A stretch of DNA of 64,000 nt from Oscillospiraceae bacterium (GTDB lineage: Bacteria; Bacillota; Clostridia; Oscillospirales; SIG627). Shown piece after piece: positions 1-64,000 of this stretch (position 1 is the stretch's first letter; each line of letters opens with the position of its first letter). Made by a program: the position numbers and the translations under genes. Under the pieces are notes generated by a model. It was not told the origin of the DNA. It made no database searches and saw only the letters and a list, made by a program, of their open reading frames with translations. The stretch covers positions 21,582 to 85,581 of the forward strand of contig SVQQ01000002.1 of NCBI GenBank assembly GCA_015065265.1. The letters run 5' to 3'.

Positions 1-170
1 CGACGGATAAGTTCCCTTACCCCTTGTCTTGTGGTGCCTGTATGCTCGGCTATTTCCGAAAGTGACAGGTCCTGCCAATAAGACAGTTCAAAGGCTGTTC
101 TCTTCTTCTCGGAAAGAAGGGGTGAATATATATCGTACAAAAGGCAAACAGAAAAGTCTTTTTCTTTCAT
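1..170 (-). CDS. YlxM/UPF0122-like small DNA-binding protein, N-terminal part (gene runs off left edge)
   Basis: My own minus-strand translation from the ATG at 168-170 gives MKEKDFSVCLLYDIYSPLLSEKKRTAFELSYWQDLSLSEIAEHTGTTRQGVRELIRR. This is a sigma-70 region-4-like HTH pattern typical of YlxM. GGAGG SD at 179-183. It is absent from the ORF track because it is truncated. Confidence 0.55.
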   Translation of the reverse strand, partial: MKEKDFSVCLLYDIYSPLLSEKKRTAFELSYWQDLSLSEIAEHTGTTRQGVRELIR

Positions 171-220
171 ATCCGTTACCTCCTGTGCGACTGTAAAGTT
201 TTTTTCTTTACACCTTGCAT

Positions 221-249
221 ATTCTACACTATGTTTTACTATTTGTCAA
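221..249 (-). promoter_or_regulatory. sigma-A-type promoter for the ylxM-like gene
   Basis: Minus strand reads TTGACA (244-249), a 17-nt spacer, then TGTAGAAT (extended -10, hexamer 221-226). Confidence 0.45.
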
Positions 250-258
250 GAGATTTTC

Positions 259-1167
259 TTAATTTTTTTCCCAGTCTTTGTGATTTTTAAGTATTTCCCA
301 AAGTGCGAGAAAACTTTCGTGTCGGGACGGGGGAAGACTACCGTCTTTAATTTTTTCAAGTATTGCACAGCCTTCTTCTTTGGTGTGGGTACATTTAGTG
401 TAACGGCAGTTTGCCACAAGAGGTGAATATTCGGGGAAAGCGTGAACAAGTTCCTCTTTTTTCATAAATTTAAATCTATCGAAATCAAGGAGGGTAAAGC
501 CTGGGGTATCCACGAAGTATGAGTCCTCTCCCGTCTTATAAAGGGTGGTGCTACGGGTGGTGTTCTTTCCTCTGCGGGTCTTTTCGCTTACAACGCCTGT
601 TTCAAGTTTCAGATGCGGAAAAAGAGCGTTTATAATGGTACTCTTACCAACGCCTGACGGACCTGTGAACACCGACACTTTGCCCTTGGCAAGTGGCAGA
701 AGTTTCTCTCTTGCCTCTTCCTTATTGTTACCTGCTTCAAGGGTTACCACCTTGTACCCCGATTTCTTATATATTTCGGAATAGTACTTTACTTCTTCCT
801 CGTTTGCCAAGTCTTCCTTATTGAAGACAATGACAACGGAAATATCTGCGTGGGCGGCAATAGCAGTCAGTTTATCTATTGCAAGAAGGTTGGGGTCTGG
901 AGAGGAAAGTGCGAAAACTATAAACATTGTATCAATGTTCGCAACTTCAGGGCGTATGAGAACGTTTTTTCTCTCAAGTATTCTATTTATAATTCCTACG
1001 TCTTCTCTGCCCTCTTTAACTCTCTCGTTTGTAAACTCTACCATATCACCTGCAACAGGCACAATTCCCTCGTGTCTGAAAGTACCTTTTGCATAGACGC
1101 GGTAGTAGGTGTTCTCACATTCAACGGTATATACTCCGCCAACGCAAGAAATAATTCTTCCTATCAT
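259..1167 (-). CDS. rsgA: ribosome small-subunit-dependent GTPase A
   Basis: Circularly permuted GTPase motifs: NKEDL, GPSGVGKST, DTPGF. C-terminal Zn cluster CRYTKCTHTKEEGC. Lies downstream of prkC as in Bacillus. Confidence 0.93.
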   Translation of the reverse strand: MIGRIISCVGGVYTVECENTYYRVYAKGTFRHEGIVPVAGDMVEFTNERVKEGREDVGIINRILERKNVLIRPEVANIDTMFIVFALSSPDPNLLAIDKLTAIAAHADISVVIVFNKEDLANEEEVKYYSEIYKKSGYKVVTLEAGNNKEEAREKLLPLAKGKVSVFTGPSGVGKSTIINALFPHLKLETGVVSEKTRRGKNTTRSTTLYKTGEDSYFVDTPGFTLLDFDRFKFMKKEELVHAFPEYSPLVANCRYTKCTHTKEEGCAILEKIKDGSLPPSRHESFLALWEILKNHKDWEKN

Positions 1168-1187
1168 TTATACCTCTTTGGTCTTTT

Positions 1188-1218
1188 AAAAAGGCTATTC
1201 CGTTGGAATAGCCTTTTT
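1188..1218 (-). terminator. hairpin with flanking A/T runs between prkC and rsgA (possible partial or bidirectional terminator)
   Basis: AAAAAGGCTATTCC-gttg-GGAATAGCCTTTTT. The stem is perfect and there is a T-run on either strand. Confidence 0.45.
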
Positions 1219-1229
1219 AATTTTATTTG

Positions 1230-3287
1230 TTAAACTATAACGACGGGACCATCGTCTTCTTTTTCTTCGTTATCCGTAGGTTCTGTTACCTCAGGATTTT
1301 CAGGCTCGGGCTCGGGCTCGGGCTTAGTGATGCCTGTACCGTAATAGATGGTTATGGTTTCCGAATAGTTTACCATTATTCTTGTTCCCGCGTCAAGACT
1401 CTGATCGGTAATTATACCTACTTCGGCTTCTGTTGGGGATTTAAGATACTGTATCTTAATTCCGTTTTCAACAAAGGGAGCCATTTTTTCTTCGGCGGTG
1501 ATAATATTCTCGCCTACAAGGTTTGGCATATAAAGATATATATCAAGGTCAGATATTGCTTCTTTACCGTTACCGTCGCTTACCCAAAGAGTAATCTTGT
1601 CACAAAACTCGGGTGAGATTACAGTATACGGGGTAACGCTCTGTCCTACCACTGTTCCTTGTGGTTTTGAATTTGAAACTGTGACGTATTCAACTTCAAA
1701 TTTTTCAAGTTCTACCATTGCCTGTCCCTTGGTTTTACCTACAAGGTTGGGCATAGCCATAACGTTTTGAAGCGGTTTTCCTAGACTTACGTAAAGTGTT
1801 ATAGTATCGGTGACACTTACTTCCTGTCCTGCTTCAGGGTAGGTCTTGAAAACGTGATTTTCAAGTACCGTATCGTGATTTGCCTCTACTACTTTAATGT
1901 CGTTAAAACCGCGTTTTTTCAAAGCGAGTTTTGCGGACGTAACTGTCATTATGGTGTAGTCTTCCAAAATCATTTTGCCTTCTTGTGGGTTTACGTAAAG
2001 GGTGAGATTGGTCTTTCCTGTGGAACCTGTAATCTTCTTCACTTCACCTGCGGAAGGTTTTGTGCCATATATTTCACCGTAGCCGAAAGAATCGTTAAAC
2101 TTTTGGGCAACTTCAACCTTAACGTCGAAGTGCTGTTCTTCAAGTTCTTCTAAAAGTTCATCACTTAATACACTTCCTATAACGTTTGGTACTTCAACGT
2201 GGGTAGGCTCTTCAGTATTTGCAGAAGTCTTAAAGAGTGAGGCAAGTAAAACGATGCCTGAAATGAGAAGCACTGCAAAGAATGCGGTTACCATACCGAG
2301 TATTATGGGAAGGTAGGTTACTTTTGCAGGGGGTGCGTTCTTTTTGCCACCTTTTTTCTGTGTGTTTTTCATATCATTGTTAACCTGTTTTGCATTTGTA
2401 CTTTTGGGAACAGGTTTCTTTTCTTCAAAGATTATCATTGGGGACTGCTTTATTATATTTATTGCACGAAGCATTGACTGTGCGGACTTAAATCTGTCTT
2501 CGGGATCTTTTGACATTGCTTTTAAGATAATCTGTTCAACGCCCTTGGGAAGTTCGGGATTTACCTGAGTTGGCTTTTCGGGGTCGTCACTTATTTGCTT
2601 CATAGCAACCGACACGGGTGTGTCTGCTTCAAAAGGAAGTTTTCCCGTTGCCATTTCGTAAAGCATTACACCGACAGAATAGATGTCTGAATAGGTGCCT
2701 GTGGGTTTTCCACTTGCCTGTTCGGGACTTATATAATAAACTGTGCCCAGTGCTTTATCGGTCATTGAAATTGTGTCTCCGCCAGGTGCCTTTGCAATTC
2801 CAAAGTCGGTAACCTTAAGTTTTCCGTCTTTGAGTACTATCATATTGTGAGGCTTTACATCCCTGTGTATTACCCCTTTTTCGTGGGCATGGACAAGGGC
2901 TAAAAGAATTTGCTCGGTAAAGTTAAGAGTTTCTTCAAGGGAAAGTTTATTGTCCTTTTCCTCCATATATTCTTTTAGGGTCTTACCGTCGGCAAGTTCC
3001 ATTACTATATACTTCAGGTCACCGCCGAGTGACATATCGAAAATCTTAACTATATTTTCGTGGGAAAGCATGGATATGGCACGAGACTCATTAGTAAAGC
3101 GTTTTACTGCGTGTCCGTCTGTATCTGCGTGTTCGTTGAGAACCTTGATTGCAACAACGCGACCTGCTTTAAGGTCTTCTGCCTTGAATACCACCGACAT
3201 ACCGCCGATTCCGATAACAGACAATATTTTATATCTTTCGTCAATTATCTGACCGACAAGTTCATCAAATTTATCGTTTGTACTCAT
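1230..3287 (-). CDS. prkC: Ser/Thr protein kinase with PASTA repeats
   Basis: Hanks kinase motifs (HRDVKPHN, DFGIA, SPEQ), a central TM helix and C-terminal repeated PASTA-like units. Adjacent to a PP2C phosphatase. Confidence 0.9.
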   Translation of the reverse strand: MSTNDKFDELVGQIIDERYKILSVIGIGGMSVVFKAEDLKAGRVVAIKVLNEHADTDGHAVKRFTNESRAISMLSHENIVKIFDMSLGGDLKYIVMELADGKTLKEYMEEKDNKLSLEETLNFTEQILLALVHAHEKGVIHRDVKPHNMIVLKDGKLKVTDFGIAKAPGGDTISMTDKALGTVYYISPEQASGKPTGTYSDIYSVGVMLYEMATGKLPFEADTPVSVAMKQISDDPEKPTQVNPELPKGVEQIILKAMSKDPEDRFKSAQSMLRAINIIKQSPMIIFEEKKPVPKSTNAKQVNNDMKNTQKKGGKKNAPPAKVTYLPIILGMVTAFFAVLLISGIVLLASLFKTSANTEEPTHVEVPNVIGSVLSDELLEELEEQHFDVKVEVAQKFNDSFGYGEIYGTKPSAGEVKKITGSTGKTNLTLYVNPQEGKMILEDYTIMTVTSAKLALKKRGFNDIKVVEANHDTVLENHVFKTYPEAGQEVSVTDTITLYVSLGKPLQNVMAMPNLVGKTKGQAMVELEKFEVEYVTVSNSKPQGTVVGQSVTPYTVISPEFCDKITLWVSDGNGKEAISDLDIYLYMPNLVGENIITAEEKMAPFVENGIKIQYLKSPTEAEVGIITDQSLDAGTRIMVNYSETITIYYGTGITKPEPEPEPENPEVTEPTDNEEKEDDGPVVIV

Positions 3288-3303
3288 TTCTTCCTCCGTG
3301 TTT

Positions 3304-4059
3304 TTACTTTTCTGTATCTATAAGTATTACAGTTATATTATCAGAGCCACCCATAGAGTTGGCATAAGTTACAAGGTCCTCTGCCTTTTCTGATAAGCCT
3401 TTGAATGAAGACAAAACCTTTATAAACTTATCGCTGTCAAAGTAGTTTGAAAGTCCGTCACTGCAAATGAGGTAGTAGCCTTTATTCACTTCCATATGGC
3501 AAACGTCACATTCTACGTTTTTAGTTACGCCCAGCGCACGAAGTATTACGTTCTTATTTGGATGATTTTGCGCTTCTGCAAGGGTGATTTTCCCTTCGTC
3601 GAGAAGAGTTTGCACAAAGGAATGGTCGACGGTGAGTTGCTTTGCACTGTCCTTTGTTATGTGATAAACTCGACTGTCGCCTACGTTAAATGTCCACAGG
3701 ATATCTTCGATAATGATACAGCCTGACAAAGTAGTACCCATTCCCGAAAGGCTATCGTCTAGGTTTGCCTTACTGTAAACTTCTTCGTTTGCCTTCTCAG
3801 ATGCGTTATATATCGCCCTTTCAACCTTTATGATGAGTTCTGTCTTGTCGGCGATATTTTCCTTTATTTCTCTGATTTTGGGAGTAAGTGTGGTCATAAA
3901 CGTTCTACAAGCAATTCTACTTGCAACTTCTCCTGCACTTGCTCCGCCCATACCGTCACAGACAAGGGCTATCACAACGTCGTCAAACGTTTCTACACTG
4001 AAATTGTCTTCGTTGAGACTGCGCCTCATTCCAACGTCGCTTGTTCCAAACACTTGCAT
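3304..4059 (-). CDS. prpC: PP2C-family Ser/Thr phosphatase (Stp/PrpC)
   Basis: RSLNED, CDGMGG and GGSDNITV motifs. Directly upstream of prkC. Confidence 0.9.
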   Translation of the reverse strand: MQVFGTSDVGMRRSLNEDNFSVETFDDVVIALVCDGMGGASAGEVASRIACRTFMTTLTPKIREIKENIADKTELIIKVERAIYNASEKANEEVYSKANLDDSLSGMGTTLSGCIIIEDILWTFNVGDSRVYHITKDSAKQLTVDHSFVQTLLDEGKITLAEAQNHPNKNVILRALGVTKNVECDVCHMEVNKGYYLICSDGLSNYFDSDKFIKVLSSFKGLSEKAEDLVTYANSMGGSDNITVILIDTEK

Positions 4060-4084
4060 TTCCCAAAACCTCCTTTTGTTTCTT

Positions 4085-5134
4085 TTAATCTTTTTTCATA
4101 TGGTCGTTTCTGAGCTGACCGCAGGCTGCGTTTATATCCGAGCCCAGTTTTCTACGTACTGTCGCATTTATTTTACTATTATTCAGCACATTTGTAAAGA
4201 GAATTATGTCGTTTTTTGATGATTTTTTAAAATTTTTCTCACGAATTGAGTTAACGGGGATGAGATTTACGTGGCACATAATACCGCGAAGCCGACGGGC
4301 AAGTTCCTCGGCGTGTTCTTTTTTATCGTTGACTCCTGATATGAGAGCGTACTCAAAAGAAATTCTCCTCTGACAAATTTTCTGATATTCGCGACAGGCG
4401 TCAAGAAGTTCTGCCATTTTATATTTATGGTTTATTGGCATTATGGTGTCTCTTATCTCGTCGTTTGGTGCGTGAAGTGAAATTGACAGAGTTATGGGTA
4501 ACTCTTCTGTAGCAAGTCTCTTGATCTGAGGGACAAGTCCACAGGTAGAAAGAGATATATGTCGGTATCCTATACATAGCCCGTTTTTGTCATTTACAAG
4601 ATTTAAAAACCTTATGACGTTATCATAGTTGTCAAGCGGTTCACCTATTCCCATAAGTACTATATTTGAAACTCTGAAATCTTTTTCCAAGATATGTTCA
4701 CGGGTAACTGTCTCTATCTGGGAAAGAATTTCGCCGGGTTCAAGGCCTCTTACAAATCCGTTCTTGGTGGAGGCGCAGAAGGCGCAGCCCATTTTACAGC
4801 CTACCTGTGTTGAAACGCACACAGAATTTCCGTGTTCATAGCGCATAAGGACAGTCTCGATGATATTACCGTCGTCAAGTAAAAGAAGATACTTTTCCGT
4901 TCCGTCAATTTTGGAGACGAGTTTTGAAACTATCTTGGGGGCAGTGATGCGGTAGCGCAAGTCAAGTTCTGTGGCAAGTGATTTCGAGATATCCGACATA
5001 TCAAAGAAACTTGTTTTCAGTTTTGAAAACAGTTGTCTGAATATCTGCATTGCACGGAACTTTGGCTGTCCCATTTCTGTTATATCCCTTTCAAGTTCTG
5101 AAAGGGTCATACTTTTTATGTCTTTTTTATCCAT
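4085..5134 (-). CDS. rlmN: 23S rRNA/tRNA A2503 methyltransferase, radical SAM
   Basis: CKMGCAFCAS radical-SAM cluster, GIGEPL, conserved position after rsmB. Confidence 0.9.
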   Translation of the reverse strand: MDKKDIKSMTLSELERDITEMGQPKFRAMQIFRQLFSKLKTSFFDMSDISKSLATELDLRYRITAPKIVSKLVSKIDGTEKYLLLLDDGNIIETVLMRYEHGNSVCVSTQVGCKMGCAFCASTKNGFVRGLEPGEILSQIETVTREHILEKDFRVSNIVLMGIGEPLDNYDNVIRFLNLVNDKNGLCIGYRHISLSTCGLVPQIKRLATEELPITLSISLHAPNDEIRDTIMPINHKYKMAELLDACREYQKICQRRISFEYALISGVNDKKEHAEELARRLRGIMCHVNLIPVNSIREKNFKKSSKNDIILFTNVLNNSKINATVRRKLGSDINAACGQLRNDHMKKD

Positions 5135-5135
5135 T

Positions 5136-6410
5136 TTAGTCCTTTATAAGTAAGTCGTGGAAAAATCCGTCGTCTGACGTTTTACTTGGGAATGCGGTTT
5201 TCGGGTAACCTTCAAGACGTCGAAAGTCACTGTGACTTAATAAAAATTTTTCTGTTATCTTTTCGTTTTCCTCGGGATTAAGGGTACAGGTGGAATATAA
5301 GAGTTTGCCGCCTTTTTTAAGATAGAGTGAAGAGGCAGAAAGTATGTTAAGTTGCTTTTCGTAAAGGTTTTTAACTTCCTCATACTTTTTATACTTTATG
5401 TCGGGTTTTTTTGCAATAATGCCAAGTCCCGAGCAGGGCACGTCGCAAATTACGGCATCTGCTGTGCCAAAGAGTTCTTCTTTGGGGGCTGTGGCGTTAA
5501 GTTTTTCCGTCTTGATTATATCAATTTTAAGTCTTTTTGCCCCTTTATCAATGAGGGAGAGTTTATTTTCGTGAAGGTCGAAGGAGAAAAGTTCACCTTC
5601 ATTCTTCATATCAATGGCGGCAGAGAAACTCTTGCCTCCGGGACAGGCGCAGACGTCGATAACACGTTTTCCCGAGGTAAGTTCAAGGGCGGATACTGCA
5701 ATTTTTGAGTTTGTGCCCTGAACGAAGAAGAAGCCTTCGTCAAAGCCCCACAGAGTTTCGGGGGACGAGCCTTGTACTGTGATAACGTCGGGGGTGTTGG
5801 TTTGAAGATTGCACTTTACGCCTGTTTCTTTAAGTTTTGCAAAAAGTTCTTCGGTTGTGATTTTTAAGGTATTTGTGCGAAGAGTCATTGGCGGTTTTAT
5901 CAAAAAGCCTTCGAGAATCTCTTCCGCCTTTTTTTCTCCATATCCTTTTTTCCAAAGTTCCACAATCCATTCGGGAACAGAATACTTTAAAGATAAAGGT
6001 GCCTTTTCAAGTTCCTTTTCCACAGTTTCTTTATTCTTTATGAGGTTACGTAAAAGGGCATTGACAAAGGCTTTTGCAGAGTGTGGGGAAAGTTTTACAC
6101 CTTCGTCGCAGGCGGAAAAGTCGGGAATTCTGTCCATATACATTATCTGATATATGGACAGGCGAAGTATTACTATCACCTCAAAATCCAGTTTTTCAAA
6201 GGGAATTTTAGAGAACTTTGAAATTATGTGGTCGAGGGTTATCTCTCTTTCTATTACTCCGTAAACCAATGCGGTATAAAGAGATTTGTCTCGAGTATCA
6301 AGTGTATTTCTTGACAAACTTACCATTACTTCCAGATTTGAGTATCTTCCCTGTCTGGTACATTTAATCAAACTGTCAAGGGCAAGTTTTCTAACGTTTG
6401 CACTTTTCAT
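5136..6410 (-). CDS. rsmB: 16S rRNA m5C967 methyltransferase
   Basis: NusB-like N-terminus. SAM-MTase motifs DVCACPGGKS, DVPCSGLG, YSTCT. Confidence 0.85.
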   Translation of the reverse strand: MKSANVRKLALDSLIKCTRQGRYSNLEVMVSLSRNTLDTRDKSLYTALVYGVIEREITLDHIISKFSKIPFEKLDFEVIVILRLSIYQIMYMDRIPDFSACDEGVKLSPHSAKAFVNALLRNLIKNKETVEKELEKAPLSLKYSVPEWIVELWKKGYGEKKAEEILEGFLIKPPMTLRTNTLKITTEELFAKLKETGVKCNLQTNTPDVITVQGSSPETLWGFDEGFFFVQGTNSKIAVSALELTSGKRVIDVCACPGGKSFSAAIDMKNEGELFSFDLHENKLSLIDKGAKRLKIDIIKTEKLNATAPKEELFGTADAVICDVPCSGLGIIAKKPDIKYKKYEEVKNLYEKQLNILSASSLYLKKGGKLLYSTCTLNPEENEKITEKFLLSHSDFRRLEGYPKTAFPSKTSDDGFFHDLLIKD

Positions 6411-6419
6411 TGTGGAAAT

Positions 6420-7115
6420 TTATCTCCTTGAATTCCTGTTTACAAGCATAAAGAGTCGAAGCAAGTTCGCAAGGGACACCGCAAGGGCTGCCACATAAGT
6501 CATAGCGGCGGCTGAAAGTACTTTTTTAGCACTGTCCACTTCATTACCTACAAGAATGTTCTGACTTTCAAGACTGTTTATGGCACGTCTTGATGCATTG
6601 AATTCAACGGGAAGTGTTACCAGTTGGAAAAGGGCGGAGAGCCCGAAAAGGAGTACTCCAAGGTAGGCAAGGTCGGCGATTGACAAAATAATTCCCAAAA
6701 GAACAAGGGGCATTGCAAGATTTGAGCCAAACTGACAGATGGGGATAATTGCAGTTCTGACTTTTATGGGGAAGTATCCTACTTCGTGTTGAACTGCGTG
6801 TCCTGCTTCATGGGCGGCAACGCCAAGGGCTGAAACCGACGTTGACGAAAAAACTGAGTCTGAAAGTCTTATAACCTTACTTCTGGGGTCAAAGTGGTCG
6901 GTGAGGTTTCCACTGACCTTTTCGACTCTCACGTCGGTTATTCCTGCACTGCGAAGGACTGCTCTTGCACATTCTTCTCCTGTGAGTCCTCGTGAGTTTG
7001 ACATTTTAGAATATTTTTTAAAGGTTGAATTTACTCTTGAACTTGCCCACATGGACCAAATTACCGCAACTAAAACGGGTAGCATCCATATATCAAAATA
7101 ATAAAAAAATGGCAT
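6420..7115 (-). CDS. YugP-like membrane zinc metallopeptidase
   Basis: HEAGHAVQH zinc motif flanked by TM helices, about 230 aa. Confidence 0.75.
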   Translation of the reverse strand: MPFFYYFDIWMLPVLVAVIWSMWASSRVNSTFKKYSKMSNSRGLTGEECARAVLRSAGITDVRVEKVSGNLTDHFDPRSKVIRLSDSVFSSTSVSALGVAAHEAGHAVQHEVGYFPIKVRTAIIPICQFGSNLAMPLVLLGIILSIADLAYLGVLLFGLSALFQLVTLPVEFNASRRAINSLESQNILVGNEVDSAKKVLSAAAMTYVAALAVSLANLLRLFMLVNRNSRR

Positions 7116-7130
7116 ATTTATTTTCCTCTC

Positions 7131-8063
7131 TTAATTAAGCATATCCCCGAGGGCGAGTTTTCTTCCGTTAATGAAGTCGGCGCCTGACATTCTCTTTGAA
7201 CCTTCAAGTTGAAGTTCTTTTAAAATGATACTTCCGTCACAACACGCCACTTGAATTTTCTTTTTGAAAAGGACAATTTCTCCGCAAGGGGCATCGAATA
7301 TATCATTTGACATTTCGGCACGGAAAATTCTTAAAATCTTTCCGTCGTTAGTTTTAGTAAAAGCGCCCGGCTCAGAAGACAAACCGTGAATTTTTCTCAC
7401 TATTTCAAATTTAGGCTTGGACCAGTCGATTTTTTGGTCATCTGACGTGATTTTTTCGGCATAGGTTGCCTTTTCGTCGTCCTGTTTTACTCGGGAATAA
7501 GTTCCGTTTACAATATCCTTTACCGTTTTTACAAGTAGTTTTCCGCCAACATCGGCAAGAGCGTCGAAAAGTTCTGTGGCGGTCATAGTGTCTGTGATTT
7601 CCACCTCTGCTTTTGACAGCATATCACCTGTATCAAGACCTTTTTCCATATACATTATGGTAACTCCCGTTTTATCCTTTCCGTCCATTATGGCACGGTT
7701 TACGGGGGCGGCGCCTCTGTATTCGGGAAGAAGTGAACCGTGCACGTTTATGGCTCCGTATTTTGCAATGTTCAAAACGTATTCGGGGAGAATTTTACCA
7801 TAGGCGGCAACTATTATAATATCGGGTGACGTCTTTTTTAAAATTTCACAGAAGTTCTCTTCTTTTAGGTTTTCAGGTTGATAGACTTCAAGTCCTAAAT
7901 CGAGAGCGCAAAGTTTAGTTTCTGAGGGTGAAAGTTTATATGCTCTGCCTTTGGGGGTGTCCACTTTCGTTACTACCGTGATTTCGTCCTTGGGAAATTC
8001 TGACCTCAAAATTTCCAGAACCTTTGCGGCAAAAAGCGGTGTGCCCATATACATTATTTTCAT
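7131..8063 (-). CDS. fmt: methionyl-tRNA formyltransferase
   Basis: N-terminal formyltransferase fold (HGSLLPEYRGAAP). 4-nt overlap with def. Confidence 0.95.
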   Translation of the reverse strand: MKIMYMGTPLFAAKVLEILRSEFPKDEITVVTKVDTPKGRAYKLSPSETKLCALDLGLEVYQPENLKEENFCEILKKTSPDIIIVAAYGKILPEYVLNIAKYGAINVHGSLLPEYRGAAPVNRAIMDGKDKTGVTIMYMEKGLDTGDMLSKAEVEITDTMTATELFDALADVGGKLLVKTVKDIVNGTYSRVKQDDEKATYAEKITSDDQKIDWSKPKFEIVRKIHGLSSEPGAFTKTNDGKILRIFRAEMSNDIFDAPCGEIVLFKKKIQVACCDGSIILKELQLEGSKRMSGADFINGRKLALGDMLN

Positions 8064-8527
8064 TCAAGTTCCCCTTTTTCAACGTATCTTACAATATCGT
8101 CAACTAAAAGTTTTCCGTTAAGATGGTCGGTTTCGTGGCAGAAGGCTTGTGCCATAATGCCTGTCATATTTTCAAAATAGATTTCATTTCCATTTCTGTC
8201 AAGGGCTTTTCCAGTAACCTTTATAGGACGTTTTTTAACAACCCATACGTCAGGGAAAGACAGGCAACCTTCGTAAAGTTCCTCGCTTCCCTCGGTGGAA
8301 ATTATCTCGGGATTTATAAGTTCAATGGGGCCTTCTCCCGCATCTATTATTACTACTCTTTTAAGAATTCCTACCTGAACTGCCGCAAGACCTGCGCCAT
8401 TTGCTTTGGCGAGAGTTTCTTTCATATCGTCAAGTAGTGTGAGAACTCTTTCGTCTATTTTTTCTACGGGGCGGGATCTCTTCTTTAATATATCGTCCCC
8501 TGTTTTAACAATATTAAGTATAGCCAT
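8060..8527 (-). CDS. def: peptide deformylase
   Basis: GAGLAAVQVG, EGCLS and HETDH motifs. Confidence 0.95.
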   Translation of the reverse strand: MAILNIVKTGDDILKKRSRPVEKIDERVLTLLDDMKETLAKANGAGLAAVQVGILKRVVIIDAGEGPIELINPEIISTEGSEELYEGCLSFPDVWVVKKRPIKVTGKALDRNGNEIYFENMTGIMAQAFCHETDHLNGKLLVDDIVRYVEKGELE

Positions 8528-8543
8528 TTATATTCCTCTCTTT

Positions 8544-10979
8544 TTATATGGTATTTGGAGATGGGTCAAAGGAGCAATTTGCCTTTCCCTTTGAGGAAAA
8601 ATTCAAGAGTGCTTCTTTAAATAACTGTCTTGTGCGTGAATTGTTCTTATATTTCACTACAAGTTTTCGTCTGAAAGTGTTTTTGAGTTTATAGGGAACT
8701 GCGTCAAAGGGTCCGTAGGCAATAATCTTGACGTCTGAAAATTCCCCCTTAAGTTTTTCTTCTAAAAATTTATTTAAGTTTTCACAGGCGGTATCAAGGT
8801 CTCTTTCGTTATCTGAAGTAATTAAAAACATTCCAACAGAGCAAAAAGGTGGAAAGAGTAGTGCCTTGCGCAGTGATATTTCGCCCTCAAAGAAGGTGTC
8901 GTAATCTTGTGTTGTGCACAATTCTATTACTTCGTTGTAGGGGTTGAGGGTCTGTATTACTGCACAGCCTTTTTTATCCCCTCTACCTGCTCTGCCTATA
9001 ACTTGTGTCATCAGGGCGAAGGTGTGTTCGTTTGCACGGTAGTCAGAAGAATAAAGGGACAAGTCTGCCATAATGACGCCCACAAGGGTGACGTCGGGGA
9101 AGTTATGCCCTTTGGCTACCATCTGAGTGCCTATAAGAAAGTCCGCTTCGTGACGTGAAAACTGTTCTATAAGTTCGTCGTGGGAAAGTTTCTTTCTGGT
9201 AGTATCGGCGTCCATTCTCACGGTTTTCGCTTGTGGAAAAAGGGAGATTAGTTCTTGTTCAAGTTTTTGTGTTCCGTACCCTCTGTACTGCATATGCTCG
9301 GAGGAACAGGTGGGGCAGGTTGTGGGGGGTGTCATTGAGTATCCGCAATAGTGACACACAAGTCTGTGTCCCTCTCCCTCTTTATGCAAGGTCATAGACA
9401 CACTGCAATTAGGACAGGTGACAGCACTTTTGCAGTCTCTGCAAATAAGGAGTTTTTTAAGTCCACGACGGTTTACAAAAAGGACTGCCTGTTCTCCACG
9501 TTTTAAAACCTCGTGAAGTTTTTCTTCCAGTTCTTCCCCTATAAGTCTATCAGGGGAAGATATTTTACTGTCGGTAACGTCGGAGACGAATACGTCGGGT
9601 AAAACAGCATTTCCAAAGCGTTTTTCAAGGGTTACAAGTTTATATTTTCCGTTTTTTGCGTTATAAAAACTTTCTATATCGGGAGTGGCTGACGACAGAA
9701 GCATAAGGGCAGAAGTTTTTGCACACACAAAACGCGCCAGATCTCGAGCGTGGTAGCGTGGGTTTGTATCCGATTTATAACTGTCGTCCTGTTCTTCGTC
9801 GATAATCACGAGTCCGAGATTTTTAACCGGTGCAAAAATCGCCGAGCGTGTACCTAAAACTATATTCTTTTTGCCACTCTTTATGGCTTCCCAACTGTCG
9901 TGTCTCTCCCCTTTTGACATTCCTGAATGGATAATGGCTACTCTGTTTCCGTATCTTGAAAAGAGAGAAAGGGCACTTTGGGTAGTGAGGGCAATTTCGG
10001 GAACAAGCATTATGACGCCCTTATTATCCTCTATGGCTTTGTCAATCAGTTTAAGGATAACAGAGGTTTTTCCGCTTCCCGTTACCCCATACAGAAGGGC
10101 TGCGGAAGGTTCTTTTTTATCTAAAAGGGTAGAAAGAGTGTCAAAGGCTGACTGTTGCTCTTTTGAAAGGTTTATTTCTATGGGATTTTCAGTTCTTTCA
10201 GGGATTTTATAGAGGTTTCGCTCCACGTTACGTGACACAACTTCTATAACGCCTCTTTTTTCAAGGAATTTAATCCCAGCGTTATCAAGAGAATAAACTT
10301 CAAAAAGTTTCTTCAAGGGTGTCTCGCTCTCGCCTGAAAGGTGGGAATACACCGTTTTATATTTTTCTTTATTTTTAGAGCCACGAAGTTTTAAGTCCAG
10401 TTCCTCGTCGGTGAGGGGGGAAATAAGACGGGCAAATCTTTCTTTCTTCTCGTTTACGTGGCAGAGGGCTTCGGTATGATAGAGAAGTGCGGATTTTTTA
10501 ATAAAGGGGGCAAGAGTTTTTTTGTCAAGGGTTTTCGTTAGATAAACCTTGTCGTTTTTCTCAAATTCTTCTATAAGAGTTTTGGAAACTTCGTCCGTTC
10601 CCTTTTCAATAACTGAAAAGTTATCCCCCTTTGTGACAAACTCCGCTGTCTCTATATCAAGTCCTGTGGGAAGCATAAGTCTTGCAGAATCGCCGAAGGT
10701 TGTGAAAAAGTGTTCTGACATAAACTGTGCAAGTCCCATTTGCAAAGGGGTGAGGCTATAAGTGTCAGGAAGTGAAAAAAGGATGCTTTTCAAGTTCTCT
10801 GTATTTTCTTCTTCACTATCTTCCAACACCTTTACCACAATTCCGTACTGATGTCTGGAACTTTTCCCAAAAGGCAAGGCAACAACATTTCCCTCTTTAA
10901 GTTCCGTCCGAGATAGATAGGTGTATGGGCGGTCAAAGGCAAAAAGTGACGACAAAAGTCTTACTTGCACTTTATACAT
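8544..10979 (-). CDS. priA: primosomal replication restart helicase PriA
   Basis: GVTGSGKT Walker A, DEEQD, Cys-rich zinc insertion (CRDCKSAVTCPNC...CHYCG...CPTC), QVIGRAGR. Confidence 0.92.
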   Translation of the reverse strand: MYKVQVRLLSSLFAFDRPYTYLSRTELKEGNVVALPFGKSSRHQYGIVVKVLEDSEEENTENLKSILFSLPDTYSLTPLQMGLAQFMSEHFFTTFGDSARLMLPTGLDIETAEFVTKGDNFSVIEKGTDEVSKTLIEEFEKNDKVYLTKTLDKKTLAPFIKKSALLYHTEALCHVNEKKERFARLISPLTDEELDLKLRGSKNKEKYKTVYSHLSGESETPLKKLFEVYSLDNAGIKFLEKRGVIEVVSRNVERNLYKIPERTENPIEINLSKEQQSAFDTLSTLLDKKEPSAALLYGVTGSGKTSVILKLIDKAIEDNKGVIMLVPEIALTTQSALSLFSRYGNRVAIIHSGMSKGERHDSWEAIKSGKKNIVLGTRSAIFAPVKNLGLVIIDEEQDDSYKSDTNPRYHARDLARFVCAKTSALMLLSSATPDIESFYNAKNGKYKLVTLEKRFGNAVLPDVFVSDVTDSKISSPDRLIGEELEEKLHEVLKRGEQAVLFVNRRGLKKLLICRDCKSAVTCPNCSVSMTLHKEGEGHRLVCHYCGYSMTPPTTCPTCSSEHMQYRGYGTQKLEQELISLFPQAKTVRMDADTTRKKLSHDELIEQFSRHEADFLIGTQMVAKGHNFPDVTLVGVIMADLSLYSSDYRANEHTFALMTQVIGRAGRGDKKGCAVIQTLNPYNEVIELCTTQDYDTFFEGEISLRKALLFPPFCSVGMFLITSDNERDLDTACENLNKFLEEKLKGEFSDVKIIAYGPFDAVPYKLKNTFRRKLVVKYKNNSRTRQLFKEALLNFSSKGKANCSFDPSPNTI

Positions 10980-10994
10980 TTGACCACCTCCTTA

Positions 10995-11684
10995 TTAATC
11001 AATAATTCTTACGTCCAATTTTTTGCGTCTTACTCGTGAATTGTTTACGTCTTTTCCCGCAAGTGAAAAGATGTAAAGATGTTCTCCGCTTTCAGCGTCA
11101 TATACGTCGAGATAAACATTGGTTCCGCCAACGGTTTCGGTAACCGTTTCGTAGGTGACGTTGCCATCCTTGTCAATTCTTTGGGCTTTATAGGTCTTCT
11201 TTTCTCCGTCGTCGATAGTGATATTGGGGCAACAGATACGGATATATTTATGCTCGTATCTGGTCTCTGTGTGAAACTCGAGATTTTCAAAGACAAGTTC
11301 CGCCTCTACGCCATCGACTTCAGCTACACTCCTTATCTTGAAGATAAGGGGGGATTTTTTGTCCTTTGTTTCGAAGGTTGAAATGCGATAACGGACGGTG
11401 AATTGAAGTTCTTTAATAGGCTCAAGATAATTTATATTCTTTATCTGCAAAGAACCGTTTTCGTTCATCCAAGCGGTAGGTTGATAATGATAGACGGGGT
11501 AATCTTTTTCATAGTCTTCAAAGGCTGATTTTTCATCTGTGGTGAGAATTATATCGTCGGAAATCTTAGCGTCCTTGGAAACGAAAATTCTTGTGAAAAT
11601 AACTGCATAAACAAGAATGCTTATTCCTAAAAATGTCCATTTTACTATTTTCCAAGGAGTTATTTTTCTTTCTTTTTCTTCCAT
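10995..11684 (-). CDS. hypothetical membrane-anchored protein
   Basis: ATG at 11682-11684 is preceded by AAAGGAGAGG. One N-terminal TM helix (WTFLGISILVYAVIFTRIF). No motif that I recognise. Confidence 0.55.
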   Translation of the reverse strand: MEEKERKITPWKIVKWTFLGISILVYAVIFTRIFVSKDAKISDDIILTTDEKSAFEDYEKDYPVYHYQPTAWMNENGSLQIKNINYLEPIKELQFTVRYRISTFETKDKKSPLIFKIRSVAEVDGVEAELVFENLEFHTETRYEHKYIRICCPNITIDDGEKKTYKAQRIDKDGNVTYETVTETVGGTNVYLDVYDAESGEHLYIFSLAGKDVNNSRVRRKKLDVRIID

Positions 11685-11794
11685 TATTACCTCTCCTTTA
11701 TAAAACAAAACGCCTTTACTTTTATATAAATATACTTACTTTAAATGATACCACAAAACTGTGAAAAATTCAACATTTTTTGTAATGAGGATAA

Positions 11795-11826
11795 AATAAA
11801 AATCGGCAAGGAAAATTCCTTGCCGA
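11795..11826 (-). terminator. rho-independent terminator
   Basis: Minus strand: TCGGCAAGGA-attt-TCCTTGCCGA followed by TTTTTATTTT. Confidence 0.7.
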
Positions 11827-11830
11827 AATT

Positions 11831-12412
11831 TTAATTTACGTTAAATTCCTGAGGTGAAACGTACCAGCCTTTGTCTTTGATTTTCAAAAGTAAAACGTTG
11901 TCTTCCACTGTCTTTTCGTTCACTTTGTCCCCTTGTTCCGTAACACCGTAGGTTGTCACATCATAGGTGATTTCTTTCATATCTTCGATGCTTTCTCTTG
12001 AAAGAAAAGCGTTTTGTATTAAATCCTCTATAAGAGTGCTCTTTCTTTCGTCTTCAAGGTCGCTGATACTTTTGTACTGATATTCTATAACGTACTCACA
12101 TCCGATATAGGTTTCCGCAATGGTGGTCTGCATTACCTGCGTGTGAAAGTCAAGAGCTGAAAGGAAGGTCTCGTCGTCGTAATCGAGGAGTGCCTGATAG
12201 CCCTCTCGCCACTCTTCAGGGAATGCGTTTATGTACTTTGAAAAGCCTTCGGCGGTTGTACGTGCAAAATAGTATTCCATCGACTTTACGATAGTTTCGT
12301 CAAGTTGTGTATTTTCCGTCTGTGTAACGGGTGCTTGTACTTCACCTTTACAAGATGCAAAAGTACCGATACAAAGCAAAAAAACAAGTAATAATGCGAA
12401 TATTTTTTTCAT
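11831..12412 (-). CDS. hypothetical lipoprotein
   Basis: Internal start gives MKKIFALLLVFLLCIGTFASCKG, a signal peptide plus lipobox. The upstream extension of the track ORF is unlikely. Confidence 0.6.
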   Translation of the reverse strand: MKKIFALLLVFLLCIGTFASCKGEVQAPVTQTENTQLDETIVKSMEYYFARTTAEGFSKYINAFPEEWREGYQALLDYDDETFLSALDFHTQVMQTTIAETYIGCEYVIEYQYKSISDLEDERKSTLIEDLIQNAFLSRESIEDMKEITYDVTTYGVTEQGDKVNEKTVEDNVLLLKIKDKGWYVSPQEFNVN

Positions 12413-12492
12413 ATATTTCACCTTTCTTTTCGTGAAAACGAAGAGTGAACAAAAGCCGCGACAATCTGTCACGGCTTAAATGTTTCTCGTTA

Positions 12493-12846
12493 TTAAAGGG
12501 CTGCTTTTGCCTTTTCAACAAGTACTGCGAATGCTTCTTTGTCGCTAACTGCGATTTCTGCAAGCATCTTTCTGTTAAGGTCGATACCAGCCTTTTTAAG
12601 ACCGTTCATAAATCTTGAATAGTTGATATCACATACCTTGCACTGTGCTGAAATACGTGTGATCCAAAGTTGACGGAAGTCTCTCTTCTTTGCTTTTCTT
12701 CCTGCAAATGCATAGTTGCCACTCTTCATTACCTGCTGTTTAGCCATTTTGAAGTGTTTGCTCTTTGCACCCCAGTAACCTTTAGCCAACTTAAGTACTT
12801 TATTTCTTCTCTTGCGAGTCATCATCGCGCCTTTTACTCTTGCCAT
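12493..12846 (-). CDS. rplT: 50S ribosomal protein L20
   Basis: [29 protein letters not shown] is typical of L20. Confidence 0.96.
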
Positions 12847-12880
12847 GTCTTTTTCCTCCTAATCTTACTCTATCTTACTC

Positions 12881-13078
12881 TTATGCGTAAGGGATAATAG
12901 TCTTGATATTACGTGCAGTTGCCTCGCTGAGATATCCTGATTTACGAAGGGCTCTCTTGCGTTTTGAAGCCTTGAGACCTGTCTTGTGTCTGCGGCCCAT
13001 ATGATTCATCTTCATCTTACCACTCTTTGTAAGAGTAAATCTCTTTGCTGATGCCTTATGGCTCTTAATTTTTCCCAT
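12881..13078 (-). CDS. rpmI: 50S ribosomal protein L35
   Basis: MGKIKSHKASAKRF, 65 aa, lies between infC and rplT. Confidence 0.95.
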   Translation of the reverse strand: MGKIKSHKASAKRFTLTKSGKMKMNHMGRRHKTGLKASKRKRALRKSGYLSEATARNIKTIIPYA

Positions 13079-13097
13079 AATTGTATCTCCTTATTAT

Positions 13098-13622
13098 TTA
13101 TTTTTCATCTGATTTCTTGGGTGAAAGCACGAGCGTAATAAATCTACCATCAAGTGAGGGGGCTTTGTCTGCTCCGCCTACGTCAACAAGGGCTTCCCTG
13201 ATATTTGACATAAGGTCGTATCCTCTGTCGGTGTGATTCATTTCACGACCTGAGAAAACAATGGTTACCTTTACCTTGTTTCCGTCTGTGAGAAATCTTC
13301 TTGCATGATTGATTTTTGTATCAAAGTCATGTTTGTCAATTCTGCACGAGAACTTAATTTCTTTAAGTTCAACGGTTGAACGCTTTTTCTTTGATTCTTT
13401 TTCTTTCTTTGTGCGTTCAAAAAGGAACTTACCGTAGTCCATTATCTTACATACGGGGGGCTCTGCATTGGGAGACATTTCCACAAGGTCAAGTCCTGCG
13501 TCATACGCTTGTGCAAGGGCGTCACGCTTTGACATAATTCCAAGCTGACTTCCGTCACCTGCGATAACTCGTACCTTGTCTGCCTTTATTTCCTCGTTGA
13601 TAAGAAGTTCTTTTGCGCTAAT
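13098..13622 (-). CDS. infC: translation initiation factor IF-3 (ATT start)
   Basis: IF-3 sequence begins (M)SAKELLINEEIKADKVRVI. GGAGGTG SD, then ATT at 13620-13622. The ATG-extended track ORF (MCLCGEFF...) runs through the leader terminator. Confidence 0.88.
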   Translation of the reverse strand: MSAKELLINEEIKADKVRVIAGDGSQLGIMSKRDALAQAYDAGLDLVEMSPNAEPPVCKIMDYGKFLFERTKKEKESKKKRSTVELKEIKFSCRIDKHDFDTKINHARRFLTDGNKVKVTIVFSGREMNHTDRGYDLMSNIREALVDVGGADKAPSLDGRFITLVLSPKKSDEK

Positions 13623-13637
13623 GTTAAAACACCTCCG

Positions 13638-13795
13638 AAAAAAATGTGCGGAGAAAAACTCTCCGCACAAACACAAGGGGATTACCCTTAAATTTCTGTA
13701 TAAACCGTGTCGCGCTCAGTGGCGGACAGGTGAGAACGGAGCGTTCTTCTTCTTTTTTACTGTATGAGTATATCACAAAGATACTCGCTTGTCAA
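13638..13795 (-). promoter_or_regulatory. infC-rpmI-rplT promoter plus L20-type leader/attenuator
   Basis: Minus strand: TTGACA (13790-13795), 17 nt, TATACT (13767-13772). A leader of about 100 nt ends in TGTGCGGAG-agttttt-CTCCGCACA plus T7 (13638-13669), immediately before the infC SD. Confidence 0.55.
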
Positions 13796-13810
13796 TAGTT
13801 TTTAAAAAAA

Positions 13811-15808
13811 TTATTCCCAGGGTTCTACCTGAACGTCTTCCCCTACTATTACCGCCTCGCTTATTGCAAAGGTGGTTCTCTTTCCGTTGGTTTGTATTAC
13901 GCTGACTGTGTCTCCGTAAAACACCTCTGTGTCGGGAACTAACAGGGTATTATAATCAATAAAAATGACTTCCTTTTTCTCACCGTTAATTAACACTCTT
14001 GTAAACTCGGTAAACATTTCACCCTTTACTTCAAGGCCTCTGTCGGTGTATTCCATATCTGTGACGGTAAGAGGACGTATGCCCAGTTGAAGTTCAGAGG
14101 GGGTATATCTATCGCTTTCCTTATTTGCATAGAGCATATCGTACTGCAACATTTCGAGATTTGTGTAGTAGTTATCGTCGACTTCACTGTTCTGGTGAAA
14201 TTTAGTGAATATTCCGTTATTCATACCAAGTTGCTCTAAAACGTGGGCGGAAAGTTGATAGGAATACAAGTCTTTACCTTCGGCTTCAAGAGAGTAATTC
14301 GACCATATGACGTATTCTGTCTGATATACGTTTTTGTTTTCGAGTTCTTCATCATCGAGTCCGAAATAAGGAAGATGGTCACCAAAGAGCACTACCACGG
14401 TTTTTTCGTCGCGACTTGAAAGTTCTTCAAGAAGCACTGAAATAAAGTCGTCAACTGCATTCATCTGGGTGAGGTAATATTCAAAGGCGATTTCGTTGAC
14501 CTTGGTTTCGGGGTTTACAATTTCAACGTCAAAATTGTAGTCAACACCATCTAAAATCTCTTCGGAATACACTCCGTGAGACTGAACCGTTATTGCATAA
14601 ACAAAGTCCTGTTCCTTAGTGGAATCAAGTGCCATCAAAATTTCCTTTGTAATTACGTCGTCGTTTGCCCAGCCAATAGGGTTGTAGGTTACCTCTTGCA
14701 TAAATTCAAGCGGTGTAAACTTATCATATCCCAAACTTGAAAATACGTGTGCTCTGTCATAAAACGAGCCTTTATGATTGTGAATAGCGTGGGCGGTGTA
14801 GCCAAGTTCCTTTAAGTTAAAGGCAATGCTTTCACAAGCGTTCTTCTGCAAAACGGTCTTATAAGGATACTCTCCCGGACCGAAGAAGTCAAGTGACATT
14901 CCCGTCATAATTTCAAATTCCACGTTTGCGGTACCTGAGCCGATATAAGGCACTTCCAGATATCCGTGAGGGAAATTTGCTTTCAGGCTTGTAAAGGTTG
15001 GAATTGGGTTTGCACTATACTTCAAAGACGTTATGTTATTTACGTCGAAGAAGGATTCAAGTTGTACGAAAATTATATTGGGTGTTTCTTCGGGGGTTAG
15101 AGTTTCTTCCGATTTGATTTCGTCGAGAATGGTATTGACCTTTTCGTCAGAATAATTGGCGGGTTTTTCTATACCTGTATCAAATACGCTGGAAGAAAAG
15201 CAATATACGAATCCGTAGTCGTTGTAGGCGTCGTTAAGGTTTGTGAACTTCTTTGAAAGATGTCCTTGTGAGATAAGTACGTTTGACATTACCCCAAGCA
15301 CCACGATAAGTAAAGGGATGAGAACGACTGCACGAATTGGATGACGCTCTCTTTTTACAGATACTTTGAATATTAAAATATAGGCAACTAAAACTGCAAC
15401 TATTGCAACCAAGATAGATATGAGTACCCATCCTTCAAGATAGAGGTTGAATATTCCAAAAATGGACTTGATTTTAACGAAATCTGTTGCTGAAATAGGA
15501 GTTACACGGAAGCACAAAACTGCGCAGTTCACAATGCCAAGTACCAAAAAAGGTGCCGCCAACACCGATATTGCAAAGGCGCGTCTTTTGAAGAAAAAAC
15601 ACGTTAAAAGGACTGTGAAAATTATCGACGAATTATAGAAAAACACTTCGGGAGATTTGAACACGTGTACAATTCCAAGAAGAAATGACTGTCTACTGAA
15701 CATTTCAACTGTGAGATTCACAAGTATTGCAACTATAAAGCAAAAGAGCACCGAGTGTTTTACAAAAAAGGTGCATAGTTTTTTACATACCGCTTTTATC
15801 TTTTCCAT
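13811..15808 (-). CDS. LtaS-family sulfatase-like phosphoglycerol transferase
   Basis: Five N-terminal TM helices, then an extracellular sulfatase-like domain (IIFVQLESFFD, HNHKGSFYDR, VVLFGDHLP). Confidence 0.8.
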   Translation of the reverse strand: MEKIKAVCKKLCTFFVKHSVLFCFIVAILVNLTVEMFSRQSFLLGIVHVFKSPEVFFYNSSIIFTVLLTCFFFKRRAFAISVLAAPFLVLGIVNCAVLCFRVTPISATDFVKIKSIFGIFNLYLEGWVLISILVAIVAVLVAYILIFKVSVKRERHPIRAVVLIPLLIVVLGVMSNVLISQGHLSKKFTNLNDAYNDYGFVYCFSSSVFDTGIEKPANYSDEKVNTILDEIKSEETLTPEETPNIIFVQLESFFDVNNITSLKYSANPIPTFTSLKANFPHGYLEVPYIGSGTANVEFEIMTGMSLDFFGPGEYPYKTVLQKNACESIAFNLKELGYTAHAIHNHKGSFYDRAHVFSSLGYDKFTPLEFMQEVTYNPIGWANDDVITKEILMALDSTKEQDFVYAITVQSHGVYSEEILDGVDYNFDVEIVNPETKVNEIAFEYYLTQMNAVDDFISVLLEELSSRDEKTVVVLFGDHLPYFGLDDEELENKNVYQTEYVIWSNYSLEAEGKDLYSYQLSAHVLEQLGMNNGIFTKFHQNSEVDDNYYTNLEMLQYDMLYANKESDRYTPSELQLGIRPLTVTDMEYTDRGLEVKGEMFTEFTRVLINGEKKEVIFIDYNTLLVPDTEVFYGDTVSVIQTNGKRTTFAISEAVIVGEDVQVEPWE

Positions 15809-15911
15809 ATCATTTCCTTATATAGACAAAGAGACGAAACTCTTTTAGATTTTATTTTTGCGCAATTTTCATTTTACTCTTTTTTCGTTACTTTGTCAAG
15901 TACAGTCTCGT

Positions 15912-16520
15912 TTACGTGGATATGGCGTCTTTCAGTTTAAAAATCAGGTCGAGGGCAAGACTTCGTATTTTTACTACGTTGCCCCCTCCAAGAATTACGG
16001 TTTTGCCAAAGAAACCCTGCTCCCCCTGTGCCAAACTTGCGCCGAAGCTTATATCGGGGAAAATAACACTCCACCAGTTGTGTCCCTCCCCTTTCCCAAG
16101 CTTTACAATCATAGCAAGATATTCACCCTCGTCAAAAGATGCGTTTCCAAGACTCTTTTTATCAAAGTACATATAATCTACTGTAACTTTTGCAGTATAA
16201 TCTGCATTCATTTTGGAAAGTACTTTATTGGCATTTTCTTCTATATCGGAAATTTTGTTTTCAAGTCCCTCTTTGATACTTTCAAGGCTATCAAAAGTTT
16301 CGTTTTTCAAGGTTCTTTTCACTTCCTCGGAGACCGCCATTTTAATTTCTACATCTCTTTCGCTGTCGGAATTTGCAATAACGTGAATTCGTGCAACGTC
16401 TGACGATGCCGAGTCGGTTTTATAGGAGAACGTGAGAAAAAGAATTGCCGAAAAGAAAAGTAATAACGTTAGCGTGGATTTTTTCAAAAAAAATCTCCCC
16501 TTTCGCCATATTATTGACAT
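15912..16520 (-). CDS. spoIIR: stage II sporulation protein R
   Basis: ARIHVIANSDSERDVEIK and GEGHNWWSVIFP signatures. N-terminal signal/TM segment. Confidence 0.78.
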   Translation of the reverse strand: MSIIWRKGRFFLKKSTLTLLLFFSAILFLTFSYKTDSASSDVARIHVIANSDSERDVEIKMAVSEEVKRTLKNETFDSLESIKEGLENKISDIEENANKVLSKMNADYTAKVTVDYMYFDKKSLGNASFDEGEYLAMIVKLGKGEGHNWWSVIFPDISFGASLAQGEQGFFGKTVILGGGNVVKIRSLALDLIFKLKDAIST

Positions 16521-16619
16521 AAAAAGGGGAGATTATTAAGAATAAGTTGGAAAATGTGACTTAAAATTCATTCGTTTTGAGTAGGAGAAAGGTATAAAAG
16601 TAATCAAAATGAAGTATTT

Positions 16620-16784
16620 ACCTTAAGGAAAATATGAAGTTGTGGCTCTGCCACAATGAAATAACTTCGCTTTGCGAATTTATGAAGCAAAGCGTTCCTT
16701 AACGTTGCCCTAGCAACACTTCATAAGCCCTTGCGACTTCATAGCCCAAGCCAACTTAATGTTCCCAAAGGGAACGCTTCATTG
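16620..16784. repeat. mini-hairpin array with iterated ATGAAG/CTTCAT word
   Basis: ATGAA(G) at 16634, 16656 and 16682. CTTCAT at 16719, 16737 and 16777. Short hairpins in between (TTGTGG-ctctg-CCACAA, GTTGC-cct-aGCAAC, GTTCCC-aaa-GGGAAC). Long-range ATGAAGC-aaa-GCGTTCC / GGAACGCTTCAT pairing. Confidence 0.6.
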
Positions 16785-16816
16785 AAAAAAGCACTTGCTT
16801 TCGCAAGTGCTTTTTT
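16785..16816 (-). terminator. bidirectional rho-independent terminator after tRNA-Ser(GCU)
   Basis: AAAAAAGCACTTGC-tttc-GCAAGTGCTTTTTT, perfect stem. Confidence 0.8.
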
Positions 16817-16817
16817 C

Positions 16818-16907
16818 TGGCGGAGAAGGCGAGGATCGAACTCGCGCCCCGGTTACCCGAGCTAACAGTTTAGCAAACTGCCCCCTTAACCCCTTGGGTA
16901 CTTCTCC
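16818..16907 (-). tRNA. tRNA-Ser (anticodon GCU), class II with long variable arm
   Basis: The reverse complement folds as GGAGAAG acceptor, anticodon loop TT-GCT-AA, long variable arm, GCGAGTTCGATCCTCGC T-arm, CTTCTCC-G-CCA. Confidence 0.85.
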
Positions 16908-16924
16908 AAATCGGTTACTTCAAG

Positions 16925-16953
16925 AGTATATCACAAAAAGGCTTTTATGTCAA
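16925..16953 (-). promoter_or_regulatory. sigma-A-type promoter for tRNA-Ser(GCU)
   Basis: Minus strand: TTGACA (16948-16953), 17 nt, TGATATACT (-10 at 16925-16930). Confidence 0.5.
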
Positions 16954-16991
16954 GATGAATTTTATTTAATTTTTCTAAAAGGAAGAAAGTA

Positions 16992-17020
16992 CTTTACACC
17001 TTTTATCTTTTGATGTATAA
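16992..17020 (+). promoter_or_regulatory. sigma-A-type promoter for the rsmF-like gene
   Basis: TTTACA, 17 nt, TGTATAAT (extended -10). Confidence 0.5.
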
Positions 17021-17053
17021 TTGTGTAGAAAAATGTGTTAAGGGGGTGGCGTT

Positions 17054-18394
17054 GTGTTCAATCCTAAATTTGAAGAAAGGATGCTTCATATTTTAGGTGA
17101 AGAGGGCTTTGAAAGTTATAAAAGTGAATTTTCAAGGAAAAGTCCAAGAGCTTTCAGAGTAAATTCCTTAAAAGCGGGAGACGTTGACGTGAGTTCTCTT
17201 TTCGATTTTGAACTTTGCCCTGTCCCCTACTGTGAAAATGCTTTCTATTTTGATTATGACAAAATAGGCGCTCATCCTTTGCATCATGCGGGACTTATTT
17301 ACGTTCAGGAGCCAGGGGCTATGGTGCCTGTATCCACTATCAAAATCGAGCCTGATTTCAAAATATTTGACACTTGTGCTTCTCCTGGGGGAAAGTCACT
17401 TCAAGCGTCGTCTTTCCTTAATGAAAAAGGCTTTATATTATCAAATGAAATTTCTTCCCAGAGAGTTAAGGTTATGGCAGGTAACTTTGAAAGAATGGGG
17501 GTAAAAAATGCTGTCATTACTTCATCTGAGGTTGGGGTGGTGGCAAAACAATTTGAGGACTTTTTCGACCTTGTTATTGTAGATGCTCCCTGCTCAGGTG
17601 AGGGAATGTTTAGAAAAGAGCCTGAGGCTTTGAAAAACTGGAGTGAGGACTACGTACTCCTTTGCGCCGAAAGGCAAAAGGAGATTTTAGAAAGTGCCTC
17701 AGTTTCCGTCAGAGGTGGCGGTTATCTTATCTATTCCACCTGCACCTTTTCCGTTGAGGAAAACGAAGGGGTTGTAAATGACTTTTTAAGTCGGCACACG
17801 GATTTTGAACTTGTATCCCCTTGCAAGAGAGTTTTAGATTACACGCTTTCAGGGGTTGGAAGTGACAAATTCAGACGCTTTTACCCTCACGTTGCTCCAG
17901 GTGAAGGGCAGTTCTCGGCACTCCTTCAAAGAAAAGGCGATGCTTTTTCACCCGCAAAAATTTCTGGCGGTGCGTTGGAACTGACAAAGGAAGAAAGGAA
18001 GATAACCGAAGATTTCTTAAAGGACACACTTATCTCTTTTGACCCAAGTTTCATTAAAAAGTTCAAGGACTACGTGGTATATATCGACCCTGAAATTCCC
18101 GTTCCACAAAAGATTACTTACTCCTGTGGGGTGACTCTCGGGGAAGTAAGGCACAATTATTTTCAACCTCATCATCAACTTTTCTCGGCTATGGGAAATC
18201 TCTTTAAGAAAAAAATAAATCTCTCCCTTGACGACCCAAGACTTGAGTCTTATCTTAAAGGAGAGAGTATAAACTACGATATTGAAAACGGTTGGGTGTC
18301 GGTGTTAGCAAATTCTGTTTGCCTTGGTGGTGGAAAAGCGGTGAATGGGCAGATTAAAAACCATTACCCGAAGGGACTGAGAATTCAACATTGA
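17054..18394 (+). CDS. NOL1/NOP2/Sun-family rRNA m5C methyltransferase (RsmF-like)
   Basis: DTCASPGGKS, DAPCSGEGMFRK and YSTCTF motifs. C-terminal RsmF-type extension. GTG start after GGGGGTGG. Confidence 0.8.
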   Translation: MFNPKFEERMLHILGEEGFESYKSEFSRKSPRAFRVNSLKAGDVDVSSLFDFELCPVPYCENAFYFDYDKIGAHPLHHAGLIYVQEPGAMVPVSTIKIEPDFKIFDTCASPGGKSLQASSFLNEKGFILSNEISSQRVKVMAGNFERMGVKNAVITSSEVGVVAKQFEDFFDLVIVDAPCSGEGMFRKEPEALKNWSEDYVLLCAERQKEILESASVSVRGGGYLIYSTCTFSVEENEGVVNDFLSRHTDFELVSPCKRVLDYTLSGVGSDKFRRFYPHVAPGEGQFSALLQRKGDAFSPAKISGGALELTKEERKITEDFLKDTLISFDPSFIKKFKDYVVYIDPEIPVPQKITYSCGVTLGEVRHNYFQPHHQLFSAMGNLFKKKINLSLDDPRLESYLKGESINYDIENGWVSVLANSVCLGGGKAVNGQIKNHYPKGLRIQH

Positions 18395-18416
18395 TTATCT
18401 GCAAATTTCAATTCCT

Positions 18417-18812
18417 TTATCCCACATGGGTGCCGACAGTTGAAACCACGGCGACAAGATTTCCGAGGTCGTCGGTGACGCTTATTTCATAAAAGCAACT
18501 TCTTTTTCCGTCTTTTAAGAGTTTTGAGGTAGCAATAAGAGTGTCCCCTTTAACTGTACCTATAAAAGAAATGTTGCTTGAAATTGTGACGGTGATACCC
18601 TGTCCACGATTGGTACTGACTGCAAAAGCGAAGTCGGCAAGGGTGAAAATCACTCCTCCCATTACCTGATTTGCGGCATTTTTATGTCGTGAATCAAGTT
18701 TAAGGGTACATTTTGCAAACTTATCCCCTATTTCTTCTATTACAATTCCTGTTGCAGAAGTTGCGAAAACGTCGCCTTCAAAAAAATTCCTTACTCTTTC
18801 AAGTTCTGTCAT
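18417..18812 (-). CDS. PaaI-family hotdog-fold thioesterase
   Basis: About 130 aa. HKNAANQVMGGVIFTLADFAF pattern typical of PaaI/YbgC-like thioesterases. Confidence 0.75.
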   Translation of the reverse strand: MTELERVRNFFEGDVFATSATGIVIEEIGDKFAKCTLKLDSRHKNAANQVMGGVIFTLADFAFAVSTNRGQGITVTISSNISFIGTVKGDTLIATSKLLKDGKRSCFYEISVTDDLGNLVAVVSTVGTHVG

Positions 18813-18885
18813 AAACTTTTCACCTCAATCTTTTACTTGATTATACTATGGGGCTTTCAAATTTTCAATACAAAGGTGTGTTATT

Positions 18886-19473
18886 TTGAAAAAATTTTTG
18901 TGGTTTCACGACCTGTTTCTTATAATTATCGGTGCTTTTATACTGGCTTTCGGCATATATGAAATTCATTCCCTGTCGGGTGTTACCGAAGGTGGTGTAT
19001 TGGGACTCGCTTTACTTTTTGAGCATCACTTTGACCTATCCCCTGCAATTTCGAGTTTAATTATGAATATAATTTGCTATGGCTTTGGGTTAAAGATACT
19101 TGGCAAGAAGTTTTTAATTTCTTCTGCTATTGCAACGCCTGTTTTTTCTCTTTCTTATAGGCTTCTTGAACTGACTCCTCCCATTTTTCCGGAAATTTAC
19201 AACTACCCTTTAGTTGCCTGTATTATAGGTGCAATTTTTGTCGGTGTGGGGGCAGGTTTATGTGTTAAGGCAGGGGGAGCGCCGACGGGTGACGATGCAC
19301 TGGCTATGGGATTTTCCTCTCTTTTGAAAGTGAAGATTGAAAGGATTTATCTTTTAAGCGACCTTACGGTGCTTCTTTTATCTCTTACCTATATACCCTT
19401 AAAACGTATTGTCTTCTCGGTAATTACAGTTATCTTATCGGGGAAAATCATAGGTATTATAAATAAAAAATAA
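18886..19473 (+). CDS. multi-pass membrane protein, YitT-membrane-domain-like (tentative)
   Basis: Five or six hydrophobic helices. GGAPTGDDALA-type motif. No soluble domain. Confidence 0.45.
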   Translation: MKKFLWFHDLFLIIIGAFILAFGIYEIHSLSGVTEGGVLGLALLFEHHFDLSPAISSLIMNIICYGFGLKILGKKFLISSAIATPVFSLSYRLLELTPPIFPEIYNYPLVACIIGAIFVGVGAGLCVKAGGAPTGDDALAMGFSSLLKVKIERIYLLSDLTVLLLSLTYIPLKRIVFSVITVILSGKIIGIINKK

Positions 19474-19479
19474 TTTTTA

Positions 19480-19511
19480 GGAGACAATTTTAAAAATTGT
19501 CTCCCTTTTTT
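19480..19511. terminator. bidirectional terminator between convergent genes
   Basis: GGAGACAATTT-taaa-AATTGTCTCC followed by CTTTTTT. Confidence 0.7.
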
Positions 19512-20199
19512 ATTGGTATTCAAAGAGAGTCACTTTTTTACTCTTGTCACAGACACCAAGGAAAATATCTTTTGCGCTTTTATATCCTTGGCTTTTTATC
19601 TGTTTTTCAAGCCATTTTAAGTCCACTCCCATAAGGGTCAAGTTTTCCTCAATAATTCGTCCGTCCATTATGACTTCTACGTTTATATACTCCTTTTGGG
19701 GTTGTAAATTCAGGTCCTGTGGAGTGACTGGGCGATTTTCTGCGGTAGGTAAAATGGTGATTTTTCCGTTGTGTTCAAAAACTGCCGTCTCTATACTATT
19801 TAAATTAAAATATCCTTGTTCACGACACATTACCATAAACTCGCTTAAATCCAGTTTTGCGATTTTCATATTTTTATGATACAGTTTTCCGCCGTTCATC
19901 AAAATGGTAGGAGCACCGTTGATATATTTTCTTGCTTTGGTGAATTTAGATGCGGTAAAACTCAAAAGTACCGAGACAATTCCGTAAATAATTAAAGCGG
20001 TAAGGCATCTTAGCGGTGTTTCTAACTCTATTGACAGTTCGGCGGCAATCGAGCCGATAGTTATACCTGTAATATAATCGAAAAAGTCCAGTTGTGCCAT
20101 TTGTTTATGTCCCATAATCTTAGTGATGAGAAATATAGAGACTACCGACAGTAAAGAGGTTAAAACTGTTTTAACAATATCCATTTTATTTTCTCCCAT
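19510..20199 (-). CDS. YetF/DUF421-family membrane protein
   Basis: N-terminal TM helices with the QLDFFDYITGITIGSIAA motif. C-terminal soluble domain as in the YetF family. Confidence 0.55.
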   Translation of the reverse strand: MGENKMDIVKTVLTSLLSVVSIFLITKIMGHKQMAQLDFFDYITGITIGSIAAELSIELETPLRCLTALIIYGIVSVLLSFTASKFTKARKYINGAPTILMNGGKLYHKNMKIAKLDLSEFMVMCREQGYFNLNSIETAVFEHNGKITILPTAENRPVTPQDLNLQPQKEYINVEVIMDGRIIEENLTLMGVDLKWLEKQIKSQGYKSAKDIFLGVCDKSKKVTLFEYQ

Positions 20200-20244
20200 T
20201 TCAATTTTTCAAATAATTATTGACAAATATTAGGAGAAAAAAAC

Positions 20245-20280
20245 AAAAGGCATAGCCCGAAAAATCGGGTTATGCCTTTT
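20245..20280 (-). terminator. rho-independent terminator of the str operon (after tuf)
   Basis: Minus strand: AAAAGGCATAACCCGA-tttt-TCGGGCTATGCCTTTT followed by GTTTTTTT. Confidence 0.8.
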
Positions 20281-20294
20281 AAAGCTTTATTTAA

Positions 20295-21500
20295 TTAGCC
20301 TTTGATTTCAGAAACAACGCCTGAACCAACTGTTCTACCACCTTCACGGATAGCGAAACGGAGACCCTTTTCGATAGCGATAGGTGTGATAAGTTCAACG
20401 TTCATATCAACGTTATCGCCGGGGTTGCACATTTCAACACCATCGGGAAGAGTGATAACGCCTGTAACGTCTGTAGTTCTGAAGTAGAACTGAGGTCTGT
20501 AGTTTGTGAAGAAGGGCTTATGACGGCCACCTTCTTTTTCTGTAAGAACGTAAACCTGTCCTACGAAAGAAGTGTGAGGATTGATTGAACCGGGTTTAGC
20601 AAGAACCTGTCCTCTTTCGATTTCGTTCTTCTGGATACCACGGAGAAGAAGACCAACGTTGTCACCTGCTTCAGCATCGTCCATGAGTTTGTGGAACATT
20701 TCGATACCTGTAACAACTGTCTTTCTGCTTTCGTCTGAAAGACCAACAAGTTCAACTTCTTCGTTCATCTTGATAGTACCACGTTCTACTCTACCAGTAG
20801 CAACTGTACCACGGCCTGAGATAGAGAATACGTCTTCTACAGGCATAAGGAAAGGAAGATCAGCCTTTCTGTCGGGAGTAGGAATGTAGCTGTCAACTGC
20901 TGCCATGAGTTCCTTGATAGGAGCATATTCAGCTGCAGTGGGATCTGTGCTTTCAGAGATAAGAGCTTCTCTTGCTGAACCACGAACGATCGGAATATCA
21001 TCTCCGGGGAAATCGTACTCATCAAGGAGTCCTCTGATTTCCATTTCAACGAGTTCAAGAAGTTCTTCGTCGTCAACCATATCGCACTTGTTGATGAATA
21101 CAACGAGAGCGGGAACGCCTACCTGACGAGCAAGAAGGATGTGTTCACGAGTCTGCTGCATGGGACCGTCTGTACCAGCAACAACGAGGATACCGCCGTC
21201 CATCTGAGCAGCACCTGTGATCATGTTCTTAACGTAGTCAGCGTGGCCGGGACAGTCAACGTGTGCATAGTGTCTGTTTTCTGTTTCGTACTCAACGTGT
21301 CTTGTGTTGATCGTGATACCACGTGCTCTTTCTTCGGGAGCATTGTCGATCTGGTCATATGCCATAGCTTCGTTCTTGTCGTTACCGAGAGAGAGATACT
21401 TTGTGATTGCAGCGGTAAGAGTTGTCTTACCATGGTCAACGTGACCGATAGTACCAATGTTAACGTGGGGTTTTGTTCTTTCGAATTTTGCCTTTGCCAT
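20295..21500 (-). CDS. tuf: elongation factor Tu
   Basis: [40 protein letters not shown]. Confidence 0.98.
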
Positions 21501-21539
21501 TGTGATTTTCCTCCAATTTTATAAGTTTTGTTTATTTTT

Positions 21540-23663
21540 TTACGCTTTTGCTTTGCCAGCAACAATTTCTTCCTGAATACTCTTAGGAACTTCCTGATAG
21601 TGACTTGGTTCCATTGTGTATTGTCCACGACCCTGTGTCTTTGAACGAAGGTCTGTTGCATAGCCGAACATACATGCAAGAGGTACAAATGCGTTAATTT
21701 CCTGAACGCCCTGTCCTACCTGCTCCATACCCTGAATCTGTCCACGACGAGAGTTAATGTCACCAATAACGTCTCCCATGTAGTCGTCGGGTACTACTAC
21801 GACTACCTTCATGATAGGCTCGGTGAGAACGGGATCTGCCTTTCTCATACCTTCCTTGAATGCCATTGAAGCGGCAATCTTGAACGCCATTTCTGAGGAG
21901 TCAACTTCGTGGTAAGAACCGTCGTAAAGTGTTACCTTAACGTCAACTACGTTGTATCCTGCGATAACACCGGATGTCATAGCACCCTGTACACCTGCAT
22001 CAACTGCGGGAATGTATTCCTTAGGAATGTTACCACCAACAACCTTGTTGATGAATTCGTAACCCTTGCCTGATTCGTTGGGTTCGATGATCATCTTAAC
22101 GTGACCGTACTGACCCTTACCACCAGACTGACGTGCATACTTGTGGTCAACGTCTGCAGACTTGCGGATGGTTTCCTTGTATGCAACCTGAGGCTTACCT
22201 ACGTCTGCTTCTACGTGGAATTCACGAAGAAGTCTGTCAACGATGATTTCCAGGTGCAATTCGCCCATTCCGGCGATAATTGTCTGACCTGTTTCTTCAT
22301 CTGTATAGCAACGGAACGTGGGGTCTTCTTCAGCAAGTTTCTGAAGGGCGATACCCATCTTTTCCTGTCCTGCTTTTGTTTTGGGTTCTATCGCAACTCT
22401 GATAACGGGTTCGGGGAACTCCATAGATTCAAGTACGATAGGATGGTCTTCATTACAAAGTGTGTCACCTGTTGTAGTGTTCTTTACACCAACAACTGCG
22501 GCGATGTCACCTGCATAAAGTTCAGAAATATCAATTCTGTTGTTAGAGTGCATCTGAACGATACGTCCAAGACGTTCTCTGGACTGCTTTGTTGCGTTAT
22601 ATACAGTTTCACCTGCGGTGATTTTACCTGAATAAACACGAATGAAACAAAGTTTTCCAACAAAGGGGTCGGTAGCAATCTTGAATGCAAGTGCTGCGAA
22701 AGGAGCGTTGTCGTCTGTAGGACGCTCGTCCTCTTCTCCTGTTATCTGGTCAACACCCTTGATGTGGGGAATGTCCAGAGGAGAAGGCATATAGTCGATA
22801 ACTGCGTCAAGAAGTTTCTGTACGCCTTTGTTTTTATAAGATGTACCGCAGCATACGGGTACAATCTTGTTGTCGATTGTAGCACGACGAAGAGCTGCCT
22901 TGAGTTCGGGAACTGTAAGTTCTTCTCCTTCAAGGTACTTCATCATAAGGTCATCATCGGTTTCTGCAATCTTTTCAATAAGGTCAGCGTGATACTGTTC
23001 TGCCTTGTCCTTCATATCTGCGGGAATGTCTTCCTCAAGAATGTCTGTACCAAGGTCGTTAGTATAAATGAACGCCTTCATTTTGAAAAGGTCGATAATA
23101 CCTCTGAACTCTGATTCTGCTCCGATAGGAAGCTGAATCGGTACAGCATTTGCTTTAAGACGGTCGTGCATCATTCCTACAACGCGGTAGAAGTTTGCAC
23201 CCATAATATCCATCTTATTTACGTATGCCATACGGGGAACTTTGTACTTGTCAGCCTGACGCCATACGGTTTCAGACTGAGGTTCAACGCCTCCCTTTGC
23301 ACAGAATACTGTAACTGAACCGTCAAGTACTCTGAGTGAACGTTCAACTTCAACTGTGAAGTCAACGTGGCCGGGGGTGTCGATGATGTTTATACGGTGT
23401 TTGTTAGCCTCAACGGTTTTTTGGTCTGTATGGAAGTCTGAATGAGCCCAATAACATGTTGTTGCAGCAGATGTGATTGTGATACCACGTTCCTGCTCCT
23501 GCTCCATCCAGTCCATTGTTGCAGAACCTTCGTGAGTTTCACCGATTTTATGAGTTTTACCGGTATAGAAAAGAATACGTTCTGTTGTGGTAGTCTTTCC
23601 CGCGTCAATGTGCGCCATGATACCGATATTTCTTGTTTTTTCAAGTGAACAATCTCTTGGCAT
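21540..23663 (-). CDS. fusA: elongation factor G
   Basis: [31 protein letters not shown]. Full five-domain length (707 aa). Confidence 0.98.
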
Positions 23664-23738
23664 TTTATTTCTCCTTTCAATAGTTTTATTAATTTCCGAA
23701 TTTTGTGAATTTTATTAAATGAATCGAAAAGACGGAAA

Positions 23739-24209
23739 TTACCACTTGAAATGAGAGAAAGCCTTGTTGGCTTCTGCCATTTTGTGTGTGTCTTCCTTTT
23801 TCTTTACGGCACTACCTGTGTTGTTGATAGCGTCCATAATTTCACCTGCGAGTCTCTCTGCCATGGTTCTTTCACTTCTTGCTCTTGAATAAGTGATGAG
23901 CCATCTGAGACCGAGAGTCTGTCTTCTTTCAGGTCTAACCTCCATGGGTACCTGATAAGTTGAACCACCTACTCTGCGAGCTTTAACTTCGAGAGTGGGC
24001 ATAATGTTCTCAAGGGCTTTCTGGAATGAATCAAGAGCATTTTCTCCTGTCTTTTCCTGAACAAGTTCAAAAGCATCATATACAATGCTCTGAGCTATAC
24101 CCTTCTTGCCGTCCAGCATAATGTTGTTAACAAGTTTTGTAACAAGTTTTGAACCGTATATAGGATCCGGCAGAACGTCTCTTTTTGAAATTTGACCTCT
24201 TCTTGGCAC
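23739..24209 (-). CDS. rpsG: 30S ribosomal protein S7
   Basis: GTG at 24207-24209 follows GAAGGAGGG and gives (M)[19 protein letters not shown]. The track ORF is extended by 6 codons. Confidence 0.95.
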
Positions 24210-24375
24210 TGAACTTCCCTCCTTCATAAAATGATATCAGCGGTACTCGGGACAAACTTTTGCCCCGTAAGTGCTTGACCAAACTTCATTATATATATTA
24301 AAGCATTTCGCTGTTTTAATCGTTTGTATTTCAAGCACAAGCTGTTAGTTTTCTGTGTCAGGTCATTATGCAGTA

Positions 24376-24798
24376 TTACTTCTTTGCTGCTTTTGCCTTC
24401 TTTGCTCCGTATTTTGAGCGAGACTGGTTTCTGTTAGCAACGCCCTGTGTATCAAGGGTACCACGGATAATGTGATAACGTACACCGGGAAGGTCTTTAA
24501 CTCTTCCGCCTCTGATCATTACAACAGAGTGTTCCTGTATGTTATGACCGATACCTGGAATATACGCTGTAACTTCATGACCGTTTGTAAGTCTTACTCT
24601 GGCAATCTTACGAAGAGCTGAGTTAGGTTTCTTGGGGGTCTTTGTTGTTACCTTTGTACATACACCACGCTTTTGAGGGGAAGGAACGTTTGTTGCTACC
24701 TTTTTAAGTGTGTTTACACCTGCCTGAAGTGCGGGTGACTTTGACTTATAGGCAACCTGTTCACGACCGTTTCTAACAAGTTGGTTAAATGTTGGCAT
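24376..24798 (-). CDS. rpsL: 30S ribosomal protein S12
   Basis: [12 protein letters not shown]...[10 protein letters not shown]. Confidence 0.97.
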
Positions 24799-24912
24799 TC
24801 TTTTTCCTCCTTTTTCAGATTTTTTATAGACACACCAATTCCCGCAGGGGTATCCCCTGCGAGAATCGATATTTCTAACATTTTAGGTATAATTGCACAG
24901 AATTACTACTAT

Positions 24913-24941
24913 ATTTTACATTATTGCATTTTTAATGTCAA
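24913..24941 (-). promoter_or_regulatory. sigma-A-type promoter upstream of rpsL
   Basis: Minus strand: TTGACA (24936-24941), 17 nt, TGTAAAAT (-10 at 24913-24918). Confidence 0.5.
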
Positions 24942-25012
24942 TCAAATTGCAAAATAAATTTAAATTTCAGCAAATTATACAATTACAAAGGGTTTTGTCT
25001 TACTTTTTTATG

Positions 25013-28000
25013 TTAAATCTGCTCAACAGGAGTGGTTACGGCTGTCTGTTCGTTAGATTTAACTTCGATATCGCGGTAAATGTTAAGACCTGTACCTGCA
25101 GGGATAAGTTTACCGATAATAACGTTTTCTTTAAGACCGATAAGTGGGTCAACCTTACCCTTAATAGCGGCTTCTGTAAGAACCTTTGTAGTTTCCTGGA
25201 AGGAGGCTGCTGACAAGAATGATTCTGTTGAAAGAGAAGCCTTTGTAATACCCTGAAGTACAGAAGTATAAGTTGCTTCACGCAAGGTACTTTCCCCTGC
25301 TTTAATTCTCTTTTCAATTTCTTCGTTAGCGGTGATGATTTCAGCAACGTCAACGAGAGCTCCTGCAATAAGTGTGGTGTCTCCTGCGTCCTCTACTCTC
25401 GCCTTTCTTGTCATCTGACGGGCAATAACTTCGATGTGTTTATCGCTGATATCAACGCTTTGCAGACAGTAAACCTTCTGTACTTCGCGGATGATATAAC
25501 TATAAACTGCATCCATGCCCTGAATTCTTGCAATGTCTGACGGGAAGAGAGTACCTTCGGTAAGTCTCTGACCGTGTACTACGTAGTCTCCGTCTTCTGC
25601 CAGAATTCTTGTACTCATTGCAACAGGGTAAGATTTCTCTTCTCCTGTGAGTTCGTTTCTTATAATGAGTCTGTTCTTCTTGGTGTTATCAATGATAATC
25701 TTACCGTCGATTTCGGCGATAATGGCTGTCTTCTTGGGACGACGTGCTTCAAAGAGTTCTTCAACTCTGGGAAGACCCTGAGTAATGTCTCCTCCCGCGA
25801 TACCACCTGTGTGGAAGGTTCTCATGGTAAGCTGGGTACCGGGTTCACCGATAGACTGAGCCGCAAGTATACCAACTGCTTCACCAATATTAACTTCCTT
25901 GCCTGATGCCATGTCGGCACCGTAACAATGTGCACATACTCCATGCTTTGAACGACAGTTGAGAATTGAACGGATATGAACGCCTTGGAAGTTCTTCTTT
26001 TCTTCATCGCTCATAGCGTTAACTACCTTTTCGATAGCAATAGACTGTTCTTCTGAAATGAGGTCTCCGTCGTGAGCAATTATATTTCCGTCCTTATCGG
26101 TGAAGTCACCAATAATGTATCTGCCCACAATTCTTACTCTCAAAGGCTCAATAAGTTCGTTGCCTTCTCTGATTTCGGTGATATATGCACCTCTTGTATC
26201 TCCACAGTCTACCTGACGGATAATAACTTCCTGTGCTACGTCTACAAGACGCCTTGTAAGGTAACCTGAGTCGGCAGTACGAAGCGCTGTATCGGCAAGA
26301 CCTTTACGAGCACCACGGGCTGCGGTGAAGTATTCAAGTATTGTAAGTCCTTCACGGAAGTTTGCTTTGATGGGGATTTCAAGGGTACGTCCTGATGCGG
26401 TAGCCATAAGACCACGCATACCTGCAAGTTGTCTAATCTGCTTGATTGAACCTCTCGCACCGGAGTCCGCCATCATAAAGATGGGGTTGAACTTATCAAG
26501 GTTATCCTGAAGGGCTTTTGCTACGTCGTTGGTAGCAACTTCCCAAGTCTTGATAACTGCGCTTCTTCTTTCTTCGTCGGTAGCAAGACCCATACGATAC
26601 ATCTGGGTGATGCTATCAACCTTGGCATCTGCTTCTTTAAGGATATCCTTCTTCATGGGAGGGATTGTCATATCCGAAACGGAAATAGTGATAGCGCCCT
26701 TTGTAGAATACTTAAAGCCCATAGCCTTGATATCGTCGAGAAGTTTTGAAGTTCTTGCGATACCGCAATATTTAATGGAAGCGTCGATGATATTACCAAG
26801 GTCGTCTTTCTTGACAACGTGGTTTATTTCAAGGACGAAGGCGTCCTCAAGAGTGTTTCTTTCAACAAAGTGAAGGTTCTGGGGGATAACGCTGTTGAAG
26901 ATGTATCTACCCAGAGTACAAGACACAAGTCCTGTTACCTTTTCACCGTTAAATTCGCGTTCTGCACGAATTTTGATAGGTGCGTGAAGACCGAGGTAAC
27001 CGTTTTCGTATGCCATATTGGCTTCGTTGAAGTCACGGTAAACGTTGCCTTCACCCTTCTCACCGCTCTTTTCGTAGGTCAAGTAGTATGAACCGAGAAC
27101 CATGTCCTGAGTGGGAACTGCCACTGCACGACCGTTGGCGGGTTTGAGAAGGTTATTTGCAGAAAGCATAAGGAATCTTGCTTCTGCCTGTGCCTCACTT
27201 GAAAGAGGTACGTGTACAGGCATCTGGTCACCGTCGAAGTCGGCGTTGAACGCTGAACATACAAGAGGGTGAAGTTTGATTGCACGTCCTTCAACGAGAA
27301 CGGGCTCGAATGCCTGAATTGAAAGGCGGTGAAGTGTGGGAGCACGGTTGAGAAGGACGGGATGTTCGCGGATTACCACTTCAAGAGCGTCCCATACTTC
27401 TGTCATCTGATGCTCAACTTTCTTCTTCGCATCCTTAATATTTGTTGATTTTCCTGTCTCAACAAGTCTCTTCATAACGAAGGGCTTGAAGAGTTCAAGT
27501 GCCATTTCCTTAGGAAGTCCGCACTGATAGATTTTCAGTTCGGGTCCTACGACGATAACTGAACGTCCTGAATAGTCAACACGTTTTCCAAGCAGGTTCT
27601 GACGGAAACGTCCCTGCTTACCTCTGAGCATTTCTGACAGAGATTTGAGAGCACGGTTGTTGGGGCCTGTTACGGGACGGCCACGTCTTCCGTTGTCGAT
27701 AAGGGCGTCAACTGCTTCCTGAAGCATACGCTTTTCATTCTTAATAATGATTTCGGGCGCTTTCATTTCAAGAAGTTTTTTAAGACGGTTGTTACGGTTT
27801 ATAACTCGTCTGTAAAGGTCGTTGAGGTCGGACGTTGCAAATCTTCCACCGTCAAGTTGTACCATAGGTCTGATTTCGGGAGGAATTACAGGGAGGATAC
27901 TGAGTATCATCCATTCGGGACGGTTGCCCGAAAGTCTGAACGCTTCAACGACTTCAAGTCTCTTAACTATTCTTGCCTTCTTCTGACCTGATGCGGTAAG

Positions 28001-28582
28001 AAGTTCGTTTTTAAGTTCTTCCGCAGTCTTTTCAAGGTCGATACCTTCAAGGAGGGTACGTACTGCTTCAGCACCCATACCTGCCTCAAACTTGCCCTCG
28101 AATTTTTCCATGGCTTCACGGTATTCTGCTTCCGTGAGAGTCTGCATCTTTTCAAGAGAAGTGTTCTTGGGGTCGGTTACGATATACTGAGCGAAGTAAA
28201 GCACCTTTTCAAGTTGCTTGGGGGAGATATCAAGAAGGAGTCCCATTCTTGAAGGAATGGCTCTGAAGTACCAGATGTGAGAGACGGGGGCTGCAAGTTC
28301 AATGTGGCCCATTCTTTCACGTCTTACTTTTTTAGTTGTTATCTCAACTCCGCACTTTTCGCAGACTTTTCCGAGATATCTTACCTTTTTGTATTTACCG
28401 CAGTAACATTCCCAGTCCTTTGTTGGACCGAAAATCTTTTCGCAGTAAAGACCGTCACGTTCGGGTTTGAGTGTTCTGTAGTTGATGGTTTCGGGTTTTG
28501 TAACCTCACCATAGGACCAAGAACGAATCATTTCGGGAGAAGCAAGACCTATTTTAATTTTGGCAAATTCTTTATTATCCAT
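25013..28582 (-). CDS. rpoC: DNA-directed RNA polymerase subunit beta'
   Basis: Zn-finger [27 protein letters not shown] catalytic motif. 1189 aa. Confidence 0.98.
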
Positions 28583-28601
28583 TATCTATTCTCCTCCTCT
28601 T

Positions 28602-31600
28602 TCATATTTCGTCGTCTGCAAAATCTTCTTCGTCGTCAGATACTTCATACTCGTCCTGATACTCGTCGTCAAAGAGGGCATCTTCCATATCGTTCATGGT
28701 TTCACCAATCATATCGGGAGTAATATTATCTTCTGCCGCACGGATTTTTGCAGTCTCTTCTTCTGAATTTTCTCGAAGTTCTATTTCTTCATCGTTTGCG
28801 TCAAGAGCCTTAATGTCAAGACCCAAACTCTGAAGTTCTTTAACAAGTACCTTGAAGGATTCGGGAATACCGGGAGTGGGGATATTCTGACCTTTAACGA
28901 TTGCTTCAAAGGCGTTTACACGTCCTACGATATCGTCAGACTTAACGGTGAGAATTTCCTGAAGTGTATAGGCTGCACCATACGCTTCAAGAGCCCAAAC
29001 TTCCATTTCTCCGAAACGCTGTCCACCGAACTGTGCCTTACCGCCAAGAGGCTGTTGAGTAACAAGTGAGTAAGGACCTGTGGAACGTGCGTGAATCTTA
29101 TCGTCAACAAGGTGGTGAAGTTTAAGGAAGTACATAACGCCAACGGTTACAGGGTTGTCAAAGGGTTGACCTGTTCTTCCGTCGTAAAGAACGGTTTTAC
29201 CGTCGATAACCTTATATTTGCCCTTTTCCATAAGTGCATCGGTGTATTCCTTGTCACTTCTTTCATCGGGAGTCAAACGGCGAAGAACTCTGTCTCCGTT
29301 GTTTTCGATGATTTCTTCATATACGTTCTTTCCGTCTACGTTTTCACCTGGTACAACGTCACGGTCAAGACCTGCAAGGCGTTGAAGTTCGGCTATGTTC
29401 TCTTCTTTTGCTCCGTCGAATACGGGGGTCATTATCTTAAAGCCGAGTTTACGTGCTGCGATACCGAGGTGAACTTCAAGAACCTGTCCGATGTTCATAC
29501 GTGAGGGAACGCCCAGAGGGTTAAGCACGATATCAAGAGGTGTACCGTCGGGAAGGAAAGGCATATCTTCTGAGGGAAGAATTCTGGAAACGACACCCTT
29601 ATTACCGTGGCGTCCCGCCATTTTGTCTCCCACAGAGATTTTTCTCTTCTGTGCAACGTAAACCTTAACTACTTTATTTACGCCTGGGGCAAGTTCGTCC
29701 TGATTTGCACGGGTATATACCTTAACGTCGATAATGATACCGCTTTCTCCGTGAGGAAGTTTAAGAGAGGTATCTCTTACTTCTCTTGCCTTTTCTCCGA
29801 AGATTGCGCGAAGAAGTCTTTCTTCGGCGGTAAGTTCGGTTTCACCCTTAGGAGTTACCTTACCTACGAGGATATCTCCTGAATGAACTTCTGCACCTAT
29901 GCGGACGATACCGTCGGCATCAAGGTCTTTGAGTGCTTCGGGACCAACTGAAGGAATTTCACGTGTGATTTCTTCAGGACCGAGTTTTGTGTCTCTTGCT
30001 TCGTGAGAATATTCTTCTATATGAATAGAAGTATAAACGTCGTCACGTACAAGGCGCTCGTTAATAAGAACGGCGTCTTCGTAGTTGTAGCCTTCCCAGG
30101 TTACAAATCCGATAAGTGCGTTCTTACCGAGTGAGATTTCACCGTTCTGGGTAGCAAGACCGTCGGCAATAACGTCTCCTGCCTCAACTCTTTCCCCTCT
30201 TGAAACGATGGGGCGCTGGTTGTTGCAAGTGCCTTGGTTTGTACGCTTGAACTTAATGAGTTTATAGGTATCCTTGATACCTTCGTCATTCTTGATGATA
30301 ATTTCGTCTGCTGAAACTCTGTCTACGATACCCGCTTTTTTAGCAAGAACGGTAACTCCTGAGTCAACAGCCGCTTTATATTCCATACCTGTTCCGACGA
30401 TGGGTGAGTCGTTGATCATAAGGGGAACTGCCTGTTTCTGCATGTTCGAACCCATGAGTGCACGGGAGTTGTCGTCGTTTTCAAGGAAAGGAATGAAGGC
30501 AGTGGCAACGGATACCACCATCTTGGGTGATACGTCCATATAGTCAATTTCAGATGAATCTACTACAACGATTTCCTCACGCTGACGGGCAGTTACCTTT
30601 TTGTTGATAAATCTTCCGTCTGCGTCAAGGGGCTCGTTTGCCTGTGCTACGATATATTCGTCTTCTTCGTCGGCGGTGAGGTACTGTACTTCTTTAGTTA
30701 CAACACCTGTCGCCTTATCAACTCTGCGGTAAGGAGCCTGAATAAATCCGAAGTGGCTGATTTTAGCAAAGGTTGAAAGGTATGAGATAAGACCGATGTT
30801 AGGTCCTTCAGGGGTCTCAATAGGACACATTCTTCCGTACTGAGTGTAGTGAACGTCACGCACTTCGAAGGATGCTCTGTCTCTTGAAAGACCGCCGGGA
30901 CCGAGCGCTGACAAACGTCTCTTGTGAGTAAGTTCGCCAAGGGGGTTACCCTGATCCATAAACTGTGAAAGAGGAGATGAACCGAAGAAATCCTTAATGG
31001 CTGATACAACGGGTCTGATGTTGATAAGAGCCTGAGGAGTAACGGTGTCCATATCCTGAATGGTCATTCTTTCCTTAACAATCTTATCCATTCGGAGGAA
31101 TCCGATTCTCATCTGGTTCTGGAGAAGTTCTCCAACTGAACGCAGACGACGGTTGCCAAGGTGGTCGATATCGTCTTTTGTACCGATATCGTGGTAGAGA
31201 CATACAAGGTAGTTAATGGTAGAAATGATGTCTGCTCTTGTGATGCTCTTGGGAATAAGTTCATCACGACGACGGAGAAGCGCTTCCTTGATTGCTTCTT
31301 CTGTCTGATTTTCTTCAAGTATTTCAAGAAGGGTGTTGCGGTCAACCATTTCGCTAATGCCAATAGCCTTAACGTCGAAAGGAAGAATCTTGTCGGCGTG
31401 TACCATTCCGTTAGAGAAGATTTTAACTTCTTCTCCTTCTTTTTCACCTTCAACGAATACTTCAGTGATACCTGCAAATTCCATCTGTTCGCCTTTTGCA
31501 CGGTCGAGAAGTTCACCCTTTTCAAAGATAATTTCACCTGTGAAGGGGTTTACTGCATCACGTGAGAGAACACGTCCTGCAACACGGCGTGAAATAGCAA

Positions 31601-32519
31601 GTTTCTTATTGAATTTATAACGTCCTACTGCAGAAATGTCGTACTTCTTGGGGTCGAAGAACAAAGCGTTGAGCAGGTTTTCGGCGCTCTCTACGAGAGG
31701 AGGATCGCCGGGACGAAGTTTTCTGTATATTTCTTTAAGGGCTTCTTCATACGCACTGGTAGTTTTGCCCTCTCCTTTAAGACGGTTAACAGTTTCGTCA
31801 ATGAGGTCTTTGGCGATAGTGTTCTTAATTACACTGTCGTTACCAAAGAGTTCAAGTACGTCGGCACTTTCGCTATATTCACGTGAAAGGGCACGGATAA
31901 GTACCGTTACGGGAATCTTACGGTTCTTATCGATTCTTACGTAGAAGATATCGTTGACGTCTGTCTCATATTCAAGCCATGCTCCTCTGTAAGGGATAAC
32001 GGTGGCAGAATAGAGTTTCTTGTCCATCTTATCTAATTCTATATCATAATAGATACCGGGAGAACGTACTATCTGTGAAACGATTACACGTTCAGCACCG
32101 TTGATAACAAAGGTACCGTTATCGGTCATAATGGGGAAATCACCCATATATACTACCGACTCTTTAATCTCACCGGTTGCTTTATTGGTCAGTCGAACGT
32201 TTACTTTGAGAGGACAAGCGTAGTTCACGTCACGCTCTTTACACTCCTCTACGGGATACTTAGGATTATTGTCAATAGTGAAGTCAACAAAATCAATATG
32301 CAAAGTACCCGAATAATCTACAATGGGAGATACGTCACGAAGCACCTCCATTAAACCTTCTTCGATAAACCACTTATAAGATTCCTTCTGAACCTCGATA
32401 AGATTAGGCATATCGATGGCTTCATCGATTTTCGAGAAACTCATTCTGATGTTTCTGCCCAGTTGCTTCTTTTTAAGCCCTGCTGACTTCAGTTCTCTTT
32501 CGTTGAGTTCTACAGCCAT
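28602..32519 (-). CDS. rpoB: DNA-directed RNA polymerase subunit beta
   Basis: [28 protein letters not shown], full length. The start is ambiguous: ATG at 32519 is preferred, and the track ORF starts at GTG 32561. Confidence 0.96.
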
Positions 32520-32670
32520 ATAAAACAAATCACACTCCATTTCTTTTAAATCCAGCGACACCGTCGCAAAATGGTGCTATACCTTTGCAAAAATGCACTT
32601 TTTGATGCTTGTTCTCACTCCAACAAGCCTCCCAAAAGGGCATAAATTTGCAATTCTAATGCAGTATATT

Positions 32671-32699
32671 ATTGTATCATCAGTTTTTTGAAAAGTCAA
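32671..32699 (-). promoter_or_regulatory. sigma-A-type promoter upstream of rpoB
   Basis: Minus strand: TTGACT (32694-32699), 17 nt, TACAAT (32671-32676). Confidence 0.45.
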
Positions 32700-32751
32700 G
32701 GGAAATTTTAAAAAAGTTTACCTTTTTTGGAAAAAGTTTATTTTTAGGGTT

Positions 32752-32782
32752 AAAAAAAGGAAGTTTCTCACTTGAAACCTCC
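32752..32782 (-). terminator. rho-independent terminator after the PrsA-like gene
   Basis: Minus strand: GGAGGTTTC-aagtga-GAAACTTCC followed by TTTTTTTAA. Confidence 0.6.
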
Positions 32783-32795
32783 TTTTTTGTTGTTT

Positions 32796-33836
32796 TTAGT
32801 CGAGTATTGGTATTTCTTCAATGGGGTAGGAATTGATTACGTCGTAGTTTACAGTTACATCGTTTTTACAGTCTGAATAAATTCTCGTTGTCACTTCCTG
32901 ATTTACCACTGTTTGTACGTAACTTTTATATTCTTCGTAATCACTTTCGGAAAGTGGCAGACGAAGTATTATATAAATCCCGCCTGACGTTCCGTTCACC
33001 ATTTTATATTCGCCCTCTTTTAAAGCCTTTGCGGTGCTTTCGTAGGCGGTGTCGTAGGTGAATCCGTCGGCAATAGTTATACCGTCAGGGTAGGATACTG
33101 CCATCTGGTCTTCACTAAAAAGATAATGGGTTTCAAAATCTTCTCCTTTGTCAAGTGCGTCAAGGATTCCTTTTGCCTTATCTTCTTTCTCTTTTATTTC
33201 GTCTTCTGTCAAGGGGACTTCTTCGCCGTCCTCCCCTACTTTTGACACGTTATTTACGAATATATGTTTTACTGTATAGAAGTTTTTTTCGTAATACTCT
33301 TTGTAGTCTTCCTCTGTCAAGGCGTAGGGGCCTCCTTCACCTGTGAGAAGTCTAAAGCCCTCGTCGTACAAAATCGTATATTCAAGATAAGTATTAAGGC
33401 TTTCGTCGTCAAGTTTCAGGGTGGTCAGATACTCTTTATATTCCTCTTCGGTTTCAAAGTTTTCTTTAAGTGAGGCTACTGCTTCTTCGATACCTTTCTT
33501 GTTTTCTTCGTCTATGGTGACACCGTTGTCCTTGGCGTATTCGATTACCCAGGCAAACTGTGTCATATCTTCTACTGCCATTCTTGTCAAGGCTTCTCCC
33601 ATAGTTTCAAGGCGTCCTGTGGGAGAATCCTGACTCCATATTGCAGGGTTATCTTCTGTAAGTCCAAGGTATGATATTAAGAATTCATTTTTATAGTTCA
33701 GAAGTTGCGAGTAGAAAATCTCACCCGAAACTGTGGTACTGCCACAAGTGATTGCCACGTTTTTTGAAGAGTTCGAGCAAGAGACGAGACTTATTAAAAT
33801 AAGTAAAATTAAAATTAAAGATAACGCCTTTTTCAT
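32796..33836 (-). CDS. PrsA/SurA-like lipoprotein (foldase-like, parvulin region degenerate)
   Basis: Signal peptide plus lipobox LVSC. FYTVKHIFV...GEDFETHYLFSEDQ resembles a parvulin core. Position next to mfd as in other Clostridia. Confidence 0.5.
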   Translation of the reverse strand: MKKALSLILILLILISLVSCSNSSKNVAITCGSTTVSGEIFYSQLLNYKNEFLISYLGLTEDNPAIWSQDSPTGRLETMGEALTRMAVEDMTQFAWVIEYAKDNGVTIDEENKKGIEEAVASLKENFETEEEYKEYLTTLKLDDESLNTYLEYTILYDEGFRLLTGEGGPYALTEEDYKEYYEKNFYTVKHIFVNNVSKVGEDGEEVPLTEDEIKEKEDKAKGILDALDKGEDFETHYLFSEDQMAVSYPDGITIADGFTYDTAYESTAKALKEGEYKMVNGTSGGIYIILRLPLSESDYEEYKSYVQTVVNQEVTTRIYSDCKNDVTVNYDVINSYPIEEIPILD

Positions 33837-33845
33837 ATTTCCTCC

Positions 33846-34904
33846 TTATTTTAGAACGGGGACCATAGCCATATTGTACATATCTATGATTTCTTGATTC
33901 ATAGTGAAGTCGTCGTAATTTTCAATTACTGCACTTCCCATATCAATTTGCATGAGGGTAGAATGAATGGTATTACGGCAGTTTGAAAAATCCTTTTCCA
34001 AAAGAGGAACTCTCTTAATTATATAGGTACAAACTCCTTCAAGTTCATAAGTCTTGGTCTCACCTATTTCAAGGGAAAGGGCAACTTCTTCATAGCCTGA
34101 CATTTTACTGTCAAGGACACCTTTGGTTATTGTGTATCCGTCGGGATAAGTCTCGTAAAAACCGTCTTCGCTTAATTTATAGTATTCGTCAAAGTCGTCG
34201 CCCTTTTCAAGAGAAGCGGTAATATTTGAAATGAGGTCTCTTTTCTCTTTCTTTTCTTCCTCGGTATAGTAGATATATTCGCCATTTTCGTCAAGTCCTA
34301 AATACTCTGTGCCAATAGCGATGTGCTTAATACTTACAAAGTTCTTTTCATAGTACTCATACATATCTTCATAGGTTATAGCCCTTTTTCCGTTATCCGA
34401 ATAGGCAAGGGATATGCCTTTACTGTGGAGAGAATAGAGTTCGAGATATTCCCTGTACATATCATAGTTTATGTTATAGGTTTCAAGATACTTATTCATG
34501 GCTGCCTTTGAGCCGAAGTTCGACAGGTATTTTTCAAGGGACTCGTCGATTACTTTTTTATCCTCTTTGGTCAGTTCTCCACCGTTTTTCAAGGCGTAGT
34601 CTGCAAAGTAGAGAACTTTACAGATATTGAGTTGGCACTGGGCGTAGATGTAATCGTCAAAGGTCAACCCCTCTCCCAATGGCTGTGACCACAGGGCAGG
34701 TACGTCGGTAGTGGAGCCTGTATATTCTTCTACAATCTGACTTTTCATCATTGCAAGTTCAAAATAGTACATATTTTCATTCATCACAGCGTCGCCATAG
34801 GCAAATACTACGGGACTTGTGTTTTTTGAACACGAAGAAAGAGTAGGCATTATCAAAGACAAAATCAGGATTAGTGAAAGTGTTACTACTGTTCTTTTTT
34901 TCAT
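33846..34904 (-). CDS. PrsA/SurA-like lipoprotein, tandem paralog
   Basis: Lipobox LSSC. Same architecture (FVSIKHIAIG...GDDFDEYYKLSEDG) as the neighbouring gene. Confidence 0.5.
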   Translation of the reverse strand: MKKRTVVTLSLILILSLIMPTLSSCSKNTSPVVFAYGDAVMNENMYYFELAMMKSQIVEEYTGSTTDVPALWSQPLGEGLTFDDYIYAQCQLNICKVLYFADYALKNGGELTKEDKKVIDESLEKYLSNFGSKAAMNKYLETYNINYDMYREYLELYSLHSKGISLAYSDNGKRAITYEDMYEYYEKNFVSIKHIAIGTEYLGLDENGEYIYYTEEEKKEKRDLISNITASLEKGDDFDEYYKLSEDGFYETYPDGYTITKGVLDSKMSGYEEVALSLEIGETKTYELEGVCTYIIKRVPLLEKDFSNCRNTIHSTLMQIDMGSAVIENYDDFTMNQEIIDMYNMAMVPVLK

Positions 34905-34971
34905 TTGTTATCCTTTCAAATTTTAGTTCACCTAAAATTTTACAACAAAAATGTGAAGATTTCTACATTTT

Positions 34972-37900
34972 CTATGAGTTTGTTTCCTCTTCAAATCTTT
35001 TTATTATTTCTGCAAAGTCTTCCACAAAGGTTTCAAGGTCTGCCAAAACGTTCTTTTTGTCGGTCTTCATAACAAAGTAAGGCTTTGTAGATGCCATAAA
35101 GGTGAGTTTATTCTGCCAGAGAAGTTCCAGCGCCTTTGCAGGTTTCAAATGCTTTACGTCGGTATAGATATAGGTGACCTCTTTATTCTGAACTACTTTA
35201 TTTATTTTAAGTTTTGTCAAGGCGTGGCGAAGTTTTGAAATGCAAATTAAGTTCATTACCGCACGGGTCGGCTCACCGAATCTGTCTACAAGTTCGTCGA
35301 TAAGTTCGGATATGTCGTCGTCATTTTCCACTTCGGCAATCTTTTTATATATATCAATTCTGGTCTTTTCGGAAGATATATAACTTTTTGGCAGAAAGGC
35401 ATCGAGGGAAAGGTCCACGAGTGTGTCAACCTTTTCTGTATCCTCTTCTACAATTTCGCCTTTTTCAATTTTCATTGCCTCATCAAGCATTTTGATATAC
35501 AGGTCATATCCAACGCTATCCATATGACCGTGTTGTTCGGCGCCAAGGATATTACCCGCACCTCTTATCTCAAGGTCACGCATAGCAATTTTAAAGCCTG
35601 AACCGAATTCGGTATATTCTTTAATTGCGGAAAGGCGTTTTTCGGCGATTTCGGTCAGCACTTTATTCTTTCGGTAGGTAAGGTATGCCCATGCCTTTCG
35701 AGTGCTTCTGCCCACACGTCCTCTTATCTGATGAAGTTGGCTGAGTCCGTAGCGGTCGGCATCTTCAATGATGAGGGTATTGGCGTTAGGAACGTCGACG
35801 CCAGTTTCAATAATGGTGGTACACACGAGAACGTCAATTTTTCCGTCGTACATATCACGCCATATTTCAGACAGTTCGTCTCTGTCCATATGTCCATGGG
35901 CAGTTGCAACGGTGATACCGTCAACGTTATTTATAATTCTTGTGGCTCTGCCTTCAAGTGCTTCGGTATTATTTATAAGGTAGAAGACCTGTCCCCCACG
36001 TCTTACTTCACGTCTGATTGCTTCATAGATGGCGTTTTCGTCAAACTCCATAACGTAAGTTTGCACAGGGAATCTGTCGCCCGGTGCTTCTTCCAAAAGA
36101 GACATATCCCTTATACCGCTGAGTGCCATATTCAGTGTTCTGGGAATGGGGGTTGCGGTGAGGGTGAGGACGTCAACCCCCTTTGACATCTCTTTTAACT
36201 TTTCTTTATGAGTAACTCCAAAGCGTTGTTCTTCATCAACTACAAGAAATCCAAGTCTTTTGAATTCTACGTCCTTTTGAAGAAGGCGGTGAGTACCTAC
36301 CACAATGTCTACCCTGCCCTCTTTTATGTCTTCAAGGCTCTTTTTGATTTCTGCTCTTGTAGAAAAGCGTGAAAGGAGTGCTACTTTTACAGGGAAGCCT
36401 CTGAAACGCTGTAAAATCGTATTATAATGTTGCCATGCAAGGACTGTGGTTGGCGCAAGAATTGCCGCCTGCATTGAGTCCATAACACATTTGAAAATTC
36501 CGCGAAGTGCCACTTCGGTTTTTCCAAAACCTACGTCTCCGCAAAGGAGTCTGTCCATAGGGACTTCGCTTTCCATATCCCTTTTTATTTCGTTTACCGC
36601 CTGAAGTTGTCCGTCGGTTTCGTCGTATTCAAAAGCACCTTCAAACTCAGACTGCCAAGGGGTATCCTCGGAAAAAGCGTGGCCTTTTATTGCGCGTCGC
36701 GCGGAATAAAGTTTTATGAGTTCTTTTGCAATATCACTTGCGGCGGCTTTCGCTCGGTTTTTGGCTTTTTTCCATTCGGCAGAGCCGAGTCTGTTAATCT
36801 TGACGTTTCCTTCTGCTCCGCCTCCTATATATTTTGAAATTGCATCAAGGTTATTACAAGGAAGATATAAAACGTCGTCTGCGGCGTACTTTATCACAAG
36901 GTAGTCCTTCTGAACGGAATCCACTATCATGCTCTTTATTCCGTTATATATTCCAACACCGTGATTTACGTGGACAACGAAGTCCCCGACTTCAAGGTCG
37001 TTATAGGACATTATACGTTCTTTTGAACTGCTCTTGTATTTTACTCTGTGACGGCGTGATGCCCTGACTTCCTCCCTTCCTATCTGGTCGGTGAGAAGAA
37101 CGAAGGAGCCTTTCACAAGTTCAAAACCGTCTTTCAGGGTTACTTCCGTTTTATCCTTATCCATAACGGATATTACTGCAACGCTTCCTTTTACTTCTTC
37201 GTCTTCTATACGTGCCATATAGGCTTTGACGTTATTGGAGTTTAAGGACTCTGTAAGGTTTGTGGCGGATATGGTATTAGCGCTTAAAATTGCAACGGTG
37301 TAACCTCTGTCGTAAAATGATTTCACGTCCTCCAAAAAAAGTGTGGCGTTCTGTGCCATTGAAACTGTTTTACGGCTGACAATCTGGAAGATATCGTTAT
37401 ATTTTATATCTTCCCCTGTTACAAAATTATTGAAAATTACAGACGTTCTTTCCTGAATTAAATCTTTAAGATACGAATAGCCTTTTTGTCCCAAGTTCTT
37501 CTCTGAAACGCGGAGTTCTGCTCTTGTTTTTATAAGGTCTTCGACTGTCTCTTTAATAAGAGTGAGTGAGGCGTCAAGGCGTTCACGGAGTTTTGAAGTT
37601 TCAAAGAATGACAGGACTGCGTCTTGTGAAATATAGTCTGCAAAGGTCTCATTTTTGGGATAGATTATGTCGGTGAAGAGTTCGTAGTCTACGTTCCCTG
37701 TGTTTTCAAGGATTTCAAGTTGAGCCATTACTTCGCTTTTTACATCTTCATTCTTTTCCTTTGATATATAGTCTTCAAAGGCGGAGATAAGTCTTTCTTT
37801 AGCAGGGGCATCTGCATATATTTCAAGGGCGGGGAGAATATTTATCTCTTTTACTGTATCTATTCTTCTCTGCGTCATAAGGTCAAAAGCGGAAACGGTG

Positions 37901-38496
37901 TCAACTTCGTCACCAAAGAATTCCAGACGGACGGGAAAATCAAGTTGAGATGGGAAAATATCCACAATTCCTCCCCTTTTGGAGAACTGACCTTTTCCGT
38001 CTACAAGTTCGCATTTTTTGTATCCCATATCCACAAGACGAAGGACGAGGGTATCTATGTCGATTATGTCTCCCGGTTTTATTCTGATACGTGAATTTAT
38101 AAGCACGTCTTTCGGAATAGTGGTTTGAAGGAGGGCTTCAGCGGTAGTGGCTACAACGTCCCAGTCTCCGTCTGCTACCTGAGAAAGAACGGAAAGACGA
38201 ATATAATCAAACTCGTGGCCTCTTACGTCAACCTTGCCAAAGAACATATCTCTTGAAGGAAGGAACAGGCATTTTATACCGAAAGTAGAAAGTTCAGAGG
38301 TGACGTCGTGCGCCTCTTTTTCGTCGGGGAACACTACTACTTGCTTCTTTTTCGTGTCGCTGAAAAGGGAGGCGATTACACTTGAACGCATACTTTCACA
38401 GGCACCTGTTAAAAGGTAGGTTCCCTTCTGGGACAGGGCTTTTACAATCTTTTTATATTCAGTTTCTTTTTTTAAGGAATTTAAGATTATATTCAT
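34972..38496 (-). CDS. mfd: transcription-repair coupling factor
   Basis: UvrB-homology N-terminus, CarD-like RID (GDFVVHVNHGVG), GDVGFGKTEVA, DEEQRFG, TRG motif region. ATG at 38494-38496 follows GGAGGA. Confidence 0.95.
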   Translation of the reverse strand: MNIILNSLKKETEYKKIVKALSQKGTYLLTGACESMRSSVIASLFSDTKKKQVVVFPDEKEAHDVTSELSTFGIKCLFLPSRDMFFGKVDVRGHEFDYIRLSVLSQVADGDWDVVATTAEALLQTTIPKDVLINSRIRIKPGDIIDIDTLVLRLVDMGYKKCELVDGKGQFSKRGGIVDIFPSQLDFPVRLEFFGDEVDTVSAFDLMTQRRIDTVKEINILPALEIYADAPAKERLISAFEDYISKEKNEDVKSEVMAQLEILENTGNVDYELFTDIIYPKNETFADYISQDAVLSFFETSKLRERLDASLTLIKETVEDLIKTRAELRVSEKNLGQKGYSYLKDLIQERTSVIFNNFVTGEDIKYNDIFQIVSRKTVSMAQNATLFLEDVKSFYDRGYTVAILSANTISATNLTESLNSNNVKAYMARIEDEEVKGSVAVISVMDKDKTEVTLKDGFELVKGSFVLLTDQIGREEVRASRRHRVKYKSSSKERIMSYNDLEVGDFVVHVNHGVGIYNGIKSMIVDSVQKDYLVIKYAADDVLYLPCNNLDAISKYIGGGAEGNVKINRLGSAEWKKAKNRAKAAASDIAKELIKLYSARRAIKGHAFSEDTPWQSEFEGAFEYDETDGQLQAVNEIKRDMESEVPMDRLLCGDVGFGKTEVALRGIFKCVMDSMQAAILAPTTVLAWQHYNTILQRFRGFPVKVALLSRFSTRAEIKKSLEDIKEGRVDIVVGTHRLLQKDVEFKRLGFLVVDEEQRFGVTHKEKLKEMSKGVDVLTLTATPIPRTLNMALSGIRDMSLLEEAPGDRFPVQTYVMEFDENAIYEAIRREVRRGGQVFYLINNTEALEGRATRIINNVDGITVATAHGHMDRDELSEIWRDMYDGKIDVLVCTTIIETGVDVPNANTLIIEDADRYGLSQLHQIRGRVGRSTRKAWAYLTYRKNKVLTEIAEKRLSAIKEYTEFGSGFKIAMRDLEIRGAGNILGAEQHGHMDSVGYDLYIKMLDEAMKIEKGEIVEEDTEKVDTLVDLSLDAFLPKSYISSEKTRIDIYKKIAEVENDDDISELIDELVDRFGEPTRAVMNLICISKLRHALTKLKINKVVQNKEVTYIYTDVKHLKPAKALELLWQNKLTFMASTKPYFVMKTDKKNVLADLETFVEDFAEIIKRFEEETNS

Positions 38497-38636
38497 TCGT
38501 CCTCCACAAAATAAACGCCAAAAAGGACAAGTTTTCACTTGCCCGAAACTTAACATAAGAATTATACATTATATTTTCTCTTTTTTCAAGTAATAAATTC
38601 GTGAAGTGTATATACTGGAATAATTTTGTTTTATGC

Positions 38637-38665
38637 TTGACAAACAAAAAAAGATAATGTATAAT
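38637..38665 (+). promoter_or_regulatory. sigma-A-type promoter of the rpsF-ssb-rpsR operon
   Basis: TTGACA, 17 nt, TGTATAAT. The leader contains the hairpin CCTTCG-ggaaa-CGAAGG (38707-38723). Confidence 0.55.
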
Positions 38666-38754
38666 AACACAGTGAATTGCTATAAAAACGTAGCAATATC
38701 TTCTTACCTTCGGGAAACGAAGGTCATATGTCCATAAGGAGGTGCAATAACAGT

Positions 38755-39051
38755 ATGGAAAAGATCACATCAAAATACGAAGCTATTTTCGTAGTTGACG
38801 GTTCACTTGCTGAAGAAGCTGCCGCTGAACTTATTGCTAAGTTCAAGGGTATTATCGAGGCAAACGCTACCGTTGAAGAAGTGCAGGATTGGGGCAAGAA
38901 GAAACTTGCTTATCCCATCAACGACATTGCTGACGGATACTACACACTTGTTCATTTCACAAGTGCCCATGACTTCCCCGCAGAACTCGAAAGAAACTTC
39001 AACATTACAGATGGTATCCTTCGCGCACTTGTTGTAAAAGTAGGCGAATAA
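38755..39051 (+). CDS. rpsF: 30S ribosomal protein S6
   Basis: MEKITSKYEAIFVV after AAGGAGG. S6 length and sequence. Confidence 0.95.
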   Translation: MEKITSKYEAIFVVDGSLAEEAAAELIAKFKGIIEANATVEEVQDWGKKKLAYPINDIADGYYTLVHFTSAHDFPAELERNFNITDGILRALVVKVGE

Positions 39052-39064
39052 GGAGTGAAAAAAG

Positions 39065-39502
39065 ATGGCTTCATTTAACAAAGTCATATTGATCGGTAAC
39101 TTGGTAGACGACCCTGAACTTAAAACTACACCTAACGGTGTTCCCGTTACAAATTTCAGAATTGCCGTATCTAGACGTTACCAGAGAACTGAGGGCCAGC
39201 AGGATGCTGATTTTATCAACATCGTTTGTTGGAGACAGACTGCTGAATTCGTAAAGAGATTCTTTACCAAGGGTAAGAGCATTCTCATTTGCGGTTCACT
39301 TCAGTCAAGAACATGGACTGATAACAACGGTCAGAAGCGTTACGCCCTCGAAGTATTAGCGGATGAAGTTTCATTCGTTGAGAAAAAGTCCGACTCTCAG
39401 TCGGCGCCCAGGGATCAGATGTCTGCTCCTGCGCCTTACAGCAGTGCAAGTGAGGACATTTCTTTTGAAGAGATGTCAACAGACGACGACCTTCCCTTTT
39501 AA
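39065..39502 (+). CDS. ssb: single-stranded DNA-binding protein
   Basis: MASFNKVILIGNLVDDPELKTTPNG OB fold. Acidic tail ending DDDLPF. Confidence 0.96.
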   Translation: MASFNKVILIGNLVDDPELKTTPNGVPVTNFRIAVSRRYQRTEGQQDADFINIVCWRQTAEFVKRFFTKGKSILICGSLQSRTWTDNNGQKRYALEVLADEVSFVEKKSDSQSAPRDQMSAPAPYSSASEDISFEEMSTDDDLPF

Positions 39503-39529
39503 TTTAACTGACTAAAGGAGGTAAATATC

Positions 39530-39772
39530 ATGGATAAGGATATGCAGAAATCTTTTAAGCCCCGCAAGAAAAAGAAAGTTTGCGCTTTCTGTGCGGACAA
39601 AATAGAACACATTGATTACAAGGACGTTCCCAGACTCAGAAAGTTCGTTTCTGAACGTTCAAAAATTCTCCCTCGTAGAATTACAGGAACTTGTGCTAAA
39701 CATCAGAGACAGCTTACTGTTGCTATCAAACGTGCTCGTCATATCGCAATTCTTCCTTACATCAGCGACTAA
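39530..39772 (+). CDS. rpsR: 30S ribosomal protein S18
   Basis: [45 protein letters not shown]. Confidence 0.95.
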
Positions 39773-39813
39773 TTTCGCGATGTTACAAAATACTAAAAAG
39801 GAGGTAATTGAAT

Positions 39814-40266
39814 ATGCAACTGTTTCTTAGTATATTGCTTCTCGTAATGTCAATTTTCCTTGTTATCGCAGTTCTTATGCAGAACGGCAAGTCCAAGAGA
39901 CTTTCAGGGTCAATTGCAGGTGGAGCAGAAACATTTTTTGGAAAATCCAAATCAAAAACTATTGATGCGGTTCTTTCAAAAATCACAACTGTTGTAGCAA
40001 TTCTTTTCGTTCTTGTTGTTATTATTGTTTACGTGGCTTTTGGTTCTTCTTATGAACTTCCCGATTTCACAAACAATAACACAGGCATCACAGATACAAC
40101 CGACGACACTGATAAAGACGAAGATATCAGTAACGTTCTTGACAAAGATGCAGATAAAACAGAAACAACTGAAAACACAGATACAACAGATGACAACGTG
40201 ACTGATAACACTGATAGTGCTGACAACACAGATACTACAGATAACACAGACACCGACGAGAAATAA
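39814..40266 (+). CDS. secG: preprotein translocase SecG with long acidic T/D/N-rich C-terminal tail
   Basis: MQLFLSILLLVMSIFLVIAVLMQNGKSKRLSGSIAGG...second TM. ATG lies 9 nt after AAAGGAGG. The last 75 or so aa are low-complexity (TDTTDDTDKDED...DNTDTTDNTDTDEK). Confidence 0.78.
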   Translation: MQLFLSILLLVMSIFLVIAVLMQNGKSKRLSGSIAGGAETFFGKSKSKTIDAVLSKITTVVAILFVLVVIIVYVAFGSSYELPDFTNNNTGITDTTDDTDKDEDISNVLDKDADKTETTENTDTTDDNVTDNTDSADNTDTTDNTDTDEK

Positions 40267-40270
40267 ATTT

Positions 40271-40299
40271 AAAGGACTGTTCACAGAACAGTCCTTTTT
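40271..40299 (+). terminator. rho-independent terminator after secG
   Basis: AAAGGACTGTTC-aca-GAACAGTCCTTTTT. Confidence 0.75.
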
Positions 40300-40323
40300 A
40301 TATTATTTTTTTCAAAAAAGCCC

Positions 40324-40352
40324 TTGACAAATCTGTCAAGTCATAGTACAAT
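40324..40352 (+). promoter_or_regulatory. sigma-A-type promoter for tRNA-Ser(UGA)
   Basis: TTGACA, 17 nt, TACAAT. Confidence 0.5.
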
Positions 40353-40403
40353 AATAAAGCTGTGCAAAAGCACATAGCATATGCAATTTAATATTAACGA
40401 TAC

Positions 40404-40492
40404 GGAGGGGTATCGAAGTGGTCATAACGAGGCGGTCTTGAAAACCGTTTGGGTGCAAGCCCACAAGGGTTCGAATCCCTTCCCCTCCGCCA
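40404..40492 (+). tRNA. tRNA-Ser (anticodon UGA), class II, CCA encoded
   Basis: GGAGGGG acceptor, anticodon stem-loop GCGGT-CT-TGA-AA-ACCGT, long variable arm TGGGTGCAAGCCCACAA, T-arm AGGGTTCGAATCCCT, CCCCTCC-G-CCA. Confidence 0.9.
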
Positions 40493-40500
40493 TAAAAATT

Positions 40501-40537
40501 AGAACTTTTGTCTACCAAGACAGAAGTTCTTTTTTTG
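40501..40537 (+). terminator. rho-independent terminator after tRNA-Ser(UGA)
   Basis: AGAACTTTTGTC-tacca-aGACAGAAGTTCT followed by T7. Confidence 0.8.
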
Positions 40538-40573
40538 CGTATTTCAGATAAAAATGCGGTAAAATAACAAATA

Positions 40574-40614
40574 AATAGCGCCGGAGATGGTAAACAACTA
40601 TCTTCGGCGCTATT
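40574..40614 (-). terminator. terminator hairpin downstream of the nuclease gene
   Basis: AATAGCGCCGGAGAT...ATCTTCGGCGCTATT (15-bp stem with one G-U). T-rich tract on the minus strand. Confidence 0.55.
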
Positions 40615-40704
40615 TTCATATAAAAATTCAATAGTTAATTTGGTGCTGGTTTGCTTTGTAAAGTCATACCAAATAATATGAGGCGGGCGGAACTGAACGT
40701 CAAA

Positions 40705-41775
40705 TTAAGGATGACAACGACCACAGGGTGAATAACCAAGTGATATAACATAGTCACGCGTTCCAGTTAGATACGCTTTATTTTTTTCCTTCATATCGTC
40801 AACACTGCTGCACGATGGATAATGAAATTTTTTCGTGTTCTTATTTCCGACATAGTCGCAGGACTGACTGGTGGCAGGTGTTTCGGTAGAAGGTTTGGTT
40901 GTGGGACTTGTGTCAGAGGAGCCATACGGAGCAGAACCGTCCTTGGCGTAGTTATCGCCCGTCGCGTGGTCAATTACTATACCAGGCTGTTCATTGTAGC
41001 AGAATACATTGAAACAAACCCCTTTGCCGTTATCCTCAACGGACAGAGCTTCGATGAGAACACCAGTCGCTAACAGATTGTTTCCTTCAAAAACAGGTGT
41101 TACTCGGTAAAGCACATGGTTACTTGTGCGCTCAACGTATTCGGCAACATCATTTTCAAAAGGTAGCATACCCTGCACATTGAGCTCTCGTGTACCGGTG
41201 ATTAGGTTAGCTGTGTTTGCATTTTCACCAGTGAGCTGGTAGCCGATAAGGTGGCAGCGGTTATAAAGATAACGGCCGTCGATAAATTCATAACGAATGG
41301 TATGCCAGCCAGAAGGCTTAACAGAACCGATGGAGCCGCGTTCTTCTGTCGGCATTATATCTTTGCCAACGCAGGCAAAAGCAACACCACAGCGTCCCAG
41401 TCTATCTAATGAACTGTATTTTTCAAAGGACGTGGTTGTTTTGTCACTTTCGGAAAAATACGGAATGTTACCGTTGATGGTTACATACGCTCTGCCGTTA
41501 TAAGCAGGCACACTGCTAATATCAAAGGAAGCACTTTGTGTTCCTGTTGTAGCAGGCGGCGTTTCGCTGACAGGTTGTTCAGTAGAGGAGGCATCATCCT
41601 CCACCCCAGCGTCTGGCGCAGGAGTATTTGATGCAGCAGTTTCAGTTAAATTAGTTTCAGTTGTTGGCAGCGACCCAATGCTGGTATCAACAGCGCTTCC
41701 GCAGGCTGATAAAATAGCAGCAATAAGCAACGCAACAACGATTGTGTAAAAGCGTCTTTTCATACATATCACCAT
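40705..41775 (-). CDS. secreted lipoprotein DNA/RNA non-specific endonuclease (EndA/NucA-like) with C-terminal Ada-like Cys4 metal-binding module
   Basis: Lipobox LSAC. Low-complexity linker. The nuclease core NRCHLIGYQLTGENANTANLITGTRELN is an analogue of the DRGH-type beta-beta-alpha-Me motif. C-terminus is KKFHYPSCSS...GYSPCGRCHP. The start could be the internal MKRRFY. Confidence 0.78.
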   Translation of the reverse strand: MVICMKRRFYTIVVALLIAAILSACGSAVDTSIGSLPTTETNLTETAASNTPAPDAGVEDDASSTEQPVSETPPATTGTQSASFDISSVPAYNGRAYVTINGNIPYFSESDKTTTSFEKYSSLDRLGRCGVAFACVGKDIMPTEERGSIGSVKPSGWHTIRYEFIDGRYLYNRCHLIGYQLTGENANTANLITGTRELNVQGMLPFENDVAEYVERTSNHVLYRVTPVFEGNNLLATGVLIEALSVEDNGKGVCFNVFCYNEQPGIVIDHATGDNYAKDGSAPYGSSDTSPTTKPSTETPATSQSCDYVGNKNTKKFHYPSCSSVDDMKEKNKAYLTGTRDYVISLGYSPCGRCHP

Positions 41776-41890
41776 TTCTTTATATAGTTATCACCATATA
41801 TTATACCATTAATTATTACAGAAAACAACTATTTCGTCCTAAAAGTTTACAAACTTAACGAAAGAGGAACGAAAAAGTGCGCCTTTCCCC

Positions 41891-41919
41891 TTTACAAATT
41901 ACAAAATTCGTGATATAAT
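41891..41919 (+). promoter_or_regulatory. sigma-A-type promoter of the WYL regulator/RM operon
   Basis: TTTACA, 17 nt, TGATATAAT. Confidence 0.5.
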
Positions 41920-41965
41920 AAATACTGTATATCTAAAAATAGGTAACTATTGTTGGAGGCGCGAT

Positions 41966-42949
41966 ATGGAGGAACAGAACGTTAAAAAAATTAAGCTATT
42001 AAAGCTTGTGGAAATATTGCGCGCGGAGACAGATGAACAGAATCCTATGTTAGCAACGGATGTGTGTAAACGTCTCGCGAACAACGGCATAATTGTTCAC
42101 AGGAGAGTTCTTACTCGTGACATTGATATTTTGAACGAGTTTGGATATGAAATTATGTCGACATTGATAGGACACGAAAGGGCATATTACGTTATAGATA
42201 GGAGTTTCAGTGTTCCAGAACTGAAAATACTTATTGACGCGGTGCAGGCAGCAACATTCATAACAGAAAAAAAGACACCAGAACTCGTCGAAAAAATTGC
42301 TGCACTCGGAGGATCACACAGAGCAGAAATAATGCAAGAAAATATTGTGTGTTTTAACACCAGGAAGCACAGCAACGAATCAATTTATTATAACGTTGAT
42401 TGCTTGGAGAACGCAATACAGAATAACAAGAGGGTAATCTTCCTGTATTACGACTTGGACGAACATGGCGAAAAAGTGTATAGGCGTGATGGACACCATT
42501 ACGTAGTGGAGCCAATAGCGCTGGTGTTTAACGACGACAATTATTATCTCTCCTGCTACAGTGCAAAGCATGATGGGACAGCGAACTATCGCGTTGACAG
42601 AATGACAGCAGTAGAGAGCATTGACGAAGAAATCAGTGAAAAGGCGCAGGAGCTTCGTGGTGAGATGGGCTGTTATACCGAGCAGGTATTCAGAATGTAC
42701 GGCGGAGATATAGAAAATGTCACATTGGAACTTGACGATAAGCTCATCGGTGTTATTTACGATAAATTTGGCGAAGAAACAAAGATAATACGTACAGGTG
42801 AAACAACCGTTGCAGCCAGCGTAAAAGTGCAGATAAGCCCGACGTTCTTTGGATGGTTATTCCAGTTTGGAAATCAGATGAAAGTGCTCTCGCCGAGCAG
42901 CGTGGCAAATGATTATAAGAAGCAGGCAAAGGCTGTGCTAACAGAGTGA
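41966..42949 (+). CDS. WYL-domain transcriptional regulator (BrxR/CapW-like: wHTH + WYL + WCX)
   Basis: N-terminal wHTH (KLLKLVEILRAE...TDVCKRL). WYL core RVIFLYYDLDEHGEKVYRRDGHHYVVEPIALVFNDDNYYLSCYSAKHDGTANYRVDRM. C-terminal WCX-like LFQFGNQMKVLSPSS. Confidence 0.85.
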   Translation: MEEQNVKKIKLLKLVEILRAETDEQNPMLATDVCKRLANNGIIVHRRVLTRDIDILNEFGYEIMSTLIGHERAYYVIDRSFSVPELKILIDAVQAATFITEKKTPELVEKIAALGGSHRAEIMQENIVCFNTRKHSNESIYYNVDCLENAIQNNKRVIFLYYDLDEHGEKVYRRDGHHYVVEPIALVFNDDNYYLSCYSAKHDGTANYRVDRMTAVESIDEEISEKAQELRGEMGCYTEQVFRMYGGDIENVTLELDDKLIGVIYDKFGEETKIIRTGETTVAASVKVQISPTFFGWLFQFGNQMKVLSPSSVANDYKKQAKAVLTE

Positions 42950-42962
42950 TAGGAGGATAAAT

Positions 42963-44912
42963 ATGGCTAATTTATCAAAAGAACGCCGCGACCGCATGAT
43001 TGCAAAGCTGGAGGAGCTGAAGTTGCAGCATAACGATGATGCGTCGATTGCAGCACTCAATGAGATTGAAAATGCGTTGCGTGAAAAGAAATATGGTTTG
43101 GTCTGGGAGCAGCACTCCGAGGCCGTTGACGATATGTTAAAAGAAAATATTCCCGTACTCATAGCAGACCCCGAAAGACGCCTCTGCAAGGATGAGAATT
43201 TACCGTGGAATTTCATTATTGAAGGAGATAATCTGCAGGCGCTGTATCTTTTGGAAAAGACACACCGAGGTCGTGTAGACTGCATATACATAGACCCGCC
43301 CTACAACACAGGAGCGCGCGATTGGAAATATAACAACGACTATGTAGACGGTAACGATGAATACCGTCACAGCAAATGGCTATCAATGATGAGGAGCCGT
43401 CTTGTTGTAGCAAAAAGATTGCTCAATCCAAAAGATTCAGTACTCATCGTAACTATTGATGAAAAAGAATATTTGCACCTCGGCTGTTTGCTTGAAGAAA
43501 TGTTCCCCGAAGCAAATATACAGATGATTAGCAGCGCTATTAAACCGTCTGGTTCTACAAGAGAAACACAGTTTTCAAGGGTTGACGAATACATTTATTT
43601 TGTTATGTTAGGCCAGGCATACCCAGAAGACGGATATGTTGATATGCTATATGATGATGCTGAAAATGTTGAAGTCGCTTCAGTTACGTGGCAAGGGTTA
43701 CGCAGACGTGGTAGCGCAGGATGGAAAAGAGAAAATAGTCCAGGCGGATTCTATCCGATTTACATTAGCGTAACGACGGGAAAACTACATTCTGTTGGTG
43801 ACGCGATTCCGCTGGGAGTTGATAGAAACACGGTCATTGCACCAGAGGGAACTTTTTGCGCATGGCCTCTCGACCCTCAGGGTAATGAAGGAAGATGGCA
43901 AGTTAAGCCAGAGCGTTTGAGAGAACAGCTTGAAGAAGGCACAGCATTTCTTAGTAAGTATGATATTGAAAAACAAACCTGTTCCATAAAATATTTAAAA
44001 GATGGTGACAGAAATAGAGTTCTTGGCGGTGAGTTTGATACTAACGGGAGAGATTCGGAAACAGGCGCCTTAATTGTCGTTCCTAAACGTTTGAAAAATA
44101 GACGTCCAAAATCGATGTGGCTTATGAAGACACATGATGCAAGTGCCTATGGTACAGCTCTTTTATCGAAATTTATAGGCGTACAAAAATTTTCATTTCC
44201 CAAGTCTCTTTATGCAGTACAGGATACAATAAGATTTTTTGTATCAAAAAAACCCGAAGCAATTATCGTTGACTTTTTTGCTGGAAGTGGCACAACTCTG
44301 CACGCAGTTAATTTGCTTAACGCAGAAGACGGAGGCAGCCGACGTTGTATAATGGTTACAAACAATGAGGTCAGCGAGACTGAGCAAAAAGAGTTTGAGG
44401 CTCGCGGTGTTAAAAAAGGAGACGCAGAATGGGAAGAACGCGGCATTGCAAAATACGTAACCTGGCCACGTACAGTTTGTAGCATCAATGGTGTTGATGT
44501 AAACGGGGCGTCTATAAATGGCGAATATTTTACAACAGATAGCGAAGGGCTGCCTATTCAAATGTCAGATGGTTTCAAGGCAAATGTAAAATACTTCAAA
44601 TGCGACTGGACGCCGAGAAAGCCGGAAGACTACCTTCTCAGTAATGCGCTATGCTTGCACGTGAAGGAATTGATTGAACTGCAAACGGCTCGCGAAGTTG
44701 ACGGAGTAAAGCAAGTTCTTATTCTTAGCAAGAGTGATTATAAGCGTGTTTTTGAAAATCCGGAAGCAGCGGCATCTGCGGAAAATGTCTGGGTGAATGA
44801 AAACCTTGTATTCAGTTCTGCTGAAATGAGCATTCTGCGAGAAAAGAATTTCCGATATATTCCGCGTGAATATTTTAGCCAGGAATTAAAGGAGGTTGGC
44901 GAATATGTTTAA
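42963..44912 (+). CDS. Type III-like DNA methyltransferase (Mod), beta-class amino-MTase
   Basis: Motif IV IYIDPPYNTGA (about nt 43281-43313) precedes motif I IIVDFFAGSGTTLHAV (about nt 44262-44306), with a variable TRD-sized region between. 8-nt overlap with the res-like gene. Confidence 0.85.
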   Translation: MANLSKERRDRMIAKLEELKLQHNDDASIAALNEIENALREKKYGLVWEQHSEAVDDMLKENIPVLIADPERRLCKDENLPWNFIIEGDNLQALYLLEKTHRGRVDCIYIDPPYNTGARDWKYNNDYVDGNDEYRHSKWLSMMRSRLVVAKRLLNPKDSVLIVTIDEKEYLHLGCLLEEMFPEANIQMISSAIKPSGSTRETQFSRVDEYIYFVMLGQAYPEDGYVDMLYDDAENVEVASVTWQGLRRRGSAGWKRENSPGGFYPIYISVTTGKLHSVGDAIPLGVDRNTVIAPEGTFCAWPLDPQGNEGRWQVKPERLREQLEEGTAFLSKYDIEKQTCSIKYLKDGDRNRVLGGEFDTNGRDSETGALIVVPKRLKNRRPKSMWLMKTHDASAYGTALLSKFIGVQKFSFPKSLYAVQDTIRFFVSKKPEAIIVDFFAGSGTTLHAVNLLNAEDGGSRRCIMVTNNEVSETEQKEFEARGVKKGDAEWEERGIAKYVTWPRTVCSINGVDVNGASINGEYFTTDSEGLPIQMSDGFKANVKYFKCDWTPRKPEDYLLSNALCLHVKELIELQTAREVDGVKQVLILSKSDYKRVFENPEAAASAENVWVNENLVFSSAEMSILREKNFRYIPREYFSQELKEVGEYV

Positions 44913-47181
44913 TGGTACACTTCTTCCATTTCAGGAGAAACACGAAATAAATCTTTTAAAAGCGTGTGCCGAACACAAGCGGCTTGTGCTGCAGGCGCCG
45001 ACTGGCTCGGGAAAAACCGTCCTTGTAACAAAATTTATAGACGATTATCTTGACACAAATCCAGACACTGTGTTCCTTTGGCTGTGCCCAGGAGCAGGCA
45101 GTCTTCAGGATCAGTCGCGCAGTGTTTTTGAACGGTTGACTTCCGGCATTAACGCCGGAGATATATACGATTTTATTGCAGAATATTCCCCTGCGGGTGG
45201 CGTTTACTTTGTCAACTGGGATAAAATTAATAAGTCTACAAACGTTGTTCTGCGAGATGGTGAGGCTAAAAATCTTCTCGAGAAGGTTATAGAATGCAGA
45301 ATGAAGTTAATTGATTTTTTCATGATTGTTGACGAAGAACATCTAAATAAGAAAGCGGCAGAAATGTATGAGAGCATTTTTGACCCAGCACATATTCTTA
45401 GGATTTCCGCAACAACAAGATCGAAGGATGGACACATTGAAGTGGTCAGCGATGACGAAGTTATTACAGCAGGATTAATTGCTTCGGGTATTTCCATAAA
45501 TGAACATTTGACGGAGCACGCAGTTTATAATGATAATTATGTGGACGACCTGTTGCTTCTTCAAATGGCTGATGAAAAGCGCAAAGAAATCCAGGAAGAA
45601 TACGAAAAAAGAGGATTGAATATTAGACCGCTTGTTCTCGTTCAATTCCCGAATGGTAGTGAGGAATGGATTGCAAGAGTAAAAACAGAACTTGCAAACA
45701 TGGGTTACAGCGAGAAAAATGGGCTCGTTACATCTTGGTTTAGTGGTGATCACCCAGAGCAGCCCGAAGAAATAACCAAACTTAATGGTAAATATGCCTT
45801 CCTCCTTTTCAAGCAGGCAATCGCTACAGGGTGGGACTGCCCTCGTGCAAAAATTCTTGTTAAGTTGCGCGAAGGTACCTCGGAGGCATTTGATATTCAA
45901 ACAGTTGGAAGAATCCGTCGTATGCCGGAGCGATGCCATTATGAATCAGAGTTGCTTGACCACTGCTATGTTTATACGCTTGACCAGAAATTCAGTGAAG
46001 GACTTACATCAAGCATTACGGATTCGTTTTATTTGAGTCGCTTCATGAAGAAAGATAATGCGATGAATATGATTCTTGATCGCAAATATCTCGCAGAAAG
46101 CGACCGTCAGGCAGTTGATGAGGAGGCCGTTGTTAAGGCAGTAAGAGCAAAACTGTTGCTCGAGTGCGACCTTGACCAAAATGGATGCTTGAACAAACAT
46201 GAGTTGGCAACAACAAAAGGCTTCACTTTTGGACTGAAACTAAAAACGCGCGCAGTTGAAGGTTTTGCCAGAACAGCGCATGACTTGACTAAACTACAAG
46301 CAGTTTTCTGTGGAGAACATGAAATAAACATACACGATGACGGTTTTATAATTCGTGATGCTAAGAGAAAAATAGCGCAGGCAATCGGAATAGATGAAAA
46401 CATTTCAAGCAAAGCGCTTGCGATTTTGTTTGATGCATCCACGATGAAAATGCCGTTTGCGTACGACGGAACAATTTCCTTCTTCTCGGATGAGGAGATA
46501 GATTTGGATAAAAAGTACAAACTCATTAAAGACATGGGACACAGAGAGTATTGTGCATTTTTAGTAAACAACTGGGAAATTCTTGCGGATATGCTGCGTG
46601 ACATTGATAAAACAGGCATCGAACTTGTTGACACCAAGGTTATTGAATCACCGTGGAGCGTCCCGAAGATGCAGGACTACAAAAAGCACAACGGAAGCAG
46701 GCAGTGCAATATTCTCGAAAAGAATGTGTTCATTGGATACGGTGATGATATACTCGTTCAGCCAAACCGTTCTCAGCCGGAGATTTATTTCGAACAGTGG
46801 TGCGAAATGAACAATGCTGTGGAATGGGTGTATAAGAACGGCGACAAAGGACAAGATTTCTTCTCCATCGTTTATCGCGTAGCATTTAGAAGGTATAATT
46901 TTTACCCAGACTACATCATCAAAATGAAAAATGGTGATGTTTGGATTCTTGAAACAAAAGGTGGCGCAGCGCCAGACGGAACGTCGGCAAACATAGATAA
47001 TTATGCTGCTCAGAAATTTGATGCCTTACGAGAATACGGCGAACAGAACCCAAAAATAAAATGGGGATTTGTTCGTAATTTTGGCGTACAGCTTTACGTT
47101 TCAAATACAATTTGGGATGAAGATTTATTTAATCAGAACGTATGGAAACCCATTAAGGATGTAATCGGTTTCGAAGGTTAA
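44905..47181 (+). CDS. Type III-like restriction subunit (Res): SF2 helicase plus C-terminal PD-(D/E)xK nuclease
   Basis: LQAPTGSGKT (I), MIVDEEH (II), ISATT (III), QTVGRIRR (VI). C-terminal FYPDYIIKMKNGDVWILETKGG. ATG at 44905 follows AAGGAGG. Confidence 0.8.
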   Translation: MFNGTLLPFQEKHEINLLKACAEHKRLVLQAPTGSGKTVLVTKFIDDYLDTNPDTVFLWLCPGAGSLQDQSRSVFERLTSGINAGDIYDFIAEYSPAGGVYFVNWDKINKSTNVVLRDGEAKNLLEKVIECRMKLIDFFMIVDEEHLNKKAAEMYESIFDPAHILRISATTRSKDGHIEVVSDDEVITAGLIASGISINEHLTEHAVYNDNYVDDLLLLQMADEKRKEIQEEYEKRGLNIRPLVLVQFPNGSEEWIARVKTELANMGYSEKNGLVTSWFSGDHPEQPEEITKLNGKYAFLLFKQAIATGWDCPRAKILVKLREGTSEAFDIQTVGRIRRMPERCHYESELLDHCYVYTLDQKFSEGLTSSITDSFYLSRFMKKDNAMNMILDRKYLAESDRQAVDEEAVVKAVRAKLLLECDLDQNGCLNKHELATTKGFTFGLKLKTRAVEGFARTAHDLTKLQAVFCGEHEINIHDDGFIIRDAKRKIAQAIGIDENISSKALAILFDASTMKMPFAYDGTISFFSDEEIDLDKKYKLIKDMGHREYCAFLVNNWEILADMLRDIDKTGIELVDTKVIESPWSVPKMQDYKKHNGSRQCNILEKNVFIGYGDDILVQPNRSQPEIYFEQWCEMNNAVEWVYKNGDKGQDFFSIVYRVAFRRYNFYPDYIIKMKNGDVWILETKGGAAPDGTSANIDNYAAQKFDALREYGEQNPKIKWGFVRNFGVQLYVSNTIWDEDLFNQNVWKPIKDVIGFEG

Positions 47182-47206
47182 TCACTGACAATAAAATGAA
47201 CATACA

Positions 47207-47244
47207 AACAGCCTCGCCAACGAAAAAACCGGCGAGGCTGTTTT
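47207..47244. terminator. bidirectional terminator between res and the SLOG gene
   Basis: AAACAGCCTCGCC-aacgaaaaaacc-GGCGAGGCTGTTTT. Confidence 0.75.
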
Positions 47245-47260
47245 AGTATGAGATAAAAAC

Positions 47261-47686
47261 TTATTCAACAACGGAAATGATGCGCTTCTTCTTCCGCTTG
47301 GCATGTTTAAGAGTGGTAGCAGCGCCGCCCCAGTCATGGCTTACACCAGAAATAACAACATCGGCTTGTTCAACCATCCACTGATTACGCTTAGAAATAG
47401 CAAAGCGCGGTAGAGCGTCCTCAATTGGCGGATAAATACTTCCATCGTATAATTCTGTGTTGTATTCCCTGTTCAAATAAGGAATTATCAAGTAGGATTT
47501 AATTTCGGGATGCGCTGCTTTTGCATCGCGAACAGCGTGCGCGGCCATCGAGTCAAATTCACCATACCCACCACAGTAGAATTCAGTAGCCCCTTCTTCA
47601 ATTAAATCGTTAATATATTTTCGTAGAAGCACATCCACTTCCTTGCAATTTGACATGTGGCTGTGACCGCAGAAAGTAACAATCAT
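47261..47686 (-). CDS. SLOG-superfamily DUF1273/YpsA-like protein
   Basis: MIVTFCGHS...EFYCGGYGEFDSMAAHAV...YLIIPY pattern. ATG at 47684-47686 follows GAGGAGG. Confidence 0.7.
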   Translation of the reverse strand: MIVTFCGHSHMSNCKEVDVLLRKYINDLIEEGATEFYCGGYGEFDSMAAHAVRDAKAAHPEIKSYLIIPYLNREYNTELYDGSIYPPIEDALPRFAISKRNQWMVEQADVVISGVSHDWGGAATTLKHAKRKKKRIISVVE

Positions 47687-47716
47687 AAATGACTCCTCCT
47701 CGTACATACTATATTA

Positions 47717-47736
47717 TATCACCAAAACTTGTGATA
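47717..47736. promoter_or_regulatory. inverted repeat TATCAC-N8-GTGATA in the divergent SLOG/XRE intergenic region (candidate operator)
   Basis: tataTCACcaaaacttGTGAtac read directly. A further TATCAC lies at about 47764. Confidence 0.35.
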
Positions 47737-47810
47737 CGACTTCCACCTCTTCGGTCTAACACTATCACCAAGAATGGAGATATAATATAGTATAGAAATG
47801 AGGTGGTTTT

Positions 47811-48116
47811 GTGAAAATAATAGATAGGTTAAAAGATTTACAACAGCGTCATGGCTGGTCAGATTACAAAATCGCCAAGGAAGCAGGCTTATCCCCTAAC
47901 ACCGTATCGAATATTTATCGCAGAGGCAACACTCCGAGCATGGTAACGCTGGAGGCATTGTGCAAAGCGTTTGGTATAACAATGGCACAGTTTTTTGCAG
48001 AAGGTGAAATGATAGAAATAACACCAGAACTGCGTATGCTTTTTGATAAATGGTCGACACTAACCGAGGAACAGAAAGCAGCGCTTTGGCAAATACTTAA
48101 AACCTACGAAAACTAA
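47811..48116 (+). CDS. XRE-family HTH transcriptional regulator
   Basis: GWSDYKIAKEAGLSPNTVSNIYRRGNTPSMVTLEALCKAFGI is a classic Cro/C1-type HTH. GTG start after GAGGTGG. Confidence 0.8.
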   Translation: MKIIDRLKDLQQRHGWSDYKIAKEAGLSPNTVSNIYRRGNTPSMVTLEALCKAFGITMAQFFAEGEMIEITPELRMLFDKWSTLTEEQKAALWQILKTYEN

Positions 48117-48125
48117 AAAACGTTT

Positions 48126-48154
48126 AATAAGGGCAGCAGGCCCTTATTTTTTTT
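48126..48154 (+). terminator. rho-independent terminator
   Basis: AATAAGGGC-agcag-GCCCTTATT followed by T-run. Confidence 0.8.
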
Positions 48155-48311
48155 ACGTCAAATAGCGCAACAAATGGTGATAAGAACGTAACAATTATAA
48201 CATAAAACAGTGAATTATACAATAGAAACCAAAAAAACATTAAGTTACGGACACAAGGGGAACGATTTCGTGCGCCTTTCCCTCTGAGAGTAAAAACATG
48301 GCTCAATCATA

Positions 48312-48340
48312 TTGACAGAAATAAAAACCGATGCTATAAT
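48312..48340 (+). promoter_or_regulatory. sigma-A-type promoter of the LexA-like repressor gene
   Basis: TTGACA, 17 nt, TGCTATAAT. Confidence 0.55.
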
Positions 48341-48349
48341 ATAAACAAG

Positions 48350-48371
48350 AAGTGAGACAAATATCTCACTT
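48350..48371. promoter_or_regulatory. perfect 8-bp-arm palindrome just downstream of the -10 (candidate operator)
   Basis: AAGTGAGA-caaata-TCTCACTT. Confidence 0.4.
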
Positions 48372-48390
48372 TAACGAAGGAGGCACTTTT

Positions 48391-48999
48391 ATGCGAAGCA
48401 AAAAGAACCCAGAGTACTTGAAGATGTTAGAGGAATTCATTGACGAGTACATAGAAAAGAATCATACAGCACCTACCATATCCGAAATTACCGATGGAGT
48501 TGAATTGCCCCGTTCAACTGTCGGCAGATATATCGCGTATATGCGCGAGCAAGGTGTAATTGATTACGAAGGACATCGTAGCATAACCACGCGCCAGGTG
48601 CAAAAAACGAACAGTGAATCTGTAAAGGTACCGGTGCTCGGTAGCGTTTCATGCGGCGTTCCAAAGCTCGCTATTGAGAACATTGAAGAATATATCCGCC
48701 TGCCCGTCGCCTTGTTCGGCAGGGGAGATTTCTTTATCCTTCGCGCTAACGGTGATTCCATGATAGAAGCAGGAATCGAAGACGGAGACCTCGTCCTTAT
48801 CCGCGTTCAGAACTATGCCGATCCAGGACAGATTGTAGTTGCCTTAATGGACGATGAGGCAACACTTAAACGATTCTATCCCGAACCGGAGAAACGAAGA
48901 ATAAGACTACACCCCGAGAACAGCGCCTTAAAAGACATTTATGTAAAGGAATGCATCATACAAGGAATAGCGGTAAAGGTGCTGAAAGACCTCGAATAA
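48391..48999 (+). CDS. LexA/CI-like S24-peptidase repressor
   Basis: N-terminal wHTH. GDSM catalytic Ser and ATLKRF Lys. Putative cleavage region VSCGVP. ATG at 48391 follows GAAGGAGG. Confidence 0.8.
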   Translation: MRSKKNPEYLKMLEEFIDEYIEKNHTAPTISEITDGVELPRSTVGRYIAYMREQGVIDYEGHRSITTRQVQKTNSESVKVPVLGSVSCGVPKLAIENIEEYIRLPVALFGRGDFFILRANGDSMIEAGIEDGDLVLIRVQNYADPGQIVVALMDDEATLKRFYPEPEKRRIRLHPENSALKDIYVKECIIQGIAVKVLKDLE

Positions 49000-49018
49000 C
49001 AGATTGGAGGATTTATGC

Positions 49019-49210
49019 ATGGAACGTTATGATGTTAAGTGTCCTATTTGCGAGACATTAAACCGCAACCTCGACTTGGAGGATTCAAAAGGCTGGATGG
49101 AATGTGAACACTGCAAAACCGCAAGTAAAGTTTTGGGTGTTCTTCCTAAAGATAAAGTTGTAAAGATACCAGTATACACTATGAAGCAGGCAGCAGCCAT
49201 GATAAGATAA
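49019..49210 (+). CDS. small zinc-ribbon protein (Com-like, tentative)
   Basis: CPIC...CEHC. 63 aa. SD GGAGGA. Confidence 0.45.
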   Translation: MERYDVKCPICETLNRNLDLEDSKGWMECEHCKTASKVLGVLPKDKVVKIPVYTMKQAAAMIR

Positions 49211-49238
49211 AACTATGTGAACGATATAAGGAGTAACG

Positions 49239-49433
49239 ATGCAGAGAATTGATGAATGGGTACCATTCCAATGGCATTGCGTTAACTGCGGGAATATCGT
49301 CACAGGCTTCAAAAATAGCAGAGGCGACATAAAAGTAGAATGTAAAAAGTGTCATACGGTAATGGTCAGAACAATAAAAAATCCTAAAAGAGATACCTTT
49401 CAGGTGTTCGCCCCAGCGGAAGCAGGCGAATAA
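49239..49433 (+). CDS. small zinc-ribbon protein (Com-like, tentative)
   Basis: CVNC...CKKC. 64 aa. SD AAGGAG. Confidence 0.45.
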   Translation: MQRIDEWVPFQWHCVNCGNIVTGFKNSRGDIKVECKKCHTVMVRTIKNPKRDTFQVFAPAEAGE

Positions 49434-49597
49434 AAAGTTAAAATGCTGGTATGCCGACGGCTTGGTTGCATTTCGCGTGATTCCACTGTCCAGGTCACAT
49501 ACCAGAATTGCTTTGAAAAGCTACCCGACGGTTTTGGCAACCGGTTAACCGGCAGATAAGTCCTTAATCATATCAGTAGCAGCGATGTGTGAATTAT

Positions 49598-49665
49598 AAA
49601 GCCATCGACTTAGCAGTTTCTATCCTACGGGATAGGACTGTTTTGTCGGTGGCTTTTTTATTTTA
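49598..49665 (+). terminator. long-stem rho-independent terminator closing a 220-nt non-coding stretch
   Basis: GCCATCGAC...(inner TATCC-tacg-GGATA)...GTCGGTGGC followed by TTTTTTATTTT. Confidence 0.6.
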
Positions 49666-49750
49666 TCTAGTAATACATTTTTCGACAAGTGAATATTATA
49701 AAAATAGAAGCCCGTCGAAAAAAATTAGAAAAAATCGAAAAAACTTTTTT

Positions 49751-49775
49751 GAACTCGACATTAGGTGTCGAGTTC
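49751..49775. promoter_or_regulatory. perfect 10-bp inverted repeat upstream of the HTH gene (candidate operator)
   Basis: GAACTCGACA-ttagg-TGTCGAGTTC. Confidence 0.35.
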
Positions 49776-49820
49776 AGGAGATAAAATTGTGTCAACAAAG
49801 GCAGAAAGGAGGTGCAGAGC

Positions 49821-50162
49821 ATGCGTACTGCAAATGAACGCAGACAACGAATTCTTGAAATTTTGAGTGATAGACGCGAAACAACGCGTAAAGCATTAGC
49901 AACAGAACTTTGCGTATCAACCAGAACAATTGAACGCGATATTGTTGAGCTAACGTGCTCTGCACCGATTTTCACAGTGCAAGGTGGCGGCGGTGGCATT
50001 CGTGTCGCGGACGGATGGTACATAGGCCGCAGATACCTACATAAAGAACAAGAAGAATTGCTTCAGCAACTGATGAACGGACTGCAGCCGGATCAGCAGA
50101 AAACGATGCAAAGTATTCTTGAAGCCTTTGCAATACCTAAAGTAAAGGAGGCAAAGAATTGA
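49821..50162 (+). CDS. HTH-domain protein (DeoR/HTH_11-like N-terminus)
   Basis: RRQRILEILSDRRETTRKALATELCVSTRTIERDIVEL. ATG lies 8 nt after AAAGGAGG. Confidence 0.6.
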   Translation: MRTANERRQRILEILSDRRETTRKALATELCVSTRTIERDIVELTCSAPIFTVQGGGGGIRVADGWYIGRRYLHKEQEELLQQLMNGLQPDQQKTMQSILEAFAIPKVKEAKN

Positions 50163-50476
50163 ATGCAATAAAAGACGGAAACCACATCAAGATTTACGAT
50201 GCATTCCTTATAAAAGAAAGCATCAAAGAAATCAATGGTAGATTTTATGACGCAGATGACAAAGCGTGGGTTGTTCCGCACACAAAAGAAAATGCAGCGC
50301 TGTTAGGACTACTCGGCGTTTCGCTGTCAGATGAGCTCATATCCCCTACGGAAGAAGCCCCCGCACATGACGAAACCCCGATAATACCGATGCCGATAAA
50401 AGCAACACCGTATCAGCATCAGGTGCGAGCATACAACTTCGCACTCAGAGCCTTCGGAATAGGAGGCAAAACATGA
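50159..50476 (+). CDS. N-terminal fragment of a phage-type SNF2 helicase (gene in pieces)
   Basis: Ends with ATPYQHQVRAYNFALRAF, the Q-motif region that normally sits just before the SNF2 Walker A. The stop overlaps the HNH start (ATGA). Confidence 0.5.
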   Translation: MNAIKDGNHIKIYDAFLIKESIKEINGRFYDADDKAWVVPHTKENAALLGLLGVSLSDELISPTEEAPAHDETPIIPMPIKATPYQHQVRAYNFALRAFGIGGKT

Positions 50477-50877
50477 TAGTTGCGTGTGACGAATGTGGTA
50501 AAAGCATTGAAAGAAAGAAACCACGCGAGCATAACTTTTGCTGCGCAAAACACAGAGACATGTGGATGCGGAAGCATTGCGACTTTGCGGGTATATCACG
50601 CGGCCACAAAGCAGAGCATTTAACAAAGCTCAACCGTGAGCGCAACCCGCTATGCAGAGTGGCACCACGCGGAAAAGTCAATTCCAAGAAGGCACGCAGC
50701 ATGGCGGAAGGATATATCGGCAGACCGCTTCGTAAAGGTGAAATAGTACACCATATGAATGGTAAAGCGTCAGACAACAGCCCGCAGAATCTTCTCGTTA
50801 TGACGGACAGGCAGCACAGACAGCTACATATGGCGCTGGCAATGGAACAGATGGAAGGTGGCGATGACGATGAGTAA
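50473..50877 (+). CDS. HNH homing-type endonuclease
   Basis: N-terminal CDECG...CCAKH zinc finger. EIVHHMNGKASDNSPQNLLVMTDRQHRQLH HNH core. Confidence 0.85.
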   Translation: MIVACDECGKSIERKKPREHNFCCAKHRDMWMRKHCDFAGISRGHKAEHLTKLNRERNPLCRVAPRGKVNSKKARSMAEGYIGRPLRKGEIVHHMNGKASDNSPQNLLVMTDRQHRQLHMALAMEQMEGGDDDE

Positions 50878-52984
50878 AGGATGCGCTTTCCTAATGGACA
50901 TGGGTACCGGTAAAACAATTACAACAATTGCCGTAGCAGGAGCATTGAACGGAAAGCATAAAGTAAAGAATTTGCTTGTCGTTTCACCTAAGTCGATTGT
51001 TACTGTGTGGCAGCAGGAGTTTGAAAAATTTGCAGACTTTCCATATCAGCTGGCAGTGCTGGATGGTACCGGCAATAAGAAGGCCGATACTATCAGGTAC
51101 ATGGTAGGCACAGGACTGCAGGTAATCGTTGTGAATTATGAAAGCTGCTGGCGCTTAGAGGATGAGCTCATGCGCTGGAAGCCAGACATGATTGTTTGTG
51201 ATGAGAGCAGCAAGATAAAAAATCCGCAGGCAAAGTGTTCAAAGGCACTACACAAACTTGGTAAGGTCAGTGAATACAACCTCATTCTGACAGGCACACC
51301 GATAACAAACAGCCCGCTCGACTTCTTCAGTCAATACAAGTTTCTTGACGAGACTATATTTGGAAGCAGCTTTTACGCCTTCCGCAGCAAATATGCAATA
51401 CTCGGCGGATTCCAAAATCACCAGATTGTAGGATATAAAAACCTGCAGGAGCTGGTGGAAAAAGCACACGGAATCGCGTATCGAATAAAGCTGGATGAAG
51501 CGGTGGAATTACCGGAGTTCGTTGAGGAGATGCGACCAGTGGAACTGGAGAAAAAGGCGCAGCAGATATATGCTGACCCAGGAATATCAGGCACCAGAGC
51601 AGAAAGACGTCCAGATTTCCTCCGAATGATAGAAGACTGCAGGCAGGGCAAAATACAGAAAGTGCTGGTAAAGTCAATCAGCCGATTCGCAAGAAACACA
51701 GTTGACGCGCTAAACTACATCCGCGAACTGAAAGACTTAAACATAAGCGTATACTTCGAAAACGAAAACATTGACACACTGACACCAGGCGGCGAAGTGC
51801 TACTAACCATACTTGCAGCGATGGCAGAGCAGGAATCGCGTACAATGAGTACAAATATAAAATGGGCGTACAGGAAACGCTTCGAGTCGGGAGAGGTCAT
51901 TCTCAACACAGGGCTGATGCTCGGATACACAAAGGTCGGTAAAGACGAAGAAGGTCACGCAGTATACGAAATAAACGAAGAAGAAGCAGAAATTGTGCGA
52001 CGCATATATCGAGAATATACATCAGGAGCAACACTCTCACGAATCGCGAAAAGACTGGAAGCAGATGGCATACAAACAAAACTTGGCAAACAAGAATGGT
52101 GTGTATCGGTAATCAGGAGCATACTCACAAACGAAAAATACACCGGATGCGCAATACTCGGAAAGACATTCAAACCTGACGTGCTAACAAAGTACAGGCA
52201 GAAAAACACCGGTCAAGCTCCGATGTTCTATACCGAAGGCACTCACCCTGCGATAATCGATAAAGAACTGTTCGAGCTTGCAAAAGACGAGATGCAGCGC
52301 AGACGCGATACGAAAGCAGAAGCAGTCGGAAACACAAGATTCAGCAGCAAATACCCGTTCAGCGGATTGCTAATATGTCACTCCTGCGGACACAAATATC
52401 GTAGACATACAAGAAAAGTCGGTGAGAAAAAGAGAGTTCCTGCATGGGCGTGTGCGTACAAAGTAAATAACGGCAAAGGCTCATGCGAATCTCATCACAT
52501 AAACGAAACGGTCATAGAACAAACATACCTTGCAGCAATAAGACGTATGGTAGAAGATGCCGACGAAATAATTGCCCTGGTAAGAGAAAGCACACAGTTA
52601 GCGATGGAACCTGAAAATGCTGCGGCGATAGCGGCAACGGAACAAGAAATCGTCGAAGTGCAAGAAGCCGTTCTCAAACTTCACAAAGAGAAGCAAGCGC
52701 AGATAGTGAGCTCTGCAGAGTACAACAGGCAAATGTCACAGTACAAAGAAAGGATGCAGACGCTCGAAAGCAAGATGAGTGAACTACAAACCGCAGGAAA
52801 TCGGTACTCGAAAGTAGAAAAATGGTTGGAGGTATTCGCGGAGCATACAAAGAACAGCGAAACAGTCAACGAGATAGACGGAATAATGGTAAAGGCGCTG
52901 GTAGACCATATCATCATAAAGGACACCAGCATGGAAATACACTTCAAATGCGGAGCAACAATAGAACAGGACTACGTAAAATGA
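50858..52984 (+). pseudogene. chimeric ORF: SNF2 helicase ATPase N-lobe (to about 51565) fused in frame to a 5'-truncated large serine recombinase (about 51566-52984)
   Basis: N part: MDMGTGKT (I), VCDESSKIKN (II), LTGTPITNS (III). From IYADPGISGTRAERRPDFLRMIE...SISRFARN...AEQESR onward it is resolvase domain, recombinase domain, zinc ribbon (CHSCGHKY...CAYK) and coiled coil. The first 45 or so aa, which carry the catalytic Ser, are missing. Confidence 0.65.
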
Positions 52985-52988
52985 TAGA

Positions 52989-53030
52989 AGCCCTCGGCAT
53001 CAGAAAACTGGTGCTGAGGGCTATTTTTGT
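52989..53030 (+). terminator. rho-independent terminator
   Basis: AGCCCTCGGCATCAG-aaaa-CTGGTGCTGAGGGCT (two G-U pairs) followed by ATTTTTGTTT. Confidence 0.8.
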
Positions 53031-53091
53031 TTAAAAGAGTAACGAAATCGTTACGTTTAACTGTTAAAGGTGATATTTTCGCTCCGAAAGG

Positions 53092-53120
53092 TTGAAAAAG
53101 ACACAAAATTATGATAAAAT
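53092..53120 (+). promoter_or_regulatory. sigma-A-type promoter of the orphan six-gene operon
   Basis: TTGAAA, 17 nt, TGATAAAAT (extended -10). The track ORF start at 53111 lies inside this promoter. Confidence 0.55.
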
Positions 53121-53158
53121 TAAAAATGTTATTTAAGACTACACAAAGGAGGCGCAAC

Positions 53159-54754
53159 ATGGAAAATAAGACATTTATATCGGAAGTGTCAAACGGAGGA
53201 AATCCAAATCCAAAAGACAATATTTTTGCTGGCATTTGGAAGCAGTACGAAAGAGTTGTGCTTCATAGTTTGATAACGTCATTTGGTCTTGATTTTCTTG
53301 TTCACGACCAGGTTGGCGGAGATGTAGACACAGTTCATGGCGTCCGTGAAGGCATTGCATATAAGAACCCTGATAATGCGGCAGCGTATGAAGCACGCGG
53401 TTATTATGATACAGCGGCATATCATGGCGATGACAGATATAAAATGCGTGTGCAGGAAGCAAGAGCAGCATTTAATAGTGAAGGCATAAGGGTTGAAGAT
53501 GCGTATGTGCCTGGCAGACTTCTCTCTTTTACAAAGGCATCAGCTGTAGGAACAACAGGACGCGCAAACCTTGATCACGTTGTTGCAGCAAAGGAAATAC
53601 ACGAAGACAGAGGCAGAATATTAGCAGGAATAGATGGCGTAGATTTAGCAAACAGTGAATACAATTTGCGTTTCACAAACGAAAACCTTAATAAGTCAAA
53701 AGGTGCTGATTCCGTTGAAGAAGTGCTGAACAGAAAAAGTCATAACTTCGATGGTGAAAAAGGTCGAAAAATACCGGATGAGGTTGCCGATAAAATGCGC
53801 GAGGAAGACAAACAAGCCCGCGCACATATGGACAAAGAAATTGAGACGACATACTATTCGAGCGCACGCTTTTTAGAAGATGCGGCCGTTGCCGCTTGCC
53901 AGCGTGGTGTCGAGATGGGTATGCGACAAGCTGTTGGATTCTATTTTTTAGAAATATGGCTCGCTTGCGAGGAGGAATTTGAAGGCATCAATGCGCATTG
54001 TGAAATAGCGACAGTTATTGCAGCTATAAAAAACGGTGTTGCAAAGGGCTCTGAAAACGCATTAAAAAAATACAAAGAGTTATTCAGAAATTTTGGTGAG
54101 GGATTTGTTGCAGGAGCAATGGCCAGCTTGACAACCACACTTATAAACATTTTTGTAACTACAGACAGGAATACTGCCAGATACATAAGACAGGCATCAG
54201 CAGCAGTCGTTCAGGCGGGAAATATTTTGATCATAAATCCGAACAATTTGCTCATCGGCGAACAGCTGAAAGCAGCCACTGTAACATTAGCTACAGGAGC
54301 GAGTGTCATAGCAGGAACAGCAGCAGGCAGTCTTATAGAAAAGACACCAATATATAAAGTACCGGAAGTCGGCAAATTCGTTCAGATATTCTGTTCGACA
54401 TTGGTCAGCGGATTATTGTCTTGCACGTTACTTATAATGCTTGACAGGAGCAAGTTTATCAATAACCTTGTAGCAGCGCTGAATAAATACGAAGATGAAA
54501 CGCGCAATTATGTGAAGCTGGCAGAAGAATTTTCTCGTATGGCAGCGGAAATGGAAAACTACGATATAGCCACATTCCGTGCTGACGTGATGCGGTTCTA
54601 CGATGTTACATATAGAATTGCTGCAGCGACAAATGAAGAAGAAATGGAGAGAGTTCTGCTTTCCGTTTGCACTATTTTTGATATTGATATGCCCTGGGGT
54701 GAAGATTTAGATAGTTTCATGGGCGATTCAAGCAACAAACTGGTGTTCAACTAA
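53159..54754 (+). CDS. gene A: N-terminal HNH-like (beta-beta-alpha-Me) domain, 3-4 hydrophobic helices, C-terminal helical domain. Function unknown.
   Basis: ATG follows AAGGAGG. LDHVVAAKEIHEDRG...YNLRFTNENLNKSKG (aa 138-182) resembles Cys-less HNH. Hydrophobic segments at aa 314-334, 346-367, 371-392 and 405-428. Confidence 0.65.
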   Translation: MENKTFISEVSNGGNPNPKDNIFAGIWKQYERVVLHSLITSFGLDFLVHDQVGGDVDTVHGVREGIAYKNPDNAAAYEARGYYDTAAYHGDDRYKMRVQEARAAFNSEGIRVEDAYVPGRLLSFTKASAVGTTGRANLDHVVAAKEIHEDRGRILAGIDGVDLANSEYNLRFTNENLNKSKGADSVEEVLNRKSHNFDGEKGRKIPDEVADKMREEDKQARAHMDKEIETTYYSSARFLEDAAVAACQRGVEMGMRQAVGFYFLEIWLACEEEFEGINAHCEIATVIAAIKNGVAKGSENALKKYKELFRNFGEGFVAGAMASLTTTLINIFVTTDRNTARYIRQASAAVVQAGNILIINPNNLLIGEQLKAATVTLATGASVIAGTAAGSLIEKTPIYKVPEVGKFVQIFCSTLVSGLLSCTLLIMLDRSKFINNLVAALNKYEDETRNYVKLAEEFSRMAAEMENYDIATFRADVMRFYDVTYRIAAATNEEEMERVLLSVCTIFDIDMPWGEDLDSFMGDSSNKLVFN

Positions 54755-54774
54755 AATAGTGTGGAGGAAAATTT

Positions 54775-55689
54775 ATGTTTATTATACGATGGATAATAGA
54801 AAAACTCGCAAAATTCTTTTCATCTAAAGCAGGTAAAATTGCTGCTTGGATTGGGGTTGGCGTAGGCGCAGGTGCAGCAGCATACGGCGGTGTAGAGATA
54901 GGTAAAGCTGTGAAATTAAGTAAACGCGCACAGAAAATCAGAGATGAAGCGTTGCAGCGACATGAAGAACATTACAACAAAGTACAAAGCGCATTGGAAG
55001 CAGCCGGCAATAAGAAACTTGCGGTGGTGAAATCTTTTGAAGATTTTGCAAACCAAATGGAAAAGCTACAAGGAAGACCAGAGTTTGCTGATATTATGCC
55101 AAATGACTGTGATTTGCCTAAATTCACAGCAGAAGATTTGAAAGTGATTTCAAACAAAGTCGCGTTAGCAGTTGAAGGCGCAGCATTTGCAGGAGCAGGC
55201 GCAGGGATTGGTATTGCCGCATATGGCTTAAATGTTTTTGCATTCGGACCCGGTGTATTGTTTGCTGGTGTAGGAATACTTGTAGCAGGAGAACACATTA
55301 AGAAGAAAGCCATTGAAAATAACAAACAGGCAAAATTACTTTCAAAAGAAGTAAAGCAGATTGTGGCGCAATATGATGAGCTTACGGATGCGGCAGAAAA
55401 TTTGACGAAGCAGCTTGATGATATTTATTCGCAGTATCAGAGATATTTTGGTAAGATGAAAAAAATACTTGCAAAGAAGACCCAGTGGAACGACCTCGCA
55501 GAAAAGGAACAGCGGGTAATAAAAGATACTGTCATGTTAGTAGGGACATTGTTTGAGCTTTGCAAAATAGAGCTTGTTGTGAAAGAAAGAAAAACGGAAA
55601 GCATCAATACTGAAGCAGTCAAAAAGTCAGAAGTTACAGTAGATAAGACATTGAAACGAACAAAAAAGAAGTTTTTAATCTTCGGATAA
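54775..55689 (+). CDS. gene B: glycine-zipper/coiled-coil membrane protein, function unknown
   Basis: SD GGAGGA. G/A-rich hydrophobic segments at aa 21-40 (AAWIGVGVGAGAAAYGG) and aa 129-172 (AFAGAGAGIGIAAYGLNVFAFGPGVLFAGVGILVAG), separated and followed by charged helical regions. Confidence 0.6.
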   Translation: MFIIRWIIEKLAKFFSSKAGKIAAWIGVGVGAGAAAYGGVEIGKAVKLSKRAQKIRDEALQRHEEHYNKVQSALEAAGNKKLAVVKSFEDFANQMEKLQGRPEFADIMPNDCDLPKFTAEDLKVISNKVALAVEGAAFAGAGAGIGIAAYGLNVFAFGPGVLFAGVGILVAGEHIKKKAIENNKQAKLLSKEVKQIVAQYDELTDAAENLTKQLDDIYSQYQRYFGKMKKILAKKTQWNDLAEKEQRVIKDTVMLVGTLFELCKIELVVKERKTESINTEAVKKSEVTVDKTLKRTKKKFLIFG

Positions 55690-55717
55690 AAGCGGTTTCA
55701 ACTGCAGGAGGAATAAC

Positions 55718-56836
55718 ATGATTTATAAAAATACAGGATTCAGGGCGTTATATAAGAATTTTTGCGCCTTTCCATTAACAGATAAATATAGAGAATGCAT
55801 GAAAGAGTACCCGAATATAGAGCAGGCAAACTGCATGCTGGTATATGGCTACATAGACACAGAAGCAGGATTGACGCTTGAAGTTCTCGCAGCAGGATAC
55901 CAGGAAGACGATAGTTATCGTTTCTTTGATGGAAGCGATAGAACACGTTTCTTTATTCGCGTAGGAGCCGTTGAAAATGAGGAGTTCGGATATTTCGGTG
56001 ATAACGAAGATTTTCGTAAGCGCTATGCAGAAAAGCTGGATATGATAAAAGACTATGCTGCAGATGAAGAAGTTGAAAAATCACGCGAAATGGGCTTCCT
56101 CGATGGCAGCAGGCATCCGCATTATCCAGACGACGTACAGGTGCTTTTGGTAAGAGAAGGATTTAATACGGAGGCGTGCTGGGTGCGCATAGTCGGGCTT
56201 GGTGAACATTGGATAATGGGTACTTTGCTCAATGAGCCGGAGCAGGCATTTGGATATCACATAGGAGAAAAGATAGCATTTTTCGTACAGGAAAATGCAG
56301 ATAAAGAGGTCATTTGCTATTCGGATATGACACCGAGCAAAAAACTCACAGCAGAGGATTTAGCAGATGGAACTATGCTGAAGGCAGCAGTAAAGACATT
56401 CAACGAAGAAAGAACAGAGCCACATTTTATTGAAGTGCTTGAATTGCTTCGTGACAGTTATGTTTGGATTCCTTGTAACGCTGTGCTTGGAGAAGCAGAT
56501 ATAGCAGCAATGCAAAAAGCTATCGACGAAGCAGGCGACGACCTTTCGTCTATGGTAGGACAGACATTTACAAACACAGAGAACATAAGAATGGTGCCGG
56601 ATATATTGCAGAACGGCAACGACTTTTTCTTCCCGATATTCTCAAGCTGTGAAGAAATGGGCGAATACGGACAAGGCTTCTCAAAGGTTGAAAAGCATTT
56701 TATGGAGGCACTGACGATGGCAGTTAACAATGACCGAGATTTAAAAGGTATCGTGTTAAATGCTTTTTCGGAACCGTTCATACTCGATAAGGAAATATTT
56801 GATATAGTACAAAACATGAAATCACGTATAGAATAA
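55718..56836 (+). CDS. gene C: DUF2314-like plus SseB-like two-domain protein (tentative)
   Basis: SD AGGAGG. ACWVRIVGLGEHWIMGTLLNEPEQAFGYHIGEKIAFF resembles DUF2314. The C-terminal half (VWIPCNAV...FFFPIFSSCEEM...LNAFSEPFIL) resembles the SseB family. Confidence 0.55.
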   Translation: MIYKNTGFRALYKNFCAFPLTDKYRECMKEYPNIEQANCMLVYGYIDTEAGLTLEVLAAGYQEDDSYRFFDGSDRTRFFIRVGAVENEEFGYFGDNEDFRKRYAEKLDMIKDYAADEEVEKSREMGFLDGSRHPHYPDDVQVLLVREGFNTEACWVRIVGLGEHWIMGTLLNEPEQAFGYHIGEKIAFFVQENADKEVICYSDMTPSKKLTAEDLADGTMLKAAVKTFNEERTEPHFIEVLELLRDSYVWIPCNAVLGEADIAAMQKAIDEAGDDLSSMVGQTFTNTENIRMVPDILQNGNDFFFPIFSSCEEMGEYGQGFSKVEKHFMEALTMAVNNDRDLKGIVLNAFSEPFILDKEIFDIVQNMKSRIE

Positions 56837-56850
56837 AAAAGGAGGCAGCC

Positions 56851-57240
56851 ATGGGACAAGGATACACATTGTGTTGTGAACAGTGTGAATACAGCGTAGA
56901 ATACCTGCAGGGCGTTGGTTTTTTGTTTTACAAAGAAGCCGAGGATATACTTGCGGATATGAAAGCAGGCAAAATGGGAAAAGGTTTCATGGAAGCCGCA
57001 AACAACGCTGCAGCGCCAACAATTAACCATTCCCGCGAATTATACAAGTGTACAAAGTGCGGTGAGCTTAGACCGGATATGCACATAGAGCTTTATGACG
57101 GTGAAACCGTAGTAAAAGAAAAGCAGCATGTATGTGGTAAGTGCCGGAGCAGCATGCGCATTGTTAAAAACATAGATAAAATAAAGTGTCCCCGATGCGG
57201 CAAGAAACTTGAACTTGCAGGAATTCTCATGTGGGATTAA
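56851..57240 (+). CDS. gene D: double zinc-ribbon protein
   Basis: SD AAGGAGG. Four CxxC pairs (CEQC, CTKC, CGKC, CPRC). Confidence 0.6.
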   Translation: MGQGYTLCCEQCEYSVEYLQGVGFLFYKEAEDILADMKAGKMGKGFMEAANNAAAPTINHSRELYKCTKCGELRPDMHIELYDGETVVKEKQHVCGKCRSSMRIVKNIDKIKCPRCGKKLELAGILMWD

Positions 57241-57254
57241 GGCTGGTGAGACAA

Positions 57255-57683
57255 ATGGATATAATAAAAATAATAATTAAAGGTGCATCAGGTTATGGCT
57301 CCGTAGACGATGCTTATGATGATAAGCTCATACTGACAGATTCATCCATTAGTTACGAATATATACCACATCCCATGAGCCAGTCAGAAATAAACGTTCA
57401 TCAAAAATGGGCATACAAAACCGACAGTCCGTTGTTTAAATGCATTTTCAAAGCGATAGCAGCCAAGACCCCCGAGTATTTGCATAGCGACGAAATATTG
57501 TTTGCATATGATATAGGACCCACAATCATAACGGCAACCTACGAAGACAAACATAGAGAAACGGTAACATATTTTTGTCCGAGTGAGTATTTTGTGGAAT
57601 ACTTTCAGTTGATAAAAAAGCTGGTGCCTCCGTGTGAAGACGTGCCAGAACTACTTAAAACAAGAGAAGATTATGAGGAATAA
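57255..57683 (+). CDS. gene E: hypothetical protein
   Basis: ORF in an operon context. ATG 57255 is preferred over the GTG at 57231 that overlaps gene D. No motif recognised. Confidence 0.5.
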   Translation: MDIIKIIIKGASGYGSVDDAYDDKLILTDSSISYEYIPHPMSQSEINVHQKWAYKTDSPLFKCIFKAIAAKTPEYLHSDEILFAYDIGPTIITATYEDKHRETVTYFCPSEYFVEYFQLIKKLVPPCEDVPELLKTREDYEE

Positions 57684-57698
57684 ACAAAGGAGGGCGAC

Positions 57699-58028
57699 AT
57701 GATTACAAAGGTTATATTTGGTAATATTAGAAAGGAGCGCCAGGAGGATTGGCACAAAAACGACGAAAATCCTTACGCTGTAGTTGACGAAATATATGAA
57801 GTGCCGGAGGCATACACAGAAATTTTGGAATACGGAAAAACGCATTTCAGCGACCCGATTAACGTAGACTGGGGTAGCTGCGCGTGGAAATGTACCTATG
57901 ATGAATTTGTAGCGTACTTAAAACATTACAAATTCAAGGTGCCGGCAGAAATAGAAAACATAGATAAAGATAAAACATACGGGATTATATTCATAGAGGA
58001 AGTGGGTTACAGCGATGTGTACGAATGA
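57699..58028 (+). CDS. gene F: hypothetical protein
   Basis: SD AAGGAGGG. 109 aa. No motif recognised. Confidence 0.5.
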   Translation: MITKVIFGNIRKERQEDWHKNDENPYAVVDEIYEVPEAYTEILEYGKTHFSDPINVDWGSCAWKCTYDEFVAYLKHYKFKVPAEIENIDKDKTYGIIFIEEVGYSDVYE

Positions 58029-58161
58029 TAAAAACGAATTTGATAAAATAGCGGAGCTTATATCAGCACAGCTTGGAGAAAGAATTGCGAACAATGATAG
58101 CACACCGATTTTTTGTGGTGTAGCAGGTCAAGAAGAAAACGCAGAAGAAACAGACGATTAA
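58015..58161 (+). CDS. possible 48-codon ORF overlapping the end of gene F
   Basis: My own translation: MCTNDKNEFDKIAELISAQLGERIANNDSTPIFCGVAGQEENAEETDD. The ATG is embedded in ATGTGTACGAATGA, which overlaps the gene F stop. Below the track cutoff. Confidence 0.25.
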   Translation: MCTNDKNEFDKIAELISAQLGERIANNDSTPIFCGVAGQEENAEETDD

Positions 58162-58232
58162 AGAGCAGGCAAAAACAGACTACTTTTTTGAGTTTTTACC
58201 TTACTTATACTCCGTTTTGTAGTTGTTTCGCA

Positions 58233-58490
58233 GAAAAAAGCACATCTGTTTACAGATGTGCTTTTTTCAGTTATATTCGCCTTACGGCGAGTTCTATGCA
58301 CAAGTGCGTGATATGTCCTTCGGACCTGATATGCGCTTCGCGCGTTAAGAGTTCAAAGGCGAATATAATATCACTGCGGAACGAAGTGGAGCAATATCAC
58401 TTTTGCGAAGCAAAAATATCACGCTGAGCGTGAGCGAAGCATATCACTAAATCTCTTTACAACTTGCAATCTTTATGCTATAATATTCTT
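58233..58490 (+). repeat. 255-bp module copy 1: terminator + ATATCAC mini-hairpin array + promoter
   Basis: AAAAAAGCACATCTG-ttta-CAGATGTGCTTTTTT. Two GTGATAT/GATAT words, then four (A)ATATCAC words at 58367, 58393, 58415 and 58440, each followed by a short hairpin. Ends with TTTACA-17-TGCTATAAT (58456-58484). Confidence 0.85.
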
Positions 58491-58492
58491 AC

Positions 58493-58573
58493 CAAATAAT
58501 TTTCAAAAACTTTTCTTGCATTCTCTCTCACTTTCGCTATAATGTGTTTGCCACCCGAAATGAGAAGGAAAAT
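58493..58573 (+). repeat. 81-bp promoter/5'UTR module copy a
   Basis: CAAATAATTTTCAAAAACTTTTCTTGCATTCTC...TATAATGTGTTTGCCACCCGAAA... is near-identical to 59623-59703. Contains TTGCAT-16-TATAAT (58516-58543). Confidence 0.8.
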
Positions 58574-58592
58574 ATTACAAGGGGGGGATATT

Positions 58593-58973
58593 ATGGGCTT
58601 TTGGATATATATGTTTGTTATGGCATTATTAATGCCTGTTACTTTACTGTTATTCGGTCTGTATTTTCGTAACAAAGCTCCTAAAAACATCAACATTGTT
58701 TTTGGATATCGAACCTCGCGGTCAATGAAAAATATGGATACTTGGCGCTTTGCTCACCGTTTTTGCGGTCTCATCTGGATCGTTGGAGGGTGTATTTCCC
58801 TACCTGCTGCTATTATTTCTATGCTATTGGTTATGGGCGAAAGCGTAGATACGATTGGATATATGGGAGCGGCGTGTTTGGTTTTGCCTTTTATATTTAT
58901 CGTTGTTTCAATAATATTTACGGAAATTGCATTGAAGAAGAAATTTGATAGCTTTGGTCGTCCAAAAAAATGA
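58593..58973 (+). CDS. SdpI/YhfL-family membrane protein (immunity-protein-like)
   Basis: MGFWIYMF start after GGGGGG. GYRTSRSMKNMDTWRFAHRF motif. Four TM helices. Confidence 0.72.
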   Translation: MGFWIYMFVMALLMPVTLLLFGLYFRNKAPKNINIVFGYRTSRSMKNMDTWRFAHRFCGLIWIVGGCISLPAAIISMLLVMGESVDTIGYMGAACLVLPFIFIVVSIIFTEIALKKKFDSFGRPKK

Positions 58974-59000
58974 CGGCATCTATTAAGTCCAGAACACACT

Positions 59001-59254
59001 GAAAAAAGCACATCTGTTTACAGATGTGCTTTTTTCAGTTATATTCGCCTTACGGCGAGTTCTATGCACAAGTGCGTGATATGTCCTTCGGACGTGATAT
59101 GCGCTTCGCGCGTTAAGAGTTCAAAGGCGAATATAATATCACTGCGGAACGAAGTGGAGCAATATCACTTTTGCGAAGCAAAAATATCACGCTGACGAAG
59201 TCAGCATATCACTAAACTCTTTACAACTTACAACTTTTATGCTATAACATTTTT
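59001..59254 (+). repeat. 255-bp module copy 2
   Basis: Near-identical to 58233-58490, except that one hairpin unit is replaced (GCTGAC-gaa-GTCAGC versus CACGC-tga-GCGTG plus GCGAAGC) and there are a few point changes. The -10 is TATAAC. Confidence 0.85.
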
Positions 59255-59266
59255 GAGGTGATGATA

Positions 59267-59629
59267 ATGGCAGAAAGTATTTTGAGAGATAAATCCAAAG
59301 AGTTTGCAAAGCAGATCGTTTTTCTTTGCCGTGATATAAAGACAAATATGAAAGAGTCGGTTTTAACAAATCAGCTCTTGCGTTCAGGAACATCTATCGG
59401 AGCAAATATACACGAGGCACAATATGCGCAAGGAACGAAGGATTTTATATCAAAATTGGAGATTGCGCAAAAAGAGTGCTACGAAACGGAATATTGGATG
59501 GAATTACTTTTTAAAACGGGTTATATTCCCGAAAATGTTTATAAGACTCTGCAAAATCAATGCGGACAAATTCGCAGAATGTTGATTTCTTCACTCAACA
59601 CAACAAAATCAAACCAAAATAACAAATAA
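59267..59629 (+). CDS. four-helix-bundle protein (23S rRNA intervening-sequence protein family)
   Basis: LTNQLLRSGTSIGANIHEAQYAQGTKDFISKLEIAQKECYETEYWMELL. Confidence 0.85.
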   Translation: MAESILRDKSKEFAKQIVFLCRDIKTNMKESVLTNQLLRSGTSIGANIHEAQYAQGTKDFISKLEIAQKECYETEYWMELLFKTGYIPENVYKTLQNQCGQIRRMLISSLNTTKSNQNNK

Positions 59630-59703
59630 TTTTCAAAAACTTTTCTTGTATTCTCGTTTTCTTTCGGTATAATGTGTTTACCACCCGAAAGAAGAACGAA
59701 AAT
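59623..59703 (+). repeat. 81-bp promoter/5'UTR module copy b
   Basis: Aligns with 58493-58573. Overlaps the stop of the four-helix-bundle gene and ends at the ATG of the next ORF. Confidence 0.8.
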
Positions 59704-59923
59704 GCCAAATCTAAAACCATACTATCAAGTAAAACTAACTCTACTACGATGCAAGCTGTCTTTTCTCGAAAATCCCCCGAAAAACGAGGACGAGCAATAC
59801 GCTTACGATATTATCCAAAAGGCGTATGAGATCAACGAGAAAAAGATTGAAATGCTTGATTTTGATAAGAACAAAAAGCTGTTAGAGGATTATTACAGGT
59901 GGATGGACAGCAGACAAAAATGA
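59702..59923 (+). CDS. hypothetical small protein
   Basis: MPNLKPYYQVKL... 73 aa. No motif recognised. The upstream extension of the track ORF lies in the repeat. Confidence 0.4.
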   Translation: MPNLKPYYQVKLTLLRCKLSFLENPPKNEDEQYAYDIIQKAYEINEKKIEMLDFDKNKKLLEDYYRWMDSRQK

Positions 59924-59944
59924 TGACAAAAGGCGGTGAGTGTT

Positions 59945-60643
59945 ATGAACGATCTTTATATACAAGGATTACGAATAAACTGGGATACTCTTCCTAAAAC
60001 CTCTTATGTTCACAACATTCCTGCCATAAAAAGCACTACAGAATTGAAGTTTGATAAGCCAATTACATTTTTTGTTGGGGAAAATGGGGCTGGCAAATCA
60101 ACATTACTCGAAGCTATAGCGGTAGAATTTGGCTATAATTCAGAAGGTGGTACACGGAACTACAGTTTTAGTACGTATTATGACATTTCGCCTTTAAGCG
60201 AATCCATTACATTGATTAAAGGTTGGAACCGACCAAAATTCGGGTACTTCTTCAGAGCCGAAACTTTTTTCAATGTTGCGACAGCATCAATGTTTAACTA
60301 TATGGGAGATAATTATCACGCGAACTCTCATGGCGAGGGAAATTTACGATTCTTGGCATACGCCAAGCCCGGACTTTACTTAATGGACGAACCCGAGGCC
60401 GCGCTTTCTCCTCAACGTCAACTAACATTGTTAAAACATATTTATGATATGTCAAAAAAGGGGGCGCAATTTATAATAGCAACACACTCACCCATTCTTT
60501 TGGGATGTCCCGACTCACAAATTTTATCTTTTGATGAAGGAAAGATTTCGTCTTGTAAATACGAAAACACATTGAGTTATCAAATCACAAAAGGATTTTT
60601 GCTCAATAAAGAGCGTATGTTGAAAGAATTGCTTGATGATTGA
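59945..60643 (+). CDS. small stand-alone ABC/SMC-type ATPase (COG3910-like)
   Basis: Walker A GENGAGKSTLLEAI, Walker B LYLMDEPEAALS, D-loop/H-loop ATHSPILL. About 230 aa with no other domain. Confidence 0.72.
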   Translation: MNDLYIQGLRINWDTLPKTSYVHNIPAIKSTTELKFDKPITFFVGENGAGKSTLLEAIAVEFGYNSEGGTRNYSFSTYYDISPLSESITLIKGWNRPKFGYFFRAETFFNVATASMFNYMGDNYHANSHGEGNLRFLAYAKPGLYLMDEPEAALSPQRQLTLLKHIYDMSKKGAQFIIATHSPILLGCPDSQILSFDEGKISSCKYENTLSYQITKGFLLNKERMLKELLDD

Positions 60644-60672
60644 TATCTCATCTATTTCGGTAACCAAACACA

Positions 60673-60714
60673 AACAAAACACGCTACCCAATCGGGTAGT
60701 GTGTTTTGTTTTAG
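60673..60714. terminator. bidirectional terminator between the convergent ATPase and AraC genes
   Basis: AACAAAACACGCTACCC-aatc-GGGTAGTGTGTTTTGTT. Confidence 0.8.
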
Positions 60715-60739
60715 ATGATGAGTAGGATTCGAACAGCAC

Positions 60740-61459
60740 TCAATTCATTTCCATATATTTTCTCGGGGACATTCCCGTTATTTGTTTAAATCTTCTGGAA
60801 AAATAGACGTAGTCGTCGTATCCGCATTTTTCGGCTACAGTGGAAAGAGAGTAGGTAGTTTTATACATATCAATTAAAAAACGAGCGTGGTTTATTCTGA
60901 CCTCGGTTAAAAAAGTGGTGGGTGTCTTACCCATAATCTTTTTGAACTGCGCTCTTATATAGTCTTCGGCGTAACCGCTTCTTTTCAGTATTTCGCTCAA
61001 ATCTATATTACTGTCAGAAAAGGTGTCGCTTATTTTATCTACGATATTTTTTACTGCGATATAGACGTGGTCTTCCATTTTCATATTTCGGACAAGAAAA
61101 TGCACAAGGGCATTGACAAGAGAGGACAGGTACTCTACATCGGCATATCGGTTAGAGTAAATCATTTTACCAAGTAACAGTCCCTCATTTTCGGGGGTAT
61201 CGGTAATTAAAATGGGATTCTTTTCAAAAAGCAAGTTATTAAAGTCGCCACTTATGTAAATTCTCTCAAAAACATCGTCTATAATTACGCTCTGGTGCAT
61301 TGTTTCGGGGGGAACAATCATAATTTTTCCCGGAGAAACTTCATATTCCTTACCCGACAAGTTAATTTTTCCCCGTCCCTTTGTATAAACTATGATTTCG
61401 TAATCATTATGTTTATGATTAGGACATTCTCTATCTATAAATCCTACAACAAGTTTCAT
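60740..61459 (-). CDS. AraC-family transcriptional regulator (cupin + HTH)
   Basis: N-terminal cupin-like domain. C-terminal YIRAQFKKIMGKTPTTFLTEVRINHARFLI...GYDDYVYFSRRFKQITGMSPRKY. Confidence 0.85.
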   Translation of the reverse strand: MKLVVGFIDRECPNHKHNDYEIIVYTKGRGKINLSGKEYEVSPGKIMIVPPETMHQSVIIDDVFERIYISGDFNNLLFEKNPILITDTPENEGLLLGKMIYSNRYADVEYLSSLVNALVHFLVRNMKMEDHVYIAVKNIVDKISDTFSDSNIDLSEILKRSGYAEDYIRAQFKKIMGKTPTTFLTEVRINHARFLIDMYKTTYSLSTVAEKCGYDDYVYFSRRFKQITGMSPRKYMEMN

Positions 61460-61587
61460 ACAATCACCCTTTCGTACTATAACACAAATCTATCTTTTGT
61501 GCAAGTGTGTTTATGAATAGACATATCTGTTTTTAAAAAATACTGTTACAATAAACAGGAAAAATACATATTTTGAAGGGTGAAAAT

Positions 61588-62937
61588 ATGAAAACTTCAA
61601 ATGACAATATTTTGTCAGGGCCGATTACAAAAACGCTTATCCTTATGACCTTCCCCGTAATACTTATGAACGTCACGCAAAGCCTTTACGGTCTTGTAGA
61701 CATGGCAATTTTAAAATCCTACTACAATGACACAATCGTAGGTGCGGTGGGTACTTCCGGAATACTTATGGTATTATGCTCCAATATGCTTACGGGTGTG
61801 GCGGCGGGTGCAAGTGTTGTTGTTGCAAAACACCTTGGCGCAAAAAACAACCACGCCGCAAACAGAGCGTCTATGACCTCCCTTGTTTTCACAACGATAA
61901 GCAGTATTTTATTTCTGATAGTGGGTGTCATATTTGCCGAAAAATTCCTTATGATGACAAATTGTCCCGAAACTATCCTTCCTTATGCCACAAAATATTT
62001 CAAACTTTACTTTATCGGAGTTCCATTAACAGCAATTGCCTCAACTCTGCTTTCTGTAATACGTGCCACAGGTGACACCAAAACCCCTTTTTATTTCTCT
62101 CTTATCAGCGGTGGAGTTAAAATTATCGCACTATATATTTTCACAGCATTTTTCGATATGAACGTTATTGGCGCGGGATTATCATCAATTATAGCAAACT
62201 TTTCAACTTCTGTTTTATCTCTTGTGGTACTGATGAAAAAGGACAGTATGATAAAACTTGACTTCTCTCACATCGTTTTCGATATGAAAGAATTTAAAAG
62301 TATGCTTTATATAGGAATTCCCACAGGTTTGCAGACTTCCCTTTACTCTTTTGCCAACGTGGTGATTTCCTCGGCGGTAAACACCTTTGGGGCAGACGCT
62401 ACCACGGGTGTTTCTATTGCAAATCAATTTGACGGAATAATGTATCAGATAATTCACGCGCCCTCATTGGCGGTTATTCCTTTCGTTTCACAAAACGTAG
62501 GGGCAAAAAACTTTGACAGAGTAAAAAAAGCCTTTTTAAGTTCCACTCTTATCACCATAGTTATCGGAGCAGGGCTTGGGACATTGTCGGCAATCTTCTC
62601 GGGAGAACTGTCTGCTACTATGACAAAGTCGCCTGAAGTTATAGCCTATTCCATGCAAAAGATGGTCATCATTTCAAGTACCTACTTCATATGCGGTATC
62701 AACGAGGTGCTGAGCGGTGTACTCAGAGGAATAGGAAAGCCAATTCCGCCTACAGTTTGTACGCTTATTTATATGTGCCTTTTGAGGCTACTCTGGGTTT
62801 ACGCGATATTCCCGCTATTCCCGAACCTCACCTTCCTTTACACAGTTTGGCCTCTTGGTTGGGTACTGTCTATTATCACACTGCTCTTTATTTATTTTCC
62901 CACAATCAAACGTTTACAAAATCAAAAGTCGTACTGA
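61588..62937 (+). CDS. MATE-family efflux transporter
   Basis: 12 predicted TM helices. LSGPITKTLILMTFPVILMNVTQSLYGLVD N-terminus typical of MATE/NorM. Confidence 0.85.
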   Translation: MKTSNDNILSGPITKTLILMTFPVILMNVTQSLYGLVDMAILKSYYNDTIVGAVGTSGILMVLCSNMLTGVAAGASVVVAKHLGAKNNHAANRASMTSLVFTTISSILFLIVGVIFAEKFLMMTNCPETILPYATKYFKLYFIGVPLTAIASTLLSVIRATGDTKTPFYFSLISGGVKIIALYIFTAFFDMNVIGAGLSSIIANFSTSVLSLVVLMKKDSMIKLDFSHIVFDMKEFKSMLYIGIPTGLQTSLYSFANVVISSAVNTFGADATTGVSIANQFDGIMYQIIHAPSLAVIPFVSQNVGAKNFDRVKKAFLSSTLITIVIGAGLGTLSAIFSGELSATMTKSPEVIAYSMQKMVIISSTYFICGINEVLSGVLRGIGKPIPPTVCTLIYMCLLRLLWVYAIFPLFPNLTFLYTVWPLGWVLSIITLLFIYFPTIKRLQNQKSY

Positions 62938-62953
62938 TTTCAGTACGACTTTT
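62925..62953 (+). terminator. rho-independent terminator overlapping the MATE stop codon
   Basis: AAAGTCGTACTG-attt-CAGTACGACTTTT. Confidence 0.65.
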
Positions 62954-62965
62954 CATATAAACTAT

Positions 62966-62994
62966 TTGACATCAAAAAAAATTTGTGCTATAAT
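62966..62994 (+). promoter_or_regulatory. sigma-A-type promoter of the ECF S-component gene
   Basis: TTGACA, 17 nt, TGCTATAAT. Confidence 0.55.
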
Positions 62995-63035
62995 GGGCAA
63001 AATGTACATTTTCCTTATGATAGGAGGAATTTTTT

Positions 63036-63614
63036 ATGCAAAAAACAAGAATGTCAACTCAGAAGCTGGCACTGTTATCACTTCTCACAGCGATAACTGC
63101 AATACTTTCTTATATGGGCGGTTTTATCAAAATCGGCTCTCTTGCCTCGATATCACTTACCCTTATTCCCGTAGTACTCGGCGCGGCGCTCTGCGGTCCT
63201 TTATCTGCGGCGTGGCTTGGCGGTGTGGCAGGTGCAATCTTCTTCACCACAGCCGACGCGGTTTTCTGGGTAGGACTCAGTCTTCACGGTACGATAATCA
63301 CGGTTATGGTAAAGGGTATTCTTTCGGGACTCTTTGCAGGACTTTGTTACAAGTGGCTTGAAAAGGTAAACAGATACCTTGCAGTTGTTGTGTCTGCAAT
63401 AGTTTGTCCTGTGGTGAATACAGGAATTTTCCTTATCGGTTGTCTTATATTCTTTATGGATACAATTCAAAGCGGTGCTGTGGCGGAAGGTATGTCACTT
63501 TGGGGATATCTGCTCATATTCTTCGTAGGACTCAACTTCGTGTTTGAACTGCTCTCCAACATAATCTTCTCACCTGTAATACTCCGACTTATAAACATAA
63601 GAAATAAAAAGTAA
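63036..63614 (+). CDS. ECF-transporter substrate-specific (S) component, FolT/PanT-like
   Basis: About 190 aa, six TM helices. KLALLSLLTAITAILSYMGGF N-terminus typical of ECF S units. Substrate not assignable. Confidence 0.6.
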   Translation: MQKTRMSTQKLALLSLLTAITAILSYMGGFIKIGSLASISLTLIPVVLGAALCGPLSAAWLGGVAGAIFFTTADAVFWVGLSLHGTIITVMVKGILSGLFAGLCYKWLEKVNRYLAVVVSAIVCPVVNTGIFLIGCLIFFMDTIQSGAVAEGMSLWGYLLIFFVGLNFVFELLSNIIFSPVILRLINIRNKK

Positions 63615-63654
63615 AAATAAGTCCCGTCGATACCGCTGGCTTCGTAAAACAGTT

Positions 63655-63689
63655 AAATCTCCGCAAGAGCAACTCGTGCGGAGATTTTT
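63655..63689 (+). terminator. rho-independent terminator
   Basis: AAATCTCCGCA...TGCGGAGATTTTT. Confidence 0.75.
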
Positions 63690-63860
63690 GGGGGAGATAG
63701 ACGCATAGCGGCGCAAGGGGTGCAGCCCCTTGTTCGGAACGAAGTGACGCAAAACAGCCCGGACTTACAATCGTCCGGGCTGTCTGCCTCGCAGAGCGCA
63801 CATACAGGGCTTACCCCTGTATAGAAGTGCGCCCTTTGTTCCAAAGGGATTTTTTGCGGT
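63690..63860. repeat. mini-hairpin array with iterated GCGCA/TGCGC word
   Basis: Hairpins: CAAGGGG-tgcag-CCCCTTG (63714-63732), TTCG-gaa-CGAA, CAGCCCGGAC-ttacaatc-GTCCGGGCTG (63755-63782), TACAGGG-ctta-cCCCTGTA (63803-63821), CCCTTT-gttcc-AAAGGG plus T6 (63832-63854). Confidence 0.6.
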
Positions 63861-63867
63861 TTGGATT

Positions 63868-64000
63868 TTAATTCTCCAAAAGATTCATTAGCTGCTGATA
63901 TACCCATTCGGGTTCTACACCCTTTGTTCTTACTTCGACGATGACATCACCATATTTGACGCTGAATGCCATTCTCCACCCGTCAACATCTCCTGCTTCA
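63868..64000 (-). CDS. C-terminal part of a hypothetical protein (gene runs off right edge)
   Basis: My own minus-strand translation: ...EAGDVDGWRMAFSVKYGDVIVEVRTKGVEPEWVYQQLMNLLEN-stop (stop at 63868-63870). No family recognised. Confidence 0.4.
   Translation of the reverse strand, partial: EAGDVDGWRMAFSVKYGDVIVEVRTKGVEPEWVYQQLMNLLEN

Follow-up and report, generated by a model that had tools for sequence, protein, structure and literature searches.

Bunzi and Shango are reportedly TerB-containing defence systems (Millman et al. 2022). The described system that comes closest to the locus considered here is Dionysus of Pseudomonas aeruginosa, which consists of DinA, DinB and DinC and lowers the plating of jumbo phages by more than 10^6-fold (bioRxiv 10.1101/2025.09.30.679545, 2025 preprint). 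According to the same preprint, DinA and DinC co-localise, the C-terminus of DinA is predicted to bind DinC, and the TerB protein DinB is essential. The N-terminal part of DinA is labelled MAEBL-like, while DinC is described as a helical pore-forming-toxin-like effector, for which the authors report similarity to ClyA and Hbl; Dionysus has been reported in Gamma- and Betaproteobacteria (bioRxiv 10.1101/2025.09.30.679545). HNH/His-Me finger domains of the DUF1524 type form the C-terminal domains of two further proteins, GmrSD and SspE. In addition, PADLOC lists the candidate entries PDC-M40 and PDC-M09, for which we know of no experimental validation. Neither of them was found to be mentioned in the literature searched.

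The window analysed here, a stretch of 64,000 nucleotides from an Oscillospiraceae bacterium, carries seven plus-strand open reading frames, A to G (Table 1), which a preliminary description regarded as a self-contained six- or seven-gene operon and as a candidate for an undescribed system. The operon itself is as tight as had been proposed: the gaps from A to F are exactly 20, 28, 14, 14 and 15 nt, F and G overlap by 14 nt, and terminators flank the gene cluster. A, B, C, D and F each have a GGAGG-type Shine-Dalgarno sequence, whereas E has the weaker GGTGAG only and G lacks a well-placed one; G is nevertheless probably a real gene, judging from a counterpart in the related locus L090, a 48-aa reading frame that is 72% identical and overlaps F in the same way. 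The longest reading frame of gene A begins at 53111, within the -10 element, and the ATG at 53159 is preceded by AAAGGAGG. For gene E, the longest reading frame starts from a GTG at 57231, and the ATG at 57255 gives a length like that of its homologues. The claimed promoter matches 10 of 12 positions plus the TG extension; sites of this kind are not found above chance in the region (22 observed, 20.6 expected). DNA homology to three related loci (L001, L002 and L090), however, begins at 53086-53097, so that the putative promoter travels with A and B; in the case of L001 and L002 the homology covers exactly the segment bounded by the promoter site on one side and the end of gene B on the other. 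The preliminary description had seen no internal terminator. There is no strong one, but a weak terminator-like site with three GC pairs lies within A (54642-54668) and probably arose by chance. The hairpin closing the operon makes up the initial 36 nt of a repeat of 195 nt (58233-58427), a second copy of which is located at 59001-59195 with 99% identity.

Table 1. Features of the operon and its flanks, with positions counted from the first nucleotide of the window.
Feature	Position	Strand	Description
Terminator upstream of operon	52989-53022		
Sigma-70-type promoter-like site	53092-53120	+	TTGAAA, 17 nt, TG-TAAAAT
Gene A	53159-54754	+	531 aa ORF
Gene B	54775-55689	+	304 aa ORF
Gene C	55718-56836	+	372 aa ORF; SseB-family; putative accessory cassette
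Gene D	56851-57240	+	129 aa ORF; four CxxC pairs (double zinc ribbon); putative clade-specific accessory
Gene E	57255-57683	+	142 aa ORF; no recognisable domain; putative clade-specific accessory
Gene F	57699-58028	+	109 aa ORF; no secure domain; putative accessory
Gene G	58015-58161	+	48 aa ORF; overlaps 3' end of F
Terminator-like hairpin closing operon	58233-58268	+	16-pair stem

One connection to Dionysus is provided by gene B. Its product starts with a glycine-zipper helix; two coiled coils follow, with a central hydrophobic hairpin between them, and the hydrophobic segments lie at residues 22-40 and 129-175. Compared with DinC by hhalign, the alignment of the B family reaches a probability of 94% (E 1e-7), and the B-like protein of the related locus L079 shares 31% identity with DinC in a BLASTP comparison (E 8e-17). 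Members of the B family match PDC-M09A, protein A of the PADLOC candidate PDC-M09, with E-values of 1e-16 to 1e-31, and DinC and distant B homologues do so with 8e-25 to 8e-31. By homology, B thus belongs to the DinC/PDC-M09A family, an assignment that rests on transitive and profile evidence, as B of the window by itself matches PDC-M09A only weakly (E 8.8e-4). The structure model of B is poor (pLDDT 61, with values below 50 in the hydrophobic parts); a Foldseek search of the PDB with this model gave no significant match, the top matches being generic helical bundles, and the comparison with the AhlB pre-pore yielded an E-value of 0.9 and a TM score of 0.24.

The product of gene A has an N-terminal alpha/beta domain (approximately residues 40-205), which a helical linker connects to three or four hydrophobic helices over residues 315-429 (segments 315-335, 375-393 and 404-429); the protein ends in a helical C-terminal tail. 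It matches PDC-M40B, protein B of the candidate PDC-M40, over its full length (E 2.9e-30), as do its plasmid and phage homologues (E 5e-39 to 3e-31), and the family comprises 1200 clusters at 50% identity. PDC-M40A is matched by none of the proteins A to G in the PADLOC search. The locus can hence not be called undescribed in the strict sense, since A matches PDC-M40B and B shares the PDC-M09A family with DinC; these listed families are, however, candidates, and that of A is without a described function. The preliminary description further assigned to A an HNH-like nuclease domain followed by three to four hydrophobic helices and a helical C-terminus. The helices were recovered; the N-terminal domain may be HNH-like, as suggested by an invariant motif and by predicted secondary structure. 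D139, H140, N169 and N178 are conserved without exception in 81 diverse family members and form the motif D-H...N...N-x-S-K, which lies on a predicted strand-strand-helix element as in the domains of GmrSD and SspE. In the AF2 model, which has a pLDDT above 90 for residues 50-250, the two strands correspond to residues 135-140 and 170-174 and the helix to residues 175-181. This arrangement agrees with that of His-Me fingers, in which a catalytic histidine ends the first strand and a structural asparagine is followed by a metal-binding asparagine or histidine on the helix, the catalytic roles having been assigned by eye against Cas9 and the DUF1524 motif. In contrast to the domains of GmrSD and SspE, A carries a 27-residue helical insert between the two strands, and neither profile nor fold searches confirm the HNH assignment: window A has no HNH match in Pfam and no significant match in searches of Pfam, PDB sequences or, with Foldseek, the PDB and BFVD. 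HNH_4 of Pfam matches four of the 81 members, with E-values no better than 0.05, hhalign of A with two GmrSD C-termini gives E 0.37, and a Klebsiella homologue of A shows a weak match to the C-terminal region of SspE (E 3.7e-4).

A resembles DinA in size (about 530-560 aa), gene position and layout, with a soluble N-terminal part followed by hydrophobic helices, and both proteins end in the same F(D/N)xFM....LV(F/L) tail. Direct sequence similarity is weak. With default settings, A shows none to the N-terminal 399 residues of DinA or to an Azospirillum homologue; with sensitive hhalign, a match with E 2.7e-4 and a probability of 42% is obtained, which lies above 60 shuffles, derives mainly from the C-terminal 50 residues and drops to E 2e-3 when the profile is broadened. 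A natural hybrid, P0378, links the A-type and DinA architectures: it resembles A over residues 15-440 (E 1e-74) and DinA over residues 411-590 (E 3e-26), and its locus has the order hybrid-TerB-DinC-like-WYL. Relatives of the window operon also have TerB at the position of DinB, as in the order A-TerB-B of L079, and a WYL regulator. The window operon differs from Dionysus in that it has no TerB gene, and none of the proteins A to G matches TerB in the profile search. Moreover, most A-type loci add a YkgJ protein with a CxxCxxCC cluster, which is absent from Dionysus, and the A-type family has its centre in gut Firmicutes and Bacteroidota rather than in Gamma- and Betaproteobacteria. Dionysus is further characterised by a protection against jumbo phages that targets the early infection vesicle. 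A further parallel concerns Bunzi, whose BnzA protein has a C-terminal glycine-rich hydrophobic segment; the combination of such a segment with TerB also occurs in relatives of the window operon. The operon itself lacks TerB, and A to G do not match the PADLOC models of Bunzi and Shango.

A genome scan of Clostridia, Lactobacillales, Bacteroidota and Proteobacteria yielded 80 A loci, and in 78 of them A is immediately followed by a B homologue. The other genes vary. A YkgJ cysteine-cluster protein is encoded at 62 of the 80 loci, TerB at 27 and a WYL regulator at at least 27; no YkgJ, TerB or WYL gene lies inside the window operon, and C, F and G occur at none of the 80 loci. Judged by gene neighbourhood, A and B are the only conserved unit of the operon, and the proposal of a self-contained six- or seven-gene system is not supported. 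C to G accompany A and B in the closest clade only, where the gene orders A-B-D-E, A-B-E, D-A-B, A-B-D-C-E-F-G and A-B alone are found; they are probably co-transcribed accessory cassettes of this clade outside the core. D homologues adjoin A and B after B in L001, before A in L003 and also in L090, and E homologues are found downstream of B in L001, L002 and L090. All seven genes could nonetheless form one integrated system, in which C to G, for instance as chaperone, zinc-ribbon sensor and antitoxin-like regulators, replace YkgJ, TerB and WYL. The clade that carries C to G is indeed the one without YkgJ and TerB, D or E adjoins A and B in three loci, no internal terminator of any real strength interrupts the operon, and all seven genes are found again in L090 with 71-89% protein identity and equally tight spacing, though with C and D swapped. 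However, the few loci concerned are closely related, and common descent could account for this co-occurrence; relatives whose A is 69-71% identical carry A and B alone, L001 and L002 contain subsets only, C, F and G are missing from all 80 genome loci, and the C family occurs in other defence islands without A and B. We therefore regard an integrated seven-gene system as unlikely.

The accessory proteins provide few functional clues. C, announced as a DUF2314-like plus SseB-like protein, retains the SseB part (PF07179, E 1.6e-9, residues 221-359), whereas the family search returned no DUF2314 match. Its family has more than 687 full-length homologues, some of which are encoded in WYL-headed/RM and BREX defence islands, and in L090 it occupies a different position relative to A and B. 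The SseB domain is predicted to be a peptide-binding chaperone (Iyer et al. 2022, PMC9503650), and C is possibly a chaperone of this type. The double zinc ribbon proposed for D agrees with four CxxC pairs, though matches to zinc-ribbon profiles stay below threshold. E and F had been described as lacking recognisable motifs, and this was confirmed, with zero family matches for E and a single sub-threshold match for F, to Imm6 (E 0.006); the sole homologue of F that was found is that of L090 (89% identity). The Imm6 match, the shuffled cassette-like behaviour of the downstream genes and the nuclease-like motif in A would fit a toxin and immunity array, in which A is a nuclease toxin or bacteriocin, B a membrane translocator or holin, and C to F immunity proteins like those following polymorphic toxin genes. 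Such an array is very improbable, as it is absent downstream of A and B at most loci and C, with its predicted chaperone domain, matches no Pfam immunity family. A polymorphic toxin with an immunity array is further disfavoured because the family search revealed no signal peptide, LXG, RHS or other trafficking domain in A or B, because the nuclease-like domain of A is N-terminal and invariant rather than C-terminal and polymorphic, and because the Imm6 match falls below the cut-off.

The operon lies in an accessory island, as had been proposed, together with a WYL regulator and a type III RM system, an S24 repressor, a phage HNH gene, an AAA_21 ATPase and a chimera that had been noted as a recombinase remnant. 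In this chimera, an SNF2 N-terminus is joined in frame to a serine recombinase, which lacks approximately the first 23 profile positions. The expected defence or conflict neighbourhood is seen in the relatives as well, whose immediate neighbours include GmrSD, SspE, MADS, RmrA, PsyrT, DpdF, JukA and methyltransferases. A-B pairs are also found on a C. difficile plasmid (in the order WYL-A-YkgJ-B), on conjugative IncF plasmids of Klebsiella, in E. coli on an island that lies next to tRNA-Sec and adjoins integrase and RM genes, and in Aeromonas jumbo phages such as LAh10; homologues are present in four Aeromonas jumbo phages. This distribution, the recombinase remnant directly abutting the operon, and Mob_Pre and transposase genes next to relatives raise the question of whether A and B serve competition between mobile elements, superinfection exclusion or addiction, to the benefit of plasmids, islands and jumbo phages rather than of host immunity. 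The homologues in jumbo phages and on conjugative plasmids are as compatible with competition between mobile elements as with host defence. On the other hand, none of 33 pattern matches in a viral contig collection was confirmed as an A relative, and the architecture of the pair does not obviously include a labile antitoxin. A role for the mobile element rather than the host would differ in the beneficiary and not in the mechanism, since most defence systems are also carried by mobile elements, and it appears rather improbable.

Most likely, the role of the operon is anti-phage. On balance, we favour the view that A and B, transcribed from a promoter of their own, are the functional unit and act as a membrane defence. 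They would be a minimal representative of paired membrane-protein modules that form a large superfamily with horizontal mobility, to which Dionysus also belongs. B would be a DinC-type effector, expected to insert itself into membranes or to perforate them. A would take the position of DinA, its hydrophobic helical body and C-terminal tail docking with B and its N-terminal domain, with the HNH-like metal-site motif, facing the cytoplasm. Both proteins would reside together at the cytoplasmic membrane in an inactive state until the N-terminal domain of A senses a signal linked to infection, for example the DNA of the phage or an event at the membrane during entry. Upon release, B would make the cell membrane, or a membrane compartment built by the phage, permeable; in addition, the domain of A may cut incoming DNA, and either effect would halt the phage. 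A more tentative possibility is that A and B constitute a distinct, as yet unnamed type of defence, in which A, as a His-Me nuclease tethered to the membrane, and B, as a pore former of the DinC type, work together where phage DNA enters or on membrane compartments built by the phage, with C to G, or YkgJ and TerB elsewhere, serving as interchangeable trigger or regulator modules. If true, A and B would represent a modular family far wider than Dionysus, extending over gut Firmicutes, Bacteroidota, enterobacterial plasmids and jumbo phages.

The seven plus-strand open reading frames (ORFs) A to G of the window, located between 53.1 and 58.2 kb, are tightly packed, as confirmed by ORF calling, with intergenic gaps of 20, 28, 14, 14 and 15 nt, exactly as the preliminary description had it, and an overlap of 14 nt between F and G. 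A, B, C, D and F each have a ribosome-binding site of the GGAGG type; E, which starts with the ATG at 57255, has GGTGAG only. From reading the sequence, A starts with the ATG at 53159, eight bases downstream of AAAGGAGG; a longer A ORF beginning at 53111 was rejected, since its start would fall within the -10 element. The promoter-like site proposed ahead of A was also recovered (see table), and its conservation follows from the DNA homology with related loci, which starts at 53086-53097; promoter-like sites as such are not enriched in the region (22 versus 20.6 in shuffled sequence).

Features of the operon and its surroundings in the window, and gene arrangements at related loci
Feature	Location	Strand	Remarks
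A	window 53159-54754	+	531 aa
B	window 54775-55689	+	304 aa
C	window 55718-56836	+	
D	window 56851-57240	+	
E	window 57255-57683	+	
F	window 57699-58028	+	
G	window 58015-58161	+	
Promoter-like site	window 53092-53120		score 10/12, TG extension
Terminator-like hairpins	window 52989-53022 and 58233-58268		bracket the operon
DNA/RNA non-specific endonuclease (Endonuclea_NS_2)	window 40705-41775	-	flanks the island
WYL/WCX regulator, then type III-like RM pair (N6_N4 methylase, ResIII helicase)	window 41966-47181		
In-frame chimera, 708 aa	window 50858-52984		SNF2 helicase N-terminus (residues 6-254) and large serine recombinase
Direct repeat, 195 nt	window 58233-58427 and 59001-59195		99% identity
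AAA_21/AAA_15 ATPase, AbiEii or OLD-like kind	window 59936-60643	+	flanks the island
Related locus L001			D-E downstream of A-B
Related locus L002			E downstream of A-B
Related locus L003			D ahead of A
Related locus L090			A 82% identical; A-B-D-C-E-F-G, then YgjP-like gene, WYL regulator, RM system
C without A-B, first type			between WYL regulator and type I RM operon
C without A-B, second type			adjoins BREX BrxL on its downstream side
YkgJ/CxxCxxCC protein			~83 aa, PF03692
TerB protein			~132 aa, PF05099
Bacteroidota loci			A-YkgJ-TerB-B
Desulfovibrionaceae, one locus			A-TerB-B
C. difficile plasmid			WYL-A-YkgJ-B (annotated record)
Klebsiella IncF plasmids			B-like, A-like, then YkgJ (annotated records)
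E. coli island	beside tRNA-Sec		adjoins integrase and RM genes; 3/5426 complete genomes
Aeromonas jumbo phages LAh10, D3, D6, D9	L083 2949-5545 (LAh10)		B-like/A-like pair
Hybrid locus L095	592-5200 (metagenome contig SRR24639051_84260)		hybrid-TerB-DinC-like-WYL

The operon had been proposed to be a self-contained system of six to seven genes. While the tight operon stands, the set as a whole is not conserved, and conservation as a unit is limited to A and B. An exhaustive profile search places A in a family of 1200 clusters at 50% identity, with hundreds of full-length homologues that are devoid of any Pfam domain. Scanning one genome per species with A returned 80 loci from Clostridia, Lactobacillales, Paenibacillaceae, Bacteroidota, Desulfovibrionaceae, Helicobacteraceae, Treponema and Gastranaerophilales, and a B homologue follows A on the same strand in 78 of them. 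D and E are confined to the three closest of these loci, and C, F and G are found in none of the 80. Nucleotide homology with L001 and L002 has its exact limits at the promoter and the stop codon of B (53086-55690), beyond which the loci diverge, and relatives whose A is 69-71% identical have A-B alone.

Genes C to G recur, D and E in part in L001-L003 and the full set in L090, where G, too, has 48 codons and overlaps F to the same extent; they are therefore genuine genes of the closest clade, which behave as movable cassettes and not as fixed parts. It is unlikely that the whole set is required in the window's clade. That the operon represents a toxin with an immunity array is highly improbable. 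C is a member of a large SseB-family group of proteins of ~373 aa, which also occur without A-B in other WYL-headed islands (metagenome contigs L086-L089); in both types of island, C lies amid tightly packed small genes of no known function. The SseB domain is a predicted peptide-binding chaperone of counter-viral systems (Iyer et al. 2022, PMC9503650). D and E were considered as travelling companions of C elsewhere, which was rejected, as phmmer found neither in L086-L089, and a role of D as YkgJ substitute has no support beyond the cysteine-richness of both proteins. PHROGs and NCBIfam searches with A to G returned noise only, and PDB sequence searches with C, E and F gave no match.

The conserved pair leads to Dionysus, an anti-phage system of P. 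aeruginosa, which consists of the large, partly transmembrane protein DinA, the TerB-like protein DinB and the alpha-helical, pore-forming-toxin-like protein DinC. All three proteins are required for the more than 10^6-fold reduction of jumbo-phage plating; DinA and DinC gather in foci at the early infection vesicle, and the C-terminus of DinA is the predicted binding site of DinC (bioRxiv 10.1101/2025.09.30.679545). For the comparison, we used the sequences of Table S1 of the 2025 preprint. DinC matches the PADLOC candidate family PDC-M09A (E 8e-25), to which members of the B family also belong (E 1e-16 to 1e-31; the window's own B reaches E 8.8e-4 only), it aligns with the B-family alignment (probability 94%, E 1e-7), and it shares 31% identity over 325 residues (E 8e-17) with the B-like protein of locus L079, which is encoded after an A homologue and a TerB gene. 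These matches assign B to the DinC family. A glycine-zipper helix (residues 22-40) and a hydrophobic hairpin (129-175) between long helices were recognized in B; its structural model is poor (pLDDT 61), and the Foldseek matches are generic bundles, among them the AhlB pre-pore (E 0.9). A belongs over its full length to PADLOC family PDC-M40B (E 2.9e-30). The idea of an undescribed system thus has to be abandoned: both core families already figure among the PADLOC defence candidates, one of the two with a validated effector among its members. A description of PDC-M40, PDC-M09 or YkgJ as anti-phage was not found in the literature searched.

At default settings, similarity between A and DinA is undetectable. 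A sensitive profile comparison aligned the two collinearly (E 2.7e-4, probability 42%), with confidence in the last ~50 residues only, and both families share a terminal F(D/N)xFM....LV(F/L). The score exceeded those of 30 column shuffles, 30 block shuffles and the reversed alignment; however, it dropped rather than rose with a broader A profile. The stronger link is protein P0378 of locus L095, a natural hybrid: its residues 15-440 are 31% identical to A of the window (E 1e-74), and its residues 411-590 are 31% identical to the C-terminal end of a DinA homologue from Azospirillum (E 3e-26). The hybrid and its locus indicate that A and DinA take the same place beside a DinC-type protein and that their C-terminal modules are exchangeable. 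A+B is not a new kind of system; it is a variant, which differs from Dionysus in the front domain of A, in the absence of the TerB protein that Dionysus possesses as DinB, in its own accessory genes (YkgJ in most A-type clades, C to G in the window's clade) and in the very wide host range of A-type modules.

In the AlphaFold model of A, the front domain is predicted with confidence (residues 50-250, pLDDT above 90); NLDHV (135-140) and NLRFT (170-174) form two strands, and NENLNKSK lies on the helix that follows (175-181). The remainder consists of helices, three stretches of which are hydrophobic (315-335, 375-393 and 404-429). Across 81 members of the family, plasmid and phage copies included, D139, H140, N169 and N178 do not vary, and by eye the motif resembles the D-H...N...N-x-x-K pattern of Cas9-/DUF1524-type HNH domains with a 27-residue helical insert. 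The window's A, however, has no Pfam HNH match; HNH_4 was hit in 4 of the 81 members, always weakly (E 0.05 or worse), the commonest weak match being the ABC permease BPD_transp_1 (45/81), and a single Klebsiella homologue weakly matches the SspE C-terminus (E 3.7e-4). Comparison by hhalign with two GmrSD C-terminal domains from neighbouring genes gave E 0.37, Foldseek searches of the PDB with the A and B models returned nothing below E 0.1, PDB sequence searches with both profiles gave no match, and a Foldseek search of BFVD with A found the LAh10 homologue only. The strictly conserved motif thus makes HNH-like a reasonable designation for A, yet no search establishes the fold.

Distant loci usually follow the order [WYL regulator]-A-[YkgJ/CxxCxxCC]-B-[TerB]; YkgJ-like genes are found in 62, TerB in 27 and WYL in at least 27 of the 80 loci, and none of the three lies within the operon in the window's clade. 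The module is also present on plasmids and in jumbo phages, the latter being notable because the related Dionysus targets jumbo phages; the A family goes unmentioned in the jumbo-phage survey PMC7824862, and no relative was confirmed when viral contigs were scanned with the A alignment. In E. coli AH21, the module reads HTH regulator, B-like, A-like, YkgJ (NZ_CP081711.1 73150-77093). Public records label the A homologue 'cobalamin adenosyltransferase' and the B homologue 'chemotaxis protein' (Klebsiella plasmid CP052287.1, LAh10 and E. coli AH21; loci L081, L083 and L094); neither is backed by any search performed here, and both are mislabels. The direct flanks in the 80 loci are mixed and comprise regulators, transposases, Mob_Pre and housekeeping genes, but defence families also make up a clear proportion (GmrSD, SspE, MADS, RmrA, PsyrT, DpdF, JukA, methyltransferases, PDC-S01 and HEC-05). 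Plasmid and phage copies would fit a module chiefly for mobile elements or superinfection exclusion; we regard this as rather improbable.

In the window, the operon lies in a defence island, which also contains an S24 repressor, a phage HNH gene, the SNF2/serine-recombinase chimera and the AAA_21 ATPase; the latter and the Endonuclea_NS_2 gene may be further defence genes. The WYL protein has a 76% identical counterpart directly after the seven-gene operon copy of L090 (6145-7975), and related WYL proteins lead the C-family islands. In the recombinase of the chimera, roughly the first 23 resolvase-domain positions are missing, the stretch in which such domains normally have their catalytic serine. 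An inserted element marked by a downstream SNF2 half found no support: inspection by eye revealed no helicase-like ORF among those of 100 aa or more between 60.6 and 64 kb. The first copy of the 195-nt repeat opens with the operon terminator hairpin, and each copy contains two sub-threshold matches to the Rfam Gut-1 RNA (RF01706), one per strand (35.6-42.3 bits; gathering score 50). Shorter repeats of 84 nt (58490, 59620) and 41 nt (58450, 59214) carry promoter-like sites and small-ORF starts.

The interpretation with the best support, which we consider reasonably likely, makes A+B a minimal relative of Dionysus without TerB, in which two membrane-associated proteins act against phages or invading DNA of other kinds. 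The effector that damages the membrane would be B, with A as its partner and probable sensor and the putative metal-site domain towards the cytoplasm. The data show that the pair is conserved, to which families its proteins belong, the hybrid locus and the location in a defence island; we infer that A and B interact, and the same holds for the trigger, the nuclease activity and the target membrane. If the domain of A is an active membrane-anchored nuclease, DNA cleavage and membrane damage, the two usual effector strategies, would be united in one small system. Although no Pfam domain covers it, the large A family reaches gut commensals, plasmids or islands of Klebsiella and E. coli, and jumbo phages; its tie to the DinC effector family now provides a concrete hypothesis. 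This tie suggests that Dionysus is one branch of a far broader set of paired membrane modules, in which front domains and accessory genes, such as TerB, YkgJ, WYL and here C to G, are exchangeable.

Follow-up and report, generated by a model that had tools for sequence, protein, structure and literature searches.

EndA and NucA, members of the DNA/RNA non-specific endonuclease family that serve in the competence systems of Gram-positive bacteria, are beta-beta-alpha-Me nucleases tethered to the cytoplasmic membrane by an N-terminal anchor and facing outward. Type II Zorya makes use of an HNH protein, ZorE. SNIPE (PD-lambda-1), a nuclease bound to the membrane, cleaves phage DNA while it is being injected; its one polypeptide begins with a single, poorly conserved TM helix, contains a DUF4041 domain and ends in a GIY-YIG nuclease (bioRxiv 10.1101/2025.11.03.685801). 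PDC-M40 and PDC-M09 are PADLOC phage-defence candidates, as yet untested, which were found inside BREX, DISARM or type I restriction-modification (R-M) loci (Payne et al., bioRxiv 10.1101/2024.01.29.577857).

The window analysed here, a stretch of 64,000 nt from an Oscillospiraceae bacterium, carries two genes, A and B, whose features are collected in Table 1. We consider it somewhat probable that the two make up an autonomous operon, carried on a mobile cassette of 2.6 kb and most likely encoding a membrane-embedded nuclease system directed against phages or plasmids. The product of gene A gives a full-length match to PDC-M40B (E = 2.9e-30, profile positions 17-504 of 547), yet the relationship is distant, at 103 bits compared with about 200 bits in proteobacterial members; PDC-M40B was the sole PADLOC model matched by each of nine diverse members scanned. 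Gene B shows a relationship to PDC-M09A and to the C-terminal region of LeoBC, the match to PDC-M09A being weak for the window protein (E = 8.8e-4) and lying between 6e-33 and 3e-16 for its orthologues in other loci. The home loci of the two candidates, BREX, DISARM and type I R-M, offer a context like that of the gene A family. PADLOC defines PDC-M40 as A>>B>>C and PDC-M09 as A>>B, and the window locus corresponds to neither. PDC-M40A and PDC-M40C gave no match in gene B, in the partners from other loci or in the YkgJ-like proteins described below (E limit 10 or 0.01; the HMMER filters drop most matches above about 0.1, also at an E limit of 10), and PDC-M09B gave none for gene A or its homologues. 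No catalogued system pairs an M40B-like protein with one like M09A. Literature searches on PDC-M40/M09, on YkgJ with anti-phage and on HNH with transmembrane and WYL returned no paper describing the gene A family and no account of the domains or the mechanism of the two candidates, and the DefensePredictor text makes no mention of it.

Table 1. Features of the A-B locus (positions of the window; aa numbering is that of the respective protein)
Feature	Position (nt)	Strand	Remarks
Intrinsic-terminator-like hairpin	52989..53022	+	15-bp stem with 9 G-C pairs, then a T-run
A-B cassette, conserved, mobile	53086..55690	+	blastn against L015 and L016
Promoter-like site	53092..53120	+	TTGAAA, 17-nt spacer, TAAAAT, with TG upstream; consensus match only
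Shine-Dalgarno sequence of gene A, AGGAGG	53147..53152	+	read from the sequence, 6 nt before ATG 53159
Gene A	53159..54754	+	531 aa; predicted HNH and membrane-module protein, distant PDC-M40B relative
Gene A, conserved N-terminal helix and acidic loop, aa 20-65	53216..53353	+	includes D50 and GGDVDTVHG; from conservation
Gene A, predicted Cys-less HNH (beta-beta-alpha-Me) core, aa 131-185	53549..53713	+	D139-H140, H148, D150, R153, N165, N169, T173, N178
Gene A, hydrophobic membrane module, aa 313-430	54095..54448	+	four uncharged helices; N330 inside the first, R344 just before the second
Gene A, charged helical C-terminal tail, aa 431-531	54449..54751	+	terminal PW-x-GDFD-x-FM motif; least conserved part
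Gene B, partner gene	54775..55689	+	304 aa; GGAGGAA ribosome-binding site, 20-nt gap after gene A
Gene B, N-terminal Gly-rich hydrophobic helix, aa 22-40	54838-54894	+	
Gene B, uncharged Gly-rich hairpin, aa 135-172	55177-55290	+	38 residues; the rest includes coiled-coil regions

The list of open reading frames gives gene A as 53111..54754, and the products reported by gene callers are of 531 aa. The ATG at 53159, used as the start in the initial annotation, proved to be the right one, being preceded by the Shine-Dalgarno sequence and being the point at which the homologues begin; the ATG at 53111 was rejected, as it lies inside the promoter-like site. The latter matches 10 of the 12 consensus positions, which is a consensus match only, the best in the region, and it falls just within the cassette. 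Compared by blastn with two collinear loci, L015 and L016, the window shares with them a single block of 2605 nt that is 84-87% identical and ends exactly at the cassette boundaries, with differing flanks. The terminator-like hairpin would end the upstream SNF2::recombinase ORF and mark the left outer boundary of the A-B unit, within which the two genes are predicted to be co-transcribed as one operon.

Analysis of gene A indicated an HNH-like domain in its N-terminal part. The Cys-less D-H...N...N motif that had been read in residues 138-182 (nt 53570-53704) is present there, as is GGDVDTVHG upstream of it (aa 53-61, nt 53315-53341), and it is far beyond chance: across 344 family members H140, N169 and N178 are invariant (100%) and D139 is 98% conserved and otherwise Glu. 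Further conserved residues of the same alignment are D114 (99%) and T173 (98%) and, in the acidic loop, D50 (97%), G53 (99%), G54 (100%) and D57 (94%). Mean conservation amounts to 0.604 in the HNH core, 0.525 in the membrane module and 0.29 in the C-terminal tail. Because the catalytic residues are invariant, nuclease chemistry appears to be under selection, and the gene A product is probably an active nuclease. Of the two mutants suggested previously, H140A and N179A, the latter should be N178A, as residue 179 is Lys and the conserved last Asn is N178.

The N-domain was modelled alone because the membrane half is of low confidence and Foldseek searches with the full-length model returned noise only. 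The AF2 model of this domain (pLDDT 91.5; model residue + 19 = protein residue) and the full-length model both display a beta-beta-alpha topology with a strand at 135-140, a strand at 170-174 and a helix at 175-181; D139-H140 end the first strand, N169-L170 start the second and N178 lies in the helix. Among the Foldseek matches of the N-domain to the PDB, 27 of 31 were Cas9 HNH domains or Vvn/endonuclease I, and in BFVD the family's own phage member was followed by phage HNH endonucleases with a probability of up to 0.99, although no structural match to an unrelated protein reached E <= 0.001 (E-values 0.09-10). An hhalign comparison with the SpCas9 HNH segment (P = 0.001) equated D839, H840, N854, T858 and N863 with D139, H140, N169, T173 and N178, which gives a Cys-less D-H ... 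N-x3-T-x4-N motif common to gene A and Cas9-type HNH domains. No Pfam, NCBIfam or PHROG model matched gene A above threshold, no curated HNH profile reached the Pfam gathering score for the window protein or any of 61 members, and PDB sequence searches with the protein and with the 61-sequence profile gave nothing meaningful. Sub-threshold matches in the 61 members were to GmrSD_C (6 members, best E = 0.004) and HNH_4 (2 members, 0.058), and the SspE C-terminal region was matched, likewise below threshold, by one family member (E = 3.7e-4). Topology of the predicted structure, Foldseek and hhalign agree on a beta-beta-alpha-Me fold and support the view that aa ~45-235 form an HNH nuclease domain (His-Me finger) that lacks cysteines and is of the DUF1524/Cas9 type; the earlier assignment to a Cys-less HNH fold is supported, with DUF1524/Cas9 and not EndoVII as the closest flavour. 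The domain departs from the canonical form by a 15-residue insertion between the two strands and by the extra conserved acidic N-terminal motif.

The four hydrophobic stretches noted previously are present as strongly conserved uncharged runs of 21-23 residues each (315-335, 345-367, 372-393 and 407-428), and they are followed by the charged helical tail of roughly 100 aa. The description of the C-terminal half as integral-membrane-like was right about this module and too wide in extent, which is limited to aa 313-430, with about 75 aa of amphipathic helices before it and the charged tail after it. Its long helices are rich in Gly, Ala, Ser and Thr, are flanked by amphipathic helices and were modelled poorly (pLDDT 40-70). 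Family-wide, charged residues account for 0.4%, 8% and 0.6% of three of the segments and for 14.5% of the segment at 342-360, and N330, R344 and G319 are each 99% conserved (344 members). Rough insertion sums on the Hessa scale were -1.2 for 410-428, +2.4 for 316-334 and +3.1 for 375-393, and, since the N-domain median is about 24, one segment appears clearly membrane-grade and two marginal; the segment at 345-367 is polar and contains a conserved Pro. Overall, three of the four segments are no more than marginal in hydrophobicity. Association with the membrane, as initially proposed, is further indicated by relatives that carry additional C-terminal parts, one (P0174) in which the tail is followed by an extra TM helix and an OmpA domain, and others with DUF1232.

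The four helices are most simply read as two membrane hairpins. Principles of membrane insertion allow a protein that lacks a signal peptide and starts with a long N-terminal region to be read as cytoplasmic at this end. As no signal peptide precedes the 310-aa N-terminal region of gene A, and as the OmpA-extended relative would put the tail, and by extension the nuclease, on the cytoplasmic side, this domain most likely lies in the cytoplasm and does not face outward. Positive-inside counts, made by eye, were indecisive on the orientation of this putative topology. Comparisons by hhalign of hairpin 1 with hairpin 2 of A (P = 6.5e-4) and of the C-terminal part of A with B (P = 3e-4) gave weak similarities that may be compositional.

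In 75 of 76 related loci gene B directly neighbours gene A and shares its strand. Gene B appears to encode a membrane-anchored coiled-coil protein that may form a complex with A. No Pfam, NCBIfam or PHROG model matched it above threshold, and no A-B fusion was found among the long gene A relatives. A small YkgJ-like Cys-cluster protein is encoded in 54 loci, the window's clade being without it, and a WYL regulator is found near 31 of 87 related loci. The initial annotation missed both the obligate partner and the apparent defence-island context.

Gene A relatives form 1208 clusters at 50% identity and span Clostridia, Bacteroidota, Desulfovibrio, Treponema and Proteobacteria; GGDVDTVHG used as a search pattern gave 188 genomic relatives. 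Of 5426 complete E. coli genomes, 386 (7%) contain a member, and others are carried by plasmids (71 records) and by jumbo phages of Aeromonas. The neighbours observed at the related loci include R-M, SIR2, PARIS, Qat and Cas genes, and those identified comprise MADS, PDC-S01, AriA, QatC/D, Cas6, a type I methyltransferase and RT_VI. The homologue of E. coli 1303 (operon EC1303_RS19875-RS19865) adjoins hsdRMS and a SIR2 gene; in other E. coli copies the nuclease gene is followed by a YkgJ gene. In the window, 6 kb separate A-B from a WYL + Mod + Res R-M system, and A-B lies within a decayed integrated element, beside a truncated serine recombinase. Competence or conjugation genes are not conserved next to A-B in the related loci. 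Relatives are named ATP:cob(I)alamin adenosyltransferase in GenBank/RefSeq; this name was rejected, as the window protein has no Pfam or NCBIfam match to such an enzyme and no cobalamin adenosyltransferase Pfam match was found in the 61 members or in the further members scanned.

In the mechanism that we propose, gene A would supply a cytoplasmic HNH domain with its catalytic residues complete, a four-helix membrane module and a cytoplasmic helical tail, and gene B a membrane-anchored coiled coil, the presumed assembly partner of A; a YkgJ-type Cys-cluster protein would join the two in most relatives, often with a WYL regulator nearby. The complex may keep the nuclease on the inner membrane face, where it would serve defence by cutting DNA that arrives by phage injection or conjugation. 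The chromosome would be spared through membrane confinement or through gating by the membrane module and B. Of this scheme, the identity of the domains, the conservation of the catalytic residues, the operon with its synteny, the mobility and the defence-island setting come from the computational results, whereas the topology, the assembly of A with B, the nuclease activity, the role in defence and the site of action are inferred. A bolder form of this proposal, which we put forward only tentatively and regard as possible but doubtful, is that A-B, with YkgJ where present, represents a new class of membrane-embedded immunity in which the helices and B sense or gate DNA translocation and license the HNH domain for entering DNA only.

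The membrane module could also be the actual effector. A and B might act in abortive infection, with the hydrophobic helices as a latent pore or membrane-disrupting module through which A, together with B, depolarises the membrane on sensing infection; the HNH domain would then either degrade host and phage DNA indiscriminately or act as a DNA-sensing trigger. The module is conserved nearly as strongly as the active site, and this together with the invariant N330 in the first helix and R344 before the second is more than a passive anchor needs. Low-confidence modelling of long Gly/Ala/Ser/Thr-rich helices is expected for a conformationally switching domain, gene B has Gly-zipper-like hairpins, and membrane-disrupting effectors are common in defence, as exemplified by the TM effectors of CBASS and Pycsar. 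We nevertheless regard this explanation as unlikely: the catalytic HNH residues are invariant, the negative insertion sum of 410-428 leads one to expect constitutive insertion, and neither sequence nor structure searches found significant similarity to known pore-formers. Still less likely in our view is a function outside immunity, be it a maintenance or competition module of mobile elements or a membrane DNA-processing device, for example in addiction or toxin-like killing, entry exclusion or the processing of DNA on uptake or export, as for EndA/NucA. Such a function would suit the presence of the pair on plasmids, conjugative ones among them, and in jumbo phages, the mobility of the cassette with the window copy in a decayed integrated element, and the known service of membrane-anchored beta-beta-alpha-Me nucleases in DNA uptake. 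However, the gene A nuclease is most likely cytoplasmic, unlike the outward EndA/NucA, competence and conjugation genes are not conserved alongside, and the genes that recur nearby encode WYL regulators and defence functions. Entry exclusion achieved by cleavage of incoming DNA would in effect amount to the mechanism proposed above for the membrane nuclease.

Two further readings were considered. The domain might be catalytically dead and bind DNA or a ligand, leaving gene A as only a membrane sensor or scaffold. The lack of an HNH Pfam match at threshold and the non-canonical features, namely the 15-residue insertion and the extra acidic N-terminal motif, would agree with this, but D139, H140, N169 and N178 are 98-100% conserved across phyla, a pattern typical of active enzymes, and we judge the loss of catalysis very improbable. 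Scarcely credible is that gene A is a polymorphic-toxin-like protein to which genes downstream of the cassette confer immunity. An SseB domain is indeed encoded in 55718-56836 (E = 1.6e-9), and 57699-58028 contains a weak, below-threshold match to Imm6 (E = 0.006), yet these genes lie outside the conserved cassette; the SseB gene is missing from L015 and L016, the two collinear loci, the downstream genes vary, and it is this lack of conservation with the cassette that led us to reject the reading. In addition, gene A lacks a signal peptide and any trafficking domain, be it LXG, WXG, RHS or another, and its conserved neighbour B is a predicted membrane protein instead of a small cytosolic immunity protein. 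The predicted nuclease is N-terminal, the reverse of polymorphic-toxin architecture, as pointed out initially.

If A-B indeed is a defence system, a large family (at least 1200 clusters at 50% identity, from many phyla) would join the few membrane-acting immune systems known, and it would be a widespread one, being present in 7% of complete E. coli genomes, in gut Clostridia and Bacteroidota, on plasmids and in jumbo phages. The generality of the SNIPE principle, in which location and not sequence or modification marks foreign DNA, would become testable. SNIPE has no counterpart to the sensing or gating step suggested by the unusually conserved membrane module and by the obligate partner; if entering DNA is licensed for cleavage in this manner, A-B would provide a second and mechanistically independent route to spatial self/non-self discrimination. 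Because 386 complete E. coli genomes contain the enterobacterial version beside classical defence genes, the proposal can be addressed directly with standard phage panels. Correction of the names "cobalamin adenosyltransferase" and "chemotaxis protein", under which the family is hidden, would clean many genome records.

With GmrSD, BrxU, SspE and Cas9, gene A shares the Cys-less HNH motif, to which it adds D50, GGD-x-D, D114, the 15-residue insertion and the fusion to a membrane module. It was rejected as a GmrSD-type enzyme: the DUF262 NTPase domain (DGQQR) of GmrSD, BrxU and SspE had no match in gene A, the 61 members and further relatives, and the resemblance to DUF1524 is confined to the HNH part. 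There is precedent for a His-Me nuclease tethered to the membrane in EndA/NucA, from which gene A differs in that its domain is HNH/DUF1524-like, precedes the membrane module, is most likely cytoplasmic and has no linked competence genes. Like Zorya and Kiwa, A-B would combine a membrane complex with a DNA-directed effector, the cytoplasmic parts of the membrane partner being coiled coils or long helices, and the partner of a Pseudomonas homologue has weak ZorA matches (E = 3e-4). In Zorya and Kiwa, however, the effector is recruited, whereas the gene A nuclease is covalently part of the membrane protein; the MotA/ExbB and OmpA/MotB domains are absent from A and B of the window, and we rejected membership in Zorya, as a ZorA/ZorB MotAB-like motor was not found in either protein.

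SNIPE is alike in concept, an inner-membrane nuclease whose cytoplasmic catalytic domain allows for spatial self/non-self discrimination, this topology being a predicted one in the case of gene A. Gene A was rejected as a member of SNIPE, as it has no Pfam or PADLOC match to DUF4041 or GIY-YIG (T5orf172) and no sequence relationship. Compared with SNIPE, gene A has an N-terminal HNH domain, a conserved four-helix module near the C-terminus and an obligate partner, and the strong conservation of this module, as opposed to the variable anchor of SNIPE, suggests that it may do more than tether the nuclease to the membrane.

The best-supported reading of the A-B cassette (53086-55690), formed by gene A and its partner gene B, is that of a membrane-embedded, two-component anti-phage/anti-plasmid nuclease system, in which the nuclease would act at the cytoplasmic face of the membrane. 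Its parts differ in strength: that gene A combines an HNH domain with a membrane module and has an obligate partner is very probable, a role of the operon in defence is moderately favoured, and specific cutting of incoming DNA is a doubtful proposition. The initial annotation, made from the sequence alone, had proposed a cysteine-less HNH-like motif followed by a membrane-like C-terminal half; this interpretation of gene A is supported, but it was incomplete, since neither the partner gene nor the defence context had been recognised.

The ORF list gives 53111..54754 (+) for the ORF containing gene A. We retain ATG 53159 as the start, since an AGGAGG Shine-Dalgarno sequence lies 6 nt upstream, the recorded products are 531 aa long, and the alternative ATG at 53111 falls within a promoter-like site. 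The initial quotations of residues 138-182 and 53-61 are exact, and the HNH motif stands, except that its last Asn had been misnumbered (position 179 is a Lys, and the conserved Asn is N178). The protein found no match in Pfam, NCBIfam, PHROG or PDB-sequence searches; its family is very large and comprises 510 matches in a 90%-clustered collection and, at 50% identity, 1208 representatives (413 with E <= 1e-30), and the motif LDH..SA.EIH.D.GR.LAG..G..LAN...NL..T....N.SK is found across the whole family.

The full-length AlphaFold2 model of gene A is confident only for residues ~55-240, and a model of residues 20-240, based on 61 aligned sequences from several phyla, had a pLDDT of 91.5 and a pTM of 0.82. 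In this model D139-H140 ends strand 135-140, N169-L170 opens strand 170-174 and N178 lies in helix 175-181, with three short inserted helices between the two strands; the predicted strand/strand/helix layout is the beta-beta-alpha-Me arrangement. Foldseek against the PDB gave no match with E <= 0.001 for the N-domain model, and 27 of the 31 matches with E < 10 were Cas9 HNH domains or Vvn/endonuclease I, His-Me finger nucleases. The best BFVD match was to the family itself, namely its Aeromonas phage LAh10 member (E = 1.6e-11); small phage HNH endonucleases came next (probability up to 0.99). When the family profile was compared by hhalign with the SpCas9 HNH segment, itself 100% identical to PDB Cas9 chains, the match had P = 0.001, and D139/H140 paired with D839/H840, N169 with N854, T173 with T858 and N178 with N863, gene A differing by a 15-residue insertion. 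Sub-threshold matches to GmrSD_C (6/61 family members), to HNH_4 (2/61) and, in a Klebsiella homologue, to the SspE C-terminal region were also seen. All tests agree, none of them formally significant, on a predicted cysteine-free HNH domain of DUF1524/Cas9 flavour with a complete catalytic set, N-terminally extended by a conserved acidic motif. The proposed beta-beta-alpha-Me/HNH assignment is thus supported by the AlphaFold2 topology, the Foldseek lists, the hhalign register and the invariant residues.

Features of the cassette, its products and the surrounding island (nt, window positions; aa, residues; conservation among 344 aligned gene A family members; hydrophobicity as rough Hessa-scale sums over 19-residue windows)
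Feature	Position	Strand	Detail
Endonuclea_NS_2 (DNA/RNA non-specific endonuclease) protein	nt 40705-41775	-	356 aa; C-terminal Ada-type zinc-binding domain
Type III-like R-M system	nt 41966-47181	+	WYL/WCX regulator, N6/N4 DNA methyltransferase (649 aa), ResIII helicase (761 aa)
Genes between R-M system and SNF2 gene	nt 47261-50162		YpsA/SLOG-family gene (minus strand), LexA-like S24 peptidase repressor, small zinc-ribbon ORFs, HTH_11 protein
Stand-alone HTH_11 protein	nt 49812-50162		
Canonical HNH_3 endonuclease	nt 50473-50877	+	E = 1.6e-8
SNF2::recombinase ORF	nt 50858-52984	+	708 aa; N-terminal half of SNF2 helicase fused in frame to large serine recombinase
Strong terminator	nt 52989-53022		precedes cassette
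Promoter-like site	nt 53092-53120	+	TTGAAA, 17 nt, TAAAAT preceded by TG
Gene A	nt 53159-54754	+	531 aa
Gene B	nt 54775-55689	+	304 aa
SseB-domain gene	nt 55718-56836	+	
Zinc-ribbon gene	nt 56851-57240	+	
150-aa gene	nt 57231-57683	+	
Gene A H140, N169, N178			conserved 100%
Gene A D139			conserved 98%, remainder Glu
Gene A D114			conserved 99%
Gene A T173, D150			conserved 98%
Gene A R153			conserved 96%
Gene A D50			conserved 97%
Gene A G53 / G54			conserved 99% / 100%
Gene A D57			conserved 94%
Gene A hydrophobic window	aa 410-428		sum -1.2
Gene A hydrophobic window	aa 316-334		sum +2.4
Gene A hydrophobic window	aa 375-393		sum +3.1
Gene A N-domain median			sum about 24
Gene B hydrophobic helix	aa 22-40		Gly-rich
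Gene B hairpin	aa 135-172		38 residues, uncharged, Gly-rich

The membrane-like module is likewise supported, by its uncharged conserved runs, by predicted helices and by extensions in relatives. Four charge-free runs (315-335, 345-367, 372-393 and 407-428) match AlphaFold2 helices 305-335, 337-359, 366-394 and 405-430; three of the four segments are nearly uncharged family-wide (0.4%, 8% and 0.6% charged residues), and the 342-360 segment is less hydrophobic, with 14.5% charged residues. The relative P0174 runs on beyond the tail into a helix of strong hydrophobicity and then an OmpA-family domain (above threshold, E = 5.5e-7), and P0224 ends in DUF1232; these membrane- or envelope-linked extensions lend the module independent support and are useful for topology. 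Because the OmpA domain must be periplasmic and is joined to the tail through a single helix, the tail would be cytoplasmic, and an even number of passes through the membrane would put the HNH domain in the cytoplasm as well, in agreement with the missing signal peptide before the 310-residue N-terminal region. Gene A may alternatively adopt a colicin-like soluble form with a hydrophobic hairpin buried. The module is almost as conserved as the HNH core (mean conservation 0.525 in the module, 0.604 in the HNH core and 0.29 in the tail), and within it N330, R344 and G319 are conserved at 99% and P361 at 95%. The main rival to a nuclease system is an abortive-infection effector whose conserved hydrophobic module would damage the membrane.

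Gene B starts 20 nt past gene A with its own ribosome-binding site (GGAGGAA). It also has long helical regions, and Pfam yielded nothing for it beyond scattered noise (coiled-coil, BAR-like and membrane-anchor models); its PADLOC links are PDC-M09A and the C-terminal part of LeoBC, which is one of the bacterial dynamin-like proteins (PMC4159319). The second hydrophobic hairpin and next helix of gene A (aa ~363-484) weakly resemble the Gly-rich hairpin and next helix of gene B (aa 111-232; hhalign P = 3e-4, probability 40%), which could reflect a shared module or mere similar composition. ORFs of 80 genomic loci selected by the GGD-x-D motif, and of some further loci, were scanned with locally built HMMs; a gene B homologue was adjacent on the same strand in 75 of the 76 loci with sufficient downstream flank. 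An ~83-aa YkgJ-type CxxCxxCC protein occurs in 54 loci, mostly between A and B, and in 21, the window's clade among them, B is adjacent without it. A WYL regulator lies nearby in 31/87 loci. The partner is upstream of the nuclease gene in Enterobacteria and Aeromonas phages, the enterobacterial order being WYL - partner - HNH/TM - YkgJ. Public records (L013, L014, L095, L096) name A relatives 'cobalamin adenosyltransferase' and B relatives 'chemotaxis protein'; our profile searches support neither name.

Defence genes are recurrent neighbours. Among 131 neighbour proteins from 27 loci there were matches to MADS, PDC-S01, AriA, PsyrT, QatC/D, Cas6, type I methyltransferase and RT_VI; the E. coli 1303 copy adjoins hsdRMS, a SIR2 gene and an integrase remnant, and at locus L005 a WYL / PLD-helicase / methyltransferase system directly follows the pair. 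The window cassette sits in a chromosomal island, with rpoBC and EF-Tu/EF-G genes at 20-32 kb; the same island carries the WYL + Mod + Res R-M system, which lies upstream of the cassette by about 6 kb, together with a LexA-like repressor and a serine recombinase that is truncated. The WYL gene of this R-M system shares 69% DNA identity with the one following the pair in L005. The Endonuclea_NS_2 protein is a second His-Me-type nuclease within the window.

The cassette is a mobile unit: in blastn against the nearest loci a single block aligned, 53086-55690, at 84-87% identity, and the flanks are unrelated. The SNF2::recombinase junction reads ...KKAQQIY|ADPGISG...; about the first 23 profile positions of the recombinase are missing, catalytic serine included, and no RVSxxQ motif was found in the other frames of the same strand. 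The ORF looks like a deletion scar edging a decayed integrated element that carries the cassette as part of its cargo. The HNH_3 gene, directly upstream of the SNF2 gene and encoding a protein unrelated to gene A's HNH domain, forms with it a pairing that looks phage-like. The HTH_11 protein matches a locally built WYL-type regulator HMM and looks like the N-terminal part of such a regulator, and the 47261-50162 gene set fits a degraded prophage or integrative element. Relatives are found in four Aeromonas jumbo phages and on 71 plasmid records, from Klebsiella, E. coli, Clostridioides difficile and other hosts, and the enterobacterial operon is present in 386/5426 complete E. coli genomes, always chromosomally. 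The pair is carried by the ~260 kb jumbo phages LAh10 (L014, 2949-5545), D3, D6 and D9; the jumbo-phage copies suggest phage-phage competition or superinfection exclusion.

The genes downstream look like variable accessory genes. The SseB-domain gene is missing from L015 and L016, which are otherwise collinear; the zinc-ribbon and 150-aa genes travel with the cassette in L016, the 150-aa gene alone follows it in L015, and in L017 the zinc-ribbon gene is matched only in part, upstream of gene A. The remark on polymorphic toxins in the initial annotation goes nowhere, because the cassette is not consistently accompanied by the SseB and Imm6-like neighbours.

Our literature search found no paper on the domains or mechanism of the gene A family. 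The PADLOC PDC systems are 145 untested candidates, proposed through 'guilt by embedding' in BREX, DISARM and type I R-M loci, among them PDC-M40, a three-gene cassette that also exists in a two-gene form, and the two-gene PDC-M09 (bioRxiv 10.1101/2024.01.29.577857). Gene A is a distant relative of PDC-M40B and the gene B family is PDC-M09A-like; the cassette falls under neither definition, because the other components were not found among the proteins scanned. The nearest functional precedent for the A-B system is SNIPE (bioRxiv 10.1101/2025.11.03.685801); this membrane-bound nuclease of the GIY-YIG type cuts phage DNA as it is being injected and is unrelated to the A-B system in sequence and architecture.
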